From positions 83,749-147,748 of IMG/VR virus record IMGVR_UViG_3300042549_009011: 64,000 bases of DNA. One strand, given 5' to 3'. Origin of the DNA: a virus. Made by a program: the position numbers and the translations under genes. Positions 1 to 64,000 of the stretch are shown one piece after another. The notes beneath the pieces were generated by a model. That model was not told where the DNA came from. It searched no databases and saw only the letters and a list, made by a program, of their open reading frames with translations. Each line of letters begins with the position of its first letter. The stretch's first letter is position 1.

Positions 1-1
1 T

Positions 2-1273
2 AAAATCTCAGAGGATGTGTTCTTCACTTCTTTAAAAGAACTTAAAAAGTTCACAGCAAGAAGAGAGATATACAAATCTTGTAAAGAAGTAGCTTCTTTC
101 GTTAAGAACGCAGATCCGAATTTAAAATACTCTGAAATTGTAGACAAGGCAGATAAGCTTTATAACGATGGTATTCAAGGATTTGAATCTCTTGATCGTG
201 GTGCAGTTAATTTGTTTGATTTGGCAGAACCAATGATTGAAGAAAGAGGTAACAACCCAGTCACTGAGTTTGGTTTGATGGGTCCTCATAAAAGAATTAA
301 TGAGATTTATGGCTCTCTTTTTCGTGGCGGGAATATAGCAATTATTATTGCTAGGGCTAAAGTTGGTAAGACTTCATTTTGTTTAGACTACGCCACTAAG
401 GTTTCGATGGCTAATAATAACACCCCTATTCTACATTTTGATAATGGAGAAATGAGTGAAGAAGAACTTATTATGAGACAAATGTCAGCAATGACTGGAC
501 TCCCAATGTATCTTTTTGAAACTGGCAAGTGGAGAACTTCTACTTATAAAGGAATGTCTTCTAAACAAATTGTTGATTTAACAAGAGCTACATTTAAAAA
601 ACTCAAAGGAACACAATTCTTCTATGAAAACGTTGCTGGCATGAATGTTGAGGAAATGGTTTCTCTCTTGAAAAGACATTATTATTCAAAAGTTGGTCGC
701 GGCAATAAAATGATTTTTAGCTTTGACTATATTAAGAGCGACTTTTCTAATGCTGGCAAAGGAGAAGGATGGATGTTGGTTGCTAAGATGATGGATAGAT
801 TTAAACAGTGTATTCATAGAGAGCTTTGTTTTGATGGAGAAAGACCTGTAGCTATGCTTAGTTCGGTTCAAGCCAACAGAGCAGGTATCACAACAAGAAG
901 AGCAGTAGAAGATATTGTTGAAGATGAAAGTGTTATTTCTCTTTCTGACTCGATTGTCCAATTCTGTTCTCACGCTTTCCTTCTCAGGAAGAAAGTTGCT
1001 GAAGAAATTCAAGCAGAAAACGGCAAATTTGGAACACACAAACTAATCAATCTTGCAGCAAGACATTTAGGTGAAGATGCGATGTCTCACCTTGAACCAG
1101 TCACAATGCCAGATGGTTCTAAGAAAGACAATTTCATTAACCTAGATTTCAACAACTTTTCGATTATTGAAAAGGGAGATTTAAAAGACATGATTAGAGC
1201 GCAATCTGGAGAAGATATAAATTTGGCATCAGACGAATCAAATTCAACCATACCAATGGTACTTAGACAATGA
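2..1273 (+). CDS. dnaB: DnaB-like (SF4) replicative helicase, 5'-truncated by window edge
   Basis: Walker A ARAKVGKT, FDNGEM, FDYIK, VQANR motifs; frame open to the window start. Confidence 0.88.
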   Translation, partial: KISEDVFFTSLKELKKFTARREIYKSCKEVASFVKNADPNLKYSEIVDKADKLYNDGIQGFESLDRGAVNLFDLAEPMIEERGNNPVTEFGLMGPHKRINEIYGSLFRGGNIAIIIARAKVGKTSFCLDYATKVSMANNNTPILHFDNGEMSEEELIMRQMSAMTGLPMYLFETGKWRTSTYKGMSSKQIVDLTRATFKKLKGTQFFYENVAGMNVEEMVSLLKRHYYSKVGRGNKMIFSFDYIKSDFSNAGKGEGWMLVAKMMDRFKQCIHRELCFDGERPVAMLSSVQANRAGITTRRAVEDIVEDESVISLSDSIVQFCSHAFLLRKKVAEEIQAENGKFGTHKLINLAARHLGEDAMSHLEPVTMPDGSKKDNFINLDFNNFSIIEKGDLKDMIRAQSGEDINLASDESNSTIPMVLRQ

Positions 1274-2325
1274 CAGATTACAAAACTATACTTGAGAACC
1301 TTGGATATAAGTTGATAGATAGAGGCTCTTTTTGGCAAACAACAGCAGTTTATCGCGGAGGAGATAACCCAACCGCAGTTCAAGTGTATAAAAATACAGG
1401 GACTTGGAAAGATTATGTAGAAGATACAGAGTTTTTACCTTTCGAGGTTCTGCTAAAGAAAACATTGAATACCAGAGATGATCTCAAAATAAGAGAATTG
1501 CTTAAAGGTATAAAATCCAACATAGAACAAGAAACTAAACAAAAAAAACTTTTGAGCGAAGAAAAAACATATAATCCAACTTGTCTTAAAAAATTATTGC
1601 CTCATTATGACTTTTACTCTAAGCCTCCTCGATCAATAAGTCAGGAAACACTAAAAGACTACCAATGTGGACTCGCTAATAGCGGTAAACTTTATCAAAG
1701 AATAGTGTTTCCTATATTCAACAAAGATGGAAAAATTCATGGATTTTCTGGAAGAAAAATTTTAGATAAAAATGATTCACCGAAATGGCTTCATTTAGGT
1801 AAAAAAACAAACTGGTTCTATCCTTATTATTCTAATCCTAAAACAGAAAATGCTATAAAAGAAAAACGCTCCGTTTATCTCGTAGAATCAATTGGTGATT
1901 CTCTAGCTTTATATGATGCTGGCATCGAGAATAATTTAGTTTGTTTTGGAACAGCAATATCTCCAAAATTTATTTCATATCTAAGTTCTTTAAATGTAGA
2001 TAAAATTTATGTCTCATTAAACAATGACTTTCAAAGTGAAAGAAATCGTGGATTCGAAGGCTCACTCAAAGTTATATTTAAACTATCTGAAATAATTGAT
2101 TTTAAAAAGATTTATTTTGCACCTCCACATAAAAATGATTTTGGAGCGATGAATAAAATAGATATAGATTCTTTTAATTCTCAGATAGAAAAGACAGATC
2201 ATAAACTTTCTATTTCTAATATAATAGAATTTGGAAAACAAATTAATACAGAGACAAAACAGCCACCAGCATTTTCTAAAAATTTAAAAAATTTGTGCAA
2301 ACTTTACAATTTCAATTATGGATGA
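1270..2325 (+). CDS. dnaG: DnaG-type DNA primase (TOPRIM)
   Basis: RIVFPI..GFSGR..PKW, VYLVESIGD, NND TOPRIM motifs; overlaps helicase stop (ATGA). Confidence 0.85.
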   Translation: MTDYKTILENLGYKLIDRGSFWQTTAVYRGGDNPTAVQVYKNTGTWKDYVEDTEFLPFEVLLKKTLNTRDDLKIRELLKGIKSNIEQETKQKKLLSEEKTYNPTCLKKLLPHYDFYSKPPRSISQETLKDYQCGLANSGKLYQRIVFPIFNKDGKIHGFSGRKILDKNDSPKWLHLGKKTNWFYPYYSNPKTENAIKEKRSVYLVESIGDSLALYDAGIENNLVCFGTAISPKFISYLSSLNVDKIYVSLNNDFQSERNRGFEGSLKVIFKLSEIIDFKKIYFAPPHKNDFGAMNKIDIDSFNSQIEKTDHKLSISNIIEFGKQINTETKQPPAFSKNLKNLCKLYNFNYG

Positions 2326-3379
2326 AATAAAAAATATTCCATTATCTGCGTCAAGAATAAAAACTCTACAGACATGTAGCTGGTTATACTATTATAATTA
2401 TGTTCTTAAACTTCCAGATAAATCAAACGAAGGATCTTTAAGAGGAAGTTGTGTTCACAATATATTTGAATGCTTGGGCAACCCAAGACATAAAAAACAT
2501 TATAATATAATTGTCAAGAAACAAGATTCATTTGCTTCGTCTGTAGTAGAAAGATATGTTCGTAAATTTGCAAAAAAATATAAGATAGATGATTTTGAAA
2601 ATATTGATTCTATGAATGCAATGATTTTGTCTGGATTAAATTATGATTTCTTCAGCAAAAAGCATGGTAAGCCAACCGAATCAATTAGTGAAAAAGATTT
2701 TGATATTTCTATAAGCGATGAAAACAAAAACTATAGAATACTTGGATTCATAGATAAATTATTTTTGTTTAAGAAAAAAAGCACGGCATTGATTAGAGAT
2801 TTTAAATCTTCGAAATCAGTTTTTTCTGGCTATGAAATAACAGATAATATTCAGCATCTAATGTATTGTTTGGCGGTTAAACACCTCTATCCAGAATATG
2901 CCAAAAGAGATATGGAATTTCTTTTCTTAAAATTCGATCCAGAGAATGGTGGACTTTTAGTAATGGAAGATGTTGAAGAAGACGAGCTTGAAGGCTTTGA
3001 ATTTTTCTTGAGTGAAATACAAAAAGTTATCAATAAATTTGATAGCAAAACAGCAACATCTTCAATGGCTTACGATAAGGGTTATCCAAGCAAGGACGAA
3101 GGCTTCTGCGGCAGAGCAGTTTGCGGCAGAGCAGAATTTGCTGGTCAACTAAAAAAAGATGGAACTCCAATGTGGCATTGCAAAGCCAAATTTGCACAAA
3201 ACTTTTGGCTTCTTAAAAATGAAAAAGGAGAAACGATTAAAAGCGCATTCTCAGATGATAAAAAATCTCTTGAAGAAATTATGGATAAATATCCAAATTC
3301 AAAAATAGAAAAATTCGCTTACGAAGGTTGTCCAAAATTTAATAAAAAAATGGTTGACAAATACGATGCTTTCTTGTAA
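2318..3379 (+). CDS. PD-(D/E)XK RecB/Cas4-like exonuclease
   Basis: LSASRIK..C, GFIDKL..RDFKS, QxxxY, C-terminal cysteines. Confidence 0.8.
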   Translation: MDEIKNIPLSASRIKTLQTCSWLYYYNYVLKLPDKSNEGSLRGSCVHNIFECLGNPRHKKHYNIIVKKQDSFASSVVERYVRKFAKKYKIDDFENIDSMNAMILSGLNYDFFSKKHGKPTESISEKDFDISISDENKNYRILGFIDKLFLFKKKSTALIRDFKSSKSVFSGYEITDNIQHLMYCLAVKHLYPEYAKRDMEFLFLKFDPENGGLLVMEDVEEDELEGFEFFLSEIQKVINKFDSKTATSSMAYDKGYPSKDEGFCGRAVCGRAEFAGQLKKDGTPMWHCKAKFAQNFWLLKNEKGETIKSAFSDDKKSLEEIMDKYPNSKIEKFAYEGCPKFNKKMVDKYDAFL

Positions 3380-3388
3380 GCTCAAATT

Positions 3389-4081
3389 GTGATACCATTA
3401 TTCAAAACTCACGCCTCAATTGGTAAGAGTATTTTAAAAAATTCAGATATACTCTCTTTTCAAAAAGATAGAGAATTAAAGCAAGTCGTTATGGTAGAAG
3501 ATACCTTTTACGGCTTTAGAGAAATTAATCAAAAATTGATAGAGGCTAATAGTCAATTAATTTTTGGTATAAGATTATCTGTAGTCGAAAATAAAACTGA
3601 CGAGCTATCTAGCAAGCTTATTTATTTTGCCAAAAATAACGAAGGAGCAAAGCAGATTAAAAATCTTTATACAAAAGCAAATTGCTCAGACTCTGGAAAC
3701 TTAGTTTTAAATGAATTAAAACAAGAAGAGTATTCTGAAATAAAAGTCGGCGTTCCATTTTATGATTCATTTATATATCAGAATATTTTTAATTTTGGAC
3801 TTTGCGATGTAAACATAAAAAGATTTGACCACTTCTTTTTTGAAGAAAAAAATGATCATCCATTTGACGCAATAATTTCGCAACAGCTTAAAAGCTTTTG
3901 CAAAAAAACTGTTTTGTCAAAATCTATCTATTACAAGAACAGACAAGATGTTGAAGCTTTTCAGTTTTATAAAGCAGTATGTAATAGATCAGGCGGCAGG
4001 TCGCCAAATTTTGGTAATCCAAATATTGAACATTTTTGTTCTCCAGAATTTTGTTGGGAATCTTACTTAGAAAATAAATAA
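3389..4081 (+). CDS. Stand-alone PHP domain of DNA polymerase III alpha
   Basis: N-terminus KTHASIGKSIL and later FAKNNEG resemble DnaE PHP; GTG start; precedes exo and DnaE core. Confidence 0.7.
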   Translation: MIPLFKTHASIGKSILKNSDILSFQKDRELKQVVMVEDTFYGFREINQKLIEANSQLIFGIRLSVVENKTDELSSKLIYFAKNNEGAKQIKNLYTKANCSDSGNLVLNELKQEEYSEIKVGVPFYDSFIYQNIFNFGLCDVNIKRFDHFFFEEKNDHPFDAIISQQLKSFCKKTVLSKSIYYKNRQDVEAFQFYKAVCNRSGGRSPNFGNPNIEHFCSPEFCWESYLENK

Positions 4082-4704
4082 TGCCTTTACCATATAATCA
4101 AAAATATATAACTTTCGATACAGAGACAAACGGATTAAATCTAGTTAATGTCAAGCCTTGGCAAATTGCTTGGACTCTTTCAGAAGGAAGCAAGATAACA
4201 AAAGTCTATGACGAATATATAGATTGGTCTGATTTGCATATCAGTGATGAAATTGCAAAATTAACAGGATTCAATAAAAAAGAATATAATAGACGCAAAA
4301 AACCAGCAGAAGAGATTTTGGCAAAATTCAAAAAAGATTTATTTGATGAATCAAGAATTGTTATTGGTCAGAATCTAATAGGCTATGATGTTTATGTTGT
4401 GGCTTCTTGGCAAAAACATCTTGGAGAAACGCCAGACTATTCTTATATGTCTCGCATTTATGATACAAGACCTTTGGGCAAAGCTTATAAAGAAGGCATC
4501 AATCCACCTTCTGGCAATAAAGACTTTCTTAGCTGGCAATATAAAATTATGCATGACAGAAGTTTAAAAGCTAAATCTTCACAACTTTATCAACTTAAAA
4601 ATTTAGGTATTGACTTTGATGAATCAAAGCTTCATGATGGAGCTTACGATGTCGAAATGACATTTAAAATTTTCTTAGAACTTAAAAAAAGAATGAGCCT
4701 ATAA
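4081..4704 (+). CDS. dnaQ: DnaQ-like DEDDh 3'-5' exonuclease
   Basis: FDTETNG (ExoI), GQNLIGYD (ExoII), HDGAYD (ExoIII); TAATG overlap. Confidence 0.88.
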   Translation: MPLPYNQKYITFDTETNGLNLVNVKPWQIAWTLSEGSKITKVYDEYIDWSDLHISDEIAKLTGFNKKEYNRRKKPAEEILAKFKKDLFDESRIVIGQNLIGYDVYVVASWQKHLGETPDYSYMSRIYDTRPLGKAYKEGINPPSGNKDFLSWQYKIMHDRSLKAKSSQLYQLKNLGIDFDESKLHDGAYDVEMTFKIFLELKKRMSL

Positions 4705-7271
4705 TGTTTGAAGATTTCCAAATATATAATTGTCACGAACCTGCTGGAGTAGAACTTCCTAAGATTTCTTTAACTAAAGAAGAGCTTATTGATATTGATG
4801 CCAATTTGACAGAGCAAACATCTAGTATAGATGTTTTAAAAAGTCTTGTAAGAAAAGGTCTTAGAGACAAGGGAATAACCAAGCTCCCAAACAAAGAAGA
4901 ATATTATAATCGTGCCAAATCAGAATTAGATATTTTTGAAGAACTTGGGTTTGTTGATTATGTTCTTTTAAACTGGGACATTATTGGTTTCTGCCACAAG
5001 AACGACATTCCAGTTGGCAATGCGAGGGGAAGTGCTGCTGGTAGCTTGGTGCTTTATTTATTGAGAGTGACTAACGTTGATCCAATAGAACATGGTCTTT
5101 TCTTTGAGAGATTCGTTTCTAAAAGTCGTGCTAAAAAAATCAAAGATGAAAACGGCAAAGAATTTCTTGTAGGTAGTCTATTGCCAGATGTTGACTCTGA
5201 TATTTCTTATGATCAGAGACAAAGAGTAATTAATTATATTGAAGAGAAGCATGTTGGTAAAACTTCTAAAATTCTAACATTCAATACGTTCAGTGCGAAA
5301 CTCTGCATTAGAGAATCTGTCAAATACTTCGAAGAAGCAAAAGAGGATGATGCAAACATAGTTAGCGATCTTATTCCTAAGAGTCACGGAGTTGTTTTCT
5401 CTTTGGAGAAGTCTAAACAAGAAAACGAAACATTTAAAAAATGGACAGAGCTTCATGAAAAGGCTTATGAAAACGCTTTAAAAATAGAAGACTTATATAA
5501 GAATACTGGAGTCCATCCTTCTGGTATTGCAATCTGTTCTAGAAACATCGAAGAGATAATGCCTATTCAAAAAACAAAAGACGGAGCATTAGTTTCTGGC
5601 TATGATATGAATGGAGTATCTGATTTGATGGTAAAATTCGATATCCTTGGATTAAGAACTTTAACAATTGCACATAACACATGCAAAAAGATTGGTATAG
5701 ATCTTTCTAACATAGATCACAAAGATCCATTTATTTATCAAGTATTCCAAAGTTTTGAACATCCAGTTGGATTGTTCCAAATTTCAGCAGAAACAAACTT
5801 TAAGGTTTGCCAAGAAGTTAAGCCAAATTGCTTGGGCGAGCTTTCTGACGTTATAGCATTAGCTAGACCAGCGACTTTACAGTTTATATCGGAATATGTT
5901 CAACAGAAAAGGAATCCTCAAAAAATTGGAATTAACGATCAACTAGATGATCTATTACAAAATTCAAAGAACGTCATGCTTTATCAAGAAACGATGATGT
6001 TCGCTGCAAACAAAGTATTTGGTATGAGCCTAGAAGAAGCAGAAACTTTAAGAAGAGTTGTCGGTAAAAAGAAAATCGAAGAGATCCCAGCTTGGAAAGA
6101 TAAAATTTATCAAGCAGCAGAAAATAAAAATTTAAGAAAAGAAGTTGCTGACTATTTTTGGGCGTTCGTTGAAGCGGCAGGTAACTATTCATTTAACCTT
6201 TCTCACTCAATATCCTACGCTATTCTTGCAGCAAAAACAGTTTATCTAAAATTCAAACATCCAAAAGAATTTTTCATATCCGTCTTGGAATCATCTCAAT
6301 TCGAACCAGATCCTCTAACAACAGTAGCGGAAGTAAACCAAGAATTAAGAGACTTCAATATCAAATTGCTACCACCTTCTCTTGAGAAATCTCAAATGAA
6401 CTTTTCGGTAGAAGGAGACAACATAAGATACGGCTTGAATAGCATTAAAGGTATTTCAGAAAAATCTTTAAACTCTTTGATTGATTTTAGAGGTAAAGAA
6501 TTCAATAACAAATATGAAATTTTTACTGCCGCTAAACAATCTGGATTAAACATATCAGTATTGTCTGCGTTGATTCAAGCTGGAGCAATGGAGGAGTCTG
6601 GTAAAGATAGAAGTAGAACTGTGTTAGAATGCCAAGCTTTCAATTTATTAACAGATAGAGAAAAAAGAAATTTCTGTAAAATAGGAGAAAGATTTGGTTA
6701 TGATATTCTTGATTCGATTTCTGAAGTTGTAGAGAAGAAGATTTTAGGAGACGATAACAAGCTGATGATTTCAGAAAAAAGATTTGAAACATTTAAAAAT
6801 AATTTCAAAAAATATAGAGAAATATATCAGCACAATAAAAAGTTTGAAAAATTTGCAAACTGGTGGTATGAAACAACTTTGCTTGGCTACAGCTATTCTA
6901 ATTGTTTGAAAGATTGTTTCGTTGACGAGTTTGGAGTAATGTCTAATACTTTAGAAATAAAAGACGTAGCAGATAGAGAGACTTTCAAAACAGCAGTTCA
7001 AGTTACTGACTTTTTTGTAAAAACTTCTGCGGCAGGTAATAAATATATGAACATTACAGGCACAGATGAAAAAGGTCTTGCAAAATTCTTATTTATGGAT
7101 AATAGAAGAGAGTCGAAATTAACAGACTTCTTGGATAGCGGTAATAAAATAAACAAAAACGATGTTTTAATATTAACTGGTAGCAAAAGCGGAGACGCAC
7201 TGTTTGTCGAATCTATAAAAGTTATTGATACAAAAATTTACATGAAAACCAAAGATCTTAAAAATGACTAA
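4704..7271 (+). CDS. dnaE: DNA polymerase III alpha catalytic core (lacks PHP)
   Basis: RGSAAGS, FERF, PDVDSD, HPSG, KFDILGL, YSFNLSH, IRYGLNSIKG motifs. Confidence 0.95.
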   Translation: MFEDFQIYNCHEPAGVELPKISLTKEELIDIDANLTEQTSSIDVLKSLVRKGLRDKGITKLPNKEEYYNRAKSELDIFEELGFVDYVLLNWDIIGFCHKNDIPVGNARGSAAGSLVLYLLRVTNVDPIEHGLFFERFVSKSRAKKIKDENGKEFLVGSLLPDVDSDISYDQRQRVINYIEEKHVGKTSKILTFNTFSAKLCIRESVKYFEEAKEDDANIVSDLIPKSHGVVFSLEKSKQENETFKKWTELHEKAYENALKIEDLYKNTGVHPSGIAICSRNIEEIMPIQKTKDGALVSGYDMNGVSDLMVKFDILGLRTLTIAHNTCKKIGIDLSNIDHKDPFIYQVFQSFEHPVGLFQISAETNFKVCQEVKPNCLGELSDVIALARPATLQFISEYVQQKRNPQKIGINDQLDDLLQNSKNVMLYQETMMFAANKVFGMSLEEAETLRRVVGKKKIEEIPAWKDKIYQAAENKNLRKEVADYFWAFVEAAGNYSFNLSHSISYAILAAKTVYLKFKHPKEFFISVLESSQFEPDPLTTVAEVNQELRDFNIKLLPPSLEKSQMNFSVEGDNIRYGLNSIKGISEKSLNSLIDFRGKEFNNKYEIFTAAKQSGLNISVLSALIQAGAMEESGKDRSRTVLECQAFNLLTDREKRNFCKIGERFGYDILDSISEVVEKKILGDDNKLMISEKRFETFKNNFKKYREIYQHNKKFEKFANWWYETTLLGYSYSNCLKDCFVDEFGVMSNTLEIKDVADRETFKTAVQVTDFFVKTSAAGNKYMNITGTDEKGLAKFLFMDNRRESKLTDFLDSGNKINKNDVLILTGSKSGDALFVESIKVIDTKIYMKTKDLKND

Positions 7272-9579
7272 TCTTCCAATTACAAATCATCTTAAAAGCA
7301 ACATCCATAAAGCAAAACAATTAGCTGAAAATTTGGGCAGAAATGGAGTTGATCCAGATTTAATTCTCTATAGTATTTTAACATATCCTTCTTTGGGATC
7401 AGAAGAAATTTTTTCTAACATTTCGTTAGATATAAAATCATTACAAAATGCTTTAACAGAAGATATCTCTAAAAAGAAAAAAACTAAAATCATTTCTGAT
7501 CATTTAACTCATAGAACAAAAGAATTATTTCTAAGAGCAGAAAATATTTGTTTGGAAAATTTTAAAATTGATTATATATGTTCTGAAGCTTTGCTGCTCT
7601 GTTTCTTTACAGAAGACTTCATGCCGAAGTGTTTTAAAAAATTTTTTAATATTTCCAATGAAGTAGAGCTTTATTCACTAGAGGAAGTTCAAAAGCTATT
7701 TGCTTCTACGGCAATTCATATTAAAGATTACAAAGAAGAAAATGAATATGAAATAGATTTAAATTTAGAAGAAGATGAAACTCTTCTATTCTTAGACATG
7801 TTCGAAGATAATGGAATCTTATCCGAATTTGCAGAAAATCTTAACTTAAAAGCGGCTCATGGAGCATTTGAGCAAATCGTTGATTTCGATGGTAAGATAA
7901 ATGAGCTTACAGCTATTCTATGTAGAAAGAAAAAACCGAACGCTATTCTAGTTGGTGGCGGCGGTGTTGGTAAAAGCTCGATTGTGGAAAGCCTAGCTTT
8001 AATGATTGTTAATGGAGAAGCTCCAGAATTGTTAGCTAATAAAGTTATTTATTCTTTAAACTTATCTTCTATGGTTGCTGGAACAATGTATAGAGGGCAA
8101 TTTGAGGAAAGACTTAAAAACTTTGTAGATGAAATAAAAAAATACAACAATATCATTCTGTTTATTGATGAAATTCACACTTTAGTTGGCGCTGGAGGAG
8201 GAGCTTCTTCTTCTCTTGAGGCTTCGAATGCACTCAAGCCAGAACTGGCAAGGGGAACGATATCCTGTATTGGGGCCACAACAATTAATGAATATACAGA
8301 AAGCATTAAAAAAGATGCAGCTTTAGATAGACGCTTTGAGAGAGTCTTGGTTAGAGAACCTTCTAAGTTTATTATGAAGCAGATTTTACCGACCATAGTA
8401 TCTTACTATGAAGAATTTCATGGCGTTGAATACTCAAAAGATTTTACAGATAATGTAGTTGAGTTTTGTGAGAAATTTCTTCCAAATAGATTTTATCCAG
8501 ATAAAGCAGTTACTGTAATTGACCATTGTGGAGCGCAAGCAAAAGTAAACTTTTGGGAAAGAGATGATTCCATCAAAGAATCTCATCAAAATATTCTTTT
8601 TAAAATAAGTGAAAATGGAGAAATACCAGCAGAATTATTTGAAGATCTTAATAAAAAATTAGAAAGCTGGGAAGAAAGGCTATCAAAAGAAACGCCAGTT
8701 GTAGAAATGCAGCATTTAAAGGACTATTTTGAGAAAAAGAAAAATCCATTAGCATCTTTTGAAATCTGTAAAGAAGTCTCTTCTTATATTAAGAAAGAAT
8801 TTGTTGGTCAGAAAAAAGCAATCAAAGATTTCTTTGAGACGATCAACAAGGTTTCTATGGGTCTTGGCAAAAAGAACTCAAGCTCTTCTCCAGACAGTTA
8901 TCTTTTTTATGGAGTGAAATCTTCTGGTAAAACATTATTTTCTAAAACCCTAAAAGATGGATTAGAGAAAAGTGGAGCATCAGTGATTTATTACAATGGA
9001 TCTCAATTATCTGATAATTATGCTCAATACAAAATCATTTCTGAATTAAACAGAAACACCACGCTTTGCGAAAAAGTAGTAATGAATCCAAATTGCGTAA
9101 TCATAGTAGATGACTTTAACAGCATACATCATGATTGCATTAATCTTTTTTCTCAAATTCTAAAAGAGGGAAGATTACAAATGAGTAATGGCGATATTGC
9201 AGATTTTTCAAACTGTAAATTCGTCTTTACTTGTGGAACGAATAATCAGAAGTCTATGGGCTTTAATTTAGAACAAAGCGAGTTAAATGCAGAAATCAAC
9301 AAAGACATACTTGCTTTGATCGAAAAAAGCTTCTTACTGACAACTCCTAATAAAGTAGATCTTAGAAGAATTACATACAATAGACTCAAAGAAATAAAAA
9401 CAAACTTGGGTTATCAAGATGTTGCTTTCAATTTTGATTTTAATTTAATTAAAAATATAGTCGATAAAGTTGACTGCAAAGACTGCTGCATTCAAGAGTT
9501 GAACTCTATTATTGAAAAAGATATAGTAAATAAAATATCTGAAAAATTACTAAAGGGAGAAGCCTTGTCATTCTTCTAA
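7264..9579 (+). CDS. ClpC/ClpA-like Hsp100 AAA+ ATPase
   Basis: Clp N-domain, GGGGVGKS, YRGQFEERL, LFIDEIH, DAALDRRF; second NBD GVKSSGKT; SMGF loop. Confidence 0.9.
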   Translation: MTNLPITNHLKSNIHKAKQLAENLGRNGVDPDLILYSILTYPSLGSEEIFSNISLDIKSLQNALTEDISKKKKTKIISDHLTHRTKELFLRAENICLENFKIDYICSEALLLCFFTEDFMPKCFKKFFNISNEVELYSLEEVQKLFASTAIHIKDYKEENEYEIDLNLEEDETLLFLDMFEDNGILSEFAENLNLKAAHGAFEQIVDFDGKINELTAILCRKKKPNAILVGGGGVGKSSIVESLALMIVNGEAPELLANKVIYSLNLSSMVAGTMYRGQFEERLKNFVDEIKKYNNIILFIDEIHTLVGAGGGASSSLEASNALKPELARGTISCIGATTINEYTESIKKDAALDRRFERVLVREPSKFIMKQILPTIVSYYEEFHGVEYSKDFTDNVVEFCEKFLPNRFYPDKAVTVIDHCGAQAKVNFWERDDSIKESHQNILFKISENGEIPAELFEDLNKKLESWEERLSKETPVVEMQHLKDYFEKKKNPLASFEICKEVSSYIKKEFVGQKKAIKDFFETINKVSMGLGKKNSSSSPDSYLFYGVKSSGKTLFSKTLKDGLEKSGASVIYYNGSQLSDNYAQYKIISELNRNTTLCEKVVMNPNCVIIVDDFNSIHHDCINLFSQILKEGRLQMSNGDIADFSNCKFVFTCGTNNQKSMGFNLEQSELNAEINKDILALIEKSFLLTTPNKVDLRRITYNRLKEIKTNLGYQDVAFNFDFNLIKNIVDKVDCKDCCIQELNSIIEKDIVNKISEKLLKGEALSFF

Positions 9580-9600
9580 AAATTAAAGAAATAAAGATAA

Positions 9601-9629
9601 AAAAAGAGCGGGGCGAACCCCGCTCTTTT
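9601..9629. terminator. Bidirectional intrinsic terminator
   Basis: AAAAAGAGCGGGG-CGAA-CCCCGCTCTTTT between convergent genes. Confidence 0.85.
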
Positions 9630-9654
9630 AGTGTTTAGCTTTAATTAGCTAATA

Positions 9655-9864
9655 TTAGCCAACATTAGCTGACTTGATGCTAGTTTTAGCAAGCTTACGC
9701 TCAACGCGCTTATTACGGTCATAGACGCGAATAAACGAGTTAGTTTCGCCCAAGAACTGAGCATTCATAACTTCTCCATTATTCGTATAAAGACCGAAGA
9801 AGCGACCTTTGGATTGACGAATAGAGTTAAGAGTTCCGATTTGTTGTTTAGTCATTTTTTTCAT
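9655..9864 (-). CDS. Small basic hypothetical protein
   Basis: ORF directly behind TTGACT-17-TAATAT promoter; start adjusted. Confidence 0.65.
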   Translation of the reverse strand: MKKMTKQQIGTLNSIRQSKGRFFGLYTNNGEVMNAQFLGETNSFIRVYDRNKRVERKLAKTSIKSANVG

Positions 9865-9960
9865 GAGGCAATATATTAGCAAATAAATACGAAAAAGTCA
9901 AGCGGAAAATATATATTTTTTTTCATTGACTTTTTTTTTAATTATGTTAATATAAATCCA

Positions 9961-10137
9961 ATGAATAGCAAAAAAGCGAAGCAAATTAAAAAAGCTATTA
10001 TTTCACCTGAAAATAAAAACAATCCAATTTTCAGAAGAATGTATAGAAGACATAAAAAACTATATGCAAGAACTCCAGAACAGCAAAAACCAGTATTGCT
10101 TAAAGCAATTCAAGAAAAATTTAATTATGAGCGATAA
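9961..10137 (+). CDS. 58-aa basic hypothetical protein (below ORF-track cutoff)
   Basis: MNSKKAKQ...; behind TTGACT-16-TAATAT. Confidence 0.6.
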   Translation: MNSKKAKQIKKAIISPENKNNPIFRRMYRRHKKLYARTPEQQKPVLLKAIQEKFNYER

Positions 10138-10330
10138 TAACAAAAAAGAAAATGATTGGTCAAAGCGCGAAATTGGTGCTTTGTGGAAAAAAGAAAATGC
10201 TTCTCAAAGCTTCTACACTGGAAAGGTAACAGTTAAAGGTCAAGAACTAGAGATTATCTGCTTTGCTAATAAGCATAAAACAGAAAGTAAGCATCCAGAT
10301 ATTAGAATCTATATTTCAGAACCAAAATAA
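10127..10330 (+). CDS. DUF736-like small protein
   Basis: EIGALWKK...YTG...HPDIRI pattern; start moved to MSDNN. Confidence 0.55.
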   Translation: MSDNNKKENDWSKREIGALWKKENASQSFYTGKVTVKGQELEIICFANKHKTESKHPDIRIYISEPK

Positions 10331-10515
10331 TGACCCAAGAAAAAGAAGAATTAATTAAAACAAAGCTTATTCAAAAAATTCTTGAAGATGCAACTTTTGC
10401 TGATATCGTGAAAATTCTTCACGAATTAGCTAAAAGAGAAGCAGAAGAGGTTCTTTCTGAATTAAAAGACGAAGAAAAAGAAGGGCTTTATAAAGAACTC
10501 TTTGATAAAGAATAA
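10330..10515 (+). CDS. Hypothetical protein
   Basis: TAATG-coupled ORF. Confidence 0.6.
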   Translation: MTQEKEELIKTKLIQKILEDATFADIVKILHELAKREAEEVLSELKDEEKEGLYKELFDKE

Positions 10516-10541
10516 AATAAGCATTATTACTTAATCAAAAT

Positions 10542-10577
10542 AGCCCTCAACGTAACAAAAATGCGTTGAGGGCTTTT
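10542..10577 (+). terminator. Intrinsic terminator
   Basis: AGCCCTCAACGTA...TGCGTTGAGGGCT-TTT. Confidence 0.7.
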
Positions 10578-10591
10578 AATTTAAAAATTAT

Positions 10592-11344
10592 ATGAAATTT
10601 ACTTGGGATACCAATAAAGAATCTGCCGCCGTTAAAATGAAATCTGAAGGTTTTACTTATTCGAAAATAGCGGAGATACTCGACACAACTGAAGTAAGCG
10701 TTAAGCATAAAATCAGGAGAATAAATCAGAGTAAAAATCAGGATAAGTATAAACACACGAAAGAAAAATCAGAGCAAATAGATAAATTTGTTTCTGGTAA
10801 AAATAAGAAAATACTAGAAACACACGCTGGTTTTGGCAGCCTTACAGAAAAGTATAGTTTATTTGGCAATGTTTATTCTATAGAAATGGTTCAGGAAAGG
10901 GTTGATTTTGTCAATTCAAAGAAATTAAAAAATGTTGAATGCACCAAAGGAGATTCTGAAAAAGAGATTCTTTCTTTATTATATAATAATAAAAAATTTG
11001 ATGTGATTGATGTAGACCCCTATGGATTTCCTTCTAGGTATTTTCCAACTGTTTTTGGTCTTATAGATGATGGTGTTCTTTTTTTAACCTTTCCAGTGAT
11101 GGGTGTTGCCCAAATAAACAAGATAACTATAGAACATTACAGAGTATTTTGGGACATAAATCTTTCTGACAAGGACTGCTATACAGATAAAATAGTTAAA
11201 AAGTTAAAAGACTATGCTTTTATGCAAAAAAGATCAATAGAAGTGTTGGAAATCAAAAAAATAGATAGGATCTATAGGTTTGCGATAAAAGTAAAACAAG
11301 AATCTTTATTAAAAATTGTTGGCTTAGAAGTAAATAAAAAATAG
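10592..11344 (+). CDS. HTH + SAM-dependent methyltransferase (Trm1-like motif IV)
   Basis: TYSKIAEIL HTH; ILETHAGFG motif I; FDVIDVDPYG. Confidence 0.7.
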   Translation: MKFTWDTNKESAAVKMKSEGFTYSKIAEILDTTEVSVKHKIRRINQSKNQDKYKHTKEKSEQIDKFVSGKNKKILETHAGFGSLTEKYSLFGNVYSIEMVQERVDFVNSKKLKNVECTKGDSEKEILSLLYNNKKFDVIDVDPYGFPSRYFPTVFGLIDDGVLFLTFPVMGVAQINKITIEHYRVFWDINLSDKDCYTDKIVKKLKDYAFMQKRSIEVLEIKKIDRIYRFAIKVKQESLLKIVGLEVNKK

Positions 11345-11373
11345 TTTTTTTTAAAAATGGTGTAATTACCAAT

Positions 11374-11571
11374 ATGGAAACATTAAATTTAATTCTTGAA
11401 TTTCTTAAAAATGAATCATCTCTTCCTATCATTGCTGGAGTTATTGCGACCTTTTCAGCAATTGCAGCCGTAACACCTACGCCAAAAGAGGGAACTAAAT
11501 TAGCCGTTATCTACAAAATTGTAGATTTTCTAGCTTTGAATATTTTTAAAGCAAAAGATAAAGGTAAATAA
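11374..11571 (+). CDS. Small membrane protein, possible holin
   Basis: Hydrophobic helix, TPTPK, basic C-terminus. Confidence 0.45.
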   Translation: METLNLILEFLKNESSLPIIAGVIATFSAIAAVTPTPKEGTKLAVIYKIVDFLALNIFKAKDKGK

Positions 11572-11587
11572 TCAATAAAAAAATAAA

Positions 11588-11617
11588 AAGCCGCTCCTTA
11601 ACTGGGGCGGCTTTTTT
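11588..11617 (+). terminator. Intrinsic terminator
   Basis: AAGCCGCTCC-TTAACT-GGGGCGGCTTTTTT. Confidence 0.8.
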
Positions 11618-11640
11618 GTGTTTCGGTGTAAACAAGTTAA

Positions 11641-11988
11641 ATGCCAGCGCAAACTTTAAATTTAAATATTGAAAAAGGTGTAGATTTTTCTGCTTCTTTT
11701 GTTTTACAGCGATCTGGTGGACAATATGTAGATTTATCAGATACAGGAATTTGTGTTAAAGCTGAGATAGTTGAATTCTACGGTCTTGCACCAATTACTG
11801 GTTTTACAATACAAGAAAATTTGCCAAGTGGAGTTACGTTGTCATTAAACGAACAAGGCTCTTCTATTTTACCATTCGATAAAAGTTATTATGATATTGT
11901 TTTAAATACAAGCGGTAATACCGAAAGATTTTTTATGGGAGAAATCGCTTTATCTCAAAATGCTACAATCAATACATCATGTATGTGA
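11641..11988 (+). CDS. Probable virion structural protein
   Basis: NLNIEKGVDF...YYDIVL...RFFMGEI beta-rich pattern typical of phage baseplate/accessory proteins. Confidence 0.5.
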   Translation: MPAQTLNLNIEKGVDFSASFVLQRSGGQYVDLSDTGICVKAEIVEFYGLAPITGFTIQENLPSGVTLSLNEQGSSILPFDKSYYDIVLNTSGNTERFFMGEIALSQNATINTSCM

Positions 11989-12086
11989 AAGCTGTATTAA
12001 AAACTGTTATAGATTTTTTTAACTTTAAAATACAACAACTGGGTAATAGTATATTATAACTAGAGCAGCAAATATTTTTATTTTTC

Positions 12087-13082
12087 ATGATTCCATTTAA
12101 CTATAGAAAGTTCAATTATAAAGGCATTTCATTCCCAAGTGAAACACCCTTTTTCCCAACTGTTATTTCAGTTGGTGATGATGATGCAGTGGTCAGCTTC
12201 AACCAAGGTTATGTTTTTAATTTTAACGATATTGGTTTAGAAACAGGCGATGAAATTTTACCTATAAAGGTAATTGGAATGGATGAACTAAAAACTGTTG
12301 TTAAAGGTGATAAATTCTATGTAAAATTAACTATTGAAAAAAAAAGCACACCCAATAGTTCTAATGAAGAAATTAATATAGTTGTAACAGCAGAACTATT
12401 TAAAACGAATGCCAATTTAACAAAAGTAGAAAATATTGTATATATAAAAGTTTGCGAATTTGGGGATCAAGGTGAAATAATAGACATTTATTTAAGAGAA
12501 AATATATATTGGAACATTAATAAATCAGAAAGATTAATTCATTGTTGGCGTGTCACACAGACACCAAATAAAGATGGATTTTTTGATATTTCAGGAGGAG
12601 TTGTTTATGGTAAAGGTGGCTTTATTGATGTGCCAAATGACGAACAACGTCAAGTTGCTGATAATCATTTTATTTATTTGAAAATAAACACAAGTGGTTT
12701 AGGTGATATTGCTTCTGTACAAATTCAGAGTGGCGCTACAATACCAGCAAACACTTCTACAGAGATATATAGAGAAATAGCTAAAATATCGCCAAATGGA
12801 GAAGAGATACTGCAACTTGCTTTTGAGCCGATAAGATTAAATGATGGAGACACTTTTATTGTACAAATTTTACCAAGCGTAATTTCCGCTTACGGAGATT
12901 CGTATTATTATTATTCAATGCCAATTGAGATAATAGTAACAAACGGAGAACCAACAGCCACATTTTACGTGCAAAGAGGTCTTTGGCATACAACTCAACC
13001 AGTTGGTTTCCCAGAAGGTGCGCCAATATATCAAGTTACATACAATATGCCAACAGTTCCAGTAGAAGAACCACCACCATAA
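12087..13082 (+). CDS. Hypothetical, probably virion-associated
   Basis: Beta-rich 331-aa ORF in late cluster. Confidence 0.5.
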   Translation: MIPFNYRKFNYKGISFPSETPFFPTVISVGDDDAVVSFNQGYVFNFNDIGLETGDEILPIKVIGMDELKTVVKGDKFYVKLTIEKKSTPNSSNEEINIVVTAELFKTNANLTKVENIVYIKVCEFGDQGEIIDIYLRENIYWNINKSERLIHCWRVTQTPNKDGFFDISGGVVYGKGGFIDVPNDEQRQVADNHFIYLKINTSGLGDIASVQIQSGATIPANTSTEIYREIAKISPNGEEILQLAFEPIRLNDGDTFIVQILPSVISAYGDSYYYYSMPIEIIVTNGEPTATFYVQRGLWHTTQPVGFPEGAPIYQVTYNMPTVPVEEPPP

Positions 13083-13083
13083 A

Positions 13084-14331
13084 ATGTTATTTATAACCAC
13101 GGCTTCTGGAGAAAAACATAGAAAAATGGCAGAAGATTTAAAAAAATCTTTTGAAAAATATAATTGGTCAAAATTAATTGTAGTTACAGATCTTACCCAT
13201 CCAGAAAAAGATGATTTGCAAAAAGGCAGAGGATTAAAAACAAGATTTGCTGATTTTATACCAGAAGATTATGTTGGTGCAGTTGCGTTTTTAGATTGCG
13301 ATTGTATAGTCACTGGAGAATATAAAGAAATAAAATTAGAGGAAAATACAATACACGGAGTTATATCTCGCAAGTATATGGGTGCAGATAAAGAAATTCA
13401 CCATCTTCTATGCTCTTGCTTTATCGCTTTTCCATCTGTAGAAATGGCGAAAGATGTATGCCAAAAATGGTATGAAAAATTAAAATTGGTAAAAAATATT
13501 CAAACAGACGAAATCTGTTTGCTCTTTGCCACAAAAGGCATGAAGGCAAAAAGAATTGGCACATCAATTAATCCAATTGAAAACTTAACTCATTTCTTCT
13601 CAACCAAAAAGGGAGATAGGACTAAAAATATAGAACAAGAAATTACACAACCAAAGAAAAAATTTGCAGCAACAGCGTTAATTTTAAATTGGAAAAGAAA
13701 AGAAAATTTAATAAAAACAATACAATCTATAAAATCCCAAGATGTTCCTATTGAAATATTTCTTTGGAACAATAATAAAAACGACAATCATAATTATGAT
13801 GTTGATCTAAAGATAGATTCTTCCGAAAACTTAATGTGCATGCCTAGATGGTTTCTAAGTCAATTCGCTTCATCAGATTATGTTTTTTCAATAGATGATG
13901 ACAAACTTTTATCTAAAACATCCACAATTAAAGAATGCATAGATTTTGTGCAAAAAGAAAATAGCACAATATGTTATGCTGGTGTTTGTTTGCCAGAAAA
14001 TAAAGATCACTTAGGAAAAAATGATTACTTTAGATTAAAGCACGTAAAAACAAATCCTAATTTAAATCAAAAAGTAGATATCTTAAAAGGATCTTTTATC
14101 TTTTCTACAAAACAAAAAATCATCGACTCAATAACTGGTATAAATATTGATATAGAAAATCCTAAAATAGAAGACGATATTTTAATTTCTTCTAAAATTG
14201 AAGGCGAAAAAATATGTCCATCATTTTTGCATGGCTGCATTAAAGAACTTCCAGAGGGAAGAGAATCTTTAACATTGCAACATGGTCATGCTCAACAAAG
14301 AGCAGATGCAGTAAACGAATATTTCTATTAG
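13084..14331 (+). CDS. Two-domain GT-A glycosyltransferase
   Basis: FLDCDCIV and FSIDDD DxD motifs; ILNWKR second-domain start; IEDDI. Confidence 0.7.
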   Translation: MLFITTASGEKHRKMAEDLKKSFEKYNWSKLIVVTDLTHPEKDDLQKGRGLKTRFADFIPEDYVGAVAFLDCDCIVTGEYKEIKLEENTIHGVISRKYMGADKEIHHLLCSCFIAFPSVEMAKDVCQKWYEKLKLVKNIQTDEICLLFATKGMKAKRIGTSINPIENLTHFFSTKKGDRTKNIEQEITQPKKKFAATALILNWKRKENLIKTIQSIKSQDVPIEIFLWNNNKNDNHNYDVDLKIDSSENLMCMPRWFLSQFASSDYVFSIDDDKLLSKTSTIKECIDFVQKENSTICYAGVCLPENKDHLGKNDYFRLKHVKTNPNLNQKVDILKGSFIFSTKQKIIDSITGINIDIENPKIEDDILISSKIEGEKICPSFLHGCIKELPEGRESLTLQHGHAQQRADAVNEYFY

Positions 14332-14576
14332 ACTTTTCTTATTGTAAGAACAACAACATACTCATTGCCATTTTTCAAATATTTTGGCGAAACCATAACC
14401 CAACCTGCTGGGATGCTTCTTGAAGCCTTATTCATTGCATCTTCATAAGAAATCCAACTTCTTCCAGCACAAGTCATTGTCCAAACAGACTCTCTTGTTT
14501 GAGCCTGTAAGACAACACAATTAATTGGAGACAAAAAGCCCAAAACGCAAGCAGCAAGTATAGCTAATTTTTTCAT
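14328..14576 (-). CDS. Small exported protein
   Basis: MKKLAILAAC signal peptide. Confidence 0.6.
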   Translation of the reverse strand: MKKLAILAACVLGFLSPINCVVLQAQTRESVWTMTCAGRSWISYEDAMNKASRSIPAGWVMVSPKYLKNGNEYVVVLTIRKV

Positions 14577-14613
14577 GAGATTTAGATTAATTTAAATTTT
14601 AAAAAAAGTCAAG

Positions 14614-14748
14614 TCAAAAATAACTCTTTTTATAACGCTTCTTACGTAAATTTTCAATTAATTTATCTCTTTCTGTTGGAGAGAGTTTTCTACGTTTCTT
14701 TTTAAAACGGGACAAGAAAGACTGAAATATTTTTATTATCCATTTCAT
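14614..14748 (-). CDS. 44-aa highly cationic amphipathic peptide downstream of endolysin
   Basis: MKWIIKIFQSFLSRFKKKRRKLSPTERDKLIENLRKKRYKKSYF; not in ORF track. Confidence 0.5.
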   Translation of the reverse strand: MKWIIKIFQSFLSRFKKKRRKLSPTERDKLIENLRKKRYKKSYF

Positions 14749-14766
14749 TTTATAAAAAAAATGATA

Positions 14767-15519
14767 CTATTTACGATAATTTACGCATCCAAAGTGCATC
14801 CAATCGTAATCTCTTTCTGGTCCTAAGCCAGTCATTCCATGAGAATATACAATATCCCAAAATGCTTTGTATTCACTTTTAGCTAATAAAGCTTCAGATT
14901 TATTCCATTTAAGTTGGTTATTCTCTGGATCTATGTCAATGACACAACCCCAAGAGTGATGCGACCATTCAGAACCTCCACGCATTTTTCTAACGTTTAA
15001 GCAGCCGCCAAATTTATTCAAACCTAATCTCTCTATTTCTTTTATTCCATAATGTTTTAATAAATCTTGGAAAAAAGATTTAAAAGTATCTGCACATTTT
15101 TTGTGGCAAGTTATTTTATTGACAGTTTTTTTAGTATCCCAAGCTAACACCATTGGATAAGGCAAATCTATACTTACTTGATTTTCTCCTATTTCTCCAT
15201 AAAAATTTAACATAGAAGAATTACTAGCTTTGGGGAAGCTTTTATTTTTCGAATGATCAGAAACTTCCACTGGTTTATTCGCGACAAATACACTATCTAA
15301 AATAGCAGCCCAAGTTTTCGAACCATCTACACCATCATCAGAAAGTCCCAATATTTTTTGAATATTTTTTATTGACTGCTTTACAGGCAAACCATCAACA
15401 TTAATTCCTAAATGATTTGCTATAGCACTCCAAGTTTTCTCTCCAGCGACACCATCTGTTTTTAGATTAAAAAATTTTTGCACAGTTTTAATTTTTTGCT
15501 CTTTGTCTGGAAAGTTCAT
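14767..15519 (-). CDS. Endolysin: two peptidoglycan-binding repeats + M15 peptidase
   Basis: DGVAGEKTW / DGVDGSKTW; R..RGG..SHHSWG..ID, DWMH. Confidence 0.85.
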   Translation of the reverse strand: MNFPDKEQKIKTVQKFFNLKTDGVAGEKTWSAIANHLGINVDGLPVKQSIKNIQKILGLSDDGVDGSKTWAAILDSVFVANKPVEVSDHSKNKSFPKASNSSMLNFYGEIGENQVSIDLPYPMVLAWDTKKTVNKITCHKKCADTFKSFFQDLLKHYGIKEIERLGLNKFGGCLNVRKMRGGSEWSHHSWGCVIDIDPENNQLKWNKSEALLAKSEYKAFWDIVYSHGMTGLGPERDYDWMHFGCVNYRK

Positions 15520-15525
15520 GGCAAT

Positions 15526-15547
15526 CTTTACACTTTTATGTGTAAAG
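15526..15547. promoter_or_regulatory. Back-to-back GTGTAA putative late promoters
   Basis: CTTTACAC-TTTTAT-GTGTAAAG; 8 and 9 nt from the two divergent ATGs. Confidence 0.65.
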
Positions 15548-15554
15548 AAGGAAT

Positions 15555-15896
15555 ATGTCTCCAAGAGTATTGCAGCAAAAAATTCATTCAACATTTTCCA
15601 CAAGTGAAATGGTTTTTGAATCTTTTCGCACACAAATAATCACTTTTTATAATGGAGCAATTAGCAAAGCCGATTTTAACGACCATCTTTTACGAGAGTT
15701 TAACAAAAAAGTAAGAGATTTGGGGCTTTCTTCAACTTTATACTTTACGCCTTTTGATGGTGGACTTAGATTTATTGGCTCTGATTTAGGCGTTCAACCT
15801 AGCAATGGTTTTATATTTGTTTTCGCTAATTCAGAACAAGTTCTCACAAACGAGGGGGATTCTATAGAAATTCCTGAACAATATGCAAACGATTAA
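15555..15896 (+). CDS. Hypothetical protein
   Basis: ORF behind GTGTAA motif. Confidence 0.6.
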   Translation: MSPRVLQQKIHSTFSTSEMVFESFRTQIITFYNGAISKADFNDHLLREFNKKVRDLGLSSTLYFTPFDGGLRFIGSDLGVQPSNGFIFVFANSEQVLTNEGDSIEIPEQYAND

Positions 15897-15898
15897 TT

Positions 15899-16483
15899 AT
15901 GAGCCTTACTACTTCTGTTCCTGTTTCTAATTTTTTAAAGTCAACTGGTTTAGCTGATTTAAAAACAAATTTGGGTTCTGCTGCTTCTACTGGCATATCA
16001 AATCCAGAATATAATGTTAATCAAAATTTAACTATATTAAGTGTTGGAGGATATTACGATGATGTTTATAATATTACTGAGATTTATTCAAGCCAATTTA
16101 GTAGCTCTTCAGCGACAGACTTGTCTATAGGAAATGCGGTAACTACTATCGGATCTAGCGCTTTTAGCTACTGTACTGCGATTACTGGGTCTTTAATTAT
16201 ACCTGATTCAGTCACTTCTATTGGTAGTAGTGCGTTTCAAGGATGTACAGGTTTTAACGGAACATTAAATATTGGCAAGTCAATTAATCTTATTGATACT
16301 TTTGCATTCAATAATTGTTCAAATTTAACTGGCGTTAATATTTTTGCATTGACAGCTCCGACTATTGGAAGTAGCGCTTTTTATGGAATGACAGCAGTAT
16401 CTCCAACAGAAATTCATGTTCCAACCGCAGCAACTGGATATGCTACAGGTTACGACGGACTAACCGTAGTTTACGACCTATAA
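15899..16483 (+). CDS. BspA-type LRR (LRR_5) protein, 3 repeats
   Basis: IPDSVTSIGSSAFQGC repeats. Confidence 0.85.
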   Translation: MSLTTSVPVSNFLKSTGLADLKTNLGSAASTGISNPEYNVNQNLTILSVGGYYDDVYNITEIYSSQFSSSSATDLSIGNAVTTIGSSAFSYCTAITGSLIIPDSVTSIGSSAFQGCTGFNGTLNIGKSINLIDTFAFNNCSNLTGVNIFALTAPTIGSSAFYGMTAVSPTEIHVPTAATGYATGYDGLTVVYDL

Positions 16484-16522
16484 AAGCCTTGAATTACTTA
16501 AATTTTTTTATATAATCCGAAT

Positions 16523-17317
16523 ATGAAAAAAATACATTTTGTCTCTGGTCTTCCTCGCGCTTGTTCGACTCTACTTTGCAATCTTCTTGCACAAAATCCT
16601 CGCGTCCACGCAACAGCTACTTCTCCACTTCACGAAATTGGATATATCGCTCGAAAAGTTTTTCAGACAGAAGAAGTCAAATCAATGAATCCTCTTGAAG
16701 CAGAAAAGCTTTACTACAATTATGTAAGAGGAGGTTGCGGTCACGCCTTTGACGAAATTACAGATCGTCCTGTAGTTATTGACAAATGCCGCTCTTGGAT
16801 TGGTCATCTAGATCAAACATTTAAAGTTTTCCCAGACGCTAAAATTCTTGTTCCTGTCAGAGACGTTAGAGGCATTTTAAGTAGCATGGAGAAAAAACGT
16901 CAGCAACATCCCGCTCCTTTTAATGGCTTTGAAGAAGCTAACCCAACAAACTTCACAACAATTGAAAAAAGAGTAAATGGCTGGTTGCAAAACCCCCCAA
17001 TTGGTATCGCAGTTGAAAGACTTCACGAAGCCACAAAACGCTTTAAAGATAAACTTCATTTTGTTCATGCAGAAGATCTTACAGAAAACCCAAAAGATAC
17101 TATGAAAAAAGTATGGGACTTTCTTGGAGAAGAACAATTCGAACATGATTTTAACAATATAAAACAATATACTCATGAGCATGAAGTTGGCTTTCCTTAT
17201 GGTGACCATTCTATTCGTTCTAGTGTAAAACCTCTTGAGAAAGATTGGAATGAATATCTCGGACGCGATCTTTCCGAAATTATAAAACAAAAATTCGATT
17301 GGATTAACAAACTATAA
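16523..17317 (+). CDS. Sulfotransferase family protein
   Basis: SGLPRACST 5'-PSB, VRDVRGILSS 3'-PB, AEDLTENP. Confidence 0.85.
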   Translation: MKKIHFVSGLPRACSTLLCNLLAQNPRVHATATSPLHEIGYIARKVFQTEEVKSMNPLEAEKLYYNYVRGGCGHAFDEITDRPVVIDKCRSWIGHLDQTFKVFPDAKILVPVRDVRGILSSMEKKRQQHPAPFNGFEEANPTNFTTIEKRVNGWLQNPPIGIAVERLHEATKRFKDKLHFVHAEDLTENPKDTMKKVWDFLGEEQFEHDFNNIKQYTHEHEVGFPYGDHSIRSSVKPLEKDWNEYLGRDLSEIIKQKFDWINKL

Positions 17318-18852
17318 TGGCTTACTTCAGACCCACACAACCAGTAATTGATTTTCTTATTTCAAATGATGAAATGGAGATCAAAGAGCTTGTCGATGGG
17401 ATTTCTTCAGAAGATTTGACAAGCACAACGGCAAGACCGCTTGCATATAAAACAATATATGGCGATGATCAATATAAAATGCACATATTAAACATAGTTG
17501 GATCTATAGCTCAGTATGCTGTGCCATCTACTGCTAGATCAATAAGCATAGGAAATGGTGTTACGAGTATTGGCGATTACGCATTTCAGAATTTTTCTAG
17601 TCTTGTTGGTTTTTTGGCTATTCCAGATTCAATTACTTCAATTGGCGATCAAGCATTTTTTAATTGTTATAATCTTACTGGCTCTTTGACTATTCCTAGT
17701 TCAATTACTTCAATTGGCAGTTATGCATTTTATGCTTGTTCTGCTCTTACTGGATCTTTAAATTTTCCTTCTTCAATCACTTCGATTGGGGATCGTACAT
17801 TTTTTAATTGCTCCAGCTTAAATGGAACTTTAACAATTACCAATTCGATCACTACGATTGGTGTTGCTGCATTTAGTGGTTGTTCAAGTTTAACTGGTAC
17901 TTTGACGATTCCTTCTTCAGTCACTACGATTGGTAGTAGTGCATTTGCTGCTTGCTCCAACTTAAATGGAACTTTAACGATTCCAAATTCGTTAACTTCG
18001 ATTGCGAATTACACATTTGCTGCTTGCTCCAACTTAAATGGAACTTTAACGATTCCATCTTCGGTAATTTCGATTGGCAATGGCGCATTTCAAGCTTGTT
18101 CTGGTTTTACAGGTTCTTTAACAATCCCATCTTCTGTTACTTCGATTGGTAATAGTGCATTTCAGAATTGTACTGGATTTACTGGAAGTTTGACTATTCC
18201 ATCTTCAGTCACTTCGATTAGTAGTAGTACATTTTCTAATTGCTCCAGCTTAAATGGAACTTTAACCATTCCTTCTTCAGTTACTTCGATTGGTAGTAGT
18301 GCATTTAGTGGTTGTTCAAGTTTAACTGGAACTTTAACCATACCTAGTTCTGTTACTACGATTGGTAGTAGTGCATTTAGTGGTTGTTTTGGCTTTACTG
18401 GAACCTTGACTATACCTAGTTCTATTACTACGATTAATGGAGCCGTATTTAATACTTGCTCTGGATTCACTGGAACTTTAACCATACCTAATTCTGTTAC
18501 TACGATTGGTAGTAGTGCATTTCAGAGTTGCACTGGTTTTACAGGAAGTTTAACCATCCCTTCTTCAGTCACCACAATTAGCAATAGCGCATTTCAGGGC
18601 TGCTCTGGATTTACAGGAACTTTAACGATTCCAAATTCGGTTTCATCCACGGGTACATCTATGTTCAGAAGCTGTTCGGGCATTACAAATGTTAATTGCT
18701 ACATCACAAAAACATTATTGGACAAAACTAACAATCTATTATCGACATCAGTTACAACAATTCACGCTCGTTCATCAGATGCTACATGGACTGCTGGCTC
18801 TGGGCAAACTATCGGAGGAAAAACAGGAATAACAGTCATCAAAGATTTATAA
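17317..18852 (+). CDS. BspA-type LRR protein, about 16 24-aa repeats
   Basis: LTIPSSVTSIGxxAFxxCxxxTG tandem repeats. Confidence 0.9.
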   Translation: MAYFRPTQPVIDFLISNDEMEIKELVDGISSEDLTSTTARPLAYKTIYGDDQYKMHILNIVGSIAQYAVPSTARSISIGNGVTSIGDYAFQNFSSLVGFLAIPDSITSIGDQAFFNCYNLTGSLTIPSSITSIGSYAFYACSALTGSLNFPSSITSIGDRTFFNCSSLNGTLTITNSITTIGVAAFSGCSSLTGTLTIPSSVTTIGSSAFAACSNLNGTLTIPNSLTSIANYTFAACSNLNGTLTIPSSVISIGNGAFQACSGFTGSLTIPSSVTSIGNSAFQNCTGFTGSLTIPSSVTSISSSTFSNCSSLNGTLTIPSSVTSIGSSAFSGCSSLTGTLTIPSSVTTIGSSAFSGCFGFTGTLTIPSSITTINGAVFNTCSGFTGTLTIPNSVTTIGSSAFQSCTGFTGSLTIPSSVTTISNSAFQGCSGFTGTLTIPNSVSSTGTSMFRSCSGITNVNCYITKTLLDKTNNLLSTSVTTIHARSSDATWTAGSGQTIGGKTGITVIKDL

Positions 18853-18868
18853 AAAATATTAAAAAAAA

Positions 18869-19312
18869 ATGAAATACGCAATACTAGGACCTAAAAAAGC
18901 AGTTCTTCGAATTTCTGAAACAGAACCACAATCTCTTAGTGAAAATGTTTCTTTTCAAGAAGTGACAAACAAAATCGCAGAATTAGTTATCGCTGGACAA
19001 AAGCCAGAAACGAGACAACTATATTTTTTAATTGATGGAGTATTAAAAACCCAAAAAGAATATATAGAATCAATTCGCCCCAAAATTCCGCGCAAACAAA
19101 CAAAATTACAGATAATGTTGAGATTGCAAGAAATGAATAAATGGACGACATTTAAAACAATTTTATCAACTCTCCCAGAAATTGTTCAAGACGCTTGGGA
19201 ATTGTCTCAATATATTGATGAATCAGATCCTTTATTTTCTTCTAACAAAACCGCTTTATTAACTGCATTAAATATTACAGAAGAACAATTAAGTTCTCTT
19301 TTTGACAAATAA
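18869..19312 (+). CDS. Hypothetical, possible fibre-assembly chaperone
   Basis: Sits between fibre-like LRR genes; helical C-terminus. Confidence 0.45.
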   Translation: MKYAILGPKKAVLRISETEPQSLSENVSFQEVTNKIAELVIAGQKPETRQLYFLIDGVLKTQKEYIESIRPKIPRKQTKLQIMLRLQEMNKWTTFKTILSTLPEIVQDAWELSQYIDESDPLFSSNKTALLTALNITEEQLSSLFDK

Positions 19313-19323
19313 TTATACACAAT

Positions 19324-21189
19324 ATGCCACAACTAAACACATCAGCCACAGTAACAGAATTCCTCAACTCTTCGACAGAAGCGCAAATGAGGGCAGCGGT
19401 AGATGTTGTTTCAGAAACGGATTTGAGTTTGCCGAAAAATAATATTCATTCTCGATTAACTATAGTTGATATCAATAATGAATTCGCCGCTGTTATTGCA
19501 GGAAATATTCCAGATGGCGTTTTACAGAATAATACAAATGCAAATAAAATTTTTTGGGGAAATAACGTAATAAGTATTGGAGGCAATGCTTTTAATGGTT
19601 GCAATGGATTAACTGGAGATTTAATTATACCCAATACAGTTACTTCGATTGGAACTTACGCATTTAATGGTTGCACTGGATTTAGTGGAGATTTAATCAT
19701 TCCGAATTCGGTGTCTTCAGTTGATAGTGGTACATTTGCTGGCTGCTCTGGGTTTACTGGAAATTTAACTATTGGTAGTGGGATCACCTCAATTAGTTAC
19801 GGCATGTTCTATGGTTGCACTGGTTTTACTGGCTCTTTAACTATTGGAAATTCAGTTACTAATATTGGACAATATGCTTTTGTAGGCTGCTCTGGTCTTA
19901 GTGGAAATTTAGTTATTCCAAATTCTGTTACCACGATTGAAACTAATGCTTTTTATGGTTGCACTGGTTTTGGAGGTTTAACTCTTGGAACTTCGCTTGC
20001 TACGATTGGCGATAGTGCATTTCAAACCTGTTCTGGATTTACTGGTGATTTAATTATTCCAGATTCGGTTAATGTTATTGCTTTCGATGCATTCAGTGGT
20101 TGTACTGGTTTTAATGGAACTTTAACTCTTGGAACTTCACTTACTTCAATTGGTGGTTATGCGTTTTATCAATGTCTTTTTACAGGCTCTTTAACGATTC
20201 CTAATTTGGTTACTGCGATTGACAGTTATGCATTCAATAGCTGTTCTGGATTTACGAGTTTGACCCTTGGAACTTCGGTTACTACGATTGGTGATCGTGC
20301 ATTTGAGGGTTGCTCTGGATTTACAAGTTTGGACCTTGGAACTTCAGTTACTTCAATTGGGACTTACGCATTTAATAACTGTACTAGTTTAACTGGTGAT
20401 TTAATTATTCCAGATTCTGTAACTACGATTAGTGGAGCCGCATTTAGTAATTGCGGTGGTTTTACTGGTGATTTGATTATCGGCAACGGAGTTACTTCGA
20501 TTGCTTTTGACGCATTTAATAATTGTACTGGATTCACTGGAGATTTGGTCATTGGAAATGCCCTTACCGATATTAGCAGTATATTCGATCCTATGGTCAA
20601 CTTTACTGGAACTTTGACAATCGGCACTTCAGTTGGCAGTATTCCATCTTATGCTTTTAATACGGTTTTATTTACTGGTTCTTTGATTATCCCCGATTCT
20701 GTCACTTCAATTGGCGATCACGCATTCAATAGCTGTACTGGTTTCAATGGAACTTTGACTATCGGTACTGGAGTTACTTCGATTGGTAGTCTAGCGTTTT
20801 ATATTTGCGATGGATTTACGGGTTCTTTGACGATTCCAGATTCAGTGACTTCAATAGGCAATAGCGCGTTTTCTGGTTGCGATGGTTTTACTGGAGGTTT
20901 GACTATTAGTAATTCAGTTACTACGATTGGCGATAGCACATTTGCTGGCTGCTCTGGATTCACTGGAATTTTGAATATATCCTCCCCCATTACCTCAATT
21001 GGCGCTTATGCGTTTAATGGTTGTGTTGGCTTTACAGAAATCAACATTTATGCCGCAACCGCTCCAACAATCGGCAGCAATGCATTTTATGGAATGACGG
21101 GCGTATCTCCAGCAGAAATCCACGTTCCAGTTGGTGCAACTGGATATAGCGCAAGCTATGACGGCTTGACTGTTGTTTATGACTTGTAA
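19324..21189 (+). CDS. BspA-type LRR protein, about 21 repeats
   Basis: Tandem LRR_5 repeats; C-cap nearly identical to 15899 ORF. Confidence 0.9.
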   Translation: MPQLNTSATVTEFLNSSTEAQMRAAVDVVSETDLSLPKNNIHSRLTIVDINNEFAAVIAGNIPDGVLQNNTNANKIFWGNNVISIGGNAFNGCNGLTGDLIIPNTVTSIGTYAFNGCTGFSGDLIIPNSVSSVDSGTFAGCSGFTGNLTIGSGITSISYGMFYGCTGFTGSLTIGNSVTNIGQYAFVGCSGLSGNLVIPNSVTTIETNAFYGCTGFGGLTLGTSLATIGDSAFQTCSGFTGDLIIPDSVNVIAFDAFSGCTGFNGTLTLGTSLTSIGGYAFYQCLFTGSLTIPNLVTAIDSYAFNSCSGFTSLTLGTSVTTIGDRAFEGCSGFTSLDLGTSVTSIGTYAFNNCTSLTGDLIIPDSVTTISGAAFSNCGGFTGDLIIGNGVTSIAFDAFNNCTGFTGDLVIGNALTDISSIFDPMVNFTGTLTIGTSVGSIPSYAFNTVLFTGSLIIPDSVTSIGDHAFNSCTGFNGTLTIGTGVTSIGSLAFYICDGFTGSLTIPDSVTSIGNSAFSGCDGFTGGLTISNSVTTIGDSTFAGCSGFTGILNISSPITSIGAYAFNGCVGFTEINIYAATAPTIGSNAFYGMTGVSPAEIHVPVGATGYSASYDGLTVVYDL

Positions 21190-21200
21190 TTTTTAAATAA

Positions 21201-21228
21201 AAAAAACTCCACCGAAAGGTGGAGTTTA
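21201..21228. terminator. Bidirectional terminator
   Basis: AAACTCCACC-GAAA-GGTGGAGTTT between convergent genes. Confidence 0.85.
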
Positions 21229-21244
21229 TTATTTTTAAGTTTAC

Positions 21245-21646
21245 TTAATACTCAACATAAATAGTCGGCGCTTTGACTTCATAAGATTCCTCAAGACCAA
21301 GAGATTTGAGAACCTTCTTCATCATTCCCGCATCAGCGATTGGCGGCAAATGACCTTTGCTCATATGCTTATACAAATCTTGTCTTAAATAAGCCAAATC
21401 TTCTCTCATCCATTTCATTTGATATTCATGCTCAGAATACATGCTCTTCATAGTGGAATACATATCTTCAGGAGAAGATTCGTCTTCATCCTCATCTTCT
21501 TTTTCCTCGTTCATCACTGGAGAATCGTAAGCAATAGAGATTTCTCCATTATTTTCTTCGATGTGAGCTTTAATGCCAAAATTTTCAGCATCTTTAACTG
21601 CTGCTTCAGCTAATTCCATACTTTGCAATGAGAATGATTTTTTCAT
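21245..21646 (-). CDS. Hypothetical acidic protein
   Basis: ORF with GTGTAA motif 12 nt upstream. Confidence 0.6.
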   Translation of the reverse strand: MKKSFSLQSMELAEAAVKDAENFGIKAHIEENNGEISIAYDSPVMNEEKEDEDEDESSPEDMYSTMKSMYSEHEYQMKWMREDLAYLRQDLYKHMSKGHLPPIADAGMMKKVLKSLGLEESYEVKAPTIYVEY

Positions 21647-21674
21647 ATTTTTTATTTATTACACTAATTTTAAA

Positions 21675-22280
21675 TTATTTTTTACTTTTTTCAATATGGT
21701 AATCGAAGGCTTTCATTAATTCCATGTCAATTTTGTTGAAATAAGAAAGCGGCAAAAGTTTTTTTGGCATTAATTCTATCAAATCTGGAATATATATGGT
21801 AGTAGAATTGGGCCATTTTCTTTTTAAAAAGACATACTGATAAAAGCAGAGATACAAATTTGTTCTTTTAATATACTCTTCATTATTAAAAAGATTCCAT
21901 TTTTTAGAATGTTTTAAAGCTCTCTTTTCACAATCTCTTTCTAAGGCTATAATACCAAGCACATTTTCCCAGCAGTTAATTTCAGTTTTATTTTTAGCTA
22001 AACTGTTCCAGAAAAAAGAAGAATCATATTCCCACAGCTTAGATCCTTCAATCTTTTGCTGCATGTGGGAAAATTCATGAACATATATCTCTTCAAAAAG
22101 AGGGTTCTTAAAAGCCATAACTATTTTGTCTTCATAGCAAAGACCGCCGCATCTTACGCCATCAGAACGAAGAAAATTTGTATTTTTAATAATTATTTTT
22201 TTATCATTCTCTTTTAAGTATTCTTTAGACCAATTAAAGAATTCTTTGAAAGAATCGGAGCATGAATTAATTATTTTCAT
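21675..22280 (-). CDS. HExxH zinc metallopeptidase-like protein
   Basis: VHEFSHMQQ...LERD. Confidence 0.6.
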   Translation of the reverse strand: MKIINSCSDSFKEFFNWSKEYLKENDKKIIIKNTNFLRSDGVRCGGLCYEDKIVMAFKNPLFEEIYVHEFSHMQQKIEGSKLWEYDSSFFWNSLAKNKTEINCWENVLGIIALERDCEKRALKHSKKWNLFNNEEYIKRTNLYLCFYQYVFLKRKWPNSTTIYIPDLIELMPKKLLPLSYFNKIDMELMKAFDYHIEKSKK

Positions 22281-22531
22281 TTTTTTATCCTAGATAAAAG
22301 CTTTGAAAAAAGAATATCTTCTTCTAATGCTTCCCTTATTTTTACATCCAAAATGAAAGAATGGGAGCTATGAACAAAATCTGAGGAGTAAACGAATACA
22401 GATCCATCCTCTTCCTTTAAGTAAAAACATGGCTTCCAATTAAAATTTTCATACAAAAAATGCAAAGCAATTTCTTTTTTATTCTTTTCTGAAATTTTGA
22501 CTTCCTTGGTTTCTGTAACTGTTATTGTCAT
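22277..22531 (-). CDS. Hypothetical protein
   Basis: ORF overlapping next start. Confidence 0.55.
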   Translation of the reverse strand: MTITVTETKEVKISEKNKKEIALHFLYENFNWKPCFYLKEEDGSVFVYSSDFVHSSHSFILDVKIREALEEDILFSKLLSRIKK

Positions 22532-22647
22532 ATTTTTTAATTGAAAATTTATTTAAAATTACTATAATGTATTTTTTCAAAAAAGTAAAGACAAATCATC
22601 TCAAAAACTAAAATCTTGTGTAAAATGGATTAAATATTCTCTTCTTC

Positions 22648-22965
22648 ATGACCAAAGAATTATTACTCAAAGCATTATCTTTTTTAACTTCAATTGGTTT
22701 AGCTGTGTCAAGTTATTTTTTAACAGATACTTACAAAAAAATGGATTCTATGAGGTCTGATATCACAGAATTGCAGATCAAAGCCAGCAGATACGAAGGC
22801 AGTTCTCTTTCTTCTTCTGACTTTATCAAAGCAAGAGAAGTTATTGACTCTCAAATTGTTGCTACAGACAAAAGAGTCATTGCTTTGGAAGAGAATAACA
22901 AAATGATAAGAGAATACTTGTCTGAAATAAAACAAGATATAAAAGAAATAAAATCTAAAAATTAA
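22648..22965 (+). CDS. N-terminal TM + coiled-coil protein (holin/lysis-like)
   Basis: Single TM helix then heptads. Confidence 0.45.
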   Translation: MTKELLLKALSFLTSIGLAVSSYFLTDTYKKMDSMRSDITELQIKASRYEGSSLSSSDFIKAREVIDSQIVATDKRVIALEENNKMIREYLSEIKQDIKEIKSKN

Positions 22966-23026
22966 TAAAACTTGACCTTAAAGGCAATTTGTTTATAATT
23001 GGGTTAATTGTGTGTATATAAGCAAG

Positions 23027-23947
23027 ATGAAACTAAATTTTACAGAAAATTCTCTATCTGCCAAAAGATCTGGTCCAAAAAGTGGCGCACAAACTCCAGC
23101 AGCGCCAAGTGAAAGAAGAAAAGGTTCTGATAAAAACAAAAAAGGAAGCTCAAGCAAAGATGGCGGCAAAATTACATTTTCCGAACAAGTGACTAATGCT
23201 TTAAAAAACAAAGTAGCAGAGCATAATAAAAAATACTCTAAGAAAGTTTCTTTGTCTCAATTAAAAAAAGTATATAGAAGAGGTGCTGGAGCATTTAGTT
23301 CTTCTCATAGAGCCAACATGACTAGGGGGCAATGGGCAATGGCTAGAGTAAATACATTTCTCAAAATGATGAGAGGTGGCAAAGTCAAAGATTCATACAG
23401 AGCGGCAGATCAAGATTTAGCCAAAGGTTCTGTTGATGAAAACAATACAGTAGATTTTTTTGAATTTGATGAATTGGAGCTTGCTTTAGCAAAAGTTGAT
23501 ATAGTTAAATATGGAATCTCAAACAACGAAGCAGATTTCGATATAGAAGACTTAGAATACTCTGAGGCAGAAAAGAAAACTCTTAACAAGCCATTTAGAT
23601 TACCAACAGGCTCAAATAAAAAATTTGGTGTTTATGTGAAAAACCCAAAGACAGGCAATACCTTTATGGTTAAATTTGGCGATCCAAATATGGAAATAAA
23701 AAGAGACGATCCAAATCGCCGTAAGAATTTTAGAGCGCGTCATAATTGCGACACTGCAAAAGATAAAACCACTCCACGTTATTGGAGTTGTAAATTTTGG
23801 AGTTCTAAGCCTGTTTCTTCTTTAGCTTCTACAGAAGAAGTCGAAGGTTATTGGGATGATTCCTCGTTTGAAGAACAAGAAACAATTTTAGCCCAAAATA
23901 AAGAGCTTGATTTTATAAGTATTTTTGTGGAGCAAGAAGATATTTAA
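23027..23947 (+). CDS. Basic two-domain phage protein
   Basis: VYRRGAGA..WAMARVN domain + KFGDPNM..RRKNFRARHNC domain; start 9 nt after GTGTAT. Confidence 0.6.
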   Translation: MKLNFTENSLSAKRSGPKSGAQTPAAPSERRKGSDKNKKGSSSKDGGKITFSEQVTNALKNKVAEHNKKYSKKVSLSQLKKVYRRGAGAFSSSHRANMTRGQWAMARVNTFLKMMRGGKVKDSYRAADQDLAKGSVDENNTVDFFEFDELELALAKVDIVKYGISNNEADFDIEDLEYSEAEKKTLNKPFRLPTGSNKKFGVYVKNPKTGNTFMVKFGDPNMEIKRDDPNRRKNFRARHNCDTAKDKTTPRYWSCKFWSSKPVSSLASTEEVEGYWDDSSFEEQETILAQNKELDFISIFVEQEDI

Positions 23948-23952
23948 AACTA

Positions 23953-24141
23953 TTAATAAATAGTCTCAGAATCTTTTCCTTCGTCAGTAATAACTGAAGC
24001 TTTGCTTTTTTTATCGTCCCATTTACCATAACAGACTGCTGCTCTTTGTTTTTGATCAGGAAACTCTGTTGAAAGGTCAGACATGCAAGAAGAGATAAAA
24101 TCATTCTTAGATTGTTTTTTCTTAGGACTTGGAATAGGCAT
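23953..24141 (-). CDS. Small phage protein
   Basis: MPIP..FISSCM..QRAAVCY pattern; GTGTAA 8 nt upstream. Confidence 0.6.
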   Translation of the reverse strand: MPIPSPKKKQSKNDFISSCMSDLSTEFPDQKQRAAVCYGKWDDKKSKASVITDEGKDSETIY

Positions 24142-24178
24142 GTATATTATTACACTTTAAATATTTTTTTGGAAAAAG

Positions 24179-24252
24179 TGCCTAGAGGGAGACTTGAACT
24201 CCCAAAACCCAGTTTCTAAGACTGGTATGTATGCCAATTCCATCATCTAGGC
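24179..24252 (-). tRNA. trnL: tRNA-Leu(TAG), short variable loop
   Basis: CCAGT-CTTAGAA-ACTGG; cloverleaf. Confidence 0.85.
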
Positions 24253-24258
24253 TAAAAA

Positions 24259-24334
24259 TGGAGGGCGGTGAGGGAATTTAACCCCCTTAAAGATGGGTTG
24301 CAATCATCTGCCTAAACAGTCGAGCCAACCGCCC
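24259..24334 (-). tRNA. trnC: tRNA-Cys(GCA)
   Basis: Loop TTGCAAC, U73, CCA. Confidence 0.8.
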
Positions 24335-24342
24335 TTTGAAAA

Positions 24343-24417
24343 TGGTAGTCCTAGAGAATTTTGAAATCTCAACCTATCAGTTATCAACCGATTGCTCTTC
24401 CTTTGAGCTATAGGACT
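24343..24417 (-). tRNA. trnI: tRNA-Ile(GAT)
   Basis: Loop TTGATAA, CCA. Confidence 0.85.
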
Positions 24418-24424
24418 ATTAAAG

Positions 24425-24500
24425 TGGAGCCTCCTGTCCGATTCGAACGAACGACATGCTCATTACAAATGAGCTGCTCTACCAACTGAGCTAAGGAGGC
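24425..24500 (-). tRNA. trnT: tRNA-Thr(TGT)
   Basis: GCTCA-TTTGTAA-TGAGC, CCA. Confidence 0.92.
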
Positions 24501-24507
24501 ATAAAAT

Positions 24508-24594
24508 TGGCGAGTGGCAGAGGGATTGAACCCCACACCTTGCGGTGCATTTTCTTTAGCAGAGAAACCTAATCACCAGATTAGATTACCACTC
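24508..24594 (-). tRNA. trnS: tRNA-Ser(GCT)
   Basis: Loop CTGCTAA, long variable arm, G73. Confidence 0.85.
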
Positions 24595-24603
24595 ATGAAA
24601 AAT

Positions 24604-24678
24604 TGGTGGGTTATAAAGGAATCAAACCTCTGTTTTGTCGTTCGTAGCGACATGTCCTATTCATTAGACGAATAACCC
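24604..24678 (-). tRNA. trnR: tRNA-Arg(ACG)
   Basis: TGTCG-CTACGAA-CGACA, CCA. Confidence 0.88.
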
Positions 24679-24685
24679 TATAAAA

Positions 24686-24760
24686 TGGTCGCTTGTCACG
24701 GAATCGAACCGTATTATCTGAGGCTTCTCAGCGCAATGTTTCCAGACCTGCCCACAAGCG
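24686..24760 (-). tRNA. tRNA-like RNA with 4-nt anticodon loop (no anticodon)
   Basis: Acceptor CGCTTGT/ACAAGCG, D arm, CTGAG-AAGC-CTCAG, GTTCGATTC, ACCA. Confidence 0.75.
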
Positions 24761-24770
24761 TAAAATTAAT

Positions 24771-24823
24771 TTCCAAGGGTTAGAATGTTTAACTCATGCC
24801 ACCACAGCATGATGCCCTTGGAA
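24771..24823 (-). ncRNA. Small hairpin RNA within tRNA array
   Basis: TTCCAAGGGC/ACCCTTGGAA closing stem with inner CATGC-TGTGGTG-GCATG. Confidence 0.45.
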
Positions 24824-24827
24824 AAAT

Positions 24828-24951
24828 TGGAGCGGCGGCAGAGCGTCACTTCTGTCTTGCAGGGGACTCCGAAATACCCCATGATCTCCTTCTTACTAGG
24901 ACAGTCCAAGATTTACTGTCTTTTAATTCGGGTTTTTGTTGACTATACCGC
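24828..24951 (-). ncRNA. About 124-nt CCA-ending multi-hairpin RNA
   Basis: GCGGT/GCCGC-T-CCA ends; GACAGT/ACTGTC and GGGG/CCCC hairpins. Confidence 0.5.
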
Positions 24952-24961
24952 ATTATAAAAG

Positions 24962-25034
24962 TCCTCCATGTTGGTTTCGATCCAACTACCCGACCCTTAT
25001 AAAGAATCTGCTCTCCCGATTGAGCTAATGGAGG
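24962..25034 (-). tRNA. trnI: tRNA-Ile(TAT)
   Basis: GATTC-TTTATAA-GGGTC; no encoded CCA. Confidence 0.78.
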
Positions 25035-25039
25035 TAAAA

Positions 25040-25113
25040 TGGAGGGACGCAACGGTTATGATCCGTTCCCGCGACATTCACAGAGTCGGATGCTACCACT
25101 ACACTATCGTCCC
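25040..25113 (-). tRNA. trnH: tRNA-His(GTG)
   Basis: Loop CTGTGAA; atypical T loop and U73. Confidence 0.75.
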
Positions 25114-25119
25114 TTAAAT

Positions 25120-25193
25120 TGGTGCATTGTGCGAGAATTGAACTCGCGCCTGATATTTGGAAGAAACCCGTGCTACCGTAACACTTACAATGC
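25120..25193 (-). tRNA. trnG: tRNA-Gly(TCC)
   Basis: Loop CTTCCAA, CCA. Confidence 0.82.
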
Positions 25194-25200
25194 ATAAAAA

Positions 25201-25275
25201 TGGCTCACCGTTTAGGATTCGAACCTAACTGGATCTCCTTAACAGGGAGGTGTCGCGCCTAGCGACCTACGGTGA
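25201..25275 (-). tRNA. trnN: tRNA-Asn(GTT)
   Basis: Loop CTGTTAA, G73, CCA. Confidence 0.9.
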
Positions 25276-25284
25276 TTTGGAAAT

Positions 25285-25359
25285 TGGTAGGGGCGTAGGG
25301 TAATGCTCCCTATTCGTCGAGTTAAAAGCCCGATGCATCACTATTAATGCTTCACCCCC
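25285..25359 (-). tRNA. trnK: tRNA-Lys(TTT)
   Basis: Loop CTTTTAA; T loop AGCATTA. Confidence 0.82.
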
Positions 25360-25368
25360 ATTTAAAAT

Positions 25369-25446
25369 TGGCGCACAGGGTCAAAATCGAATTGACCTCA
25401 CAAAGATTTGGAGTCCTCGTCGCCTAGCCTTGGAACATGCCCGTGC
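25369..25446 (-). tRNA. trnW: tRNA-Trp(CCA)
   Basis: Loop CTCCAAA, G73, CCA. Confidence 0.8.
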
Positions 25447-25455
25447 GTTAAAAAT

Positions 25456-25548
25456 TGGCGGGTGCGGTAGGATTTGAACCCACGGAACGCTCATCACGCC
25501 CAACAGTTTTCAAGACTGCCGCCATAAACCAGACTCGACCACACACCC
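25456..25548 (-). tRNA. trnS: tRNA-Ser(TGA)
   Basis: Loop CTTGAAA, long variable arm. Confidence 0.9.
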
Positions 25549-25556
25549 GTAAAAAA

Positions 25557-25646
25557 TGGTGCGCCCCACTAGAATCGAACTAGATGCCCATTAGGGAGCG
25601 GATTTACAGTCCACCGTAAGCCCAGCTTACCTTATTTATGAGACGC
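25557..25646 (-). tRNA. trnY: tRNA-Tyr(GTA), expanded acceptor-D linker
   Basis: Loop CTGTAAA, variable arm, CCA. Confidence 0.78.
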
Positions 25647-25651
25647 GAAAT

Positions 25652-25725
25652 TGGTGGCTCCTCCGTGAGTTGCACACGAACCTACAGATTCAAAGTCTGT
25701 CGCGCTTCGATTACGCTAAGGAGCT
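25652..25725 (-). tRNA. trnQ: tRNA-Gln(TTG)
   Basis: ACAGA-CTTTGAA-TCTGT, CCA. Confidence 0.82.
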
Positions 25726-25734
25726 ATTATAAAT

Positions 25735-25810
25735 TGGTAGGACAGGTGGGATTTGCACCCACACCTTGAGAGCGTATGAGACTCTTGCACACTTATATGC
25801 TTGCTGTCCA
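25735..25810 (-). tRNA. tRNA with CAT anticodon (Met or Ile2)
   Basis: AGAGT-CTCATAC-GCTCT; U1:U72 mismatch. Confidence 0.75.
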
Positions 25811-25820
25811 GTTGAAAAAA

Positions 25821-25892
25821 TTGCGGAGGCAGGAGTCGAACCTGCTTACGATGCTTATGAGACACCTTTCTGAACCCTTCGAATTCCCCGCG
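25821..25892 (-). tRNA. tRNA-fMet-like (CAT)
   Basis: CGCGGGG/CTCCGCA with C1:A72 mismatch; loop CTCATAA. Confidence 0.75.
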
Positions 25893-25902
25893 ATTATAAA
25901 AT

Positions 25903-25985
25903 TGATCCCCAACCAAAAGTAGTCTTTGTCGCCCTACGTATGAGCTTACAGATCGGGGCATGAAGCCCCTTGTCCTTTTGGTGGG
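25903..25985 (-). ncRNA. About 80-nt structured RNA within tRNA array
   Basis: CCCACCAAAAG/CTTTTGGTTGGG closing stem, GGGGC-TTCAT-GCCCC hairpin, ends ATCA. Confidence 0.45.
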
Positions 25986-25990
25986 AAAAT

Positions 25991-26088
25991 TGGTCTAGGT
26001 AGAGGGATTCGAACCCCCGAAGGACGGACACTTACCGCCCTCAACTGATTCCAAGTCAGCCACATTACCAAGCTATGTCAATACCTAG
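25991..26088 (-). tRNA. trnP: tRNA-Pro(TGG) with long variable arm
   Basis: Loop CTTGGAA; C1:G72, A73; 8-bp variable stem. Confidence 0.82.
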
Positions 26089-26094
26089 TGAAAT

Positions 26095-26169
26095 TGGTCA
26101 TGCATACGGGGAACGATCCCGTAGTCTCTTGAGTGAAAGTCAAGCGTGTTACCATTACACTAATGCATG
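26095..26169 (-). tRNA. trnE: tRNA-Glu(TTC)
   Basis: CTTGA-CTTTCAC-TCAAG, CCA. Confidence 0.85.
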
Positions 26170-26181
26170 TTAAAAAATTTA

Positions 26182-26358
26182 CCAGTTGCCTCGATTTCCA
26201 AGGCTAACACGGGACTGGAAGCTCCGCACAAAAAATACTTTAAAATCATTCTAGTCAGACTTTTAACTGCTATCTCGTTATCAACGAACGTTAAGGATTT
26301 TTCAGCCTTCCCTTTGGCTTTCATGGCTAGATCAAGTTTTCGTCTAGCGATTTAAAGT
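26182..26358 (-). ncRNA. Structured RNA leading the tRNA array
   Basis: ACTTTAAATCGCTAG pairs with CTAGAATGATTTTAAAGT; internal hairpins; separate CCAGT/ACTGG hairpin. Confidence 0.4.
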
Positions 26359-26359
26359 G

Positions 26360-26387
26360 AACTTATCTTAATTTGTAATTTTGTCAA
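26360..26387 (-). promoter_or_regulatory. Sigma70-type promoter for tRNA array
   Basis: TTGACA-16-TAAGTT, same spacing as many other promoters in the window. Confidence 0.6.
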
Positions 26388-26388
26388 T

Positions 26389-26442
26389 AAAAAAACCCAA
26401 CTTTTTTAAGGTTGGGCTAAAAAAACTAAAAATTTAACCCAA
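26389..26442 (-). terminator. Terminator with overlapping antiterminator (putative attenuator)
   Basis: GCCCAAC/GTTGGG+U7 terminator; alternative 10-bp TTGGGTTAAA/TTTAGCCCAA. Confidence 0.7.
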
Positions 26443-26447
26443 AAACT

Positions 26448-26513
26448 TTACACGACCCACCCGCAGCGATTAATCACTGGCTGGCTTTTGAGATATGTAA
26501 ACGAATAATGCAT
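26448..26513 (-). CDS. Putative 21-aa leader peptide MHYSFTYLKSQPVINRCGWVV
   Basis: ATG 5 nt after upstream stop; TAA just before antiterminator arm; 17 different amino acids. Confidence 0.65.
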   Translation of the reverse strand: MHYSFTYLKSQPVINRCGWVV

Positions 26514-26518
26514 TAAAA

Positions 26519-26689
26519 TTATTTGGTTGGTTTTTCTTCCACAACAACTGGCTTTCTGGCTTCGTCGTATGTGTTGACTGCTTTAGCAAAAGCATTAAAC
26601 TTTTGAAGGTTTTCTGCAAATTTAGCTTGATCGGCACAAGAGTTCAAAAGAACTAAAGAGGCGATTAATGTAAAAATTTTTGCTTTCAT
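26519..26689 (-). CDS. Small lipoprotein
   Basis: MKAKIFTLIASLVLLNS-C lipobox; GTGTAA 8 nt upstream. Confidence 0.65.
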   Translation of the reverse strand: MKAKIFTLIASLVLLNSCADQAKFAENLQKFNAFAKAVNTYDEARKPVVVEEKPTK

Positions 26690-26716
26690 ATTTTTTATTA
26701 CACTCAATATTAATAT

Positions 26717-27292
26717 TTAATATAAATTTTTCAAGTAATAATTCCATTCAGGTCTAATTTTTTCTGCATTCAACATCAAAGCAGGTATTTGAGGAGGCTT
26801 TGGTATTTCTCCATTCTTATCAAAGAACGGAATAAAACTTCCTTTAGCTCTATTGCAATTTAAACAAGAAATAACTCTATTATCATGAACATCTTCTCCA
26901 CCTTTACTTCGTGGTTGAACATGATCTATGCTTAATTGCTTTAATGGAAACTTTTCAAAACAATATTGGCAAGTATAATTACATATTTTAGCCAATTCAA
27001 AAAGAGTCAACTTTCTTTTCTTTGGTCTTCTAAAGAATTTGCTTGTAACAACAATAACAGTTGGTATAGCCCAAACATTGTGAGAGCTAGGCAGAAACGG
27101 CTGATCTTCATGATACTCTGCACTTGAATTCCAAGAATCTAAAGAATGAAAAATAGATGCATTTTTATCCAATGCAGAAATTCTTTTCTTATGCAAATGA
27201 GAAAATGCCGCTCTTGCAGTTACAACCGTAATTGGTTGCCAAGCATTATTCAAAAGTAAAGTTGTTTTGCTATTTGCTGTTATAAGATTCAT
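26717..27292 (-). CDS. HNH endonuclease
   Basis: CQYC..IDHVQPRSKGG..N..SCLNCN..KG. Confidence 0.88.
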   Translation of the reverse strand: MNLITANSKTTLLLNNAWQPITVVTARAAFSHLHKKRISALDKNASIFHSLDSWNSSAEYHEDQPFLPSSHNVWAIPTVIVVTSKFFRRPKKRKLTLFELAKICNYTCQYCFEKFPLKQLSIDHVQPRSKGGEDVHDNRVISCLNCNRAKGSFIPFFDKNGEIPKPPQIPALMLNAEKIRPEWNYYLKNLY

Positions 27293-27294
27293 TG

Positions 27295-27984
27295 TTATCT
27301 ACTATCTATAAAATATTCTTTTGCACCGTCAATTATCATCGCAGTAATATATCCATAAGGTAAGAAGCTGCCAGTGTCAATGCAAATCCTGAATCCATCA
27401 TTAGTGACTCCATCTCTTTGGACGGTGTGACCACAAACAACGGTTTTACCTGATTTGTGAGGATATATATCATTGTATCGTCCCCAAATGCATTGCCATT
27501 CTTCTTGATCTTCCACATCTTGTTCGTGAGCCAAATGACCGTGAACAAAAATATGATTGTCTGTTTCATAGGTGAGTTTTAAATCATTAAAAAAGTCTCC
27601 ATGAATTTCAAACATTTGTTGAATGGTTTCACCAAAGTTATCTTCTTTTAGACCATATTTGTTGTAAGAGCGTAAACAAGAGACTCCTCCGTTGTTCATC
27701 CAAGAATGGAACATCTGAGATAGACCCAATCTTCCCTCTGTGAATTTCAGACCGTCCATTGCAAACATTTCGTGATTGCCTTTCAAAGTCACCAAATTAC
27801 ATTTATCTTTAAGAGATAAAATAAAATCAATTACGCCTTTAGAATCTTCACCACGATCAATATAATCGCCAAGAAAAATAATCGTGTCGTTTTTAGTGAA
27901 TGATAGTTTTTCAAAAAGGTTTTTGAGTTTATGGATTTCTCCATGAACGTCACCAATCGCTATAATTTTACCGCTATTTTTCAT
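27295..27984 (-). CDS. Metallophosphoesterase (Ser/Thr phosphatase family)
   Basis: GDVHG, GDYIDRG, GNHE, GHT, IDTG. Confidence 0.92.
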   Translation of the reverse strand: MKNSGKIIAIGDVHGEIHKLKNLFEKLSFTKNDTIIFLGDYIDRGEDSKGVIDFILSLKDKCNLVTLKGNHEMFAMDGLKFTEGRLGLSQMFHSWMNNGGVSCLRSYNKYGLKEDNFGETIQQMFEIHGDFFNDLKLTYETDNHIFVHGHLAHEQDVEDQEEWQCIWGRYNDIYPHKSGKTVVCGHTVQRDGVTNDGFRICIDTGSFLPYGYITAMIIDGAKEYFIDSR

Positions 27985-28222
27985 ATAGTTCTTTTATATC
28001 AGCTTCCAACTCCGTTGATCTATATCCAAGATTCAACAACATAATCTCTAATCCTTCTAATCCAGCATTCCTGCAATAGAGTTGGCTTCTTCCGCCGCGA
28101 ACTGTTACTGAACAAGTGCTAGGCGTATGTTCAATAATCATGTGCGGATCTGCTATACCAACCTGTTGCCCACCTTTTGAGCGAGTTATTGGAGTTATTT
28201 TAATTTGTGATGGGTGAATCAT
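27974..28222 (-). CDS. Minimal GGQ release-factor / peptidyl-tRNA hydrolase domain
   Basis: RSKGGQQV...HTPS...RSQ..RN matches RF domain 3. Confidence 0.7.
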   Translation of the reverse strand: MIHPSQIKITPITRSKGGQQVGIADPHMIIEHTPSTCSVTVRGGRSQLYCRNAGLEGLEIMLLNLGYRSTELEADIKELYEK

Positions 28223-28251
28223 TTTTTTTTAATTATTAAATATGTAAATTT

Positions 28252-28791
28252 TTACCTTAAATTTTCTTTAAATAATCTCCAACGATCACTATCAATAGAC
28301 TTAACACCAGAATTTATATTTGTCAACATGTTTTTTATTTCTTCGAAATTATTATAAATGAATTTAGGAGGCATCATACCCATAATCCAAAGTGGGGTAA
28401 ATTGTTTTCCTCCTTCAACAACAACAAAGGTCGGACGCTTGATTTTTATCGCAGTCGATAGTTCCTCCATCGTGCCAAAGGTTGGAGTTTTTGGGTTGAT
28501 ATAGCAGATAATAAAGTCTGCGCGATCAACCATAGACAAATCGAATGCCCTTACTTGTTTAAAATGATCATGAACTTCATCAAATTCTCCATTAGCCATC
28601 AATGCTGCCATTCTAGCATGAGTGTTTTCATCTTCTTCTGGAGCGTTGATAAATGGTTTTTCGTATGGGTTGAAGACGGTGACGTTAATTTCTTGCAAAA
28701 ATTCTGTCATATCATCTCTCCAACTTCTGCCATCAGTTTCATACTGCATCGCTCCTGCTAGGTAAGTTTTAGTTTTCTTTAGTATATTCAT
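28252..28791 (-). CDS. Nucleoside 2-deoxyribosyltransferase-like protein
   Basis: YLAG..FNP..DL..V..AD..GTMEE. Confidence 0.78.
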   Translation of the reverse strand: MNILKKTKTYLAGAMQYETDGRSWRDDMTEFLQEINVTVFNPYEKPFINAPEEDENTHARMAALMANGEFDEVHDHFKQVRAFDLSMVDRADFIICYINPKTPTFGTMEELSTAIKIKRPTFVVVEGGKQFTPLWIMGMMPPKFIYNNFEEIKNMLTNINSGVKSIDSDRWRLFKENLR

Positions 28792-28848
28792 AACTTTATG
28801 AGATTTGTATTCGTGATTCAGCGTGTTGTATTTTTACTGATCATCTTT

Positions 28849-29052
28849 TTATCTTTCTTTTAAATCATTCGCGCGGCGCAATTCTTCAACCATTTCTCTT
28901 TGGTATTTTGCCTTAGTTGGTTCTGGCATGAATAATTCCTCTGCTGTATAATTTCCGTTGCCACCCCTAATCCAGATGAAAACATAAAAGAATAGAGAAA
29001 TTGCAATAACTATTGCGATTAAAGCTTCAATAATTGTTAGTCCTTTTTTCAT
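28849..29052 (-). CDS. Prepilin-like small protein
   Basis: MKKG|LTIIEALIAIVI class III signal. Confidence 0.65.
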   Translation of the reverse strand: MKKGLTIIEALIAIVIAISLFFYVFIWIRGGNGNYTAEELFMPEPTKAKYQREMVEELRRANDLKER

Positions 29053-29055
29053 AAT

Positions 29056-29313
29056 TTAATATCCTTTATAAAAGCTAATATCGCCGTTTTCTTCCGCTTT
29101 CACAGCTTCATATTTAGAAATTCGTCGCCTGTATAGTTCTAGCTTGGCGCACTCAAGAGCGCCGATTATATCATTGTATGTTTGATAATTTTCTCCCTTA
29201 TAGCTTAAATATTTTTCCATAAGCACATGAATATTATAATTAAATTCTCCTGCGTTTTTTGGTTTAGAACCAGTATCAATAATATATCTATCGTTTTCGT
29301 TAATATAAGGCAT
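29056..29313 (-). CDS. Conserved phage hypothetical protein
   Basis: MPYI..GEFNY..GALECAKLELYRR pattern. Confidence 0.65.
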   Translation of the reverse strand: MPYINENDRYIIDTGSKPKNAGEFNYNIHVLMEKYLSYKGENYQTYNDIIGALECAKLELYRRRISKYEAVKAEENGDISFYKGY

Positions 29314-29326
29314 AATTTTATTTATT

Positions 29327-29857
29327 TTAAATTAAATCCATTGCTGGAAACCATTCTCTATTTGGCAAATACCAATGCTCGCAACTTTTAATAACATCAG
29401 TTAAAGAAACAACTGTCATTAAATCGCTTCTATCTTTTCTGCTATAAGACTTATAAAGAGCGTCACCAATTTTAAGAACTGATTCGGTTAAATCGCATTT
29501 TTTATCAATTAGTTTTATAAGATCTGAATTTTTAACATGCAAAAAGAAAGCGCCGAAATCAAAAGCAATCCATTCAGGACCAGATTTACTGCACCAACCA
29601 TCTTTGCCTTGAACATTTTTTATTTCAAGAAGAATCTTTCCTTGTTTATGCGTATCTTTAAGACCCTTAACATCTACAGTTTTTCCTGCAACAATAAAAT
29701 CAATATGCTGCATATCTTGTTTATTAGTCGCTTTTTTAACTTCTAAATTAGCGGCTTTGCAGCTTTGATAGTATTTTTGTTGTCCACTTTCTCCAACATT
29801 AAAACTTTTTTTAATATGGGAATACGAAGACATTTGTTTTGCTTTATTTGAAATCAT
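29327..29857 (-). CDS. PD-(D/E)XK nuclease-like protein
   Basis: HIDF....VDVK. Confidence 0.55.
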   Translation of the reverse strand: MISNKAKQMSSYSHIKKSFNVGESGQQKYYQSCKAANLEVKKATNKQDMQHIDFIVAGKTVDVKGLKDTHKQGKILLEIKNVQGKDGWCSKSGPEWIAFDFGAFFLHVKNSDLIKLIDKKCDLTESVLKIGDALYKSYSRKDRSDLMTVVSLTDVIKSCEHWYLPNREWFPAMDLI

Positions 29858-29952
29858 TATGTATTTTAATTTTTTGTTTTACTTTTTCGTAAATCATTTG
29901 AAAACCGCACGAACAATAAACAAGAAAAACTATTATATTATATTTTATTTTT

Positions 29953-30240
29953 TTAATCATTTAAATTTATTTCTTTTGGGGATATGTCTTCGATTTCTTC
30001 ACAGATTTTCTTTATTTCCCAAAAATCCATTTCTTTCGCTCTTTTTCTTAAATTGGAAACAAAAGAACAATAAATTTCATATTCTTTTGTTTGCTCAATC
30101 ATTATTTGTTTTTCGTGATCGTAAATGCCACAATCAAAAACTTCATAACGCACTGGATCTAGAATTTTCTCAATAGCATCGTAGTTGCTTTTTCTAGTTA
30201 CATATTCAAGAATATCTTCTTTTTTAATATTGATCTTCAT
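29953..30240 (-). CDS. Hypothetical protein
   Basis: ORF in operon. Confidence 0.55.
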   Translation of the reverse strand: MKINIKKEDILEYVTRKSNYDAIEKILDPVRYEVFDCGIYDHEKQIMIEQTKEYEIYCSFVSNLRKRAKEMDFWEIKKICEEIEDISPKEINLND

Positions 30241-30244
30241 AAAT

Positions 30245-30460
30245 TTATTTTATGTTATTTTTTTTATATTCTAAAAATTCAGAATAAGAGATTTTTGTTT
30301 TATTGGTTCTTCCTGCGTGAATGCATATAGATAGATTTTCAATTTCAGCCCATTCTTCAAAAGTTCTCTTAGCGAAAATATCATCAAAGTTTTCGCGACC
30401 TTCTTTAGAAAGTGCAGAAGTTTTAATTTCCGCTCCAGTAATATCATTTTTTGCTGCCAT
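30245..30460 (-). CDS. Hypothetical protein
   Basis: MAAKNDITG start. Confidence 0.55.
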   Translation of the reverse strand: MAAKNDITGAEIKTSALSKEGRENFDDIFAKRTFEEWAEIENLSICIHAGRTNKTKISYSEFLEYKKNNIK

Positions 30461-30617
30461 ATTTTTTATTATTTTATTTTTTATGCAAATAAAAGCACGT
30501 AAAACACAGCAATTATACAAGGTATTGCTAAAATTATTTCTAATGTATCTAATCCCATCATTGTTTTGTTGTTCAATTATAAGCTGAATTACGTATCAAA
30601 GTCAAATCATTTTTTTA

Positions 30618-30983
30618 TTATTTTCGAGCCTCTCTCCATCTTTTTAGTGCTTTTGATATATCTTCATTAAACATCCAAGACACGGGAGCATAGCAAGAAG
30701 AAAGTTCTACAGCGAGAGCGTCTGCGATTTCTCGTTCTTCTTTAAGCTGTTTTTCAAGTTTCTCGCCGTAAGCTGTTTCCTCTACGAGCATTTTCACTTG
30801 TTCTTTAATCATGTCAGGAAGATTTTCAACAGTATGATTTGGAATATAACCGACTGGCATTTCGTATAGACATTTTTTCAAAATATCTTCCAGCTTATCT
30901 CGCTGCTCTGTTACTTGCAAAAGTTTTGATTCGAGTATGTTTAGATCAAAGCCCGAAATTATTACGTCATGAGTTCGTCCCAT
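30618..30983 (-). CDS. Coiled-coil hypothetical protein
   Basis: TEQRDKL module shared with neighbours. Confidence 0.55.
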   Translation of the reverse strand: MGRTHDVIISGFDLNILESKLLQVTEQRDKLEDILKKCLYEMPVGYIPNHTVENLPDMIKEQVKMLVEETAYGEKLEKQLKEEREIADALAVELSSCYAPVSWMFNEDISKALKRWREARK

Positions 30984-31311
30984 CGCTCCCTCCTTCCCAC
31001 TTGCCGATAGTTACTAAATATGCCTTAGCAAGTTGCTTTGCTGTTGCTCTCACTCTGTCCATTTTTGATACGAGTCGCCCAGTATCTTCGTAGATAACCT
31101 GATCTAAATGAGCCGTAAATTCATCGTTATCAGGTAATGTAAGTAGAGCCTCATGCATCGCGTTGCGGTCTTTGAGGTAGTCGGGTAGATCTGAATCATA
31201 AAAAACATAATCCAATCCATTATCCCATACTTTTATACTGCCTTTAATTCTACTATGCCATTTCCATCCACAAGCTTTTGCGATGGCGATTCGTTGTGAT
31301 TTAGGACTCAT
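30967..31311 (-). CDS. Paralogue family member 1 (possibly phage ABA-sandwich-like)
   Basis: QRIAIAKACGW..LPDYL..AT..AYL.TIGKW. Confidence 0.6.
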   Translation of the reverse strand: MSPKSQRIAIAKACGWKWHSRIKGSIKVWDNGLDYVFYDSDLPDYLKDRNAMHEALLTLPDNDEFTAHLDQVIYEDTGRLVSKMDRVRATAKQLAKAYLVTIGKWEGGSDGTNS

Positions 31312-31624
31312 CCGCCCCTCCTTCCCACTTACCGATGGTTCGGAGATATGCTTCTGCGCGTTGGGCTGCGGTTGCTTCCGTTGGGTAATCTGGTGATAAA
31401 TTATGAAGGTGAGCTTCGTAGGTTCTTAGTTGCTCTGCTCCTGTCAGTTCTTTTCTTACTGCCAACCAGATTGCATTTAGGTCGTTGAGGTAGTCGGGGA
31501 GTTCATCGAATCGAGCGAATTTAGTTTTCTCGTTAGTCACGTAAAACGCCCATACTCCTGATGCTACCGTTTTTACCCATCCGCAAGCCTCCGCGATGGC
31601 GGTTCTTTGTTGTTCTTCGTTCAT
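31301..31624 (-). CDS. Paralogue family member 2
   Basis: Same three motifs. Confidence 0.6.
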   Translation of the reverse strand: MNEEQQRTAIAEACGWVKTVASGVWAFYVTNEKTKFARFDELPDYLNDLNAIWLAVRKELTGAEQLRTYEAHLHNLSPDYPTEATAAQRAEAYLRTIGKWEGGADES

Positions 31625-31944
31625 AGTTCGTTTTGGTTAGTTGTCCACTTGCCGATGGTGCGGAGATAGGCTTCCGCTCGCTGAGCGGCGGTAGCTCTTG
31701 TGGGCGAAAGGTCTGCGGGGTGTTGGCTTGGTTGAGCATCACGCCAACGTATCTCAATCAGGCATGATAAGTATGTATCCCATGAATTGCGGATATTATT
31801 TTCCGCCTCATGCATCGCGTTAAGATCGTTAAGGTAGTCTGGCAGATCGCTGACAAATGTGTAACTCGATGGTGCGTGATCGCCGTCATGTAGACGGATG
31901 CCAACGCTTTCCGCAATGGCGATTCGTTGTGCTTTAGGACTCAT
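31621..31944 (-). CDS. Paralogue family member 3
   Basis: Same three motifs. Confidence 0.6.
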   Translation of the reverse strand: MSPKAQRIAIAESVGIRLHDGDHAPSSYTFVSDLPDYLNDLNAMHEAENNIRNSWDTYLSCLIEIRWRDAQPSQHPADLSPTRATAAQRAEAYLRTIGKWTTNQNEL

Positions 31945-32386
31945 CGATCCCTCCTTTCACGGCTGCGAGTGCTTCGGCTGCGATACTTTGCGGATCGTCT
32001 TCGGCGAATCTACCTTGGTAATCTGCGATTCGTTCAAGCGCCTCCGCCAGCCTGTCCCGCTGCTCTTCTGCTTTTTCAGCGCGTTCTTGCGCCTTAGTAT
32101 AAATTGATTCGGATCTTCTAAGTTCGGTTAATCCTTTTGTAATTTCATCGTGCCAGCCGTCTTGCGCTTCCTTTAGCTGCTCGGTGACGGCGGTTAGCTC
32201 GCGTTCTAGTTGTTTAATTTTGGATGAATGTTTTAAGGCGTATTCAAAGCCGTCAGAAAAGGCAACCTCACCAACTATTCTTGTGCTTTGGCTTTTCTTG
32301 AACAGTCTTTGATTTCCATACTCCAAGGAAACTTTAGTCGCTTCAAATAAATCCGTCTCAGTCCTCGGTGTCGGTGTGTTGTTCAT
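31934..32386 (-). CDS. MNNTPTPRT-family coiled-coil protein
   Basis: N-terminus identical to 33039 ORF; EQRDRLAEALE module. Confidence 0.6.
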   Translation of the reverse strand: MNNTPTPRTETDLFEATKVSLEYGNQRLFKKSQSTRIVGEVAFSDGFEYALKHSSKIKQLERELTAVTEQLKEAQDGWHDEITKGLTELRRSESIYTKAQERAEKAEEQRDRLAEALERIADYQGRFAEDDPQSIAAEALAAVKGGIDES

Positions 32387-32393
32387 GGTGTTG
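32358..32393. repeat. 36-bp exact direct repeat (copy 2 at 33211-33246)
   Basis: TCAGTCCTCGGTGTCGGTGTGTTGTTCATGGTGTTG. Confidence 0.9.
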
Positions 32394-33619
32394 GTTGGTT
32401 TGATTTAGGTTTGACTCGTTCTTTGCCGCATTTGCACCATTGCAAACGCCATTGGATTTTCTTGGCGGTGTCGATAAATAAAGCACCGTCATGCCATCGG
32501 TGGCGTAGGTGTGGCTTGTCGTTCATAGTATTAATTGGTTGGTTAAAATTAGTCATGCCTTGTTTTTCTTGGGTATTTTACGTTTAGTGATCTTACCCCG
32601 TGTTTGAGAGGTAGTCTGACTGGTGCGCATTTCCAGCACATTGAAAAATGCCCGTATCCGTTGGGGGTGTATTCATGAGGACATCCACAACCCGAACAAG
32701 TCGAGGTAGAACAACCGCCATCCGTTCGTTCTCTGTAGAAATCTTCATCGTTTCTCGGATCGTGTATTGGCGGTTCGTCACTCATGGTGTTGGTTGGTTT
32801 GGATTGCGAATGATATTGCCGACAAAGGTGTAGCTAAAAACACGGTCATAAAAACCCAAAATGCAACGTCACTGTTACGTGCATTAAAGTCGTAACCAGA
32901 TAGCCAGCCTATGAAAGCGGAGAACAGGCAGAAGGTTATGAATATCAAAGCGGATAGTTTTATTTGTTGTTTAATTGTAAGTTTCATGGTTGTTGGTTGA
33001 TTTTTTAGACCGAACCGTTCGGTCGGTCAGCTTGGCTGTTATGCGAACTTAATCGATTCGTCTTTTTCAGTATCGCTTAGTCGATTCCATGCTACTTGTT
33101 TCGAGTGCTCAAGCTCAGATTCCAGCTCTCTGATACGATCCTCAAGCGACTCGATTAGCTCGGCTTGCTCTCGCTCAAGTGGGGTGCATGGTTTGCCGTT
33201 AATTTGCGCATCAGTCCTCGGTGTCGGTGTGTTGTTCATGGTGTTGTTAGTTTTGGTAATGACATCCAGTGGGTTGGTTCAATTGCCCAACCATCCCACA
33301 TTTCCCTAGCCCCTAGCCAACGAGTTATAAGATATCCGTGTTCAGGATGGGCACTTAAGATAAAAGATCTATCCTTAGGTGCAGTCTCGATAGGTTGCCA
33401 TTGTTCTAAAGCCTCCGCCAGCTTGTCCCGCTGCTCGGTGGAATCTTTAAGTTGCTTGCGAAGAATTGCCACGCAACTGCAATGCACCTCATCTGGATAT
33501 TCAGCTTTGACTTGCTCGGCTGCGTTGTGCCAATCAGCTAGTTCCTCCCGTGCTGCGGTTAGCTCTTTATTAAGTTCAACCACTTTGTTGGTTGCTGCTA
33601 GTAAATGTTCCATGTTCAT
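32383..33619 (-). other. Five small coupled ORFs (32383-32526, 32549-32785, 32778-32987, 33039-33239, 33236-33619)
   Basis: Overlapping stop/start; one 2-TM protein; one WQPIETAPKD...PTHWM (DUF551-like) domain. Confidence 0.55.
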
Positions 33620-33648
33620 GGTTTTGTTGGTTATTATTTTATTTTTTT

Positions 33649-36600
33649 TTACTTAGATAATCCATCCATCTGATTAAGCAGAGTATTAATGCGCTCAAGA
33701 TCGTATGCTCTACATGAACTAATTGTAGTGGGATGAAAAACTCTACCACTATCGCTTTCCTCTTGGATTTTTAGTATCTGCAAAAAACTTTGTACGCACT
33801 CTTGGAGTTTTTCGTATTGCAGCTTAATTTCATCAAGTTGGCGCTGAACTTCTTTCTTTTGTTGAATTTGTTCGTCTGCGAACTCTTCAAGAACTTTGAT
33901 GGTTTCTATTGTTTTATTCATTTTTATTATTTTTAATTCCAACTAAAGTTTTTCACTCAAAAGTTTTTAAAAATTCCATTACGCTTTGCACTTCCACAGC
34001 TTCTTTTAAATTATGAGCAATCTTTTCTTCATTCCATCTTTTAGACATACGAGACGGATCGAACTCTGTAGTATGGATTCTGTATTCGTACGGTTGCTCT
34101 TTTGCAAGTTGTAGGATTTCCAATGAATGGAAAGAGGCGGCTCCTTTGTGCCAATTTTCGCCGTCATCAGTGTATTCGTAGTAGTGTATTTTCATTTATC
34201 TGGATTCTCCCAAACATAATATGTCCATTGATCACCATGTTCCGCTTTCGCCGCTTTGATAGCTTCCTCTTTGCTCTTTGCTTTGTATTTTCCAGCAATG
34301 GCAGTTCCTCCGCTACAAGTGATGGCTATTGTGTATGCTTCCTTTTTCTTTTTATTGTTTTTTAAATCATTTTTTAATGCAATCAAATCATCTTTGTCCA
34401 TTAACTTATAAAAGCTGTTGTATGGACATTTAAGAAAGTCTTTGCTTTGACTGAGCAATTCTTCCTCATCCATACCCCTATAAGAATCATTTCCTCCCAT
34501 GCGGTCTGAAGCGGTTCGTATCAAGTACCAAGTTTTCTTTTTCATTTCTTCTTTTTCTTTTGAGTTAATTTCACCAATGCCATTGCTTTAATCTTAACAT
34601 CTGCTGTAAGAATGTCAAGATCAGAAACAACAGGAGTGCCAACTTTATTCAAAGGACAAAACGGCGCTACCAAATCACGTAGTATTCCTACCCACTTTAC
34701 CCTCAATTCAAGATTGTTTCTATCGTGAAGACCAAGTTGTTTCTCAGCTTCATATATTGCATTAAAGTCATTGCAGTAGTAGCGACAATTTCTGATGTGA
34801 TGCTTTTTTGATTCTCCACAAGCTTCAGCGATAGCAATATTAATTTCTTGATCAGTCATATTTTTACCAAACTTCTTTACCCATAGGACGGCAACTGTCT
34901 TTACCAATAATTTGGTCTTTCCACCATTGTGGTGGTGTATTAAACGCCGATGATGTCGATTGACGGTCAATTTCCATCTCATTCAAATCCTCTTTACATT
35001 CATCATAAAACAATTCATCAATTGTATTTCTATGAAATCCTTTATGCGTTAAGACTGTCACGAAAACATTTTTCCATTCTTCAATATTCGCGTCCCAAGG
35101 AATTTCGATTTCGATACTGAAATGTTCGTCAGTTACTTTTAGTTTTGTGTTTTGTGTTTTCATCATAGTCTCCAAGTTGTTGTGCTTACACTGTCGCCGC
35201 AAGTGTCACATGATCCATCTTCGATTTCATAATTATCATACTGAAAACATTGAATCAAATCGTCAATACTAACGGTATTATTCTTTAGCTGTTCCTTGAA
35301 CTTTTCGCACAGATAATCCACAAGCTCCATAATTTCAGCAGGAGTCATAGGATTGTATTCTCCATACATATCTTTACCGTTGACGGTTGTGCCAAAGGAG
35401 AGGCATCCTTCACTTTTAACTATTTCGTATTTTGTTTTCATGTTTTTATTATAATGTCTTATAAATCAGTCTTTAAAGCGACTTTATGTATTATTTATAC
35501 TACATCATTTAGATCTTGTATTGTTAAAAAACAAGGAGTGCCATCTCCAACCCAAGCTCCGACTTGATTGAATGACCAGAACTCAAGAGCTTCTTCATAT
35601 GACATACCTTCTTGCTGTAATTTTGTCAAGACTTTATCTTTATCATAGCAAGCAATTGATGGGCGACCAAACTGTTCTACTATTCCAACAAAACAATCGT
35701 CATAACCACACATTGTAGTCAATCCTTCTTCTTCTTCTTCTTCTTCAAGAATTTTATATTTTATTTCATTATTCATTATTTTCGTATCCGTAAATTTTAT
35801 TTATTACATACTCTTTATATTCCGAATCTTCACTACAGTTGTAGCAGTAATCCCAAAGCCAACCTTCTTGTTCTTCGCTGATTTCGCCAATAGCTTCTAA
35901 CAAACCAGCATAAAGTTCATCTTGTTTTTTAGACAAACTTGTTATAGTATTTTTAACTCCTTCGATTAGATGTTCTTTGTCTTTCATATTTTTATCCTAT
36001 AAAAATTGCTTCACAGTCAAAAGGATCGACACCTTGTGCAATATCATGTTTTCCATAATACCATTCGTTAAATGCATTGAGTTTTATATTTACTTTGCTG
36101 GCGAAGGAAACTTCGTCTACGCCGTCTTCATAACCACTGATTACCACCATAGTTTCATGGTCGTGTTTTTGAAGTTCCTCGATTAGTTGTTTTACTTTCA
36201 TAATTTATTTAAATTTTTATCTAACAGTCCAAGCACCCAATCCAATCTGAACTGACAGTTAAAGCGATCACTGATATAGAATAAATTACCGCTAATTTCT
36301 TCTTCACTCTTATAGCCATAGGTATCCAATGGGCTTCTGTCGTCACCACCAAAATAATCAGTAGTGGCAAGCCATTTAGATTGTGCAGCAATCACTCCAA
36401 CATAAGGACTAATAATCTCCTTTGCAGCTTCCAAAGATACACCTTGACTATAGAACTTACTAAATACATGCTTGGTCAAAAGCTTGTAACGCGCCGTTGC
36501 TTTGTTTTCAAGTCGATTTTCAGTGCTTCTTTTCATTTTTCCATTTTTTCTTGGCAGCTTTAAGACACTTTATGATATTTTTTAAAGTTTCCAAGCTTTT

Positions 36601-36753
36601 AATTTCGCCGTGTTCTGGCAAACCATTTATCAGCACGAAAACTCTGCCATCTTCTTTTGCTAGGGTTGTCTCAAAGTGAATGAGATTATTGTCGTGGTAG
36701 TTTTTAAATACCACTTCTTCACTTACTTGTGAATTTTTTCTATTGTTTTTCAT
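33649..36753 (-). other. Operon of about 11 small hypothetical ORFs, incl. a fourth paralogue at 34542-34859
   Basis: Tightly packed minus-strand ORFs; 35495-35776 has GYDDC..YDKDK..GAWVG..TP phage motif. Confidence 0.6.
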
Positions 36754-36756
36754 ATT

Positions 36757-37368
36757 TTATTTTTCCCAAAGATTGACTTCCATTCCTTTTCCTCTTGTGG
36801 AATATTCTGTATTATCGAGTTCTTCGCCATTGTAATATGCGCTATCAAAATATTCAACACCGTTTGGAGCTTCTTTAACAAGAATTTTTAATAATTTAAA
36901 ATCAAAATCTTCAGCTTCAAAAGTCTCTCCAAAAAGAACTCCTTTTTCGTATGAATTGCACTCCATAACATGATCTGGAATATCTTCATATTCAACTTCT
37001 GGATCTAAATACTCAATTGCATCTTCATTATCTTCTCTAAATTTAGAAAACTGCTCAAGAAAAATTTGTTTAGAAGAACCATCTTCTTGGATCTCCTCAA
37101 CTTGAATATAACAAGAATCCAAATCTGGTGAAGAAAAGTGACAAAAGATATCATCATTTTCATACCATTCGAAAGACTCTCCATTCTTAATCAAAAAATT
37201 AAATTCTTCGGGGATGTTTTCAAAATCCTCTGGAGTGCATAGATAATCAGCAACAAACGATTCTTCTTCTTTTTGTTTTTCACTCCAAAATGCAAAACTG
37301 TCTTCGTTCAAACGAATAAAAACACTTTCTGCTCCATGACCGTTTAAACTCAATAGGTATTTCTTCAT
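36757..37368 (-). CDS. Acidic hypothetical protein
   Basis: ORF behind TTGACA promoter; start adjusted. Confidence 0.6.
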   Translation of the reverse strand: MKKYLLSLNGHGAESVFIRLNEDSFAFWSEKQKEEESFVADYLCTPEDFENIPEEFNFLIKNGESFEWYENDDIFCHFSSPDLDSCYIQVEEIQEDGSSKQIFLEQFSKFREDNEDAIEYLDPEVEYEDIPDHVMECNSYEKGVLFGETFEAEDFDFKLLKILVKEAPNGVEYFDSAYYNGEELDNTEYSTRGKGMEVNLWEK

Positions 37369-37503
37369 AGGCGGGAAATATATAATCAATAATACGATTT
37401 GTCAATAAAAATCTAAAAAATTATAAACAAGATTTTATAAAGATATTACCGCCAATAAAAATTTAATTGTAATAGTTTTAAAAAAGTGTAATATATAGAA
37501 TAT

Positions 37504-38829
37504 ATGGCAGATAGATATACATTTCAAAGCTTGCGTGATTTATCGCATACTGCTGGTCAAATGCCATTCATTTATGATAAAATAAATGATTATTATCGAC
37601 CTTTAGAACAAGCAGATTTAAGCTTTTCGAATCCAGAAGGTTCAACATCTTTTGACGCATTTGGGCGCATGAGAGTGTCTGAACCGCTCACTTTGTTTGA
37701 TTCTTCACACAGATACTCAGACAATAATCTTTGGAATATTTCTAGTGGAGTAAGCGGCTATTCTTCTTTTAATGCAGATCAAGGATTGATCGAAATGAAT
37801 GTAAATAATATTTCTGGCTCTTATGTAGCTAGAGAAACAAAAAAAGTTTTTGCTTATCAGGCTGGAAAGTCATTGCTTAATTTAAATACATTTGTAATGT
37901 CTCCAGCCAAAACTGGTCTTACCCAAAAAGTAGGTTATTTTGGCTCTGACAATGGATTGTATTTAGAGCTTGAAGATTCTACATTAAGCTTTGTCGAACG
38001 CTCATTGGTTGATGGTTCTCCACCGACAGAAACAAAAGTTTCTCAAGCTAATTGGAATGTAGACAAACTAGATGGAACTGGAGCTTCTGGAATTACTTTA
38101 GATATTACCAAGGCTCAGATTTTGTGGATGGATATAGAATGGCTAGGATTAGGTTCTGTAAGAATGGGTTTTGTTATTAACGGCAAATTTATTTTATGCC
38201 ATACTTTCCATCATGCTAATGTTATTGATTCGACTTATATTACTACAGCGTGTTTGCCATTAACATATGAAATAAGAAATACCGCCAACACTTCTGGCGC
38301 GAGCAAATTAAAACAAATATGCTCTTCTGTAATGTCTGAAGGTGGTTATGAGCTAAGAGGTTCTCAGCAATCAATTGGAACTTCTATTACTGGGGCGAAA
38401 ACTTTGACTACCGCTGGCACTCTTTATCCTTTGGCTTCATTAAGATTAAAATCAGATAAATTAGATGCAATCGTAATTCCATCCGCAGCTTCAGCAATTA
38501 CTATAGACACATCAATATGCGAATGGAGACTAATTGAAGGCGGTACGACGATAGGCGGAAGTTGGGGAAGCATCAATGATGATTCCTCTGTACAATATAA
38601 TATTGCTGGCACGGGAATTTCTGGTGGCGTAACTGTAGCAAAAGGATTTATAAGTTCAAGCAATCAATCTTCATCGCAAATACACCTACCCAAAGGAGAA
38701 ATGTTTAAATTCCAATTGGAAAGAAATTCTTTCACAAATACTCCAAGTGAATTTATTCTTGCAATTTCCGCTAGTACAGATAACGAAACTGCTTATGGTT
38801 CTTTGGACTGGGAAGAGATCAGCAGATAA
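37504..38829 (+). CDS. Probable virion structural protein
   Basis: DAFGRMRVSEPLTLFDS..WLGLGSVRMGF; isolated plus-strand gene behind GTGTAA motif. Confidence 0.6.
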   Translation: MADRYTFQSLRDLSHTAGQMPFIYDKINDYYRPLEQADLSFSNPEGSTSFDAFGRMRVSEPLTLFDSSHRYSDNNLWNISSGVSGYSSFNADQGLIEMNVNNISGSYVARETKKVFAYQAGKSLLNLNTFVMSPAKTGLTQKVGYFGSDNGLYLELEDSTLSFVERSLVDGSPPTETKVSQANWNVDKLDGTGASGITLDITKAQILWMDIEWLGLGSVRMGFVINGKFILCHTFHHANVIDSTYITTACLPLTYEIRNTANTSGASKLKQICSSVMSEGGYELRGSQQSIGTSITGAKTLTTAGTLYPLASLRLKSDKLDAIVIPSAASAITIDTSICEWRLIEGGTTIGGSWGSINDDSSVQYNIAGTGISGGVTVAKGFISSSNQSSSQIHLPKGEMFKFQLERNSFTNTPSEFILAISASTDNETAYGSLDWEEISR

Positions 38830-38835
38830 TTTCTA

Positions 38836-39321
38836 TTATTCTTTTTTAGAATGTTCTTTGCACAATGTTTTGTACCATCCGCCTCCTCTGCAAGTTCCAT
38901 CTTTACCGCAAACCTCACAGACTTTTAATGATTTTTCTTCCCATTTGTGGCAGATGTCGTAATATTCTCTCGCATAAATATCCCAAGCACCATCGCTCTG
39001 TTCAATGTCTCCTTGTGGGCGAAATTGACCAAATTTTTCTTTCATGATGCAACCTTTGTATTGGAAGGTGTGACCCTCTGCGGCAGCTTTATCAGAGAGA
39101 GCTTGCACTTCTTCGCAGAATCCGATAACAATATCTTTCCAGCCGATACCATGCTCAAAACCGTAGCGTAAATTCACAAGGTCTTCTTTTGGTATTCCTT
39201 CTTTTTTGTAGAATTTTTCGTAGCAGTCTGAAACATATTCAGAAGGCTCAAGGAAAATCTTCGGAAATTGCTCTACAACTGGCAACCATTCTTTTTCAAG
39301 GCTTTGTTTAATGAATTCCAT
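38836..39321 (-). CDS. Phage protein with C-terminal Zn ribbon
   Basis: GW..KEKFG..CEVCG..W..TLC..H. Confidence 0.6.
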   Translation of the reverse strand: MEFIKQSLEKEWLPVVEQFPKIFLEPSEYVSDCYEKFYKKEGIPKEDLVNLRYGFEHGIGWKDIVIGFCEEVQALSDKAAAEGHTFQYKGCIMKEKFGQFRPQGDIEQSDGAWDIYAREYYDICHKWEEKSLKVCEVCGKDGTCRGGGWYKTLCKEHSKKE

Positions 39322-39342
39322 ATTTTTTTTATTTTTATTATT

Positions 39343-39732
39343 TTATTTTAAAAGTTCGTTGTTTTCAAAAATATTTCCAATTACTTCATAACTATGATCT
39401 TTGTGAAGTTCATAATAATCACCATACTTATCATCTAATAGATGTCTACGACTTGTGTCAAGGATAAATGCTGCTAATGTTGGTGAAAATACAATCTCTG
39501 CTTTATAGTCTTTGCCGTTGATGCTTGTGTAAGTTACTATGTCTCCTTCGTAAATGTCTGTTCCATTTTTGTCAAGAAGACCTGTGAATTGTTGAATTTT
39601 TGCGGTTGCAGACCATAAACTTCCATCGTCGTGATCCCACACCCACAAGCTACCATTACAAGATTTGATGTATACTTCGGATTTTGTTACGAATTGGAAT
39701 CCATTCCATATTCTGAATTTTAGTTGTCTCAT
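39343..39732 (-). CDS. YopX family protein
   Basis: MRQLKFRIW..QFTGLLDKNG.DIYEGDIV..EVIGNIFEN. Confidence 0.9.
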   Translation of the reverse strand: MRQLKFRIWNGFQFVTKSEVYIKSCNGSLWVWDHDDGSLWSATAKIQQFTGLLDKNGTDIYEGDIVTYTSINGKDYKAEIVFSPTLAAFILDTSRRHLLDDKYGDYYELHKDHSYEVIGNIFENNELLK

Positions 39733-40121
39733 GCTTTTAATAGTTCACTGTTTTCAAAAATGTTGCCAATGACTTCAATGTCACTGTCATCCCCTAAATA
39801 CATAAACATATCATTAAATCCTTTCATGTCAAATCCAAATGCACCATTTTGAAATTTAATATAAGAGATTATTTCTCTACTTTCTCTCTCTACATCAAAT
39901 CCTCTACGATATTTTACAATATCTCCTTCGTAAATATCAACTCCATTCTTATCTTTTAAGCCAGTGTATTGTTGGACAACATATTCCTTGCCACCAGATC
40001 CATTTTGAAGATTGTGAAATTCACCTTTCAATGAAAGAACATAATGCCCTTGGTATCCTTTGTCTGGATAGGTGAATTGTTTTGCTAGTTTATCCCAAGC
40101 TCTAAATTTTAGTTCTCTCAT
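39729..40121 (-). CDS. YopX family protein
   Basis: MRELKFRAW..QYTGLKDKNG.DIYEGDIV..EVIGNIFEN. Confidence 0.9.
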   Translation of the reverse strand: MRELKFRAWDKLAKQFTYPDKGYQGHYVLSLKGEFHNLQNGSGGKEYVVQQYTGLKDKNGVDIYEGDIVKYRRGFDVERESREIISYIKFQNGAFGFDMKGFNDMFMYLGDDSDIEVIGNIFENSELLKA

Positions 40122-40134
40122 GCTTTTAATTTTT

Positions 40135-40905
40135 TTAAGGTTTTTTATTCATCGACTTCGAACCTTCGCTAAAGCCATTTCTATATGCTACGTTTAATGC
40201 TTTTGCGATTTCGCAGCAAGATTTTCGACTCAAATCATCTCCAAGAGTCATAGCAAGTATATCTCTAAATCTAATTCCTTCTGAACAGACTTTAAAAGGT
40301 TCTTCGAATGTAATTGCTCCTACGATAATATCTTTACTTTTTTGCATATTATTGTTCAATGTATTTTCCTTTCAACTCATTCTCAGCTTTCAGCAAAGAG
40401 TGGATGTGTTCTGCAATGTCGCGAATTGCAAAAGAGCCATCACAAACATACTCATACTCATAAGCGCATTGGCTATCGTCAATAGTAATTTTGTAGGTGT
40501 ATTGTTCTTTAGTCATTTCAATAGTGCCTCTATAATTTTTTCTGCATTCTCTTGCATTGATGGAAATTGAAGAGATGTAAATTCATCACCATGTTTGGCA
40601 ATAAACGCTTGCCAATCAGCGAGTGCCTCTGGACTAATAGGAATTTTGGCTGGCTTTGCCTCGCTCGCTTCACGAATGATTTGCAACAGCTCATCCTCCT
40701 TGTCTTTAGCAGCAGCAGAGATTTCAGCTTTTGATGGATACACTTGCTGACGAATCGAAGTGCATCCCGAAGATACCTTTACTAGCCACCAACCTTCACG
40801 TAAACCATCGAGTGCATAAGGATCAGTCTCTGGAACGTATTTACGTCCTACTTTTCTATAGAGTTGTTTGTTCATCTTATCGTAGATTCTCATTGCTGCG
40901 TTCAT
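40135..40905 (-). other. Three small hypothetical ORFs (40135-40347, 40349-40516, 40513-40905)
   Basis: Coupled ORFs. Confidence 0.5.
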
Positions 40906-40910
40906 ATTTT

Positions 40911-41291
40911 TTAATCTTTAATTCTGAGTTGGGTTACGTTGATACCAAGCTTATCAGCAATTTGTTGAAGTGTCATTTCAACAATCTTTGGTCGATTATC
41001 TTTGATATCACCTCTGGAATTTTCATAATAGATTACTTTACCATTAACGTCATATTCATGTTTGCTCCAATAACCATAGGAATCTTCCCAATAGATTTCT
41101 TTGCCATTGGCATCATATTCTTTTTTGCTCCAATAACCAGTTGAGTCTTCAAAATAGATTTCTTTGCCATTGGAGTCACGTTCATTTTTGCTCCAATAGC
41201 CAATGGAATTTTCGCAATAGATCAGATTACCATTTTTATCTTTGATGATAAACGGAAAGTCTTTTACTTTAAGTTGTTGTGCGATAGTCAT
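40911..41291 (-). CDS. Beta-hairpin repeat protein
   Basis: Tandem 21-aa YxEDSxGYWSKxEYDxNGKxI repeats. Confidence 0.7.
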   Translation of the reverse strand: MTIAQQLKVKDFPFIIKDKNGNLIYCENSIGYWSKNERDSNGKEIYFEDSTGYWSKKEYDANGKEIYWEDSYGYWSKHEYDVNGKVIYYENSRGDIKDNRPKIVEMTLQQIADKLGINVTQLRIKD

Positions 41292-41394
41292 AATTTTAGT
41301 CTTTGATATGTTTATGTATTTAAATTTGGACGGTTTGTGGGTGTTTTTGAATTCGCCAGCACCTTAGCATTAAATTAGTGCTTGTCAAGATGAA

Positions 41395-41847
41395 TTATTT
41401 TTTTCTGATTAAATATTTGATAATCTTGACAGTATCTGGTGAAATATCAGAAACATTTTTTATAATATTTTCCAGATGATCTTTATCGCAATCTTTCAGT
41501 AATACCCATTTTAGTGGCTGATCGCCATTAACTCCTCTCGTTCCCCAAATATAATTTTCGGCACAAAGAGCAGTGGTAATTTTAGGAGCTTTTTTCAAAA
41601 GCCTTACTTCAGAAGCTTCCCAAACACCAACTTTTTCACCAATATTGTATTTATTCCAAAGAACATCAAAACTTTCGGGAACTTCAAACCAATTTAATCT
41701 ACCATTTGTTGAGAATCGGTTATAGCCAGAATATCTATTAGTGTGAGGTTGTCCACCATCCATCATCATATCGTTGAAAGTAACGCAATGATAATGGGAG
41801 AGAGATGCGATTATTTTTTTGCCGTCTGTAACTCCAAGTAATTTCAT
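41395..41847 (-). CDS. Hypothetical phage protein
   Basis: MDGG...WGTRG..GDQPL...HLENI pattern. Confidence 0.6.
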   Translation of the reverse strand: MKLLGVTDGKKIIASLSHYHCVTFNDMMMDGGQPHTNRYSGYNRFSTNGRLNWFEVPESFDVLWNKYNIGEKVGVWEASEVRLLKKAPKITTALCAENYIWGTRGVNGDQPLKWVLLKDCDKDHLENIIKNVSDISPDTVKIIKYLIRKK

Positions 41848-41896
41848 GATTGATGGTTTTTATTCTTAATAAGCCAATCTTATCACGATTAAACTC

Positions 41897-42586
41897 TTAG
41901 TCAAGAAAATAATCTAAACTTATAGGATAATCTACGCTATGGTAAATGCCTTTTTGTTTTCCGACAGTTACATCAGTCCAAGAAACAAACGGAAGATTTA
42001 TTTCTCCAATTTTAAATCCACATATCGAAGCCAAAGTTGGAAATCTTAGTTCACTCAATATATTTTCAGAACAAACATCGTTCCAACATGGCAAACAAAA
42101 ATTATTTAAAACTTGTTTTTTCATAAACATTGCACCAAAAGATATTAAACCAACAGCTTTTTTTTCTTGTTTTAAATTTAATTTAGGAACTTCTGTCCAC
42201 CACATCCAATTATCTTGAGTCCATCTTGGATCTTTCATTCTCATTGGCTTCCATTTGCCACGAATTTTTATATTTTCTTCAAATTTCATAGCACCAACCA
42301 AATCGTAATCTTCTGAAATTTGGGGCAGTTCACAACAAATAAGCGTATCCCACTCAATAACAGCAATATTATCGTTTTTTACAGATGATGCATTTTCCTT
42401 CCACCATCTCCTTAAAACTTGATCGCTGTTTCTCCAATTATAATTTTTGCCATAGATAGAATCTTCGCCAACAATAATTCTATAATCAATTTCTGGATTG
42501 CTTTTAAGAAGCCAATCTAAATGCGGCAATAAAACTTTATTTGTTTTTTTATCAATATGGGTTAAAATCAATACTGTATAATCCAT
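41897..42586 (-). CDS. Possible glycosyltransferase-fold protein
   Basis: IEWD, SELRFPTL, YHSV. Confidence 0.4.
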   Translation of the reverse strand: MDYTVLILTHIDKKTNKVLLPHLDWLLKSNPEIDYRIIVGEDSIYGKNYNWRNSDQVLRRWWKENASSVKNDNIAVIEWDTLICCELPQISEDYDLVGAMKFEENIKIRGKWKPMRMKDPRWTQDNWMWWTEVPKLNLKQEKKAVGLISFGAMFMKKQVLNNFCLPCWNDVCSENILSELRFPTLASICGFKIGEINLPFVSWTDVTVGKQKGIYHSVDYPISLDYFLD

Positions 42587-42620
42587 ATTGCTTTCAGAGA
42601 TTTTTATTTATTTTTAATTG

Positions 42621-43034
42621 CTAAGAAGAGCCAAGTTCTAACGTGACTTTTCTAAATAAGTGAACTGCATTAGAATATATCCAAGTGAATTGGAAAGAAT
42701 CATCTTTCAGAACATATTCAAAAATAAAATCAATTTCTTTTCTTTTTAAAGAATGTTGATTGAAAAATTCTATTAAAAAATCGTGAACTAAAGAAGCGTT
42801 GTAAGTCCCACCAAAGTCAGGAATGCCAACAATTTTACCAAATAACTTAAATTTTGGTGTGCATCCATCCCATTCGTAATCTTTATAAATGCACAAGACT
42901 CCCTTTTTAAAATAACCAACTTTTATTTTTTTGTCTTCTATCGTATCATAAAAAACACAGTCTTTTGCTAAAATAGAGTATTTTTTTAAATCTATTTTAA
43001 AATCTTTTTCCAATTTAAATTTCCAAATTTTCAC
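42621..43034 (-). CDS. DUF1353-like protein
   Basis: WDGCT...ASLVHD; GTG start 8 nt after GTGTAA. Confidence 0.6.
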   Translation of the reverse strand: MKIWKFKLEKDFKIDLKKYSILAKDCVFYDTIEDKKIKVGYFKKGVLCIYKDYEWDGCTPKFKLFGKIVGIPDFGGTYNASLVHDFLIEFFNQHSLKRKEIDFIFEYVLKDDSFQFTWIYSNAVHLFRKVTLELGSS

Positions 43035-43551
43035 TAGGTTATTTACACAAACCTAGCAATTTGTTTATCTATTTAACTTTGGGGAAAGAAATAATATTTG
43101 TTGGCTCAATTTTAATTGAGATTGATAGCTTTTCAATATCAGATGTTAAAAAAGCATTAAAGCATCCTTCTTGATCTAAGAAATTTTTTAATTGACCAAT
43201 TTTGATCAAATTAATAAGACTATTTACCCATTCTGCTTGTCCTTCTTTTTCATCTGACATAATAAATAATTATCCTTCTTGCTTTTTATAAATTTTGCGG
43301 CTTTTTCTTTTGCTGTTTTTATTATCCCATGCTGTATCGCAGGAAGTTCCAGCAAAGATTTTATTGCCACCTCTGTTCATGTCGTCCATCGAACAGAAAC
43401 CATTTGCTCTTGCGTATTTTGTATTTTTGTTTGCCATATTATTTGTTTTTAAATTTATCGTAAGTTGCGTATATTATGATAGCAGTAATTAGTGAAAGTA
43501 TGAATATGATTATATCAATCATTTGTCAATTTTTTTTGATATGTTAATAAA

Positions 43552-44031
43552 TTAAATAGCGTATCTTTGAAATTCAATGTGATCAGAAAAATATCTTTCT
43601 ACTTCTTGTATAATAGCTTCAACAATAGCTGGCTTTCCTCCAGCAAGACCACAACCAATCATTGGAACTGCAAATATAGTCTTTCTATCTATAACAGAAG
43701 CAAGTGGATTGTCAACAATATCTTCGCAAGCACAATAAAGAGAATCAAAAAGAAAATCGTATTGGCAATTTCTATTTAGTGGTTTACCATCATTGCCGAT
43801 ACCAACTTGTGCATACAAATTGTAAATTCTTTTATCGCCGCAATCAGCAAAACTGAAATTACCTAATTTCGCATTGTCGCTTTTCTTAGTGTTAAGATCA
43901 GCAGCAAAAGCTTCTGGATACAATTTCTTAATAGGAACTACAATGCCAGCACCCCAAACGTGATGCAAGTTTACACAATGACCAAGAACGTCCCACTTTC
44001 CTTCAAATATGTCTCCGTAAATTTTCTGCAT
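43552..44031 (-). CDS. Macrodomain (ADP-ribose processing) protein
   Basis: GDIF, HCVN...GAGI, PMIGCGLAGG. Confidence 0.85.
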   Translation of the reverse strand: MQKIYGDIFEGKWDVLGHCVNLHHVWGAGIVVPIKKLYPEAFAADLNTKKSDNAKLGNFSFADCGDKRIYNLYAQVGIGNDGKPLNRNCQYDFLFDSLYCACEDIVDNPLASVIDRKTIFAVPMIGCGLAGGKPAIVEAIIQEVERYFSDHIEFQRYAI

Positions 44032-44220
44032 GGCTTATTTATAATTTAAATTATCGAGCAAGTCAAGGTTTATTTTAAATAAAAATGAATCAATAAAAAA
44101 ATCAATGGAATAATCGACAAAATAGAAAACGCTTTTACTGGCTCTTTCTTAACGTCTGTGAAATAAATACATAAAAAACCATTAATAATTGCTCCGATTA
44201 AATAAATTAATAATGACATA

Positions 44221-44520
44221 TTAAACTTCCTTATCTTGTTTGAAATAACTTTCGCCCATTTGTTCCAAGCGAATATAAGCTTCGCAAATCTGCAATCGGC
44301 GTGATGGAACTAAAGGCACTAAAGCAAAATCGGGTTTTAATTTTCTTTCTTTTGCTCTAAGAATAGCCATTTCAGTTCCGAACTTCTTATCAAACTTATC
44401 TTGAGGACAGCAAAGAGAATAACCAAATAGTTTTTGACCATTCTTTTTTCTCACCATTACAGCAACACCTTTTGGATTTTTGTTTTCGTCTCTGATATAA
44501 ATTTTAAGAATGTTTTTCAT
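44221..44520 (-). CDS. Hypothetical protein
   Basis: GYSLC..DKFDK..G..A..RA. Confidence 0.55.
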   Translation of the reverse strand: MKNILKIYIRDENKNPKGVAVMVRKKNGQKLFGYSLCCPQDKFDKKFGTEMAILRAKERKLKPDFALVPLVPSRRLQICEAYIRLEQMGESYFKQDKEV

Positions 44521-44566
44521 TTGTTTTTTATGAGAATATATTTTTTTTTAAGAATGTCAAGATATT

Positions 44567-45481
44567 TTATTGATTATTCAAAACTTGTAGGATTGCCAAA
44601 TCTTTACCCTTGAGTTCAAACTCCCACACACAATCTTTATTCATAGATACTACGGCAGGAACGTGAGACGCAAATTCTGCATGACTACGAGGCTTATCCT
44701 TCATACCTTCGCTCCAGTGCATTATAGGTGTGTAAGAACCCCAAGTCAACTTAAATAAGTCAATCAATGCATTTTGATCTGTGGAAGATTGATTGCAAAA
44801 GTCGTGTAAATTATCATAGACAAGTGGAATAATCTTGCCAAACGATTCATATAAGTTTTTGCAATTCCAGAAACCCTTGTCTTCGTTTTCTAAAACAAGA
44901 CGATTTTTAACCGATTGTGAACACGAAGCGAGCGAAGCCACAAAACGATCCACATAATCAGAAAGATTTTCTTTCTTAAAATCGGGAGAAAGATTGAGGT
45001 GAAGACACATCGGCGCGGAATAGTTTTGAGGCAGACCCATCAAATCTAAAATGTAAGCTTGATGATTCAGTTCTTTGATTGAACGATCAATAACATTCTG
45101 ATTGTAAGAAGTAAGAACATTGAATTGATCTGGATGAGAAGAAACGGAAACACCACAACTTTTTGCGGTAGCGCCAACTTCTGACAATGCTGACGAAATA
45201 GCTTCCATGTCTGGCAAATCATCATAAGAGATGCTCAAAGTATCATCTGTAACGAGTGGAGCTAAACAACTAGAGATTCGATAGTGAGAAATACCGTTTG
45301 CAGAACAATGTAAAACTATTTGCTTTGTTAGTTTACAGTTGTGAAGAATGCGAGCAGATAGTTCTTTAAGAGCAGATTGCCTTTCCAACTCTAGAAAGCG
45401 TTTGCGAGTCATTGTCTTAAACGAAAGAGACTTATCTTTCTTCTTGAGAATTTCACTTATGCATACGAGTCCTAATTTCAT
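44567..45481 (-). CDS. uvsE: UV-damage endonuclease
   Basis: LGLVC, YRISS, HPDQF, LVLENED, YDNLH, HWSE, HA, ELKGKD. Confidence 0.9.
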   Translation of the reverse strand: MKLGLVCISEILKKKDKSLSFKTMTRKRFLELERQSALKELSARILHNCKLTKQIVLHCSANGISHYRISSCLAPLVTDDTLSISYDDLPDMEAISSALSEVGATAKSCGVSVSSHPDQFNVLTSYNQNVIDRSIKELNHQAYILDLMGLPQNYSAPMCLHLNLSPDFKKENLSDYVDRFVASLASCSQSVKNRLVLENEDKGFWNCKNLYESFGKIIPLVYDNLHDFCNQSSTDQNALIDLFKLTWGSYTPIMHWSEGMKDKPRSHAEFASHVPAVVSMNKDCVWEFELKGKDLAILQVLNNQ

Positions 45482-45582
45482 ACGCGAATAATTTGTTGTT
45501 GTGTTGACCATAAATAATTTGATTTGCAAAAGTTTTGCTACACGCCAACTATAGCCCCTTAAAAGAGAGTTCGTCAAGTTTT

Positions 45583-46233
45583 TTATTCAATTACTTTAGC
45601 TTTGTCAGATTTGATTTTATAAAAATAATCATCATCATCGGACGTAGCCCATTTGTCATGAGATTCACAATGATATTTTCTCATGTTTAGTTTGTAATCT
45701 GGAATATGTTTGAATGGTTCTGACACCATGCTTGGTTCAGCCCAAAGAATTCTATTGTTGGGATAAGCACAAAAATAACCATCAAAAAGTTCTATTACAT
45801 GAGCGCATTTATGTTGCGATGGTTCTTCTGCATAAGAAGTGGAAATGCCTCCAGACATATTTGCATCCCAATCAATTGTAAAGCGATAAATTCCTTCTTT
45901 TTTTGTTCCATCTTTTAATAAAACAACTGCTCTTTTGCCTTTTAAAAACATGAATTGGCAAACATGTGGCGAATAACTAAAGCAGTCCCAAAGTTGTAAT
46001 ATATGAAAATCTAAATGAGGTGCTTCTGGTTTTTCAAATGGCACTAATGCACTAATTGGTATTTTGTCATAAACCGCGCCAATGTCTGTCATAACAAGAA
46101 ATAAAAGAGCGTTCCCTTGAAGACTTTTAATTGCGAAAGCCGTGCCTTCAACTAATTCTCCATGATGCGATTCTAGATTATAAAGATATTCTTTTCTAAT
46201 GTAGCACTCGATTGGCGGGATATTAATAATCAT
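45583..46233 (-). CDS. Conserved phage hypothetical protein
   Basis: NIPP..YIRKEYLY..LQLWDCFSY..HKCAH..YPNNR. Confidence 0.65.
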   Translation of the reverse strand: MIINIPPIECYIRKEYLYNLESHHGELVEGTAFAIKSLQGNALLFLVMTDIGAVYDKIPISALVPFEKPEAPHLDFHILQLWDCFSYSPHVCQFMFLKGKRAVVLLKDGTKKEGIYRFTIDWDANMSGGISTSYAEEPSQHKCAHVIELFDGYFCAYPNNRILWAEPSMVSEPFKHIPDYKLNMRKYHCESHDKWATSDDDDYFYKIKSDKAKVIE

Positions 46234-46280
46234 TTTTTAATTGTTAATCTATTATAAAGTTCTGTGAAAATAAGTTCAAT

Positions 46281-46320
46281 AAAAAACACCCCGCTCCAAC
46301 ATTTAAGTGGAGCGGGATGT
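46281..46320 (-). terminator. Intrinsic terminator
   Basis: CCCGCTCCA stem with U-tract on minus strand. Confidence 0.65.
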
Positions 46321-46600
46321 TTCCAACACATAACACACTACGAAAAAGCTTTTTTATTTCCTGCTGCAAATTCACGGCGAGCGTTCCTGCGGCGTTTTCT
46401 CTGGTTAATTGACCAAGAAATTTGATGAGGTTTGAGAGGTTGTTTTTTAGGTAATAAAGAAGTCTGTTGAATTTCGTCAGCAGGTGAAACAGTAATCGTG
46501 TTTGTAATATCAGTCATGTTTAAAGTTGTATCAGAAATTATCCTTTTGTCAAGGATAAAAAATATGTTGACAATTTCTGAATTTTAATTACTATGACGAC

Positions 46601-47536
46601 ATGCACAACGAAATGTTCAAAAACATCATTGGTCAAAGTAACGTAAAAAGCTTACTCTCTCTTTATATCGAAGCTTATAAAGAAACAGAAAGGCTTCCAT
46701 TTATTAATTTTGTGGGAGCAAAAGGAACTGGAAAGTCTTTTGTGGTTCGCAAATTCCGAGAAGGTCTTCGCCGCAGAGATGGTAAGAAGCCACCTATTCT
46801 TGAAGTGAACTGCGCCACTATTAAAAATGCAGGTCAATTCTTTGAGCAGATTTATCCAGTTTGGGTAAACAATAATGCTTTCTTGTTTCTTGACGAAATT
46901 CACTGCCTTCCTAACGAACTGCAAAGTATTTTTCTTACAATTTTTGACGTTAGAAAAGATCCTGTTCGCATTGTTGAGTTTGATGGAATACAATATCAAT
47001 TTGATTTTACTCAAATTTCTTTTGTTGGTGCAACTACAGACGCACAAAAATTAATTGCACCTTTGCAAGACAGACTCAGAGAAATAAGTCTTGAAGAGTA
47101 TGATAACGAACAACTGTTTGAAATTTTCGAAAACAATCTTGAAAATAAAATCGAAGTTCTCGACTGTGCAAAACAAGAAATAATTTCTACTTTTAGAGGT
47201 AATCCGCGTGATGTTGTTGTCAAAGCAGAAGATTTAAAAACATTCTCTACAGCTAAACAATATAATAAAATCACAAAACAAATTTGGAGTTCTTTTTCTC
47301 ATGTTATGGGAGTAAAACCAATGGGTCTTTCGACTTCAGAAATCCAAGTTATTAAAGCTGTTGGTAAAAAGAGAGAAGCATCTTTGACTGACATTAGCTC
47401 TGTGACTGGATTTGATCGCTCCTTTATTCAAAGAAGTCTAGAGCAAATTTTAGTTCGCAAAAATCTTTTGACGATTGACGGCAAACGTAAACTGACAGCA
47501 GACGGCGTGAGATTTTATCATCAGCATTGCAAATAA
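46601..47536 (+). CDS. ruvB: RuvB-like Holliday junction branch-migration ATPase
   Basis: IIGQ, GAKGTGKS, FLDEIH, GATT..PLQDR, RGNPR, winged helix. Confidence 0.85.
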   Translation: MHNEMFKNIIGQSNVKSLLSLYIEAYKETERLPFINFVGAKGTGKSFVVRKFREGLRRRDGKKPPILEVNCATIKNAGQFFEQIYPVWVNNNAFLFLDEIHCLPNELQSIFLTIFDVRKDPVRIVEFDGIQYQFDFTQISFVGATTDAQKLIAPLQDRLREISLEEYDNEQLFEIFENNLENKIEVLDCAKQEIISTFRGNPRDVVVKAEDLKTFSTAKQYNKITKQIWSSFSHVMGVKPMGLSTSEIQVIKAVGKKREASLTDISSVTGFDRSFIQRSLEQILVRKNLLTIDGKRKLTADGVRFYHQHCK

Positions 47537-47594
47537 TCATTGACATTCTGTAAATTTTAAATTAGTATAAAAACATACCAAATCAATAACGAAT

Positions 47595-47840
47595 ATGAAC
47601 GAACCCATTAAAAGAGGTAGAGGACGACCATCTGGAGCAGTTAGCTTTAGCAACATGACGCTAGAAGAATTAAACGCTCGTTTTCATAAGTCTCAATTAA
47701 TTCCTGTGAGCAGAGTCTTTCTGGACAACAGCGGAAAATTTGTAACTTCAAAACAAACAGAACAAATTAATAATGTTGCTTCTGCAACTCCTACCCCGAT
47801 TCCATCGGATTCAAAAATCGAAATGTCTTTGAGCGAATGA
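47595..47840 (+). CDS. Small AT-hook protein
   Basis: KRGRGRP. Confidence 0.5.
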   Translation: MNEPIKRGRGRPSGAVSFSNMTLEELNARFHKSQLIPVSRVFLDNSGKFVTSKQTEQINNVASATPTPIPSDSKIEMSLSE

Positions 47841-48904
47841 AAACTATTTTAGAAGCCGTCAAAGATGCAGACGAGGTAGAAGTTGATGCTCTATTTGCTC
47901 TTCTTAAATACAAATCAATTGGAATTTTAAGAAAGTTAAAATGTATGGCTTTAGTGCTTGACATTAACGAAGAAACTGTGCTTAATGAAGCACCGAAAGA
48001 TAAAGAGGGACGAATTTTGGATCACGAAACTCGTCATGCAATTCACAATGAACTAATTATTATATCAAAACAATACCAAAAAAACAAATGAATAACATTA
48101 ACTTCTACGAAGTAATTGACAAGCGAGGCAGATGGATGGGTAGCTATTCAAAACAACTAGATTCTGTAATTGATGTCGGAGCTTCTGCACTCTCAATGGC
48201 GCAAATGAATGCGAAAAGAAACGAAGGTAAAATCTTTTCTGTTACCTTTAATCAAGAGAGGGAGCTTGTCCAACCAAAATAAGGGTTGAAAACATTATAA
48301 AAAGGTGTAAAATTATATAGTGAAAACTATCGTTAAAAAAACAATTAATCTGGAAACTAAGAGGCACGATTTTGACAATGAATTTGCCTATCTTGAAGTT
48401 TGGTCAAACGCTCATTTAAAAGATTGCTTCTTTGCAGAAAAAGATTTTCTTTATCTAGATGGTTCGCTAAAAAATGGTGGGAAAAAATACTTCTTTTCTA
48501 AATATACTGGAGAAGATGTAGAAAAAATAATCAAGCCATTGAATTATGAAAATTTTACATCCTTTAATAAATTATACTTTTATAATGAAGAAGGAGATAT
48601 CGTAAGAATTGATGGGGTTCTCGCCTCAGATACGGAATCTGAATTCTTAATTAAAGAAGAAGAGGAAGAAGAATTTAACGAAGAAGAATAAATCATGATT
48701 ACTTATATTGTAAGAGACATTAGCGAAAAAACAAATCCTGTTAGTATTTTTAAATCCCCAAATCTGAAAGAAACAACCGCAAAGTTTCAAGATTATTGTG
48801 AGCAAGATACAAAAGGAACATTTGAAATTGTAAAACAAGAAGTTATTACTGAAAGAATTACTGTTTCTGACGATTTTAGGCAAGCTAAATTTGATTTCGC
48901 CTAA
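47837..48904 (+). other. Four small hypothetical ORFs (47837-48091, 48088-48282, 48320-48691, 48695-48904)
   Basis: Coupled plus-strand ORFs. Confidence 0.55.
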
Positions 48905-48995
48905 TTTTTATTAAAAACATCTTGACTTGTGGCGACTTTTTGCCATAATCAGCCCGTGCGAGGAAATTCCGCACATTGTTAAATTTGTTAAAAAT

Positions 48996-50882
48996 ATGAA
49001 AAACATTGCACAAGACAACCGTATCATCTCTTTTGGAGAAATGACTTCATCTGTTATGGGTATCGACCCAAAAAATGCAGGTCGAATCACTAAATTTCTT
49101 CGTGACAGCATCTATTCTGATAAGATTTTAGCTCCTATCAGAGAAACAATTATGAACGCTCTTGACGAGCATCTTAAATATAATGTTGACAAACCTGTTT
49201 TCTGCGGAATTCGCAAAGAAGCTGATAAAAACGAATTTTTTGTTCGTGATCATGCTAAGGGTTTGTCTGAACAAGATGTTCGTGAAGTTTTTGGTATGTA
49301 TGGCTCTTCTTCCAAGAGGGAAAACAATACTCAAAGTGGAATGTTTGGCATTGGTGCGTTAGCTCCATTCGCTTATTCAGATACTTTCTTTGTGGTTTCT
49401 CACTTTAACGGAGTAAAATCTACATATACTTGTGCTTTGGGTGGCGATGAAGATAATGTTTCTGTTGGACATATTTATAATATCGACACTTGCGAAACTA
49501 AAGAATCTGGTTTGGAGATTATTATTCCTATAAAAAATCAAGATTTAACACAGTTTTCTACAAAAATTAAAAACTTTGTTAGTTTTTCTCCATACGAAAT
49601 TGTGGCAAACATTTTGGGCATGGAAATCAAACCAAACAAATGTGTTTATTCTAAAAAAGTAAATGACTTTAACATCAGACTTTTAAAAGTAGAAGATAAT
49701 TATGCTAATAAAGATCTTGTGTATCAAATGGGAGGCAATACTTATGCTTCTGATTTCTTCAACAACAATGGAATAAAAATTAAATCAAACCATCGTTTGA
49801 TTGTTGACATTCCTATTGGCAAATGCTCAATCACTTTGAGTCGAGAAGGTTTTGAAGAAACACAAAAGAATCAAAAAGTTTTTTCTGAAATAGAAGAAAT
49901 TTTAAACTGCCTTTCTGAAGAAGATATTTCTCAATTTAAAACAAAAGATGTTTTAGAGTTAATTGAAGACAATCTCCTAAACATGATGAAGTGTTATCAA
50001 GGAGATATTTTTGAAGCTTATCCAAAATCCATATACAATGAAGTTTGGAAATTTGTTTCTCATGTCTGCAAACAAACTTCTTATGGTGATATTAAAAAAT
50101 ATAAAGATAAAAGTCTTTGCGTTATCATTCCTAAAAATGGAGCAACATCATACTGGAAAGGCAAAGTGGATTCGTATCTTCAAGAACAGCAAATCGGAGC
50201 TTATCTTGTTGAAGAAGTATCTAATTTTGACATTACACAATTACAAGATAAACTTCACATTGTTCACGCCAAAAAGCTTCCTTATCCAAAAGTCAGCAAA
50301 GATAGCTCAAGATATTCTGTATATTATCGCGGAAATAAAAAAGGTGTTTTCAATGCTTTGGAATTTTTTAATTACGTAGCAGAAAAATCTGGCTGGAATG
50401 TTCAGGCAAAAACAGAAAAAGAAGCTACCGCTTTATTGAAAGAGAAACAGGAAAACATTAAAAATAAAAGCGATCTTGAGGAAATTTCTTTTGGAAATAA
50501 AAAATCAATTTCTGCAAATAGTTACATATACTCTTCAAACTCTGATTGTTTTGTCAAGAAAATTGAAAGTATTGGTTTTATTAACGCAAGAAGTTCTAAA
50601 TTTTCCGATATCGTAACATCACTTAATAAAAAGCATATTGAAGAATTAGAAAAAAACAGATTTGTTTCTGATGCTAAAAAGCATTGGGTTAGTTTTAATA
50701 GTAGAACCATAAGAGTATTAGAGAAGCCAGAAAAAGCTAAAAGGTTTCTTGAGGTTTTGAATAAAATTATAAATGAAAATTCTTTGAGAGGTAAGCTTCT
50801 TAAAAATATGGATTCTTCTTATAGTTATCGCACCGTATGTTTACACAGAGAAGAGTTGAGAAAAATCTTGAAGATTGCCTGA
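48996..50882 (+). CDS. rIIA: RIIA-like protein (GHKL ATPase)
   Basis: YSDK..RE..NA.D, RD..GLS, YGSSSKR, GMFGIG..PFAYSD; adjacent to rIIB. Confidence 0.85.
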   Translation: MKNIAQDNRIISFGEMTSSVMGIDPKNAGRITKFLRDSIYSDKILAPIRETIMNALDEHLKYNVDKPVFCGIRKEADKNEFFVRDHAKGLSEQDVREVFGMYGSSSKRENNTQSGMFGIGALAPFAYSDTFFVVSHFNGVKSTYTCALGGDEDNVSVGHIYNIDTCETKESGLEIIIPIKNQDLTQFSTKIKNFVSFSPYEIVANILGMEIKPNKCVYSKKVNDFNIRLLKVEDNYANKDLVYQMGGNTYASDFFNNNGIKIKSNHRLIVDIPIGKCSITLSREGFEETQKNQKVFSEIEEILNCLSEEDISQFKTKDVLELIEDNLLNMMKCYQGDIFEAYPKSIYNEVWKFVSHVCKQTSYGDIKKYKDKSLCVIIPKNGATSYWKGKVDSYLQEQQIGAYLVEEVSNFDITQLQDKLHIVHAKKLPYPKVSKDSSRYSVYYRGNKKGVFNALEFFNYVAEKSGWNVQAKTEKEATALLKEKQENIKNKSDLEEISFGNKKSISANSYIYSSNSDCFVKKIESIGFINARSSKFSDIVTSLNKKHIEELEKNRFVSDAKKHWVSFNSRTIRVLEKPEKAKRFLEVLNKIINENSLRGKLLKNMDSSYSYRTVCLHREELRKILKIA

Positions 50883-50953
50883 TTTTTATTGACAAAACTT
50901 CTTGGATATATATAATCACCCCACGAACGACAAAAATAGCAATAAACACAAAT

Positions 50954-51952
50954 ATGAAATACATTCTTAATTCCCACGGCATTACTTTCTTCCACAATGG
51001 AAAGCCAATTAACGTCAACAAACAAGAACTTCGTTATGCAAAGATTTTGAAAGCTTTTGATCTTCCAGAATCTCAGCAGACGCAAGCAATCGTTGCAATC
51101 TTGGACGAACCAAAAACTATTCTTAAAGAAGCAGAGAAAAGTGGTTTTTCTTTTGGTGATGATGGCGTTCGCATTGATGGAGAGCTTCTTCCACAGGTTC
51201 TTTCTGATAAAATCGAATCTTTAAAATCAGAGGGTCTGCCAATTACTTTGCTGCTAAACTTCTGGCGTAATCTTCGCTTGAATCCTTCGTCTTCATCTGT
51301 AACAGAACTTTATGATTTCCTCTCTTACAAAGAACTTCCAATCACAGAAGATGGATGCTTCCTTGCGTACAGAGGTCTTCAAGAAAATTTTTATTCTGTT
51401 CATGGAAATACAAAAACAAAAGTTTTGAAGGGTAAAGTGAATTCTTTTGGTCAAATCTACAATGGCGTTGATGAAGAAATTCTAGTAGAAAGAAATCAAG
51501 TTGATGATAATAGAGACAATGGTTGCTCTTTTGGTATTCACGCTGGCTCTTACGAGTATGCAAAGAGTTGGAGTCGTGGGAAAGTTGTTGTGGTAAAAAT
51601 TAATCCAAAAGATGTTGTTTCTGTTCCAACAGATTCCAACTGCCAGAAGTTGCGTTGTTGCGGTTACAAGATTATTTCAGAAGTGCAACAAGAAATTTTA
51701 GCACCAGCCACAGATTCTGATGCTAACAGCTATCAGCACGAAGAACAGAAAGAGCTTTCTAATTTCGAGCAGAAGATTAAAAACTACCTTATTAAAAAAG
51801 AAGGTCAAGGATATAATAAAGTTTCCTTAAAGAAGATTAGAAATTCTTTTTCTCCAGATTATCCAAGTAAAGAAAGAACTTTGGCTGCGATTGATTCGCT
51901 TGGTTATGTTTGGCAGTTTGAAGATGGCAAAGAGATTGTAGTCTTAAATTGA
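50954..51952 (+). CDS. rIIB: RIIB-like protein
   Basis: LYDFL..PITEDGCFLAYR..CSFGIH..KINPKDVVSVP.D..KLRCC. Confidence 0.88.
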   Translation: MKYILNSHGITFFHNGKPINVNKQELRYAKILKAFDLPESQQTQAIVAILDEPKTILKEAEKSGFSFGDDGVRIDGELLPQVLSDKIESLKSEGLPITLLLNFWRNLRLNPSSSSVTELYDFLSYKELPITEDGCFLAYRGLQENFYSVHGNTKTKVLKGKVNSFGQIYNGVDEEILVERNQVDDNRDNGCSFGIHAGSYEYAKSWSRGKVVVVKINPKDVVSVPTDSNCQKLRCCGYKIISEVQQEILAPATDSDANSYQHEEQKELSNFEQKIKNYLIKKEGQGYNKVSLKKIRNSFSPDYPSKERTLAAIDSLGYVWQFEDGKEIVVLN

Positions 51953-52009
51953 AATTTTAACAATAAAGATATTGACAATCCCGACTTTAAATAGTAAAAC
52001 TCTCGCGAC

Positions 52010-53172
52010 ATGAAATACTACATTGCTGAAATTACCGTCCATGTAAATGGTTTTGAAAAACATATCAAGAGTTTGATACAGGCAGATTCGCCAGAAAATG
52101 CTCTTGAACAAGCTTGTGAGGATCAACTTCATAACGATGCAGAAGATGGATCTGGATGGCAGAACGAACAACTTATTGATGGCAACTTTGATTTTGTCTA
52201 TGAACCTTATCAAGCAGTTGAAGTCAAACCAGAACACGTTGAAATCCTTAAACAATATCTATAAATGAAAAATAGACAACGCTGGCTAACCAAAAAAATT
52301 AAAGGCGATTACATCGAAAACGACGATTTGATTCGCATTGTAATGTTTGAGACATTCTTGCATTACATCAAAGAAGAGCTTTCTATAATGGCAATTTTTA
52401 AAGATAAAAAAGCCAAAGAAATGACTGTTGATGAATTCTTTGATTATGATTGGAAAAAGGATCTTGCAGATAGTCATATAACACAAGAGGAGGTCGAATG
52501 CTTCATCGCTCGCCAAAAAGAATTAAAGAAAGCGTATTATTATATCACAGAAGAAAGAGAAATTTTAAACAAACAATTCTATATGACTATGGATCTGGAC
52601 GAAGCGGAATCACTTGAAAAAGAAATGACTGACAAAGACGAAAGAACTCTTGCAATCATTCTCAAGCATCGCTTGACTCTATGGACTTGAATTAAAGTGT
52701 AAATAAACGCATGAGTATTTTTTGGATGTTATTATTTGTTTCAGTTATTTTATTATTTTTTGGAGTTATCTTCTTAGAAAATGATGATGATGATGATTAT
52801 TATAAAAAATAATTTAATTTAATTAAAAATTACATTTGTTTATAAATTACCCCCATGTCAAATTATATTAAAAATATTAGCATAAAAGAAATAAAGGAAA
52901 AGTATTTTGGCAATCATGGATTCGTGATGAATTCAAGTATGCCAGTAAGAGAAAGCGGGATTGTAAACTTAGCCAACGCAATCAAAAACGCTGGTATTTC
53001 AAAGGATTTTCCCATATTGGTATCTCAAGACGGAAATAATACAATCTTTGTTTATGGTGAGTTTAATGCGCCCCAATTCTTTCAAAGAGCAGATCAATTT
53101 TCAATGATTGGTATGGCTACAATTACCCCCTTATTGTTTTTTTTAGAACAGTATAATGAAACGGAAGTTTAA
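52010..53172 (+). other. Small hypothetical ORFs (52010-52264, 52265-52690, 52711-52812, 52855-53172)
   Basis: Plus-strand ORFs with TTGACA or GTGTAA upstream. Confidence 0.55.
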
Positions 53173-53498
53173 AATGGTTTTACAATAGAAACATCCTTTT
53201 AAATAAATCAGTCGTTTTAATATAGGCGTAGATAGAAGAAGAAAGTTATTAGTTACTTACTCGATAGAGTAACTAGAATAACAAACCAAAACACTAGATA
53301 ACATATAGGAATATAGAGTATAAGAAGATATAAGGATAGAGATAAGAGAAGATTAAAGATATTTAAAGGTGAGGTGATGTAAGGAGGTAGTGGGTCTGCC
53401 TTATCCTCTCTATATAAAATAAAGCTTTTTTTCAATCTAACATTTTACCCGCCAGCAATCCCTTATACTATAAGCATCAGACAAAACAAAACAAAATT

Positions 53499-53708
53499 AT
53501 GGACAGCGAAACACAGGAAAAATTAAATAAAATTTCGTTCAATTTGGGCAGTTTTAGTATTCAAATAATCGTTTTGATTCTTTTAAGCTGGCTTTCATCT
53601 TATTGTTGGAATTTATCTTTTGCTACATTGTTCGATCTACCAGAGATAACAACTATACAGTTTGTTTGTATCAAATGGCTCATCTACTTCATCTTCAATA
53701 GAAAATAA
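53499..53708 (+). CDS. Small membrane protein
   Basis: Two hydrophobic segments. Confidence 0.5.
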   Translation: MDSETQEKLNKISFNLGSFSIQIIVLILLSWLSSYCWNLSFATLFDLPEITTIQFVCIKWLIYFIFNRK

Positions 53709-53832
53709 ATGGAATATAATGAATATATGGCTTTGCTGGCTATTGCGGCAGGGTTCGTTAATTGGCTGGGCTGGCTTAAAAGCGTCTAAAAATAAAATTT
53801 GATACCAACTTTTCCCCCCTAATAAGTAAAAA

Positions 53833-54021
53833 TTAACTTTTGAAGTTCTCAATAGATGGATTGCCTCTTTTTCTATTCTTCCAATAACCAAGTTTAATAA
53901 GGCGACTCTTAATAAGAGCAGCTATATTATTCTTATTTAGAACGCCGCTTTTTGTTAAGTCTACTTCTTCGAAGAATTCTTGAAGAAGCTCTATCAGCAT
54001 TTGTTGTCTTTTATATTTCAT
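53833..54021 (-). CDS. Small basic protein
   Basis: WKNRKRGNP. Confidence 0.5.
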   Translation of the reverse strand: MKYKRQQMLIELLQEFFEEVDLTKSGVLNKNNIAALIKSRLIKLGYWKNRKRGNPSIENFKS

Positions 54022-54025
54022 ATTA

Positions 54026-54544
54026 TTAAAAAATAAATCTATCCGAATTAAATATTCTAATTAATTCTTTTTGTATTTCCTCTTGCGAAAACTCTTCATC
54101 TATCCTAAAAAATTCCTCACCAATATACCCTTTAACAAAACACTTAAAAGAAAAATCATTTAATAAATTTTGTTCGCATTCATTATAAATACTAACTGGA
54201 TTTCTCGCAAATATAACTTTAATATCTTTTTGATTAGAGCCTCCGTAACTTAAAAAACTACTAATATGCTGCTTCATTCTTTTAAAGATTCTTGTTGTTT
54301 TACCTATTTTAATAATGTTTAATTTAGTCTCCCATATAAGATAAATATACTCTTTATTATTTGGGCATAATAAATGTTTTAAAAAATCAAACTCAGAAGA
54401 GTCAAATATTACAGAGGAATCTTCAAATAAACAATAACGATGGCAAAATATTGTTTTGGTAAATTCACAAAATTCTTCGTTTGGTTCTTTAAACCTAGAA
54501 CGATGAGATATTTTTTTCCTTTTTAAGTCCTTTAACTGGTGCAT
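54026..54544 (-). CDS. GIY-YIG/T5orf172-like nuclease domain protein
   Basis: YIYLI...IKIGKT...R..QH...E...GEEFF. Confidence 0.65.
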   Translation of the reverse strand: MHQLKDLKRKKISHRSRFKEPNEEFCEFTKTIFCHRYCLFEDSSVIFDSSEFDFLKHLLCPNNKEYIYLIWETKLNIIKIGKTTRIFKRMKQHISSFLSYGGSNQKDIKVIFARNPVSIYNECEQNLLNDFSFKCFVKGYIGEEFFRIDEEFSQEEIQKELIRIFNSDRFIF

Positions 54545-54645
54545 ATATAATGTTACACAAGTTTTTCTAAATTTTTCCTTAATAAAAGATTGACATATTT
54601 TTCAAATAAGCTAATTTACGAACAGTTGTTTGCGAAATAACTAAA

Positions 54646-54728
54646 GCTGGTGTGGTGGAATGGTATACACTACAGACTTAAAATCTGTCGCCTGAAAGGG
54701 ATTGCGAGTTCAAGTCTCGCCACCAGCA
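54646..54728 (+). tRNA. trnL: tRNA-Leu(TAA)
   Basis: ACAGA-CTTAAAA-TCTGT, variable arm. Confidence 0.92.
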
Positions 54729-54787
54729 CTTTCTTATTGACAAACATAATAAACCGAGTCAACTTTGCCCCGAACAAATCTTAATAT

Positions 54788-55400
54788 ATGAAATACATTG
54801 CTCAAAATAACACAATCAATTATAAAATTCAACTTCATGGAGAAGAAGAAGAACAAAATTGTTTTGCCACCCTTGTTGAAAACTTCTATGGCATTGTGCC
54901 AATTGAAACTTATGCGGGGCAAATAATTGAATTCCCAAATAAAACAAAGTTTATTAAGTTTTTAATGTGGCGCGAAATTTTTAATCAGTGCGCCCCAAAT
55001 AAACAATTTAAATTTATGCAGTTTGCTAGACAAGCAGTAAAGTCGGTCAGGCAAGTGCTAAATAATGATGTCATTGAAGTTTCTTATTGACACTCCTTAA
55101 TAATAGAGATAAAGTTTCTTCACAACAAAAATTTAAGATAAACATATGATTACTAAAGCGCAATTAAAACAGATGAAAGATTCAAATAACCATGTCAAAC
55201 ATTCGTTTGAAGTGTCATGGGAAGAAACATCTCTTTCTCGTTTGTTCGATAAGATTGATGCCAGTGTAGAAGGTGGCGCTCTTATTGATATCGTATCAGC
55301 AAAACCAATTGAGTTTATTAAAGAAAGAGAAGCTCTGATTGTTGAAATAGTTATGGACGTTTCAGATGTATTTGATGGCGCTGAAGAAGTAGAAGATTAA
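54788..55400 (+). other. Two hypothetical ORFs (54788-55090, 55146-55400)
   Basis: Each behind a TTGACA. Confidence 0.55.
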
Positions 55401-55407
55401 TTTTATA

Positions 55408-55485
55408 GGGGGTGTATCGGAACTCGCTTCTAACGAGTAGCACCGTAAAGGATCAATGCACGTTCGAATCGTGTCATCCCCACCA
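55408..55485 (+). tRNA. D-armless tRNA-Arg(TCT)-like RNA
   Basis: GGGGGTG/CATCCCC-A-CCA; 7-nt linker; ACTCG-CTTCTAA-CGAGT; GTTCGAATC. Confidence 0.75.
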
Positions 55486-55548
55486 TTTTTTAATCAAAAT
55501 TTATGTTGACAGTTCTTAATAAGTAGTAAATATTAGCTCAAACATTTC

Positions 55549-55621
55549 ACCCCTATAGCAGAACGGTTAATGCAACCAACTCATAATTGGTAGATTGTAG
55601 GTTCAAGTCCTACTGGGGGTA
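55549..55621 (+). tRNA. tRNA(CAT), Met or Ile2
   Basis: ACCAA-CTCATAA-TTGGT; C4:G69, C5:G68. Confidence 0.85.
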
Positions 55622-55640
55622 CTTAAAGAAAACTAAAACT

Positions 55641-56279
55641 ATGAAAACTTTGCTTGTAATCTCTTTAATAATCGCGACTCTAATTGTAAAGAATAAAAGC
55701 TTTCTTTTTAATAATGATGAGCTAAAGATTAACAGTTCTTCTCTAAATAAGTATGATTATATAGAGCCACTCATCGAGGAGCCAATTAATGAAAGCGGTG
55801 AGACTTGGAATGAAGTCAATGAAATAAGAACCTCCCTTATTAAAGGAGTAAAACATTTTGAAGGATTCTATTCTCATAGATACTATTGCAGCGGTAATAC
55901 CCTCACAATTGGTTATGGGCATACAGGTAAAGGCACTAGAAACAAAACAATTTCTAAAAAAACAGCAGAAACTTTGCTATTAGAAGATCTAAATAAGGTT
56001 GAGCGGTCTGTTACTAAATATGTTAAAGTGCCGCTTACCGAGGGGCAGAGAGCATGTCTGATCAGCTTCACCTTCAACTGTGGAGAGGGCGCATTAAATA
56101 AGCTGGTGAATGGCAAGGGTAGGCTTAATTCAGGCAACTACTCAAGCGTCAAGCGTCTCCTGCCCAAATATAGAATGGCTGATGGAAAAGTGCTAAGAGG
56201 TCTAGAGAAAAGAAGAGCATGGGAATTAGCTTTGTGGGAGAAGAATAAAATAAAAGACTCTTTTGTGGCAAACAAATAA
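55641..56279 (+). CDS. GH24 phage lysozyme with N-terminal TM/signal
   Basis: FEG..YYC..TLTIGYGH, SFTFNCG, GLEKRR..E. Confidence 0.88.
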   Translation: MKTLLVISLIIATLIVKNKSFLFNNDELKINSSSLNKYDYIEPLIEEPINESGETWNEVNEIRTSLIKGVKHFEGFYSHRYYCSGNTLTIGYGHTGKGTRNKTISKKTAETLLLEDLNKVERSVTKYVKVPLTEGQRACLISFTFNCGEGALNKLVNGKGRLNSGNYSSVKRLLPKYRMADGKVLRGLEKRRAWELALWEKNKIKDSFVANK

Positions 56280-56341
56280 TCAAACTTGATATTGACATTA
56301 GAATCAGAACACGCTAACTTCTTCTCGTTACAGAAACAAAT

Positions 56342-56503
56342 ATGAAAATCATTGTAGAGATTGGCGATTTAAATTTGCCCCAAATAAAAGAAGTCATGAT
56401 TGATGCGATTGAAAAGATTTTCGATCCAGATGTAGACACACTAATGGACGGCTCAATAAGTTTAGTTAACGATGCATTTCTTAGCGTAGAAGAACAAGAA
56501 TAA
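56342..56503 (+). CDS. 53-aa acidic protein
   Basis: Behind TTGACA-17-TAACTT. Confidence 0.5.
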   Translation: MKIIVEIGDLNLPQIKEVMIDAIEKIFDPDVDTLMDGSISLVNDAFLSVEEQE

Positions 56504-56551
56504 ATGCAAATAGTTGCCCTTAATAAGTACAAATAAGAGATGCGTGTTTTT

Positions 56552-56629
56552 GTAAGTCGTTGAGAGTGAGGGAGTTACGCGGCTGGGGTGGGGCGACCTG
56601 CGTAAGTCGTTGATTCTCAACGACTTACG
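56552..56629. repeat. Paired 29-bp palindromes, site 1
   Basis: CGTAAGTCGTTGA-N3-TCAACGACTTACG x2 (first copy degenerate), 50-bp period. Confidence 0.85.
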
Positions 56630-56640
56630 AGGCTTGTTCA

Positions 56641-57150
56641 CTACGCGCACCTACACTCCAGCACTTTGCCACTTTTTTTCACACTACAGAAAAAATTTTC
56701 TAACAGAGGCGCGTACCAATCTAACGGTTGGTTTCTTTGAAAGTGGTCTTTCACCTTTCTATTGATTGGAAGCTTTGGATTGTGATAAACAGAAACAAAA
56801 GCGGTTTTTGTTAGAGTTCTTTCTGTAAACTTCTTTATTGAATTCAAGACTGGCAGAAGATGCTCATCTTCTATCACATTGAGAACATTGCAAGAGATTA
56901 GAAAATTTGCAAACTCAACATCTAAAGCAGAATCAAAATTTTCAGAATGGCTTCGATTGAAAGGATCATAGGGAAGATATCCGATATCGTTTTCTTCAAA
57001 GAAGCAATCAATTTTTCCTTTTTTGCCAGCCCCAAAGTCAAAAACAGTTAAGCCATTTTTTTCTTGTGAAGTAAACAAACCTTTTTTGTGAAGCGTTTTT
57101 ACCAACGCGGGAATTTGATTTATTGAAGTTACAGCAGAGGAAGAGTTCAT
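56641..57150 (-). CDS. Class I SAM methyltransferase-like protein
   Basis: FDFGAG, YDPF, NVLNVI. Confidence 0.65.
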   Translation of the reverse strand: MNSSSAVTSINQIPALVKTLHKKGLFTSQEKNGLTVFDFGAGKKGKIDCFFEENDIGYLPYDPFNRSHSENFDSALDVEFANFLISCNVLNVIEDEHLLPVLNSIKKFTERTLTKTAFVSVYHNPKLPINRKVKDHFQRNQPLDWYAPLLENFFCSVKKSGKVLECRCA

Positions 57151-57231
57151 TTTTTAACGATTATGAGATAAAGCCCAAAAGAGAATAGAAAGCCCGATGA
57201 TTGTCACAATGGTTATTTCGTTCATTTTTTA

Positions 57232-57936
57232 TTATGCCTCCAATGGTTCAAGGACAAAACCCGTGGCATCTTTTTTTGCCATGCCTTTTTCTACAAGTCC
57301 AACGATCACGCCCTTTGGATCTAGAAAACGCAAGTCGGTTTCGTCTCCGTTGACAACACTACGCCCAAGGAATTTCTTTGGCAAGTATTTTCTGAAAACC
57401 ATTGCAACATTTCCACCGCTTGCAAGCATAGCCTCCGCAATCTTTCCATTGCTCTCGCTACGAGAAAAGGTCAAGTGATAGTTTGAAGGAAGTTCGCCAG
57501 CAAGGAAAGCGGTCATTCTCTCTGGTGTCTTTGAATAATCATAGAATTGGACAGATGGAAACATCTCAAAGATTGTAGAGCCATCCAGTTTGATTTTTTC
57601 CCAAGGCAAGTCAGAAGTAAGGTTGAGACGAAAGCAAGGTTGCATCTGATTTTTTTCAGCTTTTTTGATTGCCGCAATGATTTCTTTTTTGAGTTGAGAA
57701 AGAAAAGCAGATTTGTTAGAAAAGAAAAGTTTTGTCTTGGCGATACGAGCCGCTTGAACAGTGGAAAAGATTCCATGTCCAGCAGTATTAAGACAGGCGG
57801 CGGTGCAGCCCTTTGACGCATCTTTGCAGACATTGAAGCCAGACAAGGAAGCGGGGGCAAGATGGATACCAAAAGACATAAAGCCCATTTTTTCGCCTTT
57901 TTTGATTTTCGTGTTGGATGTAGTAAGTAGTTTCAT
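57232..57936 (-). CDS. Gp88-like Cys-rich protein
   Basis: NTK..LAP..C..A..GC..CL, RLNLTSD, FYDYSK. Confidence 0.7.
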   Translation of the reverse strand: MKLLTTSNTKIKKGEKMGFMSFGIHLAPASLSGFNVCKDASKGCTAACLNTAGHGIFSTVQAARIAKTKLFFSNKSAFLSQLKKEIIAAIKKAEKNQMQPCFRLNLTSDLPWEKIKLDGSTIFEMFPSVQFYDYSKTPERMTAFLAGELPSNYHLTFSRSESNGKIAEAMLASGGNVAMVFRKYLPKKFLGRSVVNGDETDLRFLDPKGVIVGLVEKGMAKKDATGFVLEPLEA

Positions 57937-58040
57937 GACGGGGAAAGATTAGCATTTAGGCGGTGGTTGTCAATTATTTTTTACGTATTTTTTTTTATTT
58001 AAATGCTTGACAAGCGAATCTAACAGTTTTCTAACAGCCG

Positions 58041-58119
58041 CGTAAGTCATTGAGTGTCAACGAGTTACGCGCGGCGCGGGGGGCGAGCCGCGTAAGTCGT
58101 TGAGTATCAGCGACTTATG
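58041..58119. repeat. Paired 29-bp palindromes, site 2
   Basis: Same consensus, 21-bp GC spacer. Confidence 0.9.
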
Positions 58120-58160
58120 ACAACCCCGCTTTCGCGGGGGTTGTCAAGTCTTTTTTTCGA

Positions 58161-58982
58161 TTATTCGCGGAGGTCATTTTCACCCTCTGGGGCGTTGTCC
58201 TCGCAACCTTTGGTTACAATCTCTTGGAGTTCAATTTGCGGCACGTGATGAGCGAGCTTGTCGAAGATGCTCTGCATGGTCATGGTGCGGAATGGGAGCT
58301 TGGAAAGATCACCACCTTTGAGATTTTCGGTCACAGCGTTGTAGAGATTCCACAGCGTGTTGCCCACGAACTCAACGTGGCGAGGATTTTCTGAACCTTC
58401 CATGTGGCGGCGAAACTCCACCACGTTCGTGTAAAGGTCACGTGCTGGAATTGCTTTCGAATCGACCAATTTGACAAGCAGATTTTCAGCTTGAGCGGAA
58501 GAAACAAAAGTTTCCTTGTAGCGTTCGATACGCAAGCCCATGTCGTTCCAATGAGCGACAACGCGAGCCACAGCGTCAGCGATCACGCGAGGGAGATCAG
58601 AGAGGATGTTGAGCGTGTGGCGGCGTGACAGCTTCACGTCAGACGAGAAGCAAAGATTTTCGCAAACCATCATGCGGTTGCCGATGCAGATTGCGGCGGC
58701 GAAAGCCTTGTCATGAGAGTTGCGAAGCCCCAAGACGACTTGGCGATCCGTTCCGTCGATACCTTTACCAGTGAGAGCGAAGCCGCCGAAGTAGCGAAGA
58801 CCGCCACGTGCAAGCGAGTGTTCTTCCTCAACGATTTCCAAACCGACAGCTTCGATAGCTTCGCGGGTCAACTTGACGAGCGTGTGGTGAGGGATTGGCA
58901 TATGGGAATCGGTTGCCTCTGGAGTTTCAACACCCATGAGAGCTTCGAATTGAACTTTGTTTTTTGCGATGATAAGTGACAT
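58161..58982 (-). CDS. DUF932-like protein
   Basis: PIPH, RNSHD, G..VCEN, TLWNLYNAVTE. Confidence 0.75.
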   Translation of the reverse strand: MSLIIAKNKVQFEALMGVETPEATDSHMPIPHHTLVKLTREAIEAVGLEIVEEEHSLARGGLRYFGGFALTGKGIDGTDRQVVLGLRNSHDKAFAAAICIGNRMMVCENLCFSSDVKLSRRHTLNILSDLPRVIADAVARVVAHWNDMGLRIERYKETFVSSAQAENLLVKLVDSKAIPARDLYTNVVEFRRHMEGSENPRHVEFVGNTLWNLYNAVTENLKGGDLSKLPFRTMTMQSIFDKLAHHVPQIELQEIVTKGCEDNAPEGENDLRE

Positions 58983-59142
58983 ATTTTTTTAGTTTTGTAG
59001 TTAAGTGCCTTTCGTGGCGACAAAAAAAAGATAGCATTTCCCATGATTTTGTCCACACATTTCTATTTGTTTTTGCATTTTTATTTTCGCCCCAAAAAAG
59101 AAAAAAGCTTGACAAATGAATCTAACAGCTTTCTAACAGCTA

Positions 59143-59221
59143 CGTAACTCGTTGAGTATCAACGAGTTACGCGCGGCGCGGGGGGCGAGCCGCGTAAGTC
59201 CTTGAGCCTCAATGAGTTACA
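59143..59221. repeat. Paired 29-bp palindromes, site 3
   Basis: Same consensus; spacer identical to site 2. Confidence 0.9.
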
Positions 59222-59494
59222 CCTTGTCACTTCTCTTCTTTTATCTCTCTTTTGCCGTCTCGCCTCACACGTTTATTTTGTGGGCGTTTCCAATCGCGCA
59301 AGTGCTTCCACCATTGGACAGTCTTCACAGATCCTTTGCCTTTACCTGCCGAAGCCATCGCGACATTCCTTTCTGCTTGCCTCTTTCTTCTTGTCCTTGA
59401 AGCGGATCACACAGGGAGGCATTGCGTGACGCACTAGGTTTCTCATGTCAAGGCTATTCTTTGAAAGTTCTTTGGGGGTTTTCTTTTTCATTTT

Positions 59495-59824
59495 TTAAAT
59501 TGCGTAAGTTGTTCGATAAGCGATTCCCATTTCTTTACACACTTGCTTAAAGACTTTGCCGTGAAAGTCATTTCTACCATTGACTTTGAATGTTCCGCCC
59601 ATGCGTGAGAATTGGATGCAATGAGCAATCTCATGCAAGAGAACATATTTAAAAATGGAAAAGTTGTTTAAAACTATTTTGTTTAACTCAACCTTTTTTT
59701 CCCAAGGGTTAGCAAAACCAAGAGTTCTTTTAACGTGAGGATTCCAGTAGAGAGTGTAGTCATGTAAGCCGTATTGTTTAAAGGTTAGATGGGCGTATTG
59801 TTCGACTTCTTGTGTGGTGAGCAT
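59495..59824 (-). CDS. SprT-like metalloprotease domain protein
   Basis: LLHEIAH...HGKVFK..C. Confidence 0.78.
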   Translation of the reverse strand: MLTTQEVEQYAHLTFKQYGLHDYTLYWNPHVKRTLGFANPWEKKVELNKIVLNNFSIFKYVLLHEIAHCIQFSRMGGTFKVNGRNDFHGKVFKQVCKEMGIAYRTTYAI

Positions 59825-59873
59825 GGCAAAAGTTTAACTGTTTTAGGGATTGTGTCAATTATTTTTATTCTCC

Positions 59874-61721
59874 TTAACCGACTTCTTCTAGCATCTCTGG
59901 ATTAAGCCATACAAATTCATTTTCTAAATGAGAAAGAATTGGGTAAACTCCATATTCTTTTTTGCCCGTATCTGTCCAGATTTCTCTTTTTAGAGTTTCT
60001 TCAAGTTTCTTTTTTAGTTTTTTTAACTTGGTTTCTGTCATTAGATACGAAGAATATTGACTTTGGTATTCTGTAGTATGCTCTATCTTTAATCGAAATT
60101 TTTTCATAGCTGCAAAAGTTTAACTGTTTATTCTTCTGTGTCAATAGAAAGTTCAGAAGTAAAAAAGATTTCTCCGTATGATGTAACAAAACGATAAGAT
60201 CCGTCTTGTAGTTCTGTGAAATCTTCCTGATTGTATAACAGGCTTTTTCCGATTTCGCTCATGATAACATCGACAGCTACTTCGTCGAGGTCGTCACGGG
60301 GAATGTCAATGGTTATTTTCATGGTGCTGTGGGATTTAGATTATTTGTTTTCCTCCAAGAAGTCAACAAAAGATTCTGCAAGATCAAAGATTAGTTCTTG
60401 CACATACCAATAAGGATCTTCATTGCCAGCGGCTCTTTGAATCGCGTCCCAAATCAAAACTTTGTCTTGTTCGGGATGGTTTTCTTCGATAATAACAAGC
60501 GAAAGCTTTTCAGCGTCCCAGCTTTGATCCCAGCTAGAAAGGAAGTGGGAGGCAGCACGAAGAATTGCTTTTGCGTGAATCGGATTGCTTGTGTCGAGGT
60601 GATCAGTCATGCAAGGAACTTATCATTTGAGAGTGCGAACGTCAACATTTTTTATTGATTATATTATTAATTAAAACACTTGACAAGATTGTGCCGAAAG
60701 CATCTAACAGATTTTTATCTCGCGGCGGGGCGCTCGCATAAAAAATTGAGGGGGCAGCGCATACCACCGCGCCACCCCTAATTCACCATGCCACAGAAAT
60801 TATACGTGGAAACCTTCTTCTTCTAACACTTCAGCAACAGCTTCTTGTGCGATGTTGTAGAGTTCTGAGACGAGGGCAGTATCACCCTCCTCCTCGATGT
60901 ATTCTTCCATAGCATCGAGTGCGTACATGACGCAAGGAAGATCTGGGAGGTCTGACATGGAAAGCCCACACAGATCGTAACAGGCTTGATTCATAATGGT
61001 AATGCAGCGTTTGCGGATGTTCATAGTGGTAATTCTTTTAGAGTTTTGCGGGGACAAGGATTGTAATTTGCGTTTCTTCTCCTTCATTGTCAATCAAAAA
61101 AAGATTTGAACCGCTAACTCTCACCATTTTGTTTTCTCCCTCTTGGAATTTCGCGCAGTATTCTAAGCCCTCAATATCCCAGCCGAGATAAAGAAATTCG
61201 TTTTCATCTGATCCGTTTAAATCATCCAGACATGGAAATGTCAGGGTGTCGTCAATGATAATTGCAGATGCGTCTTGAATGATAGCAAAGGCTTCTTGTA
61301 AAGGTATGTATTTCATAGTGGCGATAGTTTAATGTTTTTGGGGCGAGTTGTCAACTATTTTTAATCAAATGGCGGCAAATACTTTTTTACCATTTAAAAT
61401 AACTTCTTCCGCGCGAAAAATATCTTGATTTTTGCACTGGAACTGATTGACCTCATACGGATTATATCGCACGGATTGAAACCATTTATTAGATTGTAAG
61501 CTCGAAACCAACTCACCCAAGATGTAGGCGTGAACGTTCTTTCTTTTTTCTTTGATTACTCTCTGGCGACCAGCCTGAGATACCTTAAAGCTTGCGTTGC
61601 GAAGATAAGCATCTTCTAGATGGCAAACGACTTTCCACCTTCCATTCACTTTCGCTTGAACGGAAAGTTTTTTCTTGTGGAGGTTGAAATAGATTCTGAC
61701 TTGTTGATTGAGTGGTATCAT
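59874..61721 (-). other. Early-type small ORFs (59874-60107, 60128-60322, 60341-60610, 60800-61024, 61038-61316, 61365-61721)
   Basis: Most have their own TTGACx-16/17-TAnnnT 6-9 nt before ATG. Confidence 0.65.
60701..60747. repeat. TTTTTAT-N19-ATAAAAA dyad element (also 61847-61879, 61883-61915, 63487-63519)
   Basis: Exact 19-nt gap containing GGGGCG; TCTAACAG flank. Confidence 0.8.
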
Positions 61722-62008
61722 GGCAAGAGAAAATTACACTGTGAACGCCAATTTGTCAAATACTTTTTTGCTAATAAGCTGTAAACGAGCTGCAAATAAA
61801 TAAGCTGCAAATAAGAAATCGCCAAATAACGCTTGACAGGGGTAAATTTTTATGGTGGGGCGGGTAGTTGGTATAAAAATCTTTTTTATTCAAAGGTGGG
61901 GCGCTGGCATAAAAATCTGTTAGAGCGTCCGAGGTGTTCGTGTCAAGTATTTTTTTGGAAAAGGTTAGCGGGGAGAGCCACCACAACTCTCCCCGCTTTC
62001 ACCATGCA

Positions 62009-62440
62009 TCAGATCACCACATCTGAAAACGTAACGCTTGAAAACTTTTTGTGAATTGCTCCACACTTGAACTCAACCACCTTTTCAGGTTGGAAAGAGA
62101 ACCAGCCTTTGCGGTTGCGGTCAACGGCAGACTTGTAGCCAGCGGCTTTCAAGCCTTGAGTAGCTGGGTGATTTGAATTTCCTTTGACAAGATAATCGTA
62201 GCGGTTTTTCGCATTGATTGTGCGGAGAGTTCCGTCTTTCTTCTCGAAAGTGATAGAGAAGAATTTGCCTTTGGTTTGTTCGATGAGTTGGTCGATGTTT
62301 TGTTGCATAGTTTTTTTGTTTTGTTTTTCTTTACGAGAGTGAATGTAGAGTGAAATGCCACGGGTGGCAAGATAAAAAATAGAGAAAAGTGCTGGAATTG
62401 AGGCGACGACGAGGATGGAGTGAATTAAGTTTTCTTTCAT
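62009..62440 (-). CDS. Hypothetical with SH3/WYL-like C-terminal part
   Basis: FFSITFEKKDGTLRTI; possible internal start at 62308. Confidence 0.5.
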   Translation of the reverse strand: MKENLIHSILVVASIPALFSIFYLATRGISLYIHSRKEKQNKKTMQQNIDQLIEQTKGKFFSITFEKKDGTLRTINAKNRYDYLVKGNSNHPATQGLKAAGYKSAVDRNRKGWFSFQPEKVVEFKCGAIHKKFSSVTFSDVVI

Positions 62441-62900
62441 GGTGGAGATAGTTTAATGTTTCAAGCGGGGTTTGTCAACTACTTTTTTGCGTATGCTTGA
62501 ATGCAAGCGAGGCAGTAGCAGGTTGCCCCGAAAGTCAAGAAGCAAGCAACATCAAACAATTCATTTTTCCCGCCATAGACAGCGAAAGCACAAAGGCTAA
62601 AGGTTGGAGAGATGGTGATGATTGCGGAAGCGATGATGATAAGTGCGTGTTTCATAGTGGCGTTATTTTAGTATTTTTTGAAGATTAGTCAAGAAGTTTT
62701 TATTTCGATTGATCTCTTTCAAATTTATAGCCATCTTCTTTTAAGGCTTTTATTTTATTATTAAAATCTTTTTCATCTTCAAAACGATATTCTTGTGCTG
62801 GGCGATCACCCAAGGCATAAGTCCAGATCATTAGGGTGTTGCTATTAGTAAAAAACCAGTGTGTTGTTTTCATAGTGTTGATTGTGGTTAATTTTAAAGA

Positions 62901-63158
62901 TTAGTCAAGAATAAAAACACCATTGCCCATCATTCCTTCTCTGGATTTTTTGGTTGCGGTTGAAAGGATGTTTCTTTTTAATTCTTTTCCCTCGTTAGTA
63001 GATGGCACGAAAGAAAGAGTTTGTTTTATTTTATTAAGCGTTGCGTCGTCGCTACTAATGGAGAAGCCATCAATTTTCTTAATGAGCTTTGCGGCTTCAA
63101 GAAATTTTGGGATTTCAAGCGGGGCTTCTGATTGGAGTTTTTTTAGTTTGGCGTTCAT
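62901..63158 (-). CDS. Hypothetical protein
   Basis: MNAKLKK start. Confidence 0.5.
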   Translation of the reverse strand: MNAKLKKLQSEAPLEIPKFLEAAKLIKKIDGFSISSDDATLNKIKQTLSFVPSTNEGKELKRNILSTATKKSREGMMGNGVFILD

Positions 63159-63568
63159 GGGTGGATTGTGGTTTGTTTTGGGGTGGTTGTAAAGAAGAAA
63201 GTGATCTTGTTGAGTGAGATTCGAACTCACCTTTTAGGGGGTTTAGCCCTTTGTCTTGTCCCCCTAGACGATCAACAAGTTTTAGAAATTGATGGCATGT
63301 CTGAGGGATTTTACCCCGCCGTTATTCTCGACTCTCTTAGCCAGTTTCGAGCGACTTTTTCTACTAGGGCGTTCCCTCCCTCGCATGAATACAAGTTACC
63401 ATTTTTTCAGAAAAGCGCAAGGATTATTTTAATTATTTTTTTCTAATATTTCTCTTGACATGGTAGGCGGGAAAGCATCTAACAGTTTTTTATCTGGCGG
63501 CGGGGCGCTCGCATAAAAATTCCACAGCGTGTCAAGTGTTTTTATTGATTATTTTTGCGCGAATGTTT

Positions 63569-63588
63569 GGGGCGGCTTTCGCCGCCCC
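63569..63588 (-). terminator. GC hairpin after small ORF
   Basis: GGGGCGGC-GAAA-GCCGCCCC; no clear U-tract. Confidence 0.5.
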
Positions 63589-63595
63589 TTGTCCA

Positions 63596-63745
63596 TCAAA
63601 CAAAGTCCAATGTCCCCAAAGGCACTTCATCCTCTCGCCCATCTTCAAAACGAATCAAGGCACGATTTCCAGCGGGAGTGTGGACGACTTCGAGAAGTTC
63701 AACTTCACAGTCACAATATTTGCAGATTTCTTTTTCTTCGATCAT
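63596..63745 (-). CDS. 49-aa CxxC protein (not in ORF track)
   Basis: MIEEKEICKYCDCEVE... Confidence 0.5.
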   Translation of the reverse strand: MIEEKEICKYCDCEVELLEVVHTPAGNRALIRFEDGREDEVPLGTLDFV

Positions 63746-64000
63746 GGCAGGGAAAGGATAAGAGTTTTTCGCGGATCAGTCAAGAAAGAATTGTCTTTTC
63801 CAGATTGCTTCTTGAACTTTTTTATCGAGCCAGCTTTGTTGTTCAAAGATTCGGGTCGTGAACACGGGTTGTTTTTTGGCGAATAGTTTTTTAATTAGTT
63901 TCATGATGTGAGCAGGTTAAACAAATGGGTTGGATTGTCAAGGTTTATTTTTATGCAGGAAAGACTTGGAAGAATTTTTCTTTGGCATTGTTTAAAGATT

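Follow-up and report, generated by a model that had tools for sequence, protein, structure and literature searches.

A candidate leader-peptide attenuator that may gauge the tRNA pool ahead of a phage tRNA array

The locus and its parts

The window analyzed here is a 64-kb stretch of DNA that forms the last part of an uncultured virus record of 147.7 kb in total, and its positions are counted from its first letter. Near-identical DNA is present in many lake-water runs, and the leader described below is unchanged in contigs of four public DNA runs, which leaves no natural variation to read. A previous sequence-only reading of the window had singled out a short open reading frame (ORF) and a pair of competing hairpins ahead of a tRNA array. 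All of its coordinates and bases are correct, including those of the minus-strand ORF, whose 17 kinds of amino acid leave out Ala, Asp, and Glu. The features of the locus are collected in Table 1.

Within the array, ARAGORN finds 13 tRNAs and Rfam adds more, for which anticodons were read from the sequence (two for Met and one each for Lys, Cys, and Ser-GCU); a further Trp gene was read by eye. The kinds of tRNA agree with those listed in the sequence-only reading, with Ala, Asp, Phe, and Val missing. Outside the array, the tRNA genes of the window are preceded by plain promoters, with no leader ORF. The lipoprotein-like protein encoded just upstream of the leader ORF has no Pfam match.

Table 1. 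Coordinates of the features discussed, in the window (first rows) and, for the leader ORFs of four relatives (last rows), in their own loci.
Feature	Coordinates	Strand	Remarks
HNH endonuclease gene	27292-26717	minus	First in layout order
GTGTAA gene-start motif (probable phage promoter)	26698-26703	minus	8 nt before lipoprotein ATG
Lipoprotein-like gene, 56 aa	26519-26689	minus	Signal peptide ending in a Cys lipobox; stop 5 nt before leader ATG
Leader ORF, 21 codons + TAA	26448-26513	minus	ATG start; 17 kinds of amino acid
Arm 1 (5' arm of putative antiterminator)	26433-26442	minus	+6 to +15 after the stop; zone that a terminating ribosome could cover
Arm 2 (shared arm)	26411-26421	minus	Partner is arm 1 (antiterminator) or arm 3 (terminator); 11-nt loop between arms 1 and 2
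Arm 3 of terminator and U7 tract	26389-26401	minus	9-nt loop between arms 2 and 3
Sigma-70-like array promoter, TTGACA-16-TAAGTT	26360-26387	minus	Read in the sequence
Leader stretch, ~190 nt, promoter to first tRNA gene	26170-26359	minus	No Rfam match
tRNA array, ~20 genes	24178-26169	minus	tRNA-Glu first; 16 amino acids; ARAGORN, Rfam, and reading of the sequence
Small GGQ release-factor-domain protein gene	27974-28222		Neighbor
Nucleoside deoxyribosyltransferase-like gene	28791-28252	minus	Neighbor; used as query for relatives
Leader ORF, L113	11159-11224		Positional homologue; 21 codons
Leader ORF, L121	11157-11222		Positional homologue; 21 codons
Leader ORF, L123	871-939		Positional homologue; 22 codons
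Leader ORF, L084	13861-13932		Positional homologue; 23 codons

Two mutually exclusive hairpins

The proposed 10-bp antiterminator is borne out, with UUGGGUUAAA (26442-26433) pairing with UUUAGCCCAA (26421-26412), and so is the terminator, in which AGCCCAAC (26418-26411) and GUUGGGUU (26401-26394) enclose a 9-nt loop and are followed by a U7 tract ending at 26389. The terminator stem comprises 8 bp. The two mutually exclusive hairpins are about equally stable, at -10.0 kcal/mol for arm 1 with arm 2 and -9.5 kcal/mol for arm 2 with arm 3, and folding of the whole leader yields the antiterminator as the minimum-energy fold and the terminator as the centroid. A further pairing of GGGUGGGU in the last codons of the ORF, which had also been suggested, is not required.

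For arm 2 paired with upstream sequence, P is 0.03-0.1 against dinucleotide shuffles and 0.003-0.017 against random genomic windows, values that vary with the definition of the arm and of the upstream stretch, and the pairing ranks third among the 35 terminators of the genome. The properties of the window were chosen after the fact; by itself the window is suggestive only, and it is the relatives that carry the case. A segment of the 1:2 'pause' type, able to sequester arm 1 in untranslated RNA, was not found in the leader; untranslated transcripts should therefore also read through.

Relatives of the locus

Relatives were reached through the neighboring nucleoside deoxyribosyltransferase-like gene, which returned loci L084 and L085 at 75-77% identity and, when used as an alignment query, 49 more loci, among which L113, L121, L123, L120, and L153 have large tRNA arrays. 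GenBank phages gave no match to the region by BLAST in either near or distant modes. The exact leader pattern had zero matches in IMG/VR, where a strict composite pattern recovered L084's own contig only. The phosphatase gene led to 1 locus in IMG/VR and 11 in metagenomes, none with tRNAs, and their similarity to the window ends at that gene; none of 80 DUF5824 loci has tRNAs nearby. The lipoprotein query found no matches in IMG/VR, whether as a single sequence or as an alignment; homologues of the protein (P0002 and P0003) were found at 82-84% identity. The same search of genome contigs brought up only a cyclophilin lipoprotein of a Bacteroidota MAG with a similar signal peptide, which was set aside as irrelevant.

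The leader matches none of the Rfam leader families His_leader, Trp_leader, Leu_leader, and Thr_leader, nor the T-box (cmscan of 22000-29000, E up to 1); that scan returned tRNA matches along with weak, chance-level matches on tRNA genes. The L113 leader likewise has no match of note in Rfam.

Conservation of the module

The sequence-only reading had proposed looking for the same short ORF ahead of related arrays, and it is indeed kept in four relatives (L113, L121, L123, and L084), at 21-23 codons, in the same place and followed by a terminator. In all five loci the 5' arm of the terminator lies 29-34 nt past the stop and the array behind it starts with tRNA-Glu. A profile built from the window and L084 matched L113 just upstream of tRNA-Glu (E = 0.0015) and L121 with an E of 0.21; the window and L084 themselves align globally with a z of 5.2, their local similarity not being significant (nhmmer E = 98). 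L113 and L121 present the same HNH gene followed by GTGTAA, 9 nt, the ORF, hairpins with a U tract, a promoter, a leader, and tRNA-Glu, with the lipoprotein gene missing. The order in L123 is a GTATAA motif, a 22-codon ORF, a terminator, and a -35 box, and a tmRNA adjoins its array. The L123 terminator loop, CTTAAAAAA, is identical to that of the window (26410-26402) despite wholly different stems.

Alignment with MAFFT put the arms out of register and duplex energies were used instead; RNAalifold, run on two sequences, was uninformative. A single pairing rule was applied to all loci, in which the terminator 5' arm with two flanking bases is compared with the stretch from 9 nt before the ORF end to 3 nt before the arm. 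Under this rule the best partner of arm 2 begins +1 to +5 past the stop in the window, L113, L121, and L123, and its P against shuffles is 0.006 in the window, 0.0185 in L113, 0.027 in L121, 0.0105 in L123, and 0.40 in L084; Fisher's method over all five loci gives 7e-5, a value that overstates the case through shared ancestry. The corresponding antiterminator and terminator energies (kcal/mol) are -10.6 and -9.5 in the window, -8.7 and -7.4 in L113, -10.7 and -12.2 in L121, and -14.5 and -13.2 in L123. Arm 1 of L123 (GCUCGCU) pairs with its own arm 2 (GGCGGGC) at -13.5 kcal/mol and with the arms of the other loci at only -1.8 to -5.1 kcal/mol.

The covarying arms that had been proposed as a check are thus found in L113, L121, and L123, in the last as a full swap, and fail to appear in L084 (P = 0.40). 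Judged from the sequences, this covariation is real and not rich, amounting to one complete swap of arms and otherwise minor adjustments, since a GGG/CCC core, around which the flanks differ, is common to the window, L113, and L121. An exclusive hairpin whose 5' arm could be covered by a ribosome at the stop is found in the window, L121, and L123; L113 is ambiguous, its arm 1 having a better partner clear of the terminator, and L084 has no such hairpin.

The module is absent from the related arrays of L085, G004, G005, and L120, and since several related arrays do without it, the device belongs to one lineage and is optional there. In L153 a diverse ORF of 23 codons precedes the array and the fold downstream is different; this locus was excluded from the support for the switch.

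Composition and translation of the leader ORF

The 17 kinds of amino acid in 21 residues are the top value among the genome's 994 ATG ORFs with at least 21 codons. The chance of such a value, a calculation that the sequence-only reading had called for, is P = 0.003-0.005 under the ORF's own or the local base composition, and its tail P among 16,190 ATG ORFs of related loci is 0.0006. Measured against those same ORFs, the other leaders give 15/21 in L113 (tail P 0.039), 16/21 in L121 (0.008), 17/22 in L123 (0.002), 16/23 in L153 (0.022), and 14/23 in L084 (0.26). High diversity therefore recurs in relatives, at 15-17 kinds per 21-22 residues in the window, L113, L121, and L123, and the six tail probabilities combine by Fisher's method (our own arithmetic) to the order of 1e-6, overstated in that the loci share ancestry.

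Sequence identity of the peptides is far looser. Between L113 and L121, whose neighborhoods are 71-80% identical, 11 of the 21 leader codons differ, all of them non-synonymously, with frame and length kept, a divergence that would fit a regulatory ORF better than a working peptide. The five leader peptides share only a weak pattern, with a Met-His/Arg-Tyr start and, near the end, Asn-Arg/Cys/Thr and a Trp 1-2 residues on.

Shine-Dalgarno enrichment is absent in this genome, whose gene starts have an A-rich, G-poor context; the leader start, A/T-rich and G-free, is thus typical. Re-initiation at the leader ORF appears plausible in the window because its ATG lies 5 nt past the lipoprotein stop.

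The codons of the leader had been matched to the tRNAs of the array; in the window itself the overlap of amino acids between peptide and array is at chance level (hypergeometric P ~0.09, our own arithmetic). The leader has no Glu though tRNA-Glu heads the array, and has three Val codons in a phage without tRNA-Val. The L123 array covers 18 amino acids (relaxed tRNA search), and for large arrays a comparison of leader and array sets is powerless. The window leader contains no codon runs; single codons per amino acid make for a less sensitive gauge than the runs of classical leaders.

A small array with a matching leader

L084 retains the start context, the 23-codon ORF, and the terminator before tRNA-Glu, its lipoprotein gene being reduced to a 9-codon end remnant whose last four residues match P0002. 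The whole 37-kb record has nine tRNAs, and the block behind the leader comprises Glu, Thr, Pro, Tyr, Gln, and Asn, with Lys after one gene. Codons 4-16 of the leader spell those seven amino acids only, six of them twice and Lys once. This 13-residue run of seven amino acids is unique among the 20,435 stop-free windows of the locus, and the match has a P of 5.5e-4 by run length and of 0.024 by count (14,563 ORFs). The 5' arm of a helix upstream of the terminator lies inside codons 18-20, so placed that a ribosome stalled in codons 4-16 would leave it free; the overlap of this helix with the terminator base is only 2-3 nt. The terminator is strong (-16 kcal/mol), and no arm 1 follows the stop (P = 0.40).

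Promoters and transcription units

The genome has about 15 ORFs of at least 40 codons, among them ones of 544, 677, and 2018 codons, that open with GTGTAA followed after 8-13 nt by ATG, and the motif also precedes genes in the relatives L004 and L020. In L113 and L121, GTGTAA-N9-ATG directly opens the leader ORF, as in bona fide genes. In the window, the motif before the lipoprotein gene is likely to be where transcripts reaching the leader ORF begin. A second GTGTAA, formed by the last codon and stop of the leader (26453-26448) and present in L084 at an equal distance from the terminator, was considered as a promoter as well. It was dropped because the ORFs of L113, L121, and L123 end otherwise (TGA or other codons) and because this copy has neither an A/T-rich upstream context nor a downstream ATG.

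The caveat attached to the sequence-only reading, a promoter between the terminator and the array, holds: TTGACA-16-TAAGTT is in place at 26387-26360 and is conserved. Its -10 box is weak, matching the consensus at 3/6 positions, and the site is missing from the output of a promoter scanner. In four of the five loci (the window, L113, L121, and L123) the terminator has a sigma-70-like promoter behind it, TTGACA-17-TATAGT in L113 and L121 and TTGATA-16-TATATT in L123, where the -35 box comes directly after the U tract as it does in the window. Because the promoter lies past the terminator, the gate would act only on read-through from upstream, and because it separates the terminator from the array, the array is independent of that read-through. 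The terminator could simply insulate two transcription units.

Discussion

At a probability of roughly 0.6, we read this stretch as a transcription attenuator of the ribosome-mediated (leader-peptide) kind, standing before a phage tRNA array and gauging the tRNA pool. The comparative tests support the attenuator interpretation first drawn from the window: the ORF, the arm past its stop, and the diversity of the peptide are kept in relatives, and the leader of L084 follows its own array. Among the traits of the attenuator class, a short ORF, an intrinsic terminator, an alternative hairpin, and covariation are all found; freedom from a promoter between the switch and the controlled genes is another, and four of the five loci have a promoter there.

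We infer from the sequence a course of events in which translation of the ORF, stalling, read-through, the effect on tRNA levels, and their timing would all take part. Transcripts from upstream, probably begun at the GTGTAA motif of the lipoprotein gene, would carry the 21-codon ORF, whose stop lies 5 nt before arm 1. In the trp-type geometry, roughly 10-12 nt past the stop codon are shielded by a ribosome that stands on it, and here these nt correspond to arm 1. Arm 2 would be the common partner of arms 1 and 3, and a ribosome arriving smoothly at the stop would cover arm 1, leaving arm 2 to join arm 3 in the hairpin that, with the U tract, ends transcription. Were the ribosome held earlier in the ORF, arm 1 would pair with arm 2 first, no terminator would form, and the polymerase would enter the tRNA genes. 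With nearly all amino acids spelled once in the ORF, the ribosome would be slowed when almost any one tRNA ran short, be it through starvation, heavy late protein synthesis, or host defenses that cut tRNAs. In this way the module would gauge the tRNA pool in general, within a negative feedback loop in which the sigma-70-like promoter may provide a basal, probably early, supply of the array and the attenuator may add late, demand-dependent read-through.

A more specific version of this proposal, which we hold tentatively and at somewhat less than even odds, is that the leader serves as a roster of the tRNA pool and evolves together with the array, listing almost all amino acids once where the array is large and, where it comprises seven tRNAs, those seven twice. 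A stall at any listed codon, for example after cleavage by a host anticodon nuclease, would open transcription from a late phage promoter into replacement tRNAs.

It might also be that nothing more is present than an ordinary gene end followed by a promoter. The hairpin would then end an upstream late gene (that of the lipoprotein, or in relatives a gene for a small 21-aa protein), TTGACA alone would drive the array, the ORF would be unrelated or fortuitous, and the pairing would be incidental. Such an arrangement would accommodate the promoter past the terminator in four of the five loci, the simple promoter-tRNA units of the phage's other tRNAs, the related arrays that have no module, and the weak motif that the peptides share (Asn, Arg/Cys/Thr, and Trp 1-2 residues on); in addition, other lake contigs contain a near-identical terminator hairpin, with no arm 1 within the 30 adjacent bases shown. 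We nevertheless consider it unlikely. An arm 1 right past the stop matches the terminator 5' arm in four loci whose sequences differ, and the length and position of the ORF are kept while the peptide is free to change. The diversity of the leader recurs, the L084 leader matches its own array, and L084 retained ORF and terminator after the loss of its lipoprotein gene.

Similarly improbable, in our estimate, is an attenuator that is coupled to translation and senses general translation capacity (ribosome availability, host shut-off, ribosome-targeting toxins or antibiotics, polymerase-ribosome coupling), with the diversity of the peptide as a by-product. The three-arm geometry requires only that a ribosome reach or miss the stop in time, single codons are weak sensors of single amino acids, and the codon/tRNA match in the window is at chance level. 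Neighboring genes, too, point to upkeep of translation, in the form of the GGQ protein in the window and the tmRNA beside the L123 array. A sensor of this general kind does not, however, predict a leader written in the seven amino acids of its array, as in L084, and the conservation of diversity goes far beyond chance. It is very improbable that the terminated short transcript or the 21-aa peptide acts in trans, as the attenuator RNA rnTrpL and the peptide peTrpL of Sinorhizobium do, with the array a mere neighbor: in L113 and L121 the unit does carry a start motif and a terminator of its own, and attenuator-derived sRNAs and active leader peptides are known (PMC6614838, PMC7968998), but peptide and RNA sequence are not conserved here apart from the arms, and the unit always lies directly upstream of a tRNA array.

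If the tRNA-pool attenuator is real, the oldest known design of RNA switch would have been re-used to gauge a whole tRNA pool, and ribosome speed would be linked directly to the transcription of tRNA genes. Discussion of phage tRNA arrays usually turns on codon usage or on escape from host defenses that cut tRNAs. Were the roster version also true, the module would represent a self-regulating circuit for counter-defense and tRNA supply that would be widespread in large aquatic phages. The switch would offer a compact natural sensor of translation stress for use in reporters, and a short high-diversity ORF followed by three arms would be a signature by which regulated tRNA arrays could be found in metagenomes.

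Comparison with known systems

No account of tRNA genes under the control of a leader peptide or attenuator, in phages or bacteria, turned up in full-text literature searches. What comes closest in print is the trn operon of Anabaena PCC 7120, an extra, long tRNA array that has spread horizontally and is induced when translation is impaired (PMC8421152). The promoter of this operon is controlled by TrcR, a protein repressor (PMC10272220), and the two papers make no mention of a leader peptide, of attenuation, or of a terminator.

The closest likeness in design is to the trpL, hisL, leuL, and pheL leaders, and the multivalent thrL and ilvL leaders, of amino-acid biosynthetic operons in Proteobacteria, which also combine a short translated leader ORF with an intrinsic terminator and antiterminator that have one arm in common, and in which, as proposed here, the stop is so placed that a terminating ribosome masks the antiterminator and an upstream stall leads to read-through. 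The present module differs from them in being phage-borne, in having tRNA genes rather than enzyme genes behind it, and in a promoter between the terminator and the target. The 1:2 'pause' segment of those leaders is not seen here, and their runs of one or two amino acids are replaced by a series in which nearly all occur once or, in L084, six occur twice.

In pyrBI and pyrE of enterobacteria, the pace of ribosome and polymerase at the terminator counts and not the content of the peptide, the signal being UTP-dependent pausing. The module resembles these systems insofar as the pace of the ribosome at the terminator would count and no particular amino-acid content of the peptide would be the signal, and differs in sign: a closely following ribosome prevents the terminator in pyrBI and pyrE, whereas here a ribosome at the stop would favor it. 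T-box riboswitches, finally, likewise gauge a tRNA pool by switching between a terminator and an antiterminator, but they bind one uncharged tRNA directly, involve no translation, and control synthetase and amino-acid genes, whereas the leader proposed here would read the pool through a translating ribosome and stand before the tRNA genes themselves.

Sequence elements around the tRNA array

Between the array promoter and tRNA-Glu, three related uncultured phage loci (L113, L121 and L084) share a conserved stretch of ~45 nt; the L113 and L121 copies agree at 98% of positions, against 70-80% for their flanks. The stretch has a hairpin, and a stem change in L084 is compensated (TAGG/CCTA versus TAGA/TCTA). 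It found no match in Rfam and has no clear counterpart in the window.

In the predicted fold, the palindrome inside the 21-codon leader ORF makes a 6-bp hairpin; it could serve to pause transcription or to bind a protein. Downstream of this ORF, the terminator hairpin (window 26391-26423) recurs as a near-identical copy, one base shorter, in more abundant contigs from two lake runs. Because the flanks of this copy are unrelated to the window, and because arm 1 (the 5' arm of the antiterminator) is absent from the 30 bases displayed next to it, the terminator may be a mobile module.

Features of the window and of related loci
Feature	Location	Strand	Remark
tRNA-like gene, anticodon AAA (Phe)	window 63205-63279	-	unusual anticodon
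tRNA, anticodon TAT (Ile)	window 24961-25034	-	unusual anticodon
Conserved ~45-nt stretch	L113:11316-11435, L121:11312-11428, L084:14020-14066		promoter-to-tRNA-Glu interval
16-nt imperfect palindrome CAGTGATTAATCGCTG	window 26464-26479	-	within leader ORF
82-aa GGQ-motif protein	window 27974-28222	-	weak RF-1 domain match, under Pfam's threshold
GTGTAA motif	window 11360, 11626, 15533, 15540, 21664, 24155, 26703, 37486, 52697, 54558	both	
tRNA, anticodon CTA	L084:13749-13823, L085:1725-1798		amber suppressor; ARAGORN label 'Pyl'
tmRNA gene; intron-split tRNA-Asn; tRNA 5' half with endonuclease-like ORF	L123:7458-7846; 3059-3330; 1335-2060		

tRNA genes and the long direct repeat

Most tRNA genes of the window's array (24178-26169, minus strand) encode the CCA end, followed by (A)TTT, apparently a shared signal for processing or spacing. 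The array of the related locus L123 includes a tmRNA gene, a tRNA-Asn interrupted in its anticodon loop by a group I intron, and an apparent tRNA 5' half, behind which an endonuclease-like ORF extends to tRNA-Glu.

A direct repeat of 5.7 kb joins window 58158-63904 with positions 17577-23281 of the whole record, 124,371 bp apart, and its copies are 89-99.6% identical. The AAA-anticodon tRNA-like gene falls inside this repeat, which may be terminal or may reflect two strains joined during assembly.

Gene starts and a candidate rescue protein

Some 15 ORFs of at least 40 codons in the window genome, the largest included, are preceded by GTGTAA, 8-13 nt and ATG, and the same arrangement is seen in two relatives (L004 and L020). 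The motif often lies immediately 3' of a terminator, and no enrichment of Shine-Dalgarno sites was seen genome-wide. GTGTAA probably acts as a phage promoter of a single element and yields near-leaderless mRNAs.

The GGQ protein, whose gene lies upstream of the tRNA array at a distance of about 1.5 kb, resembles a mini release-factor or an ArfB-type ribosome-rescue protein.
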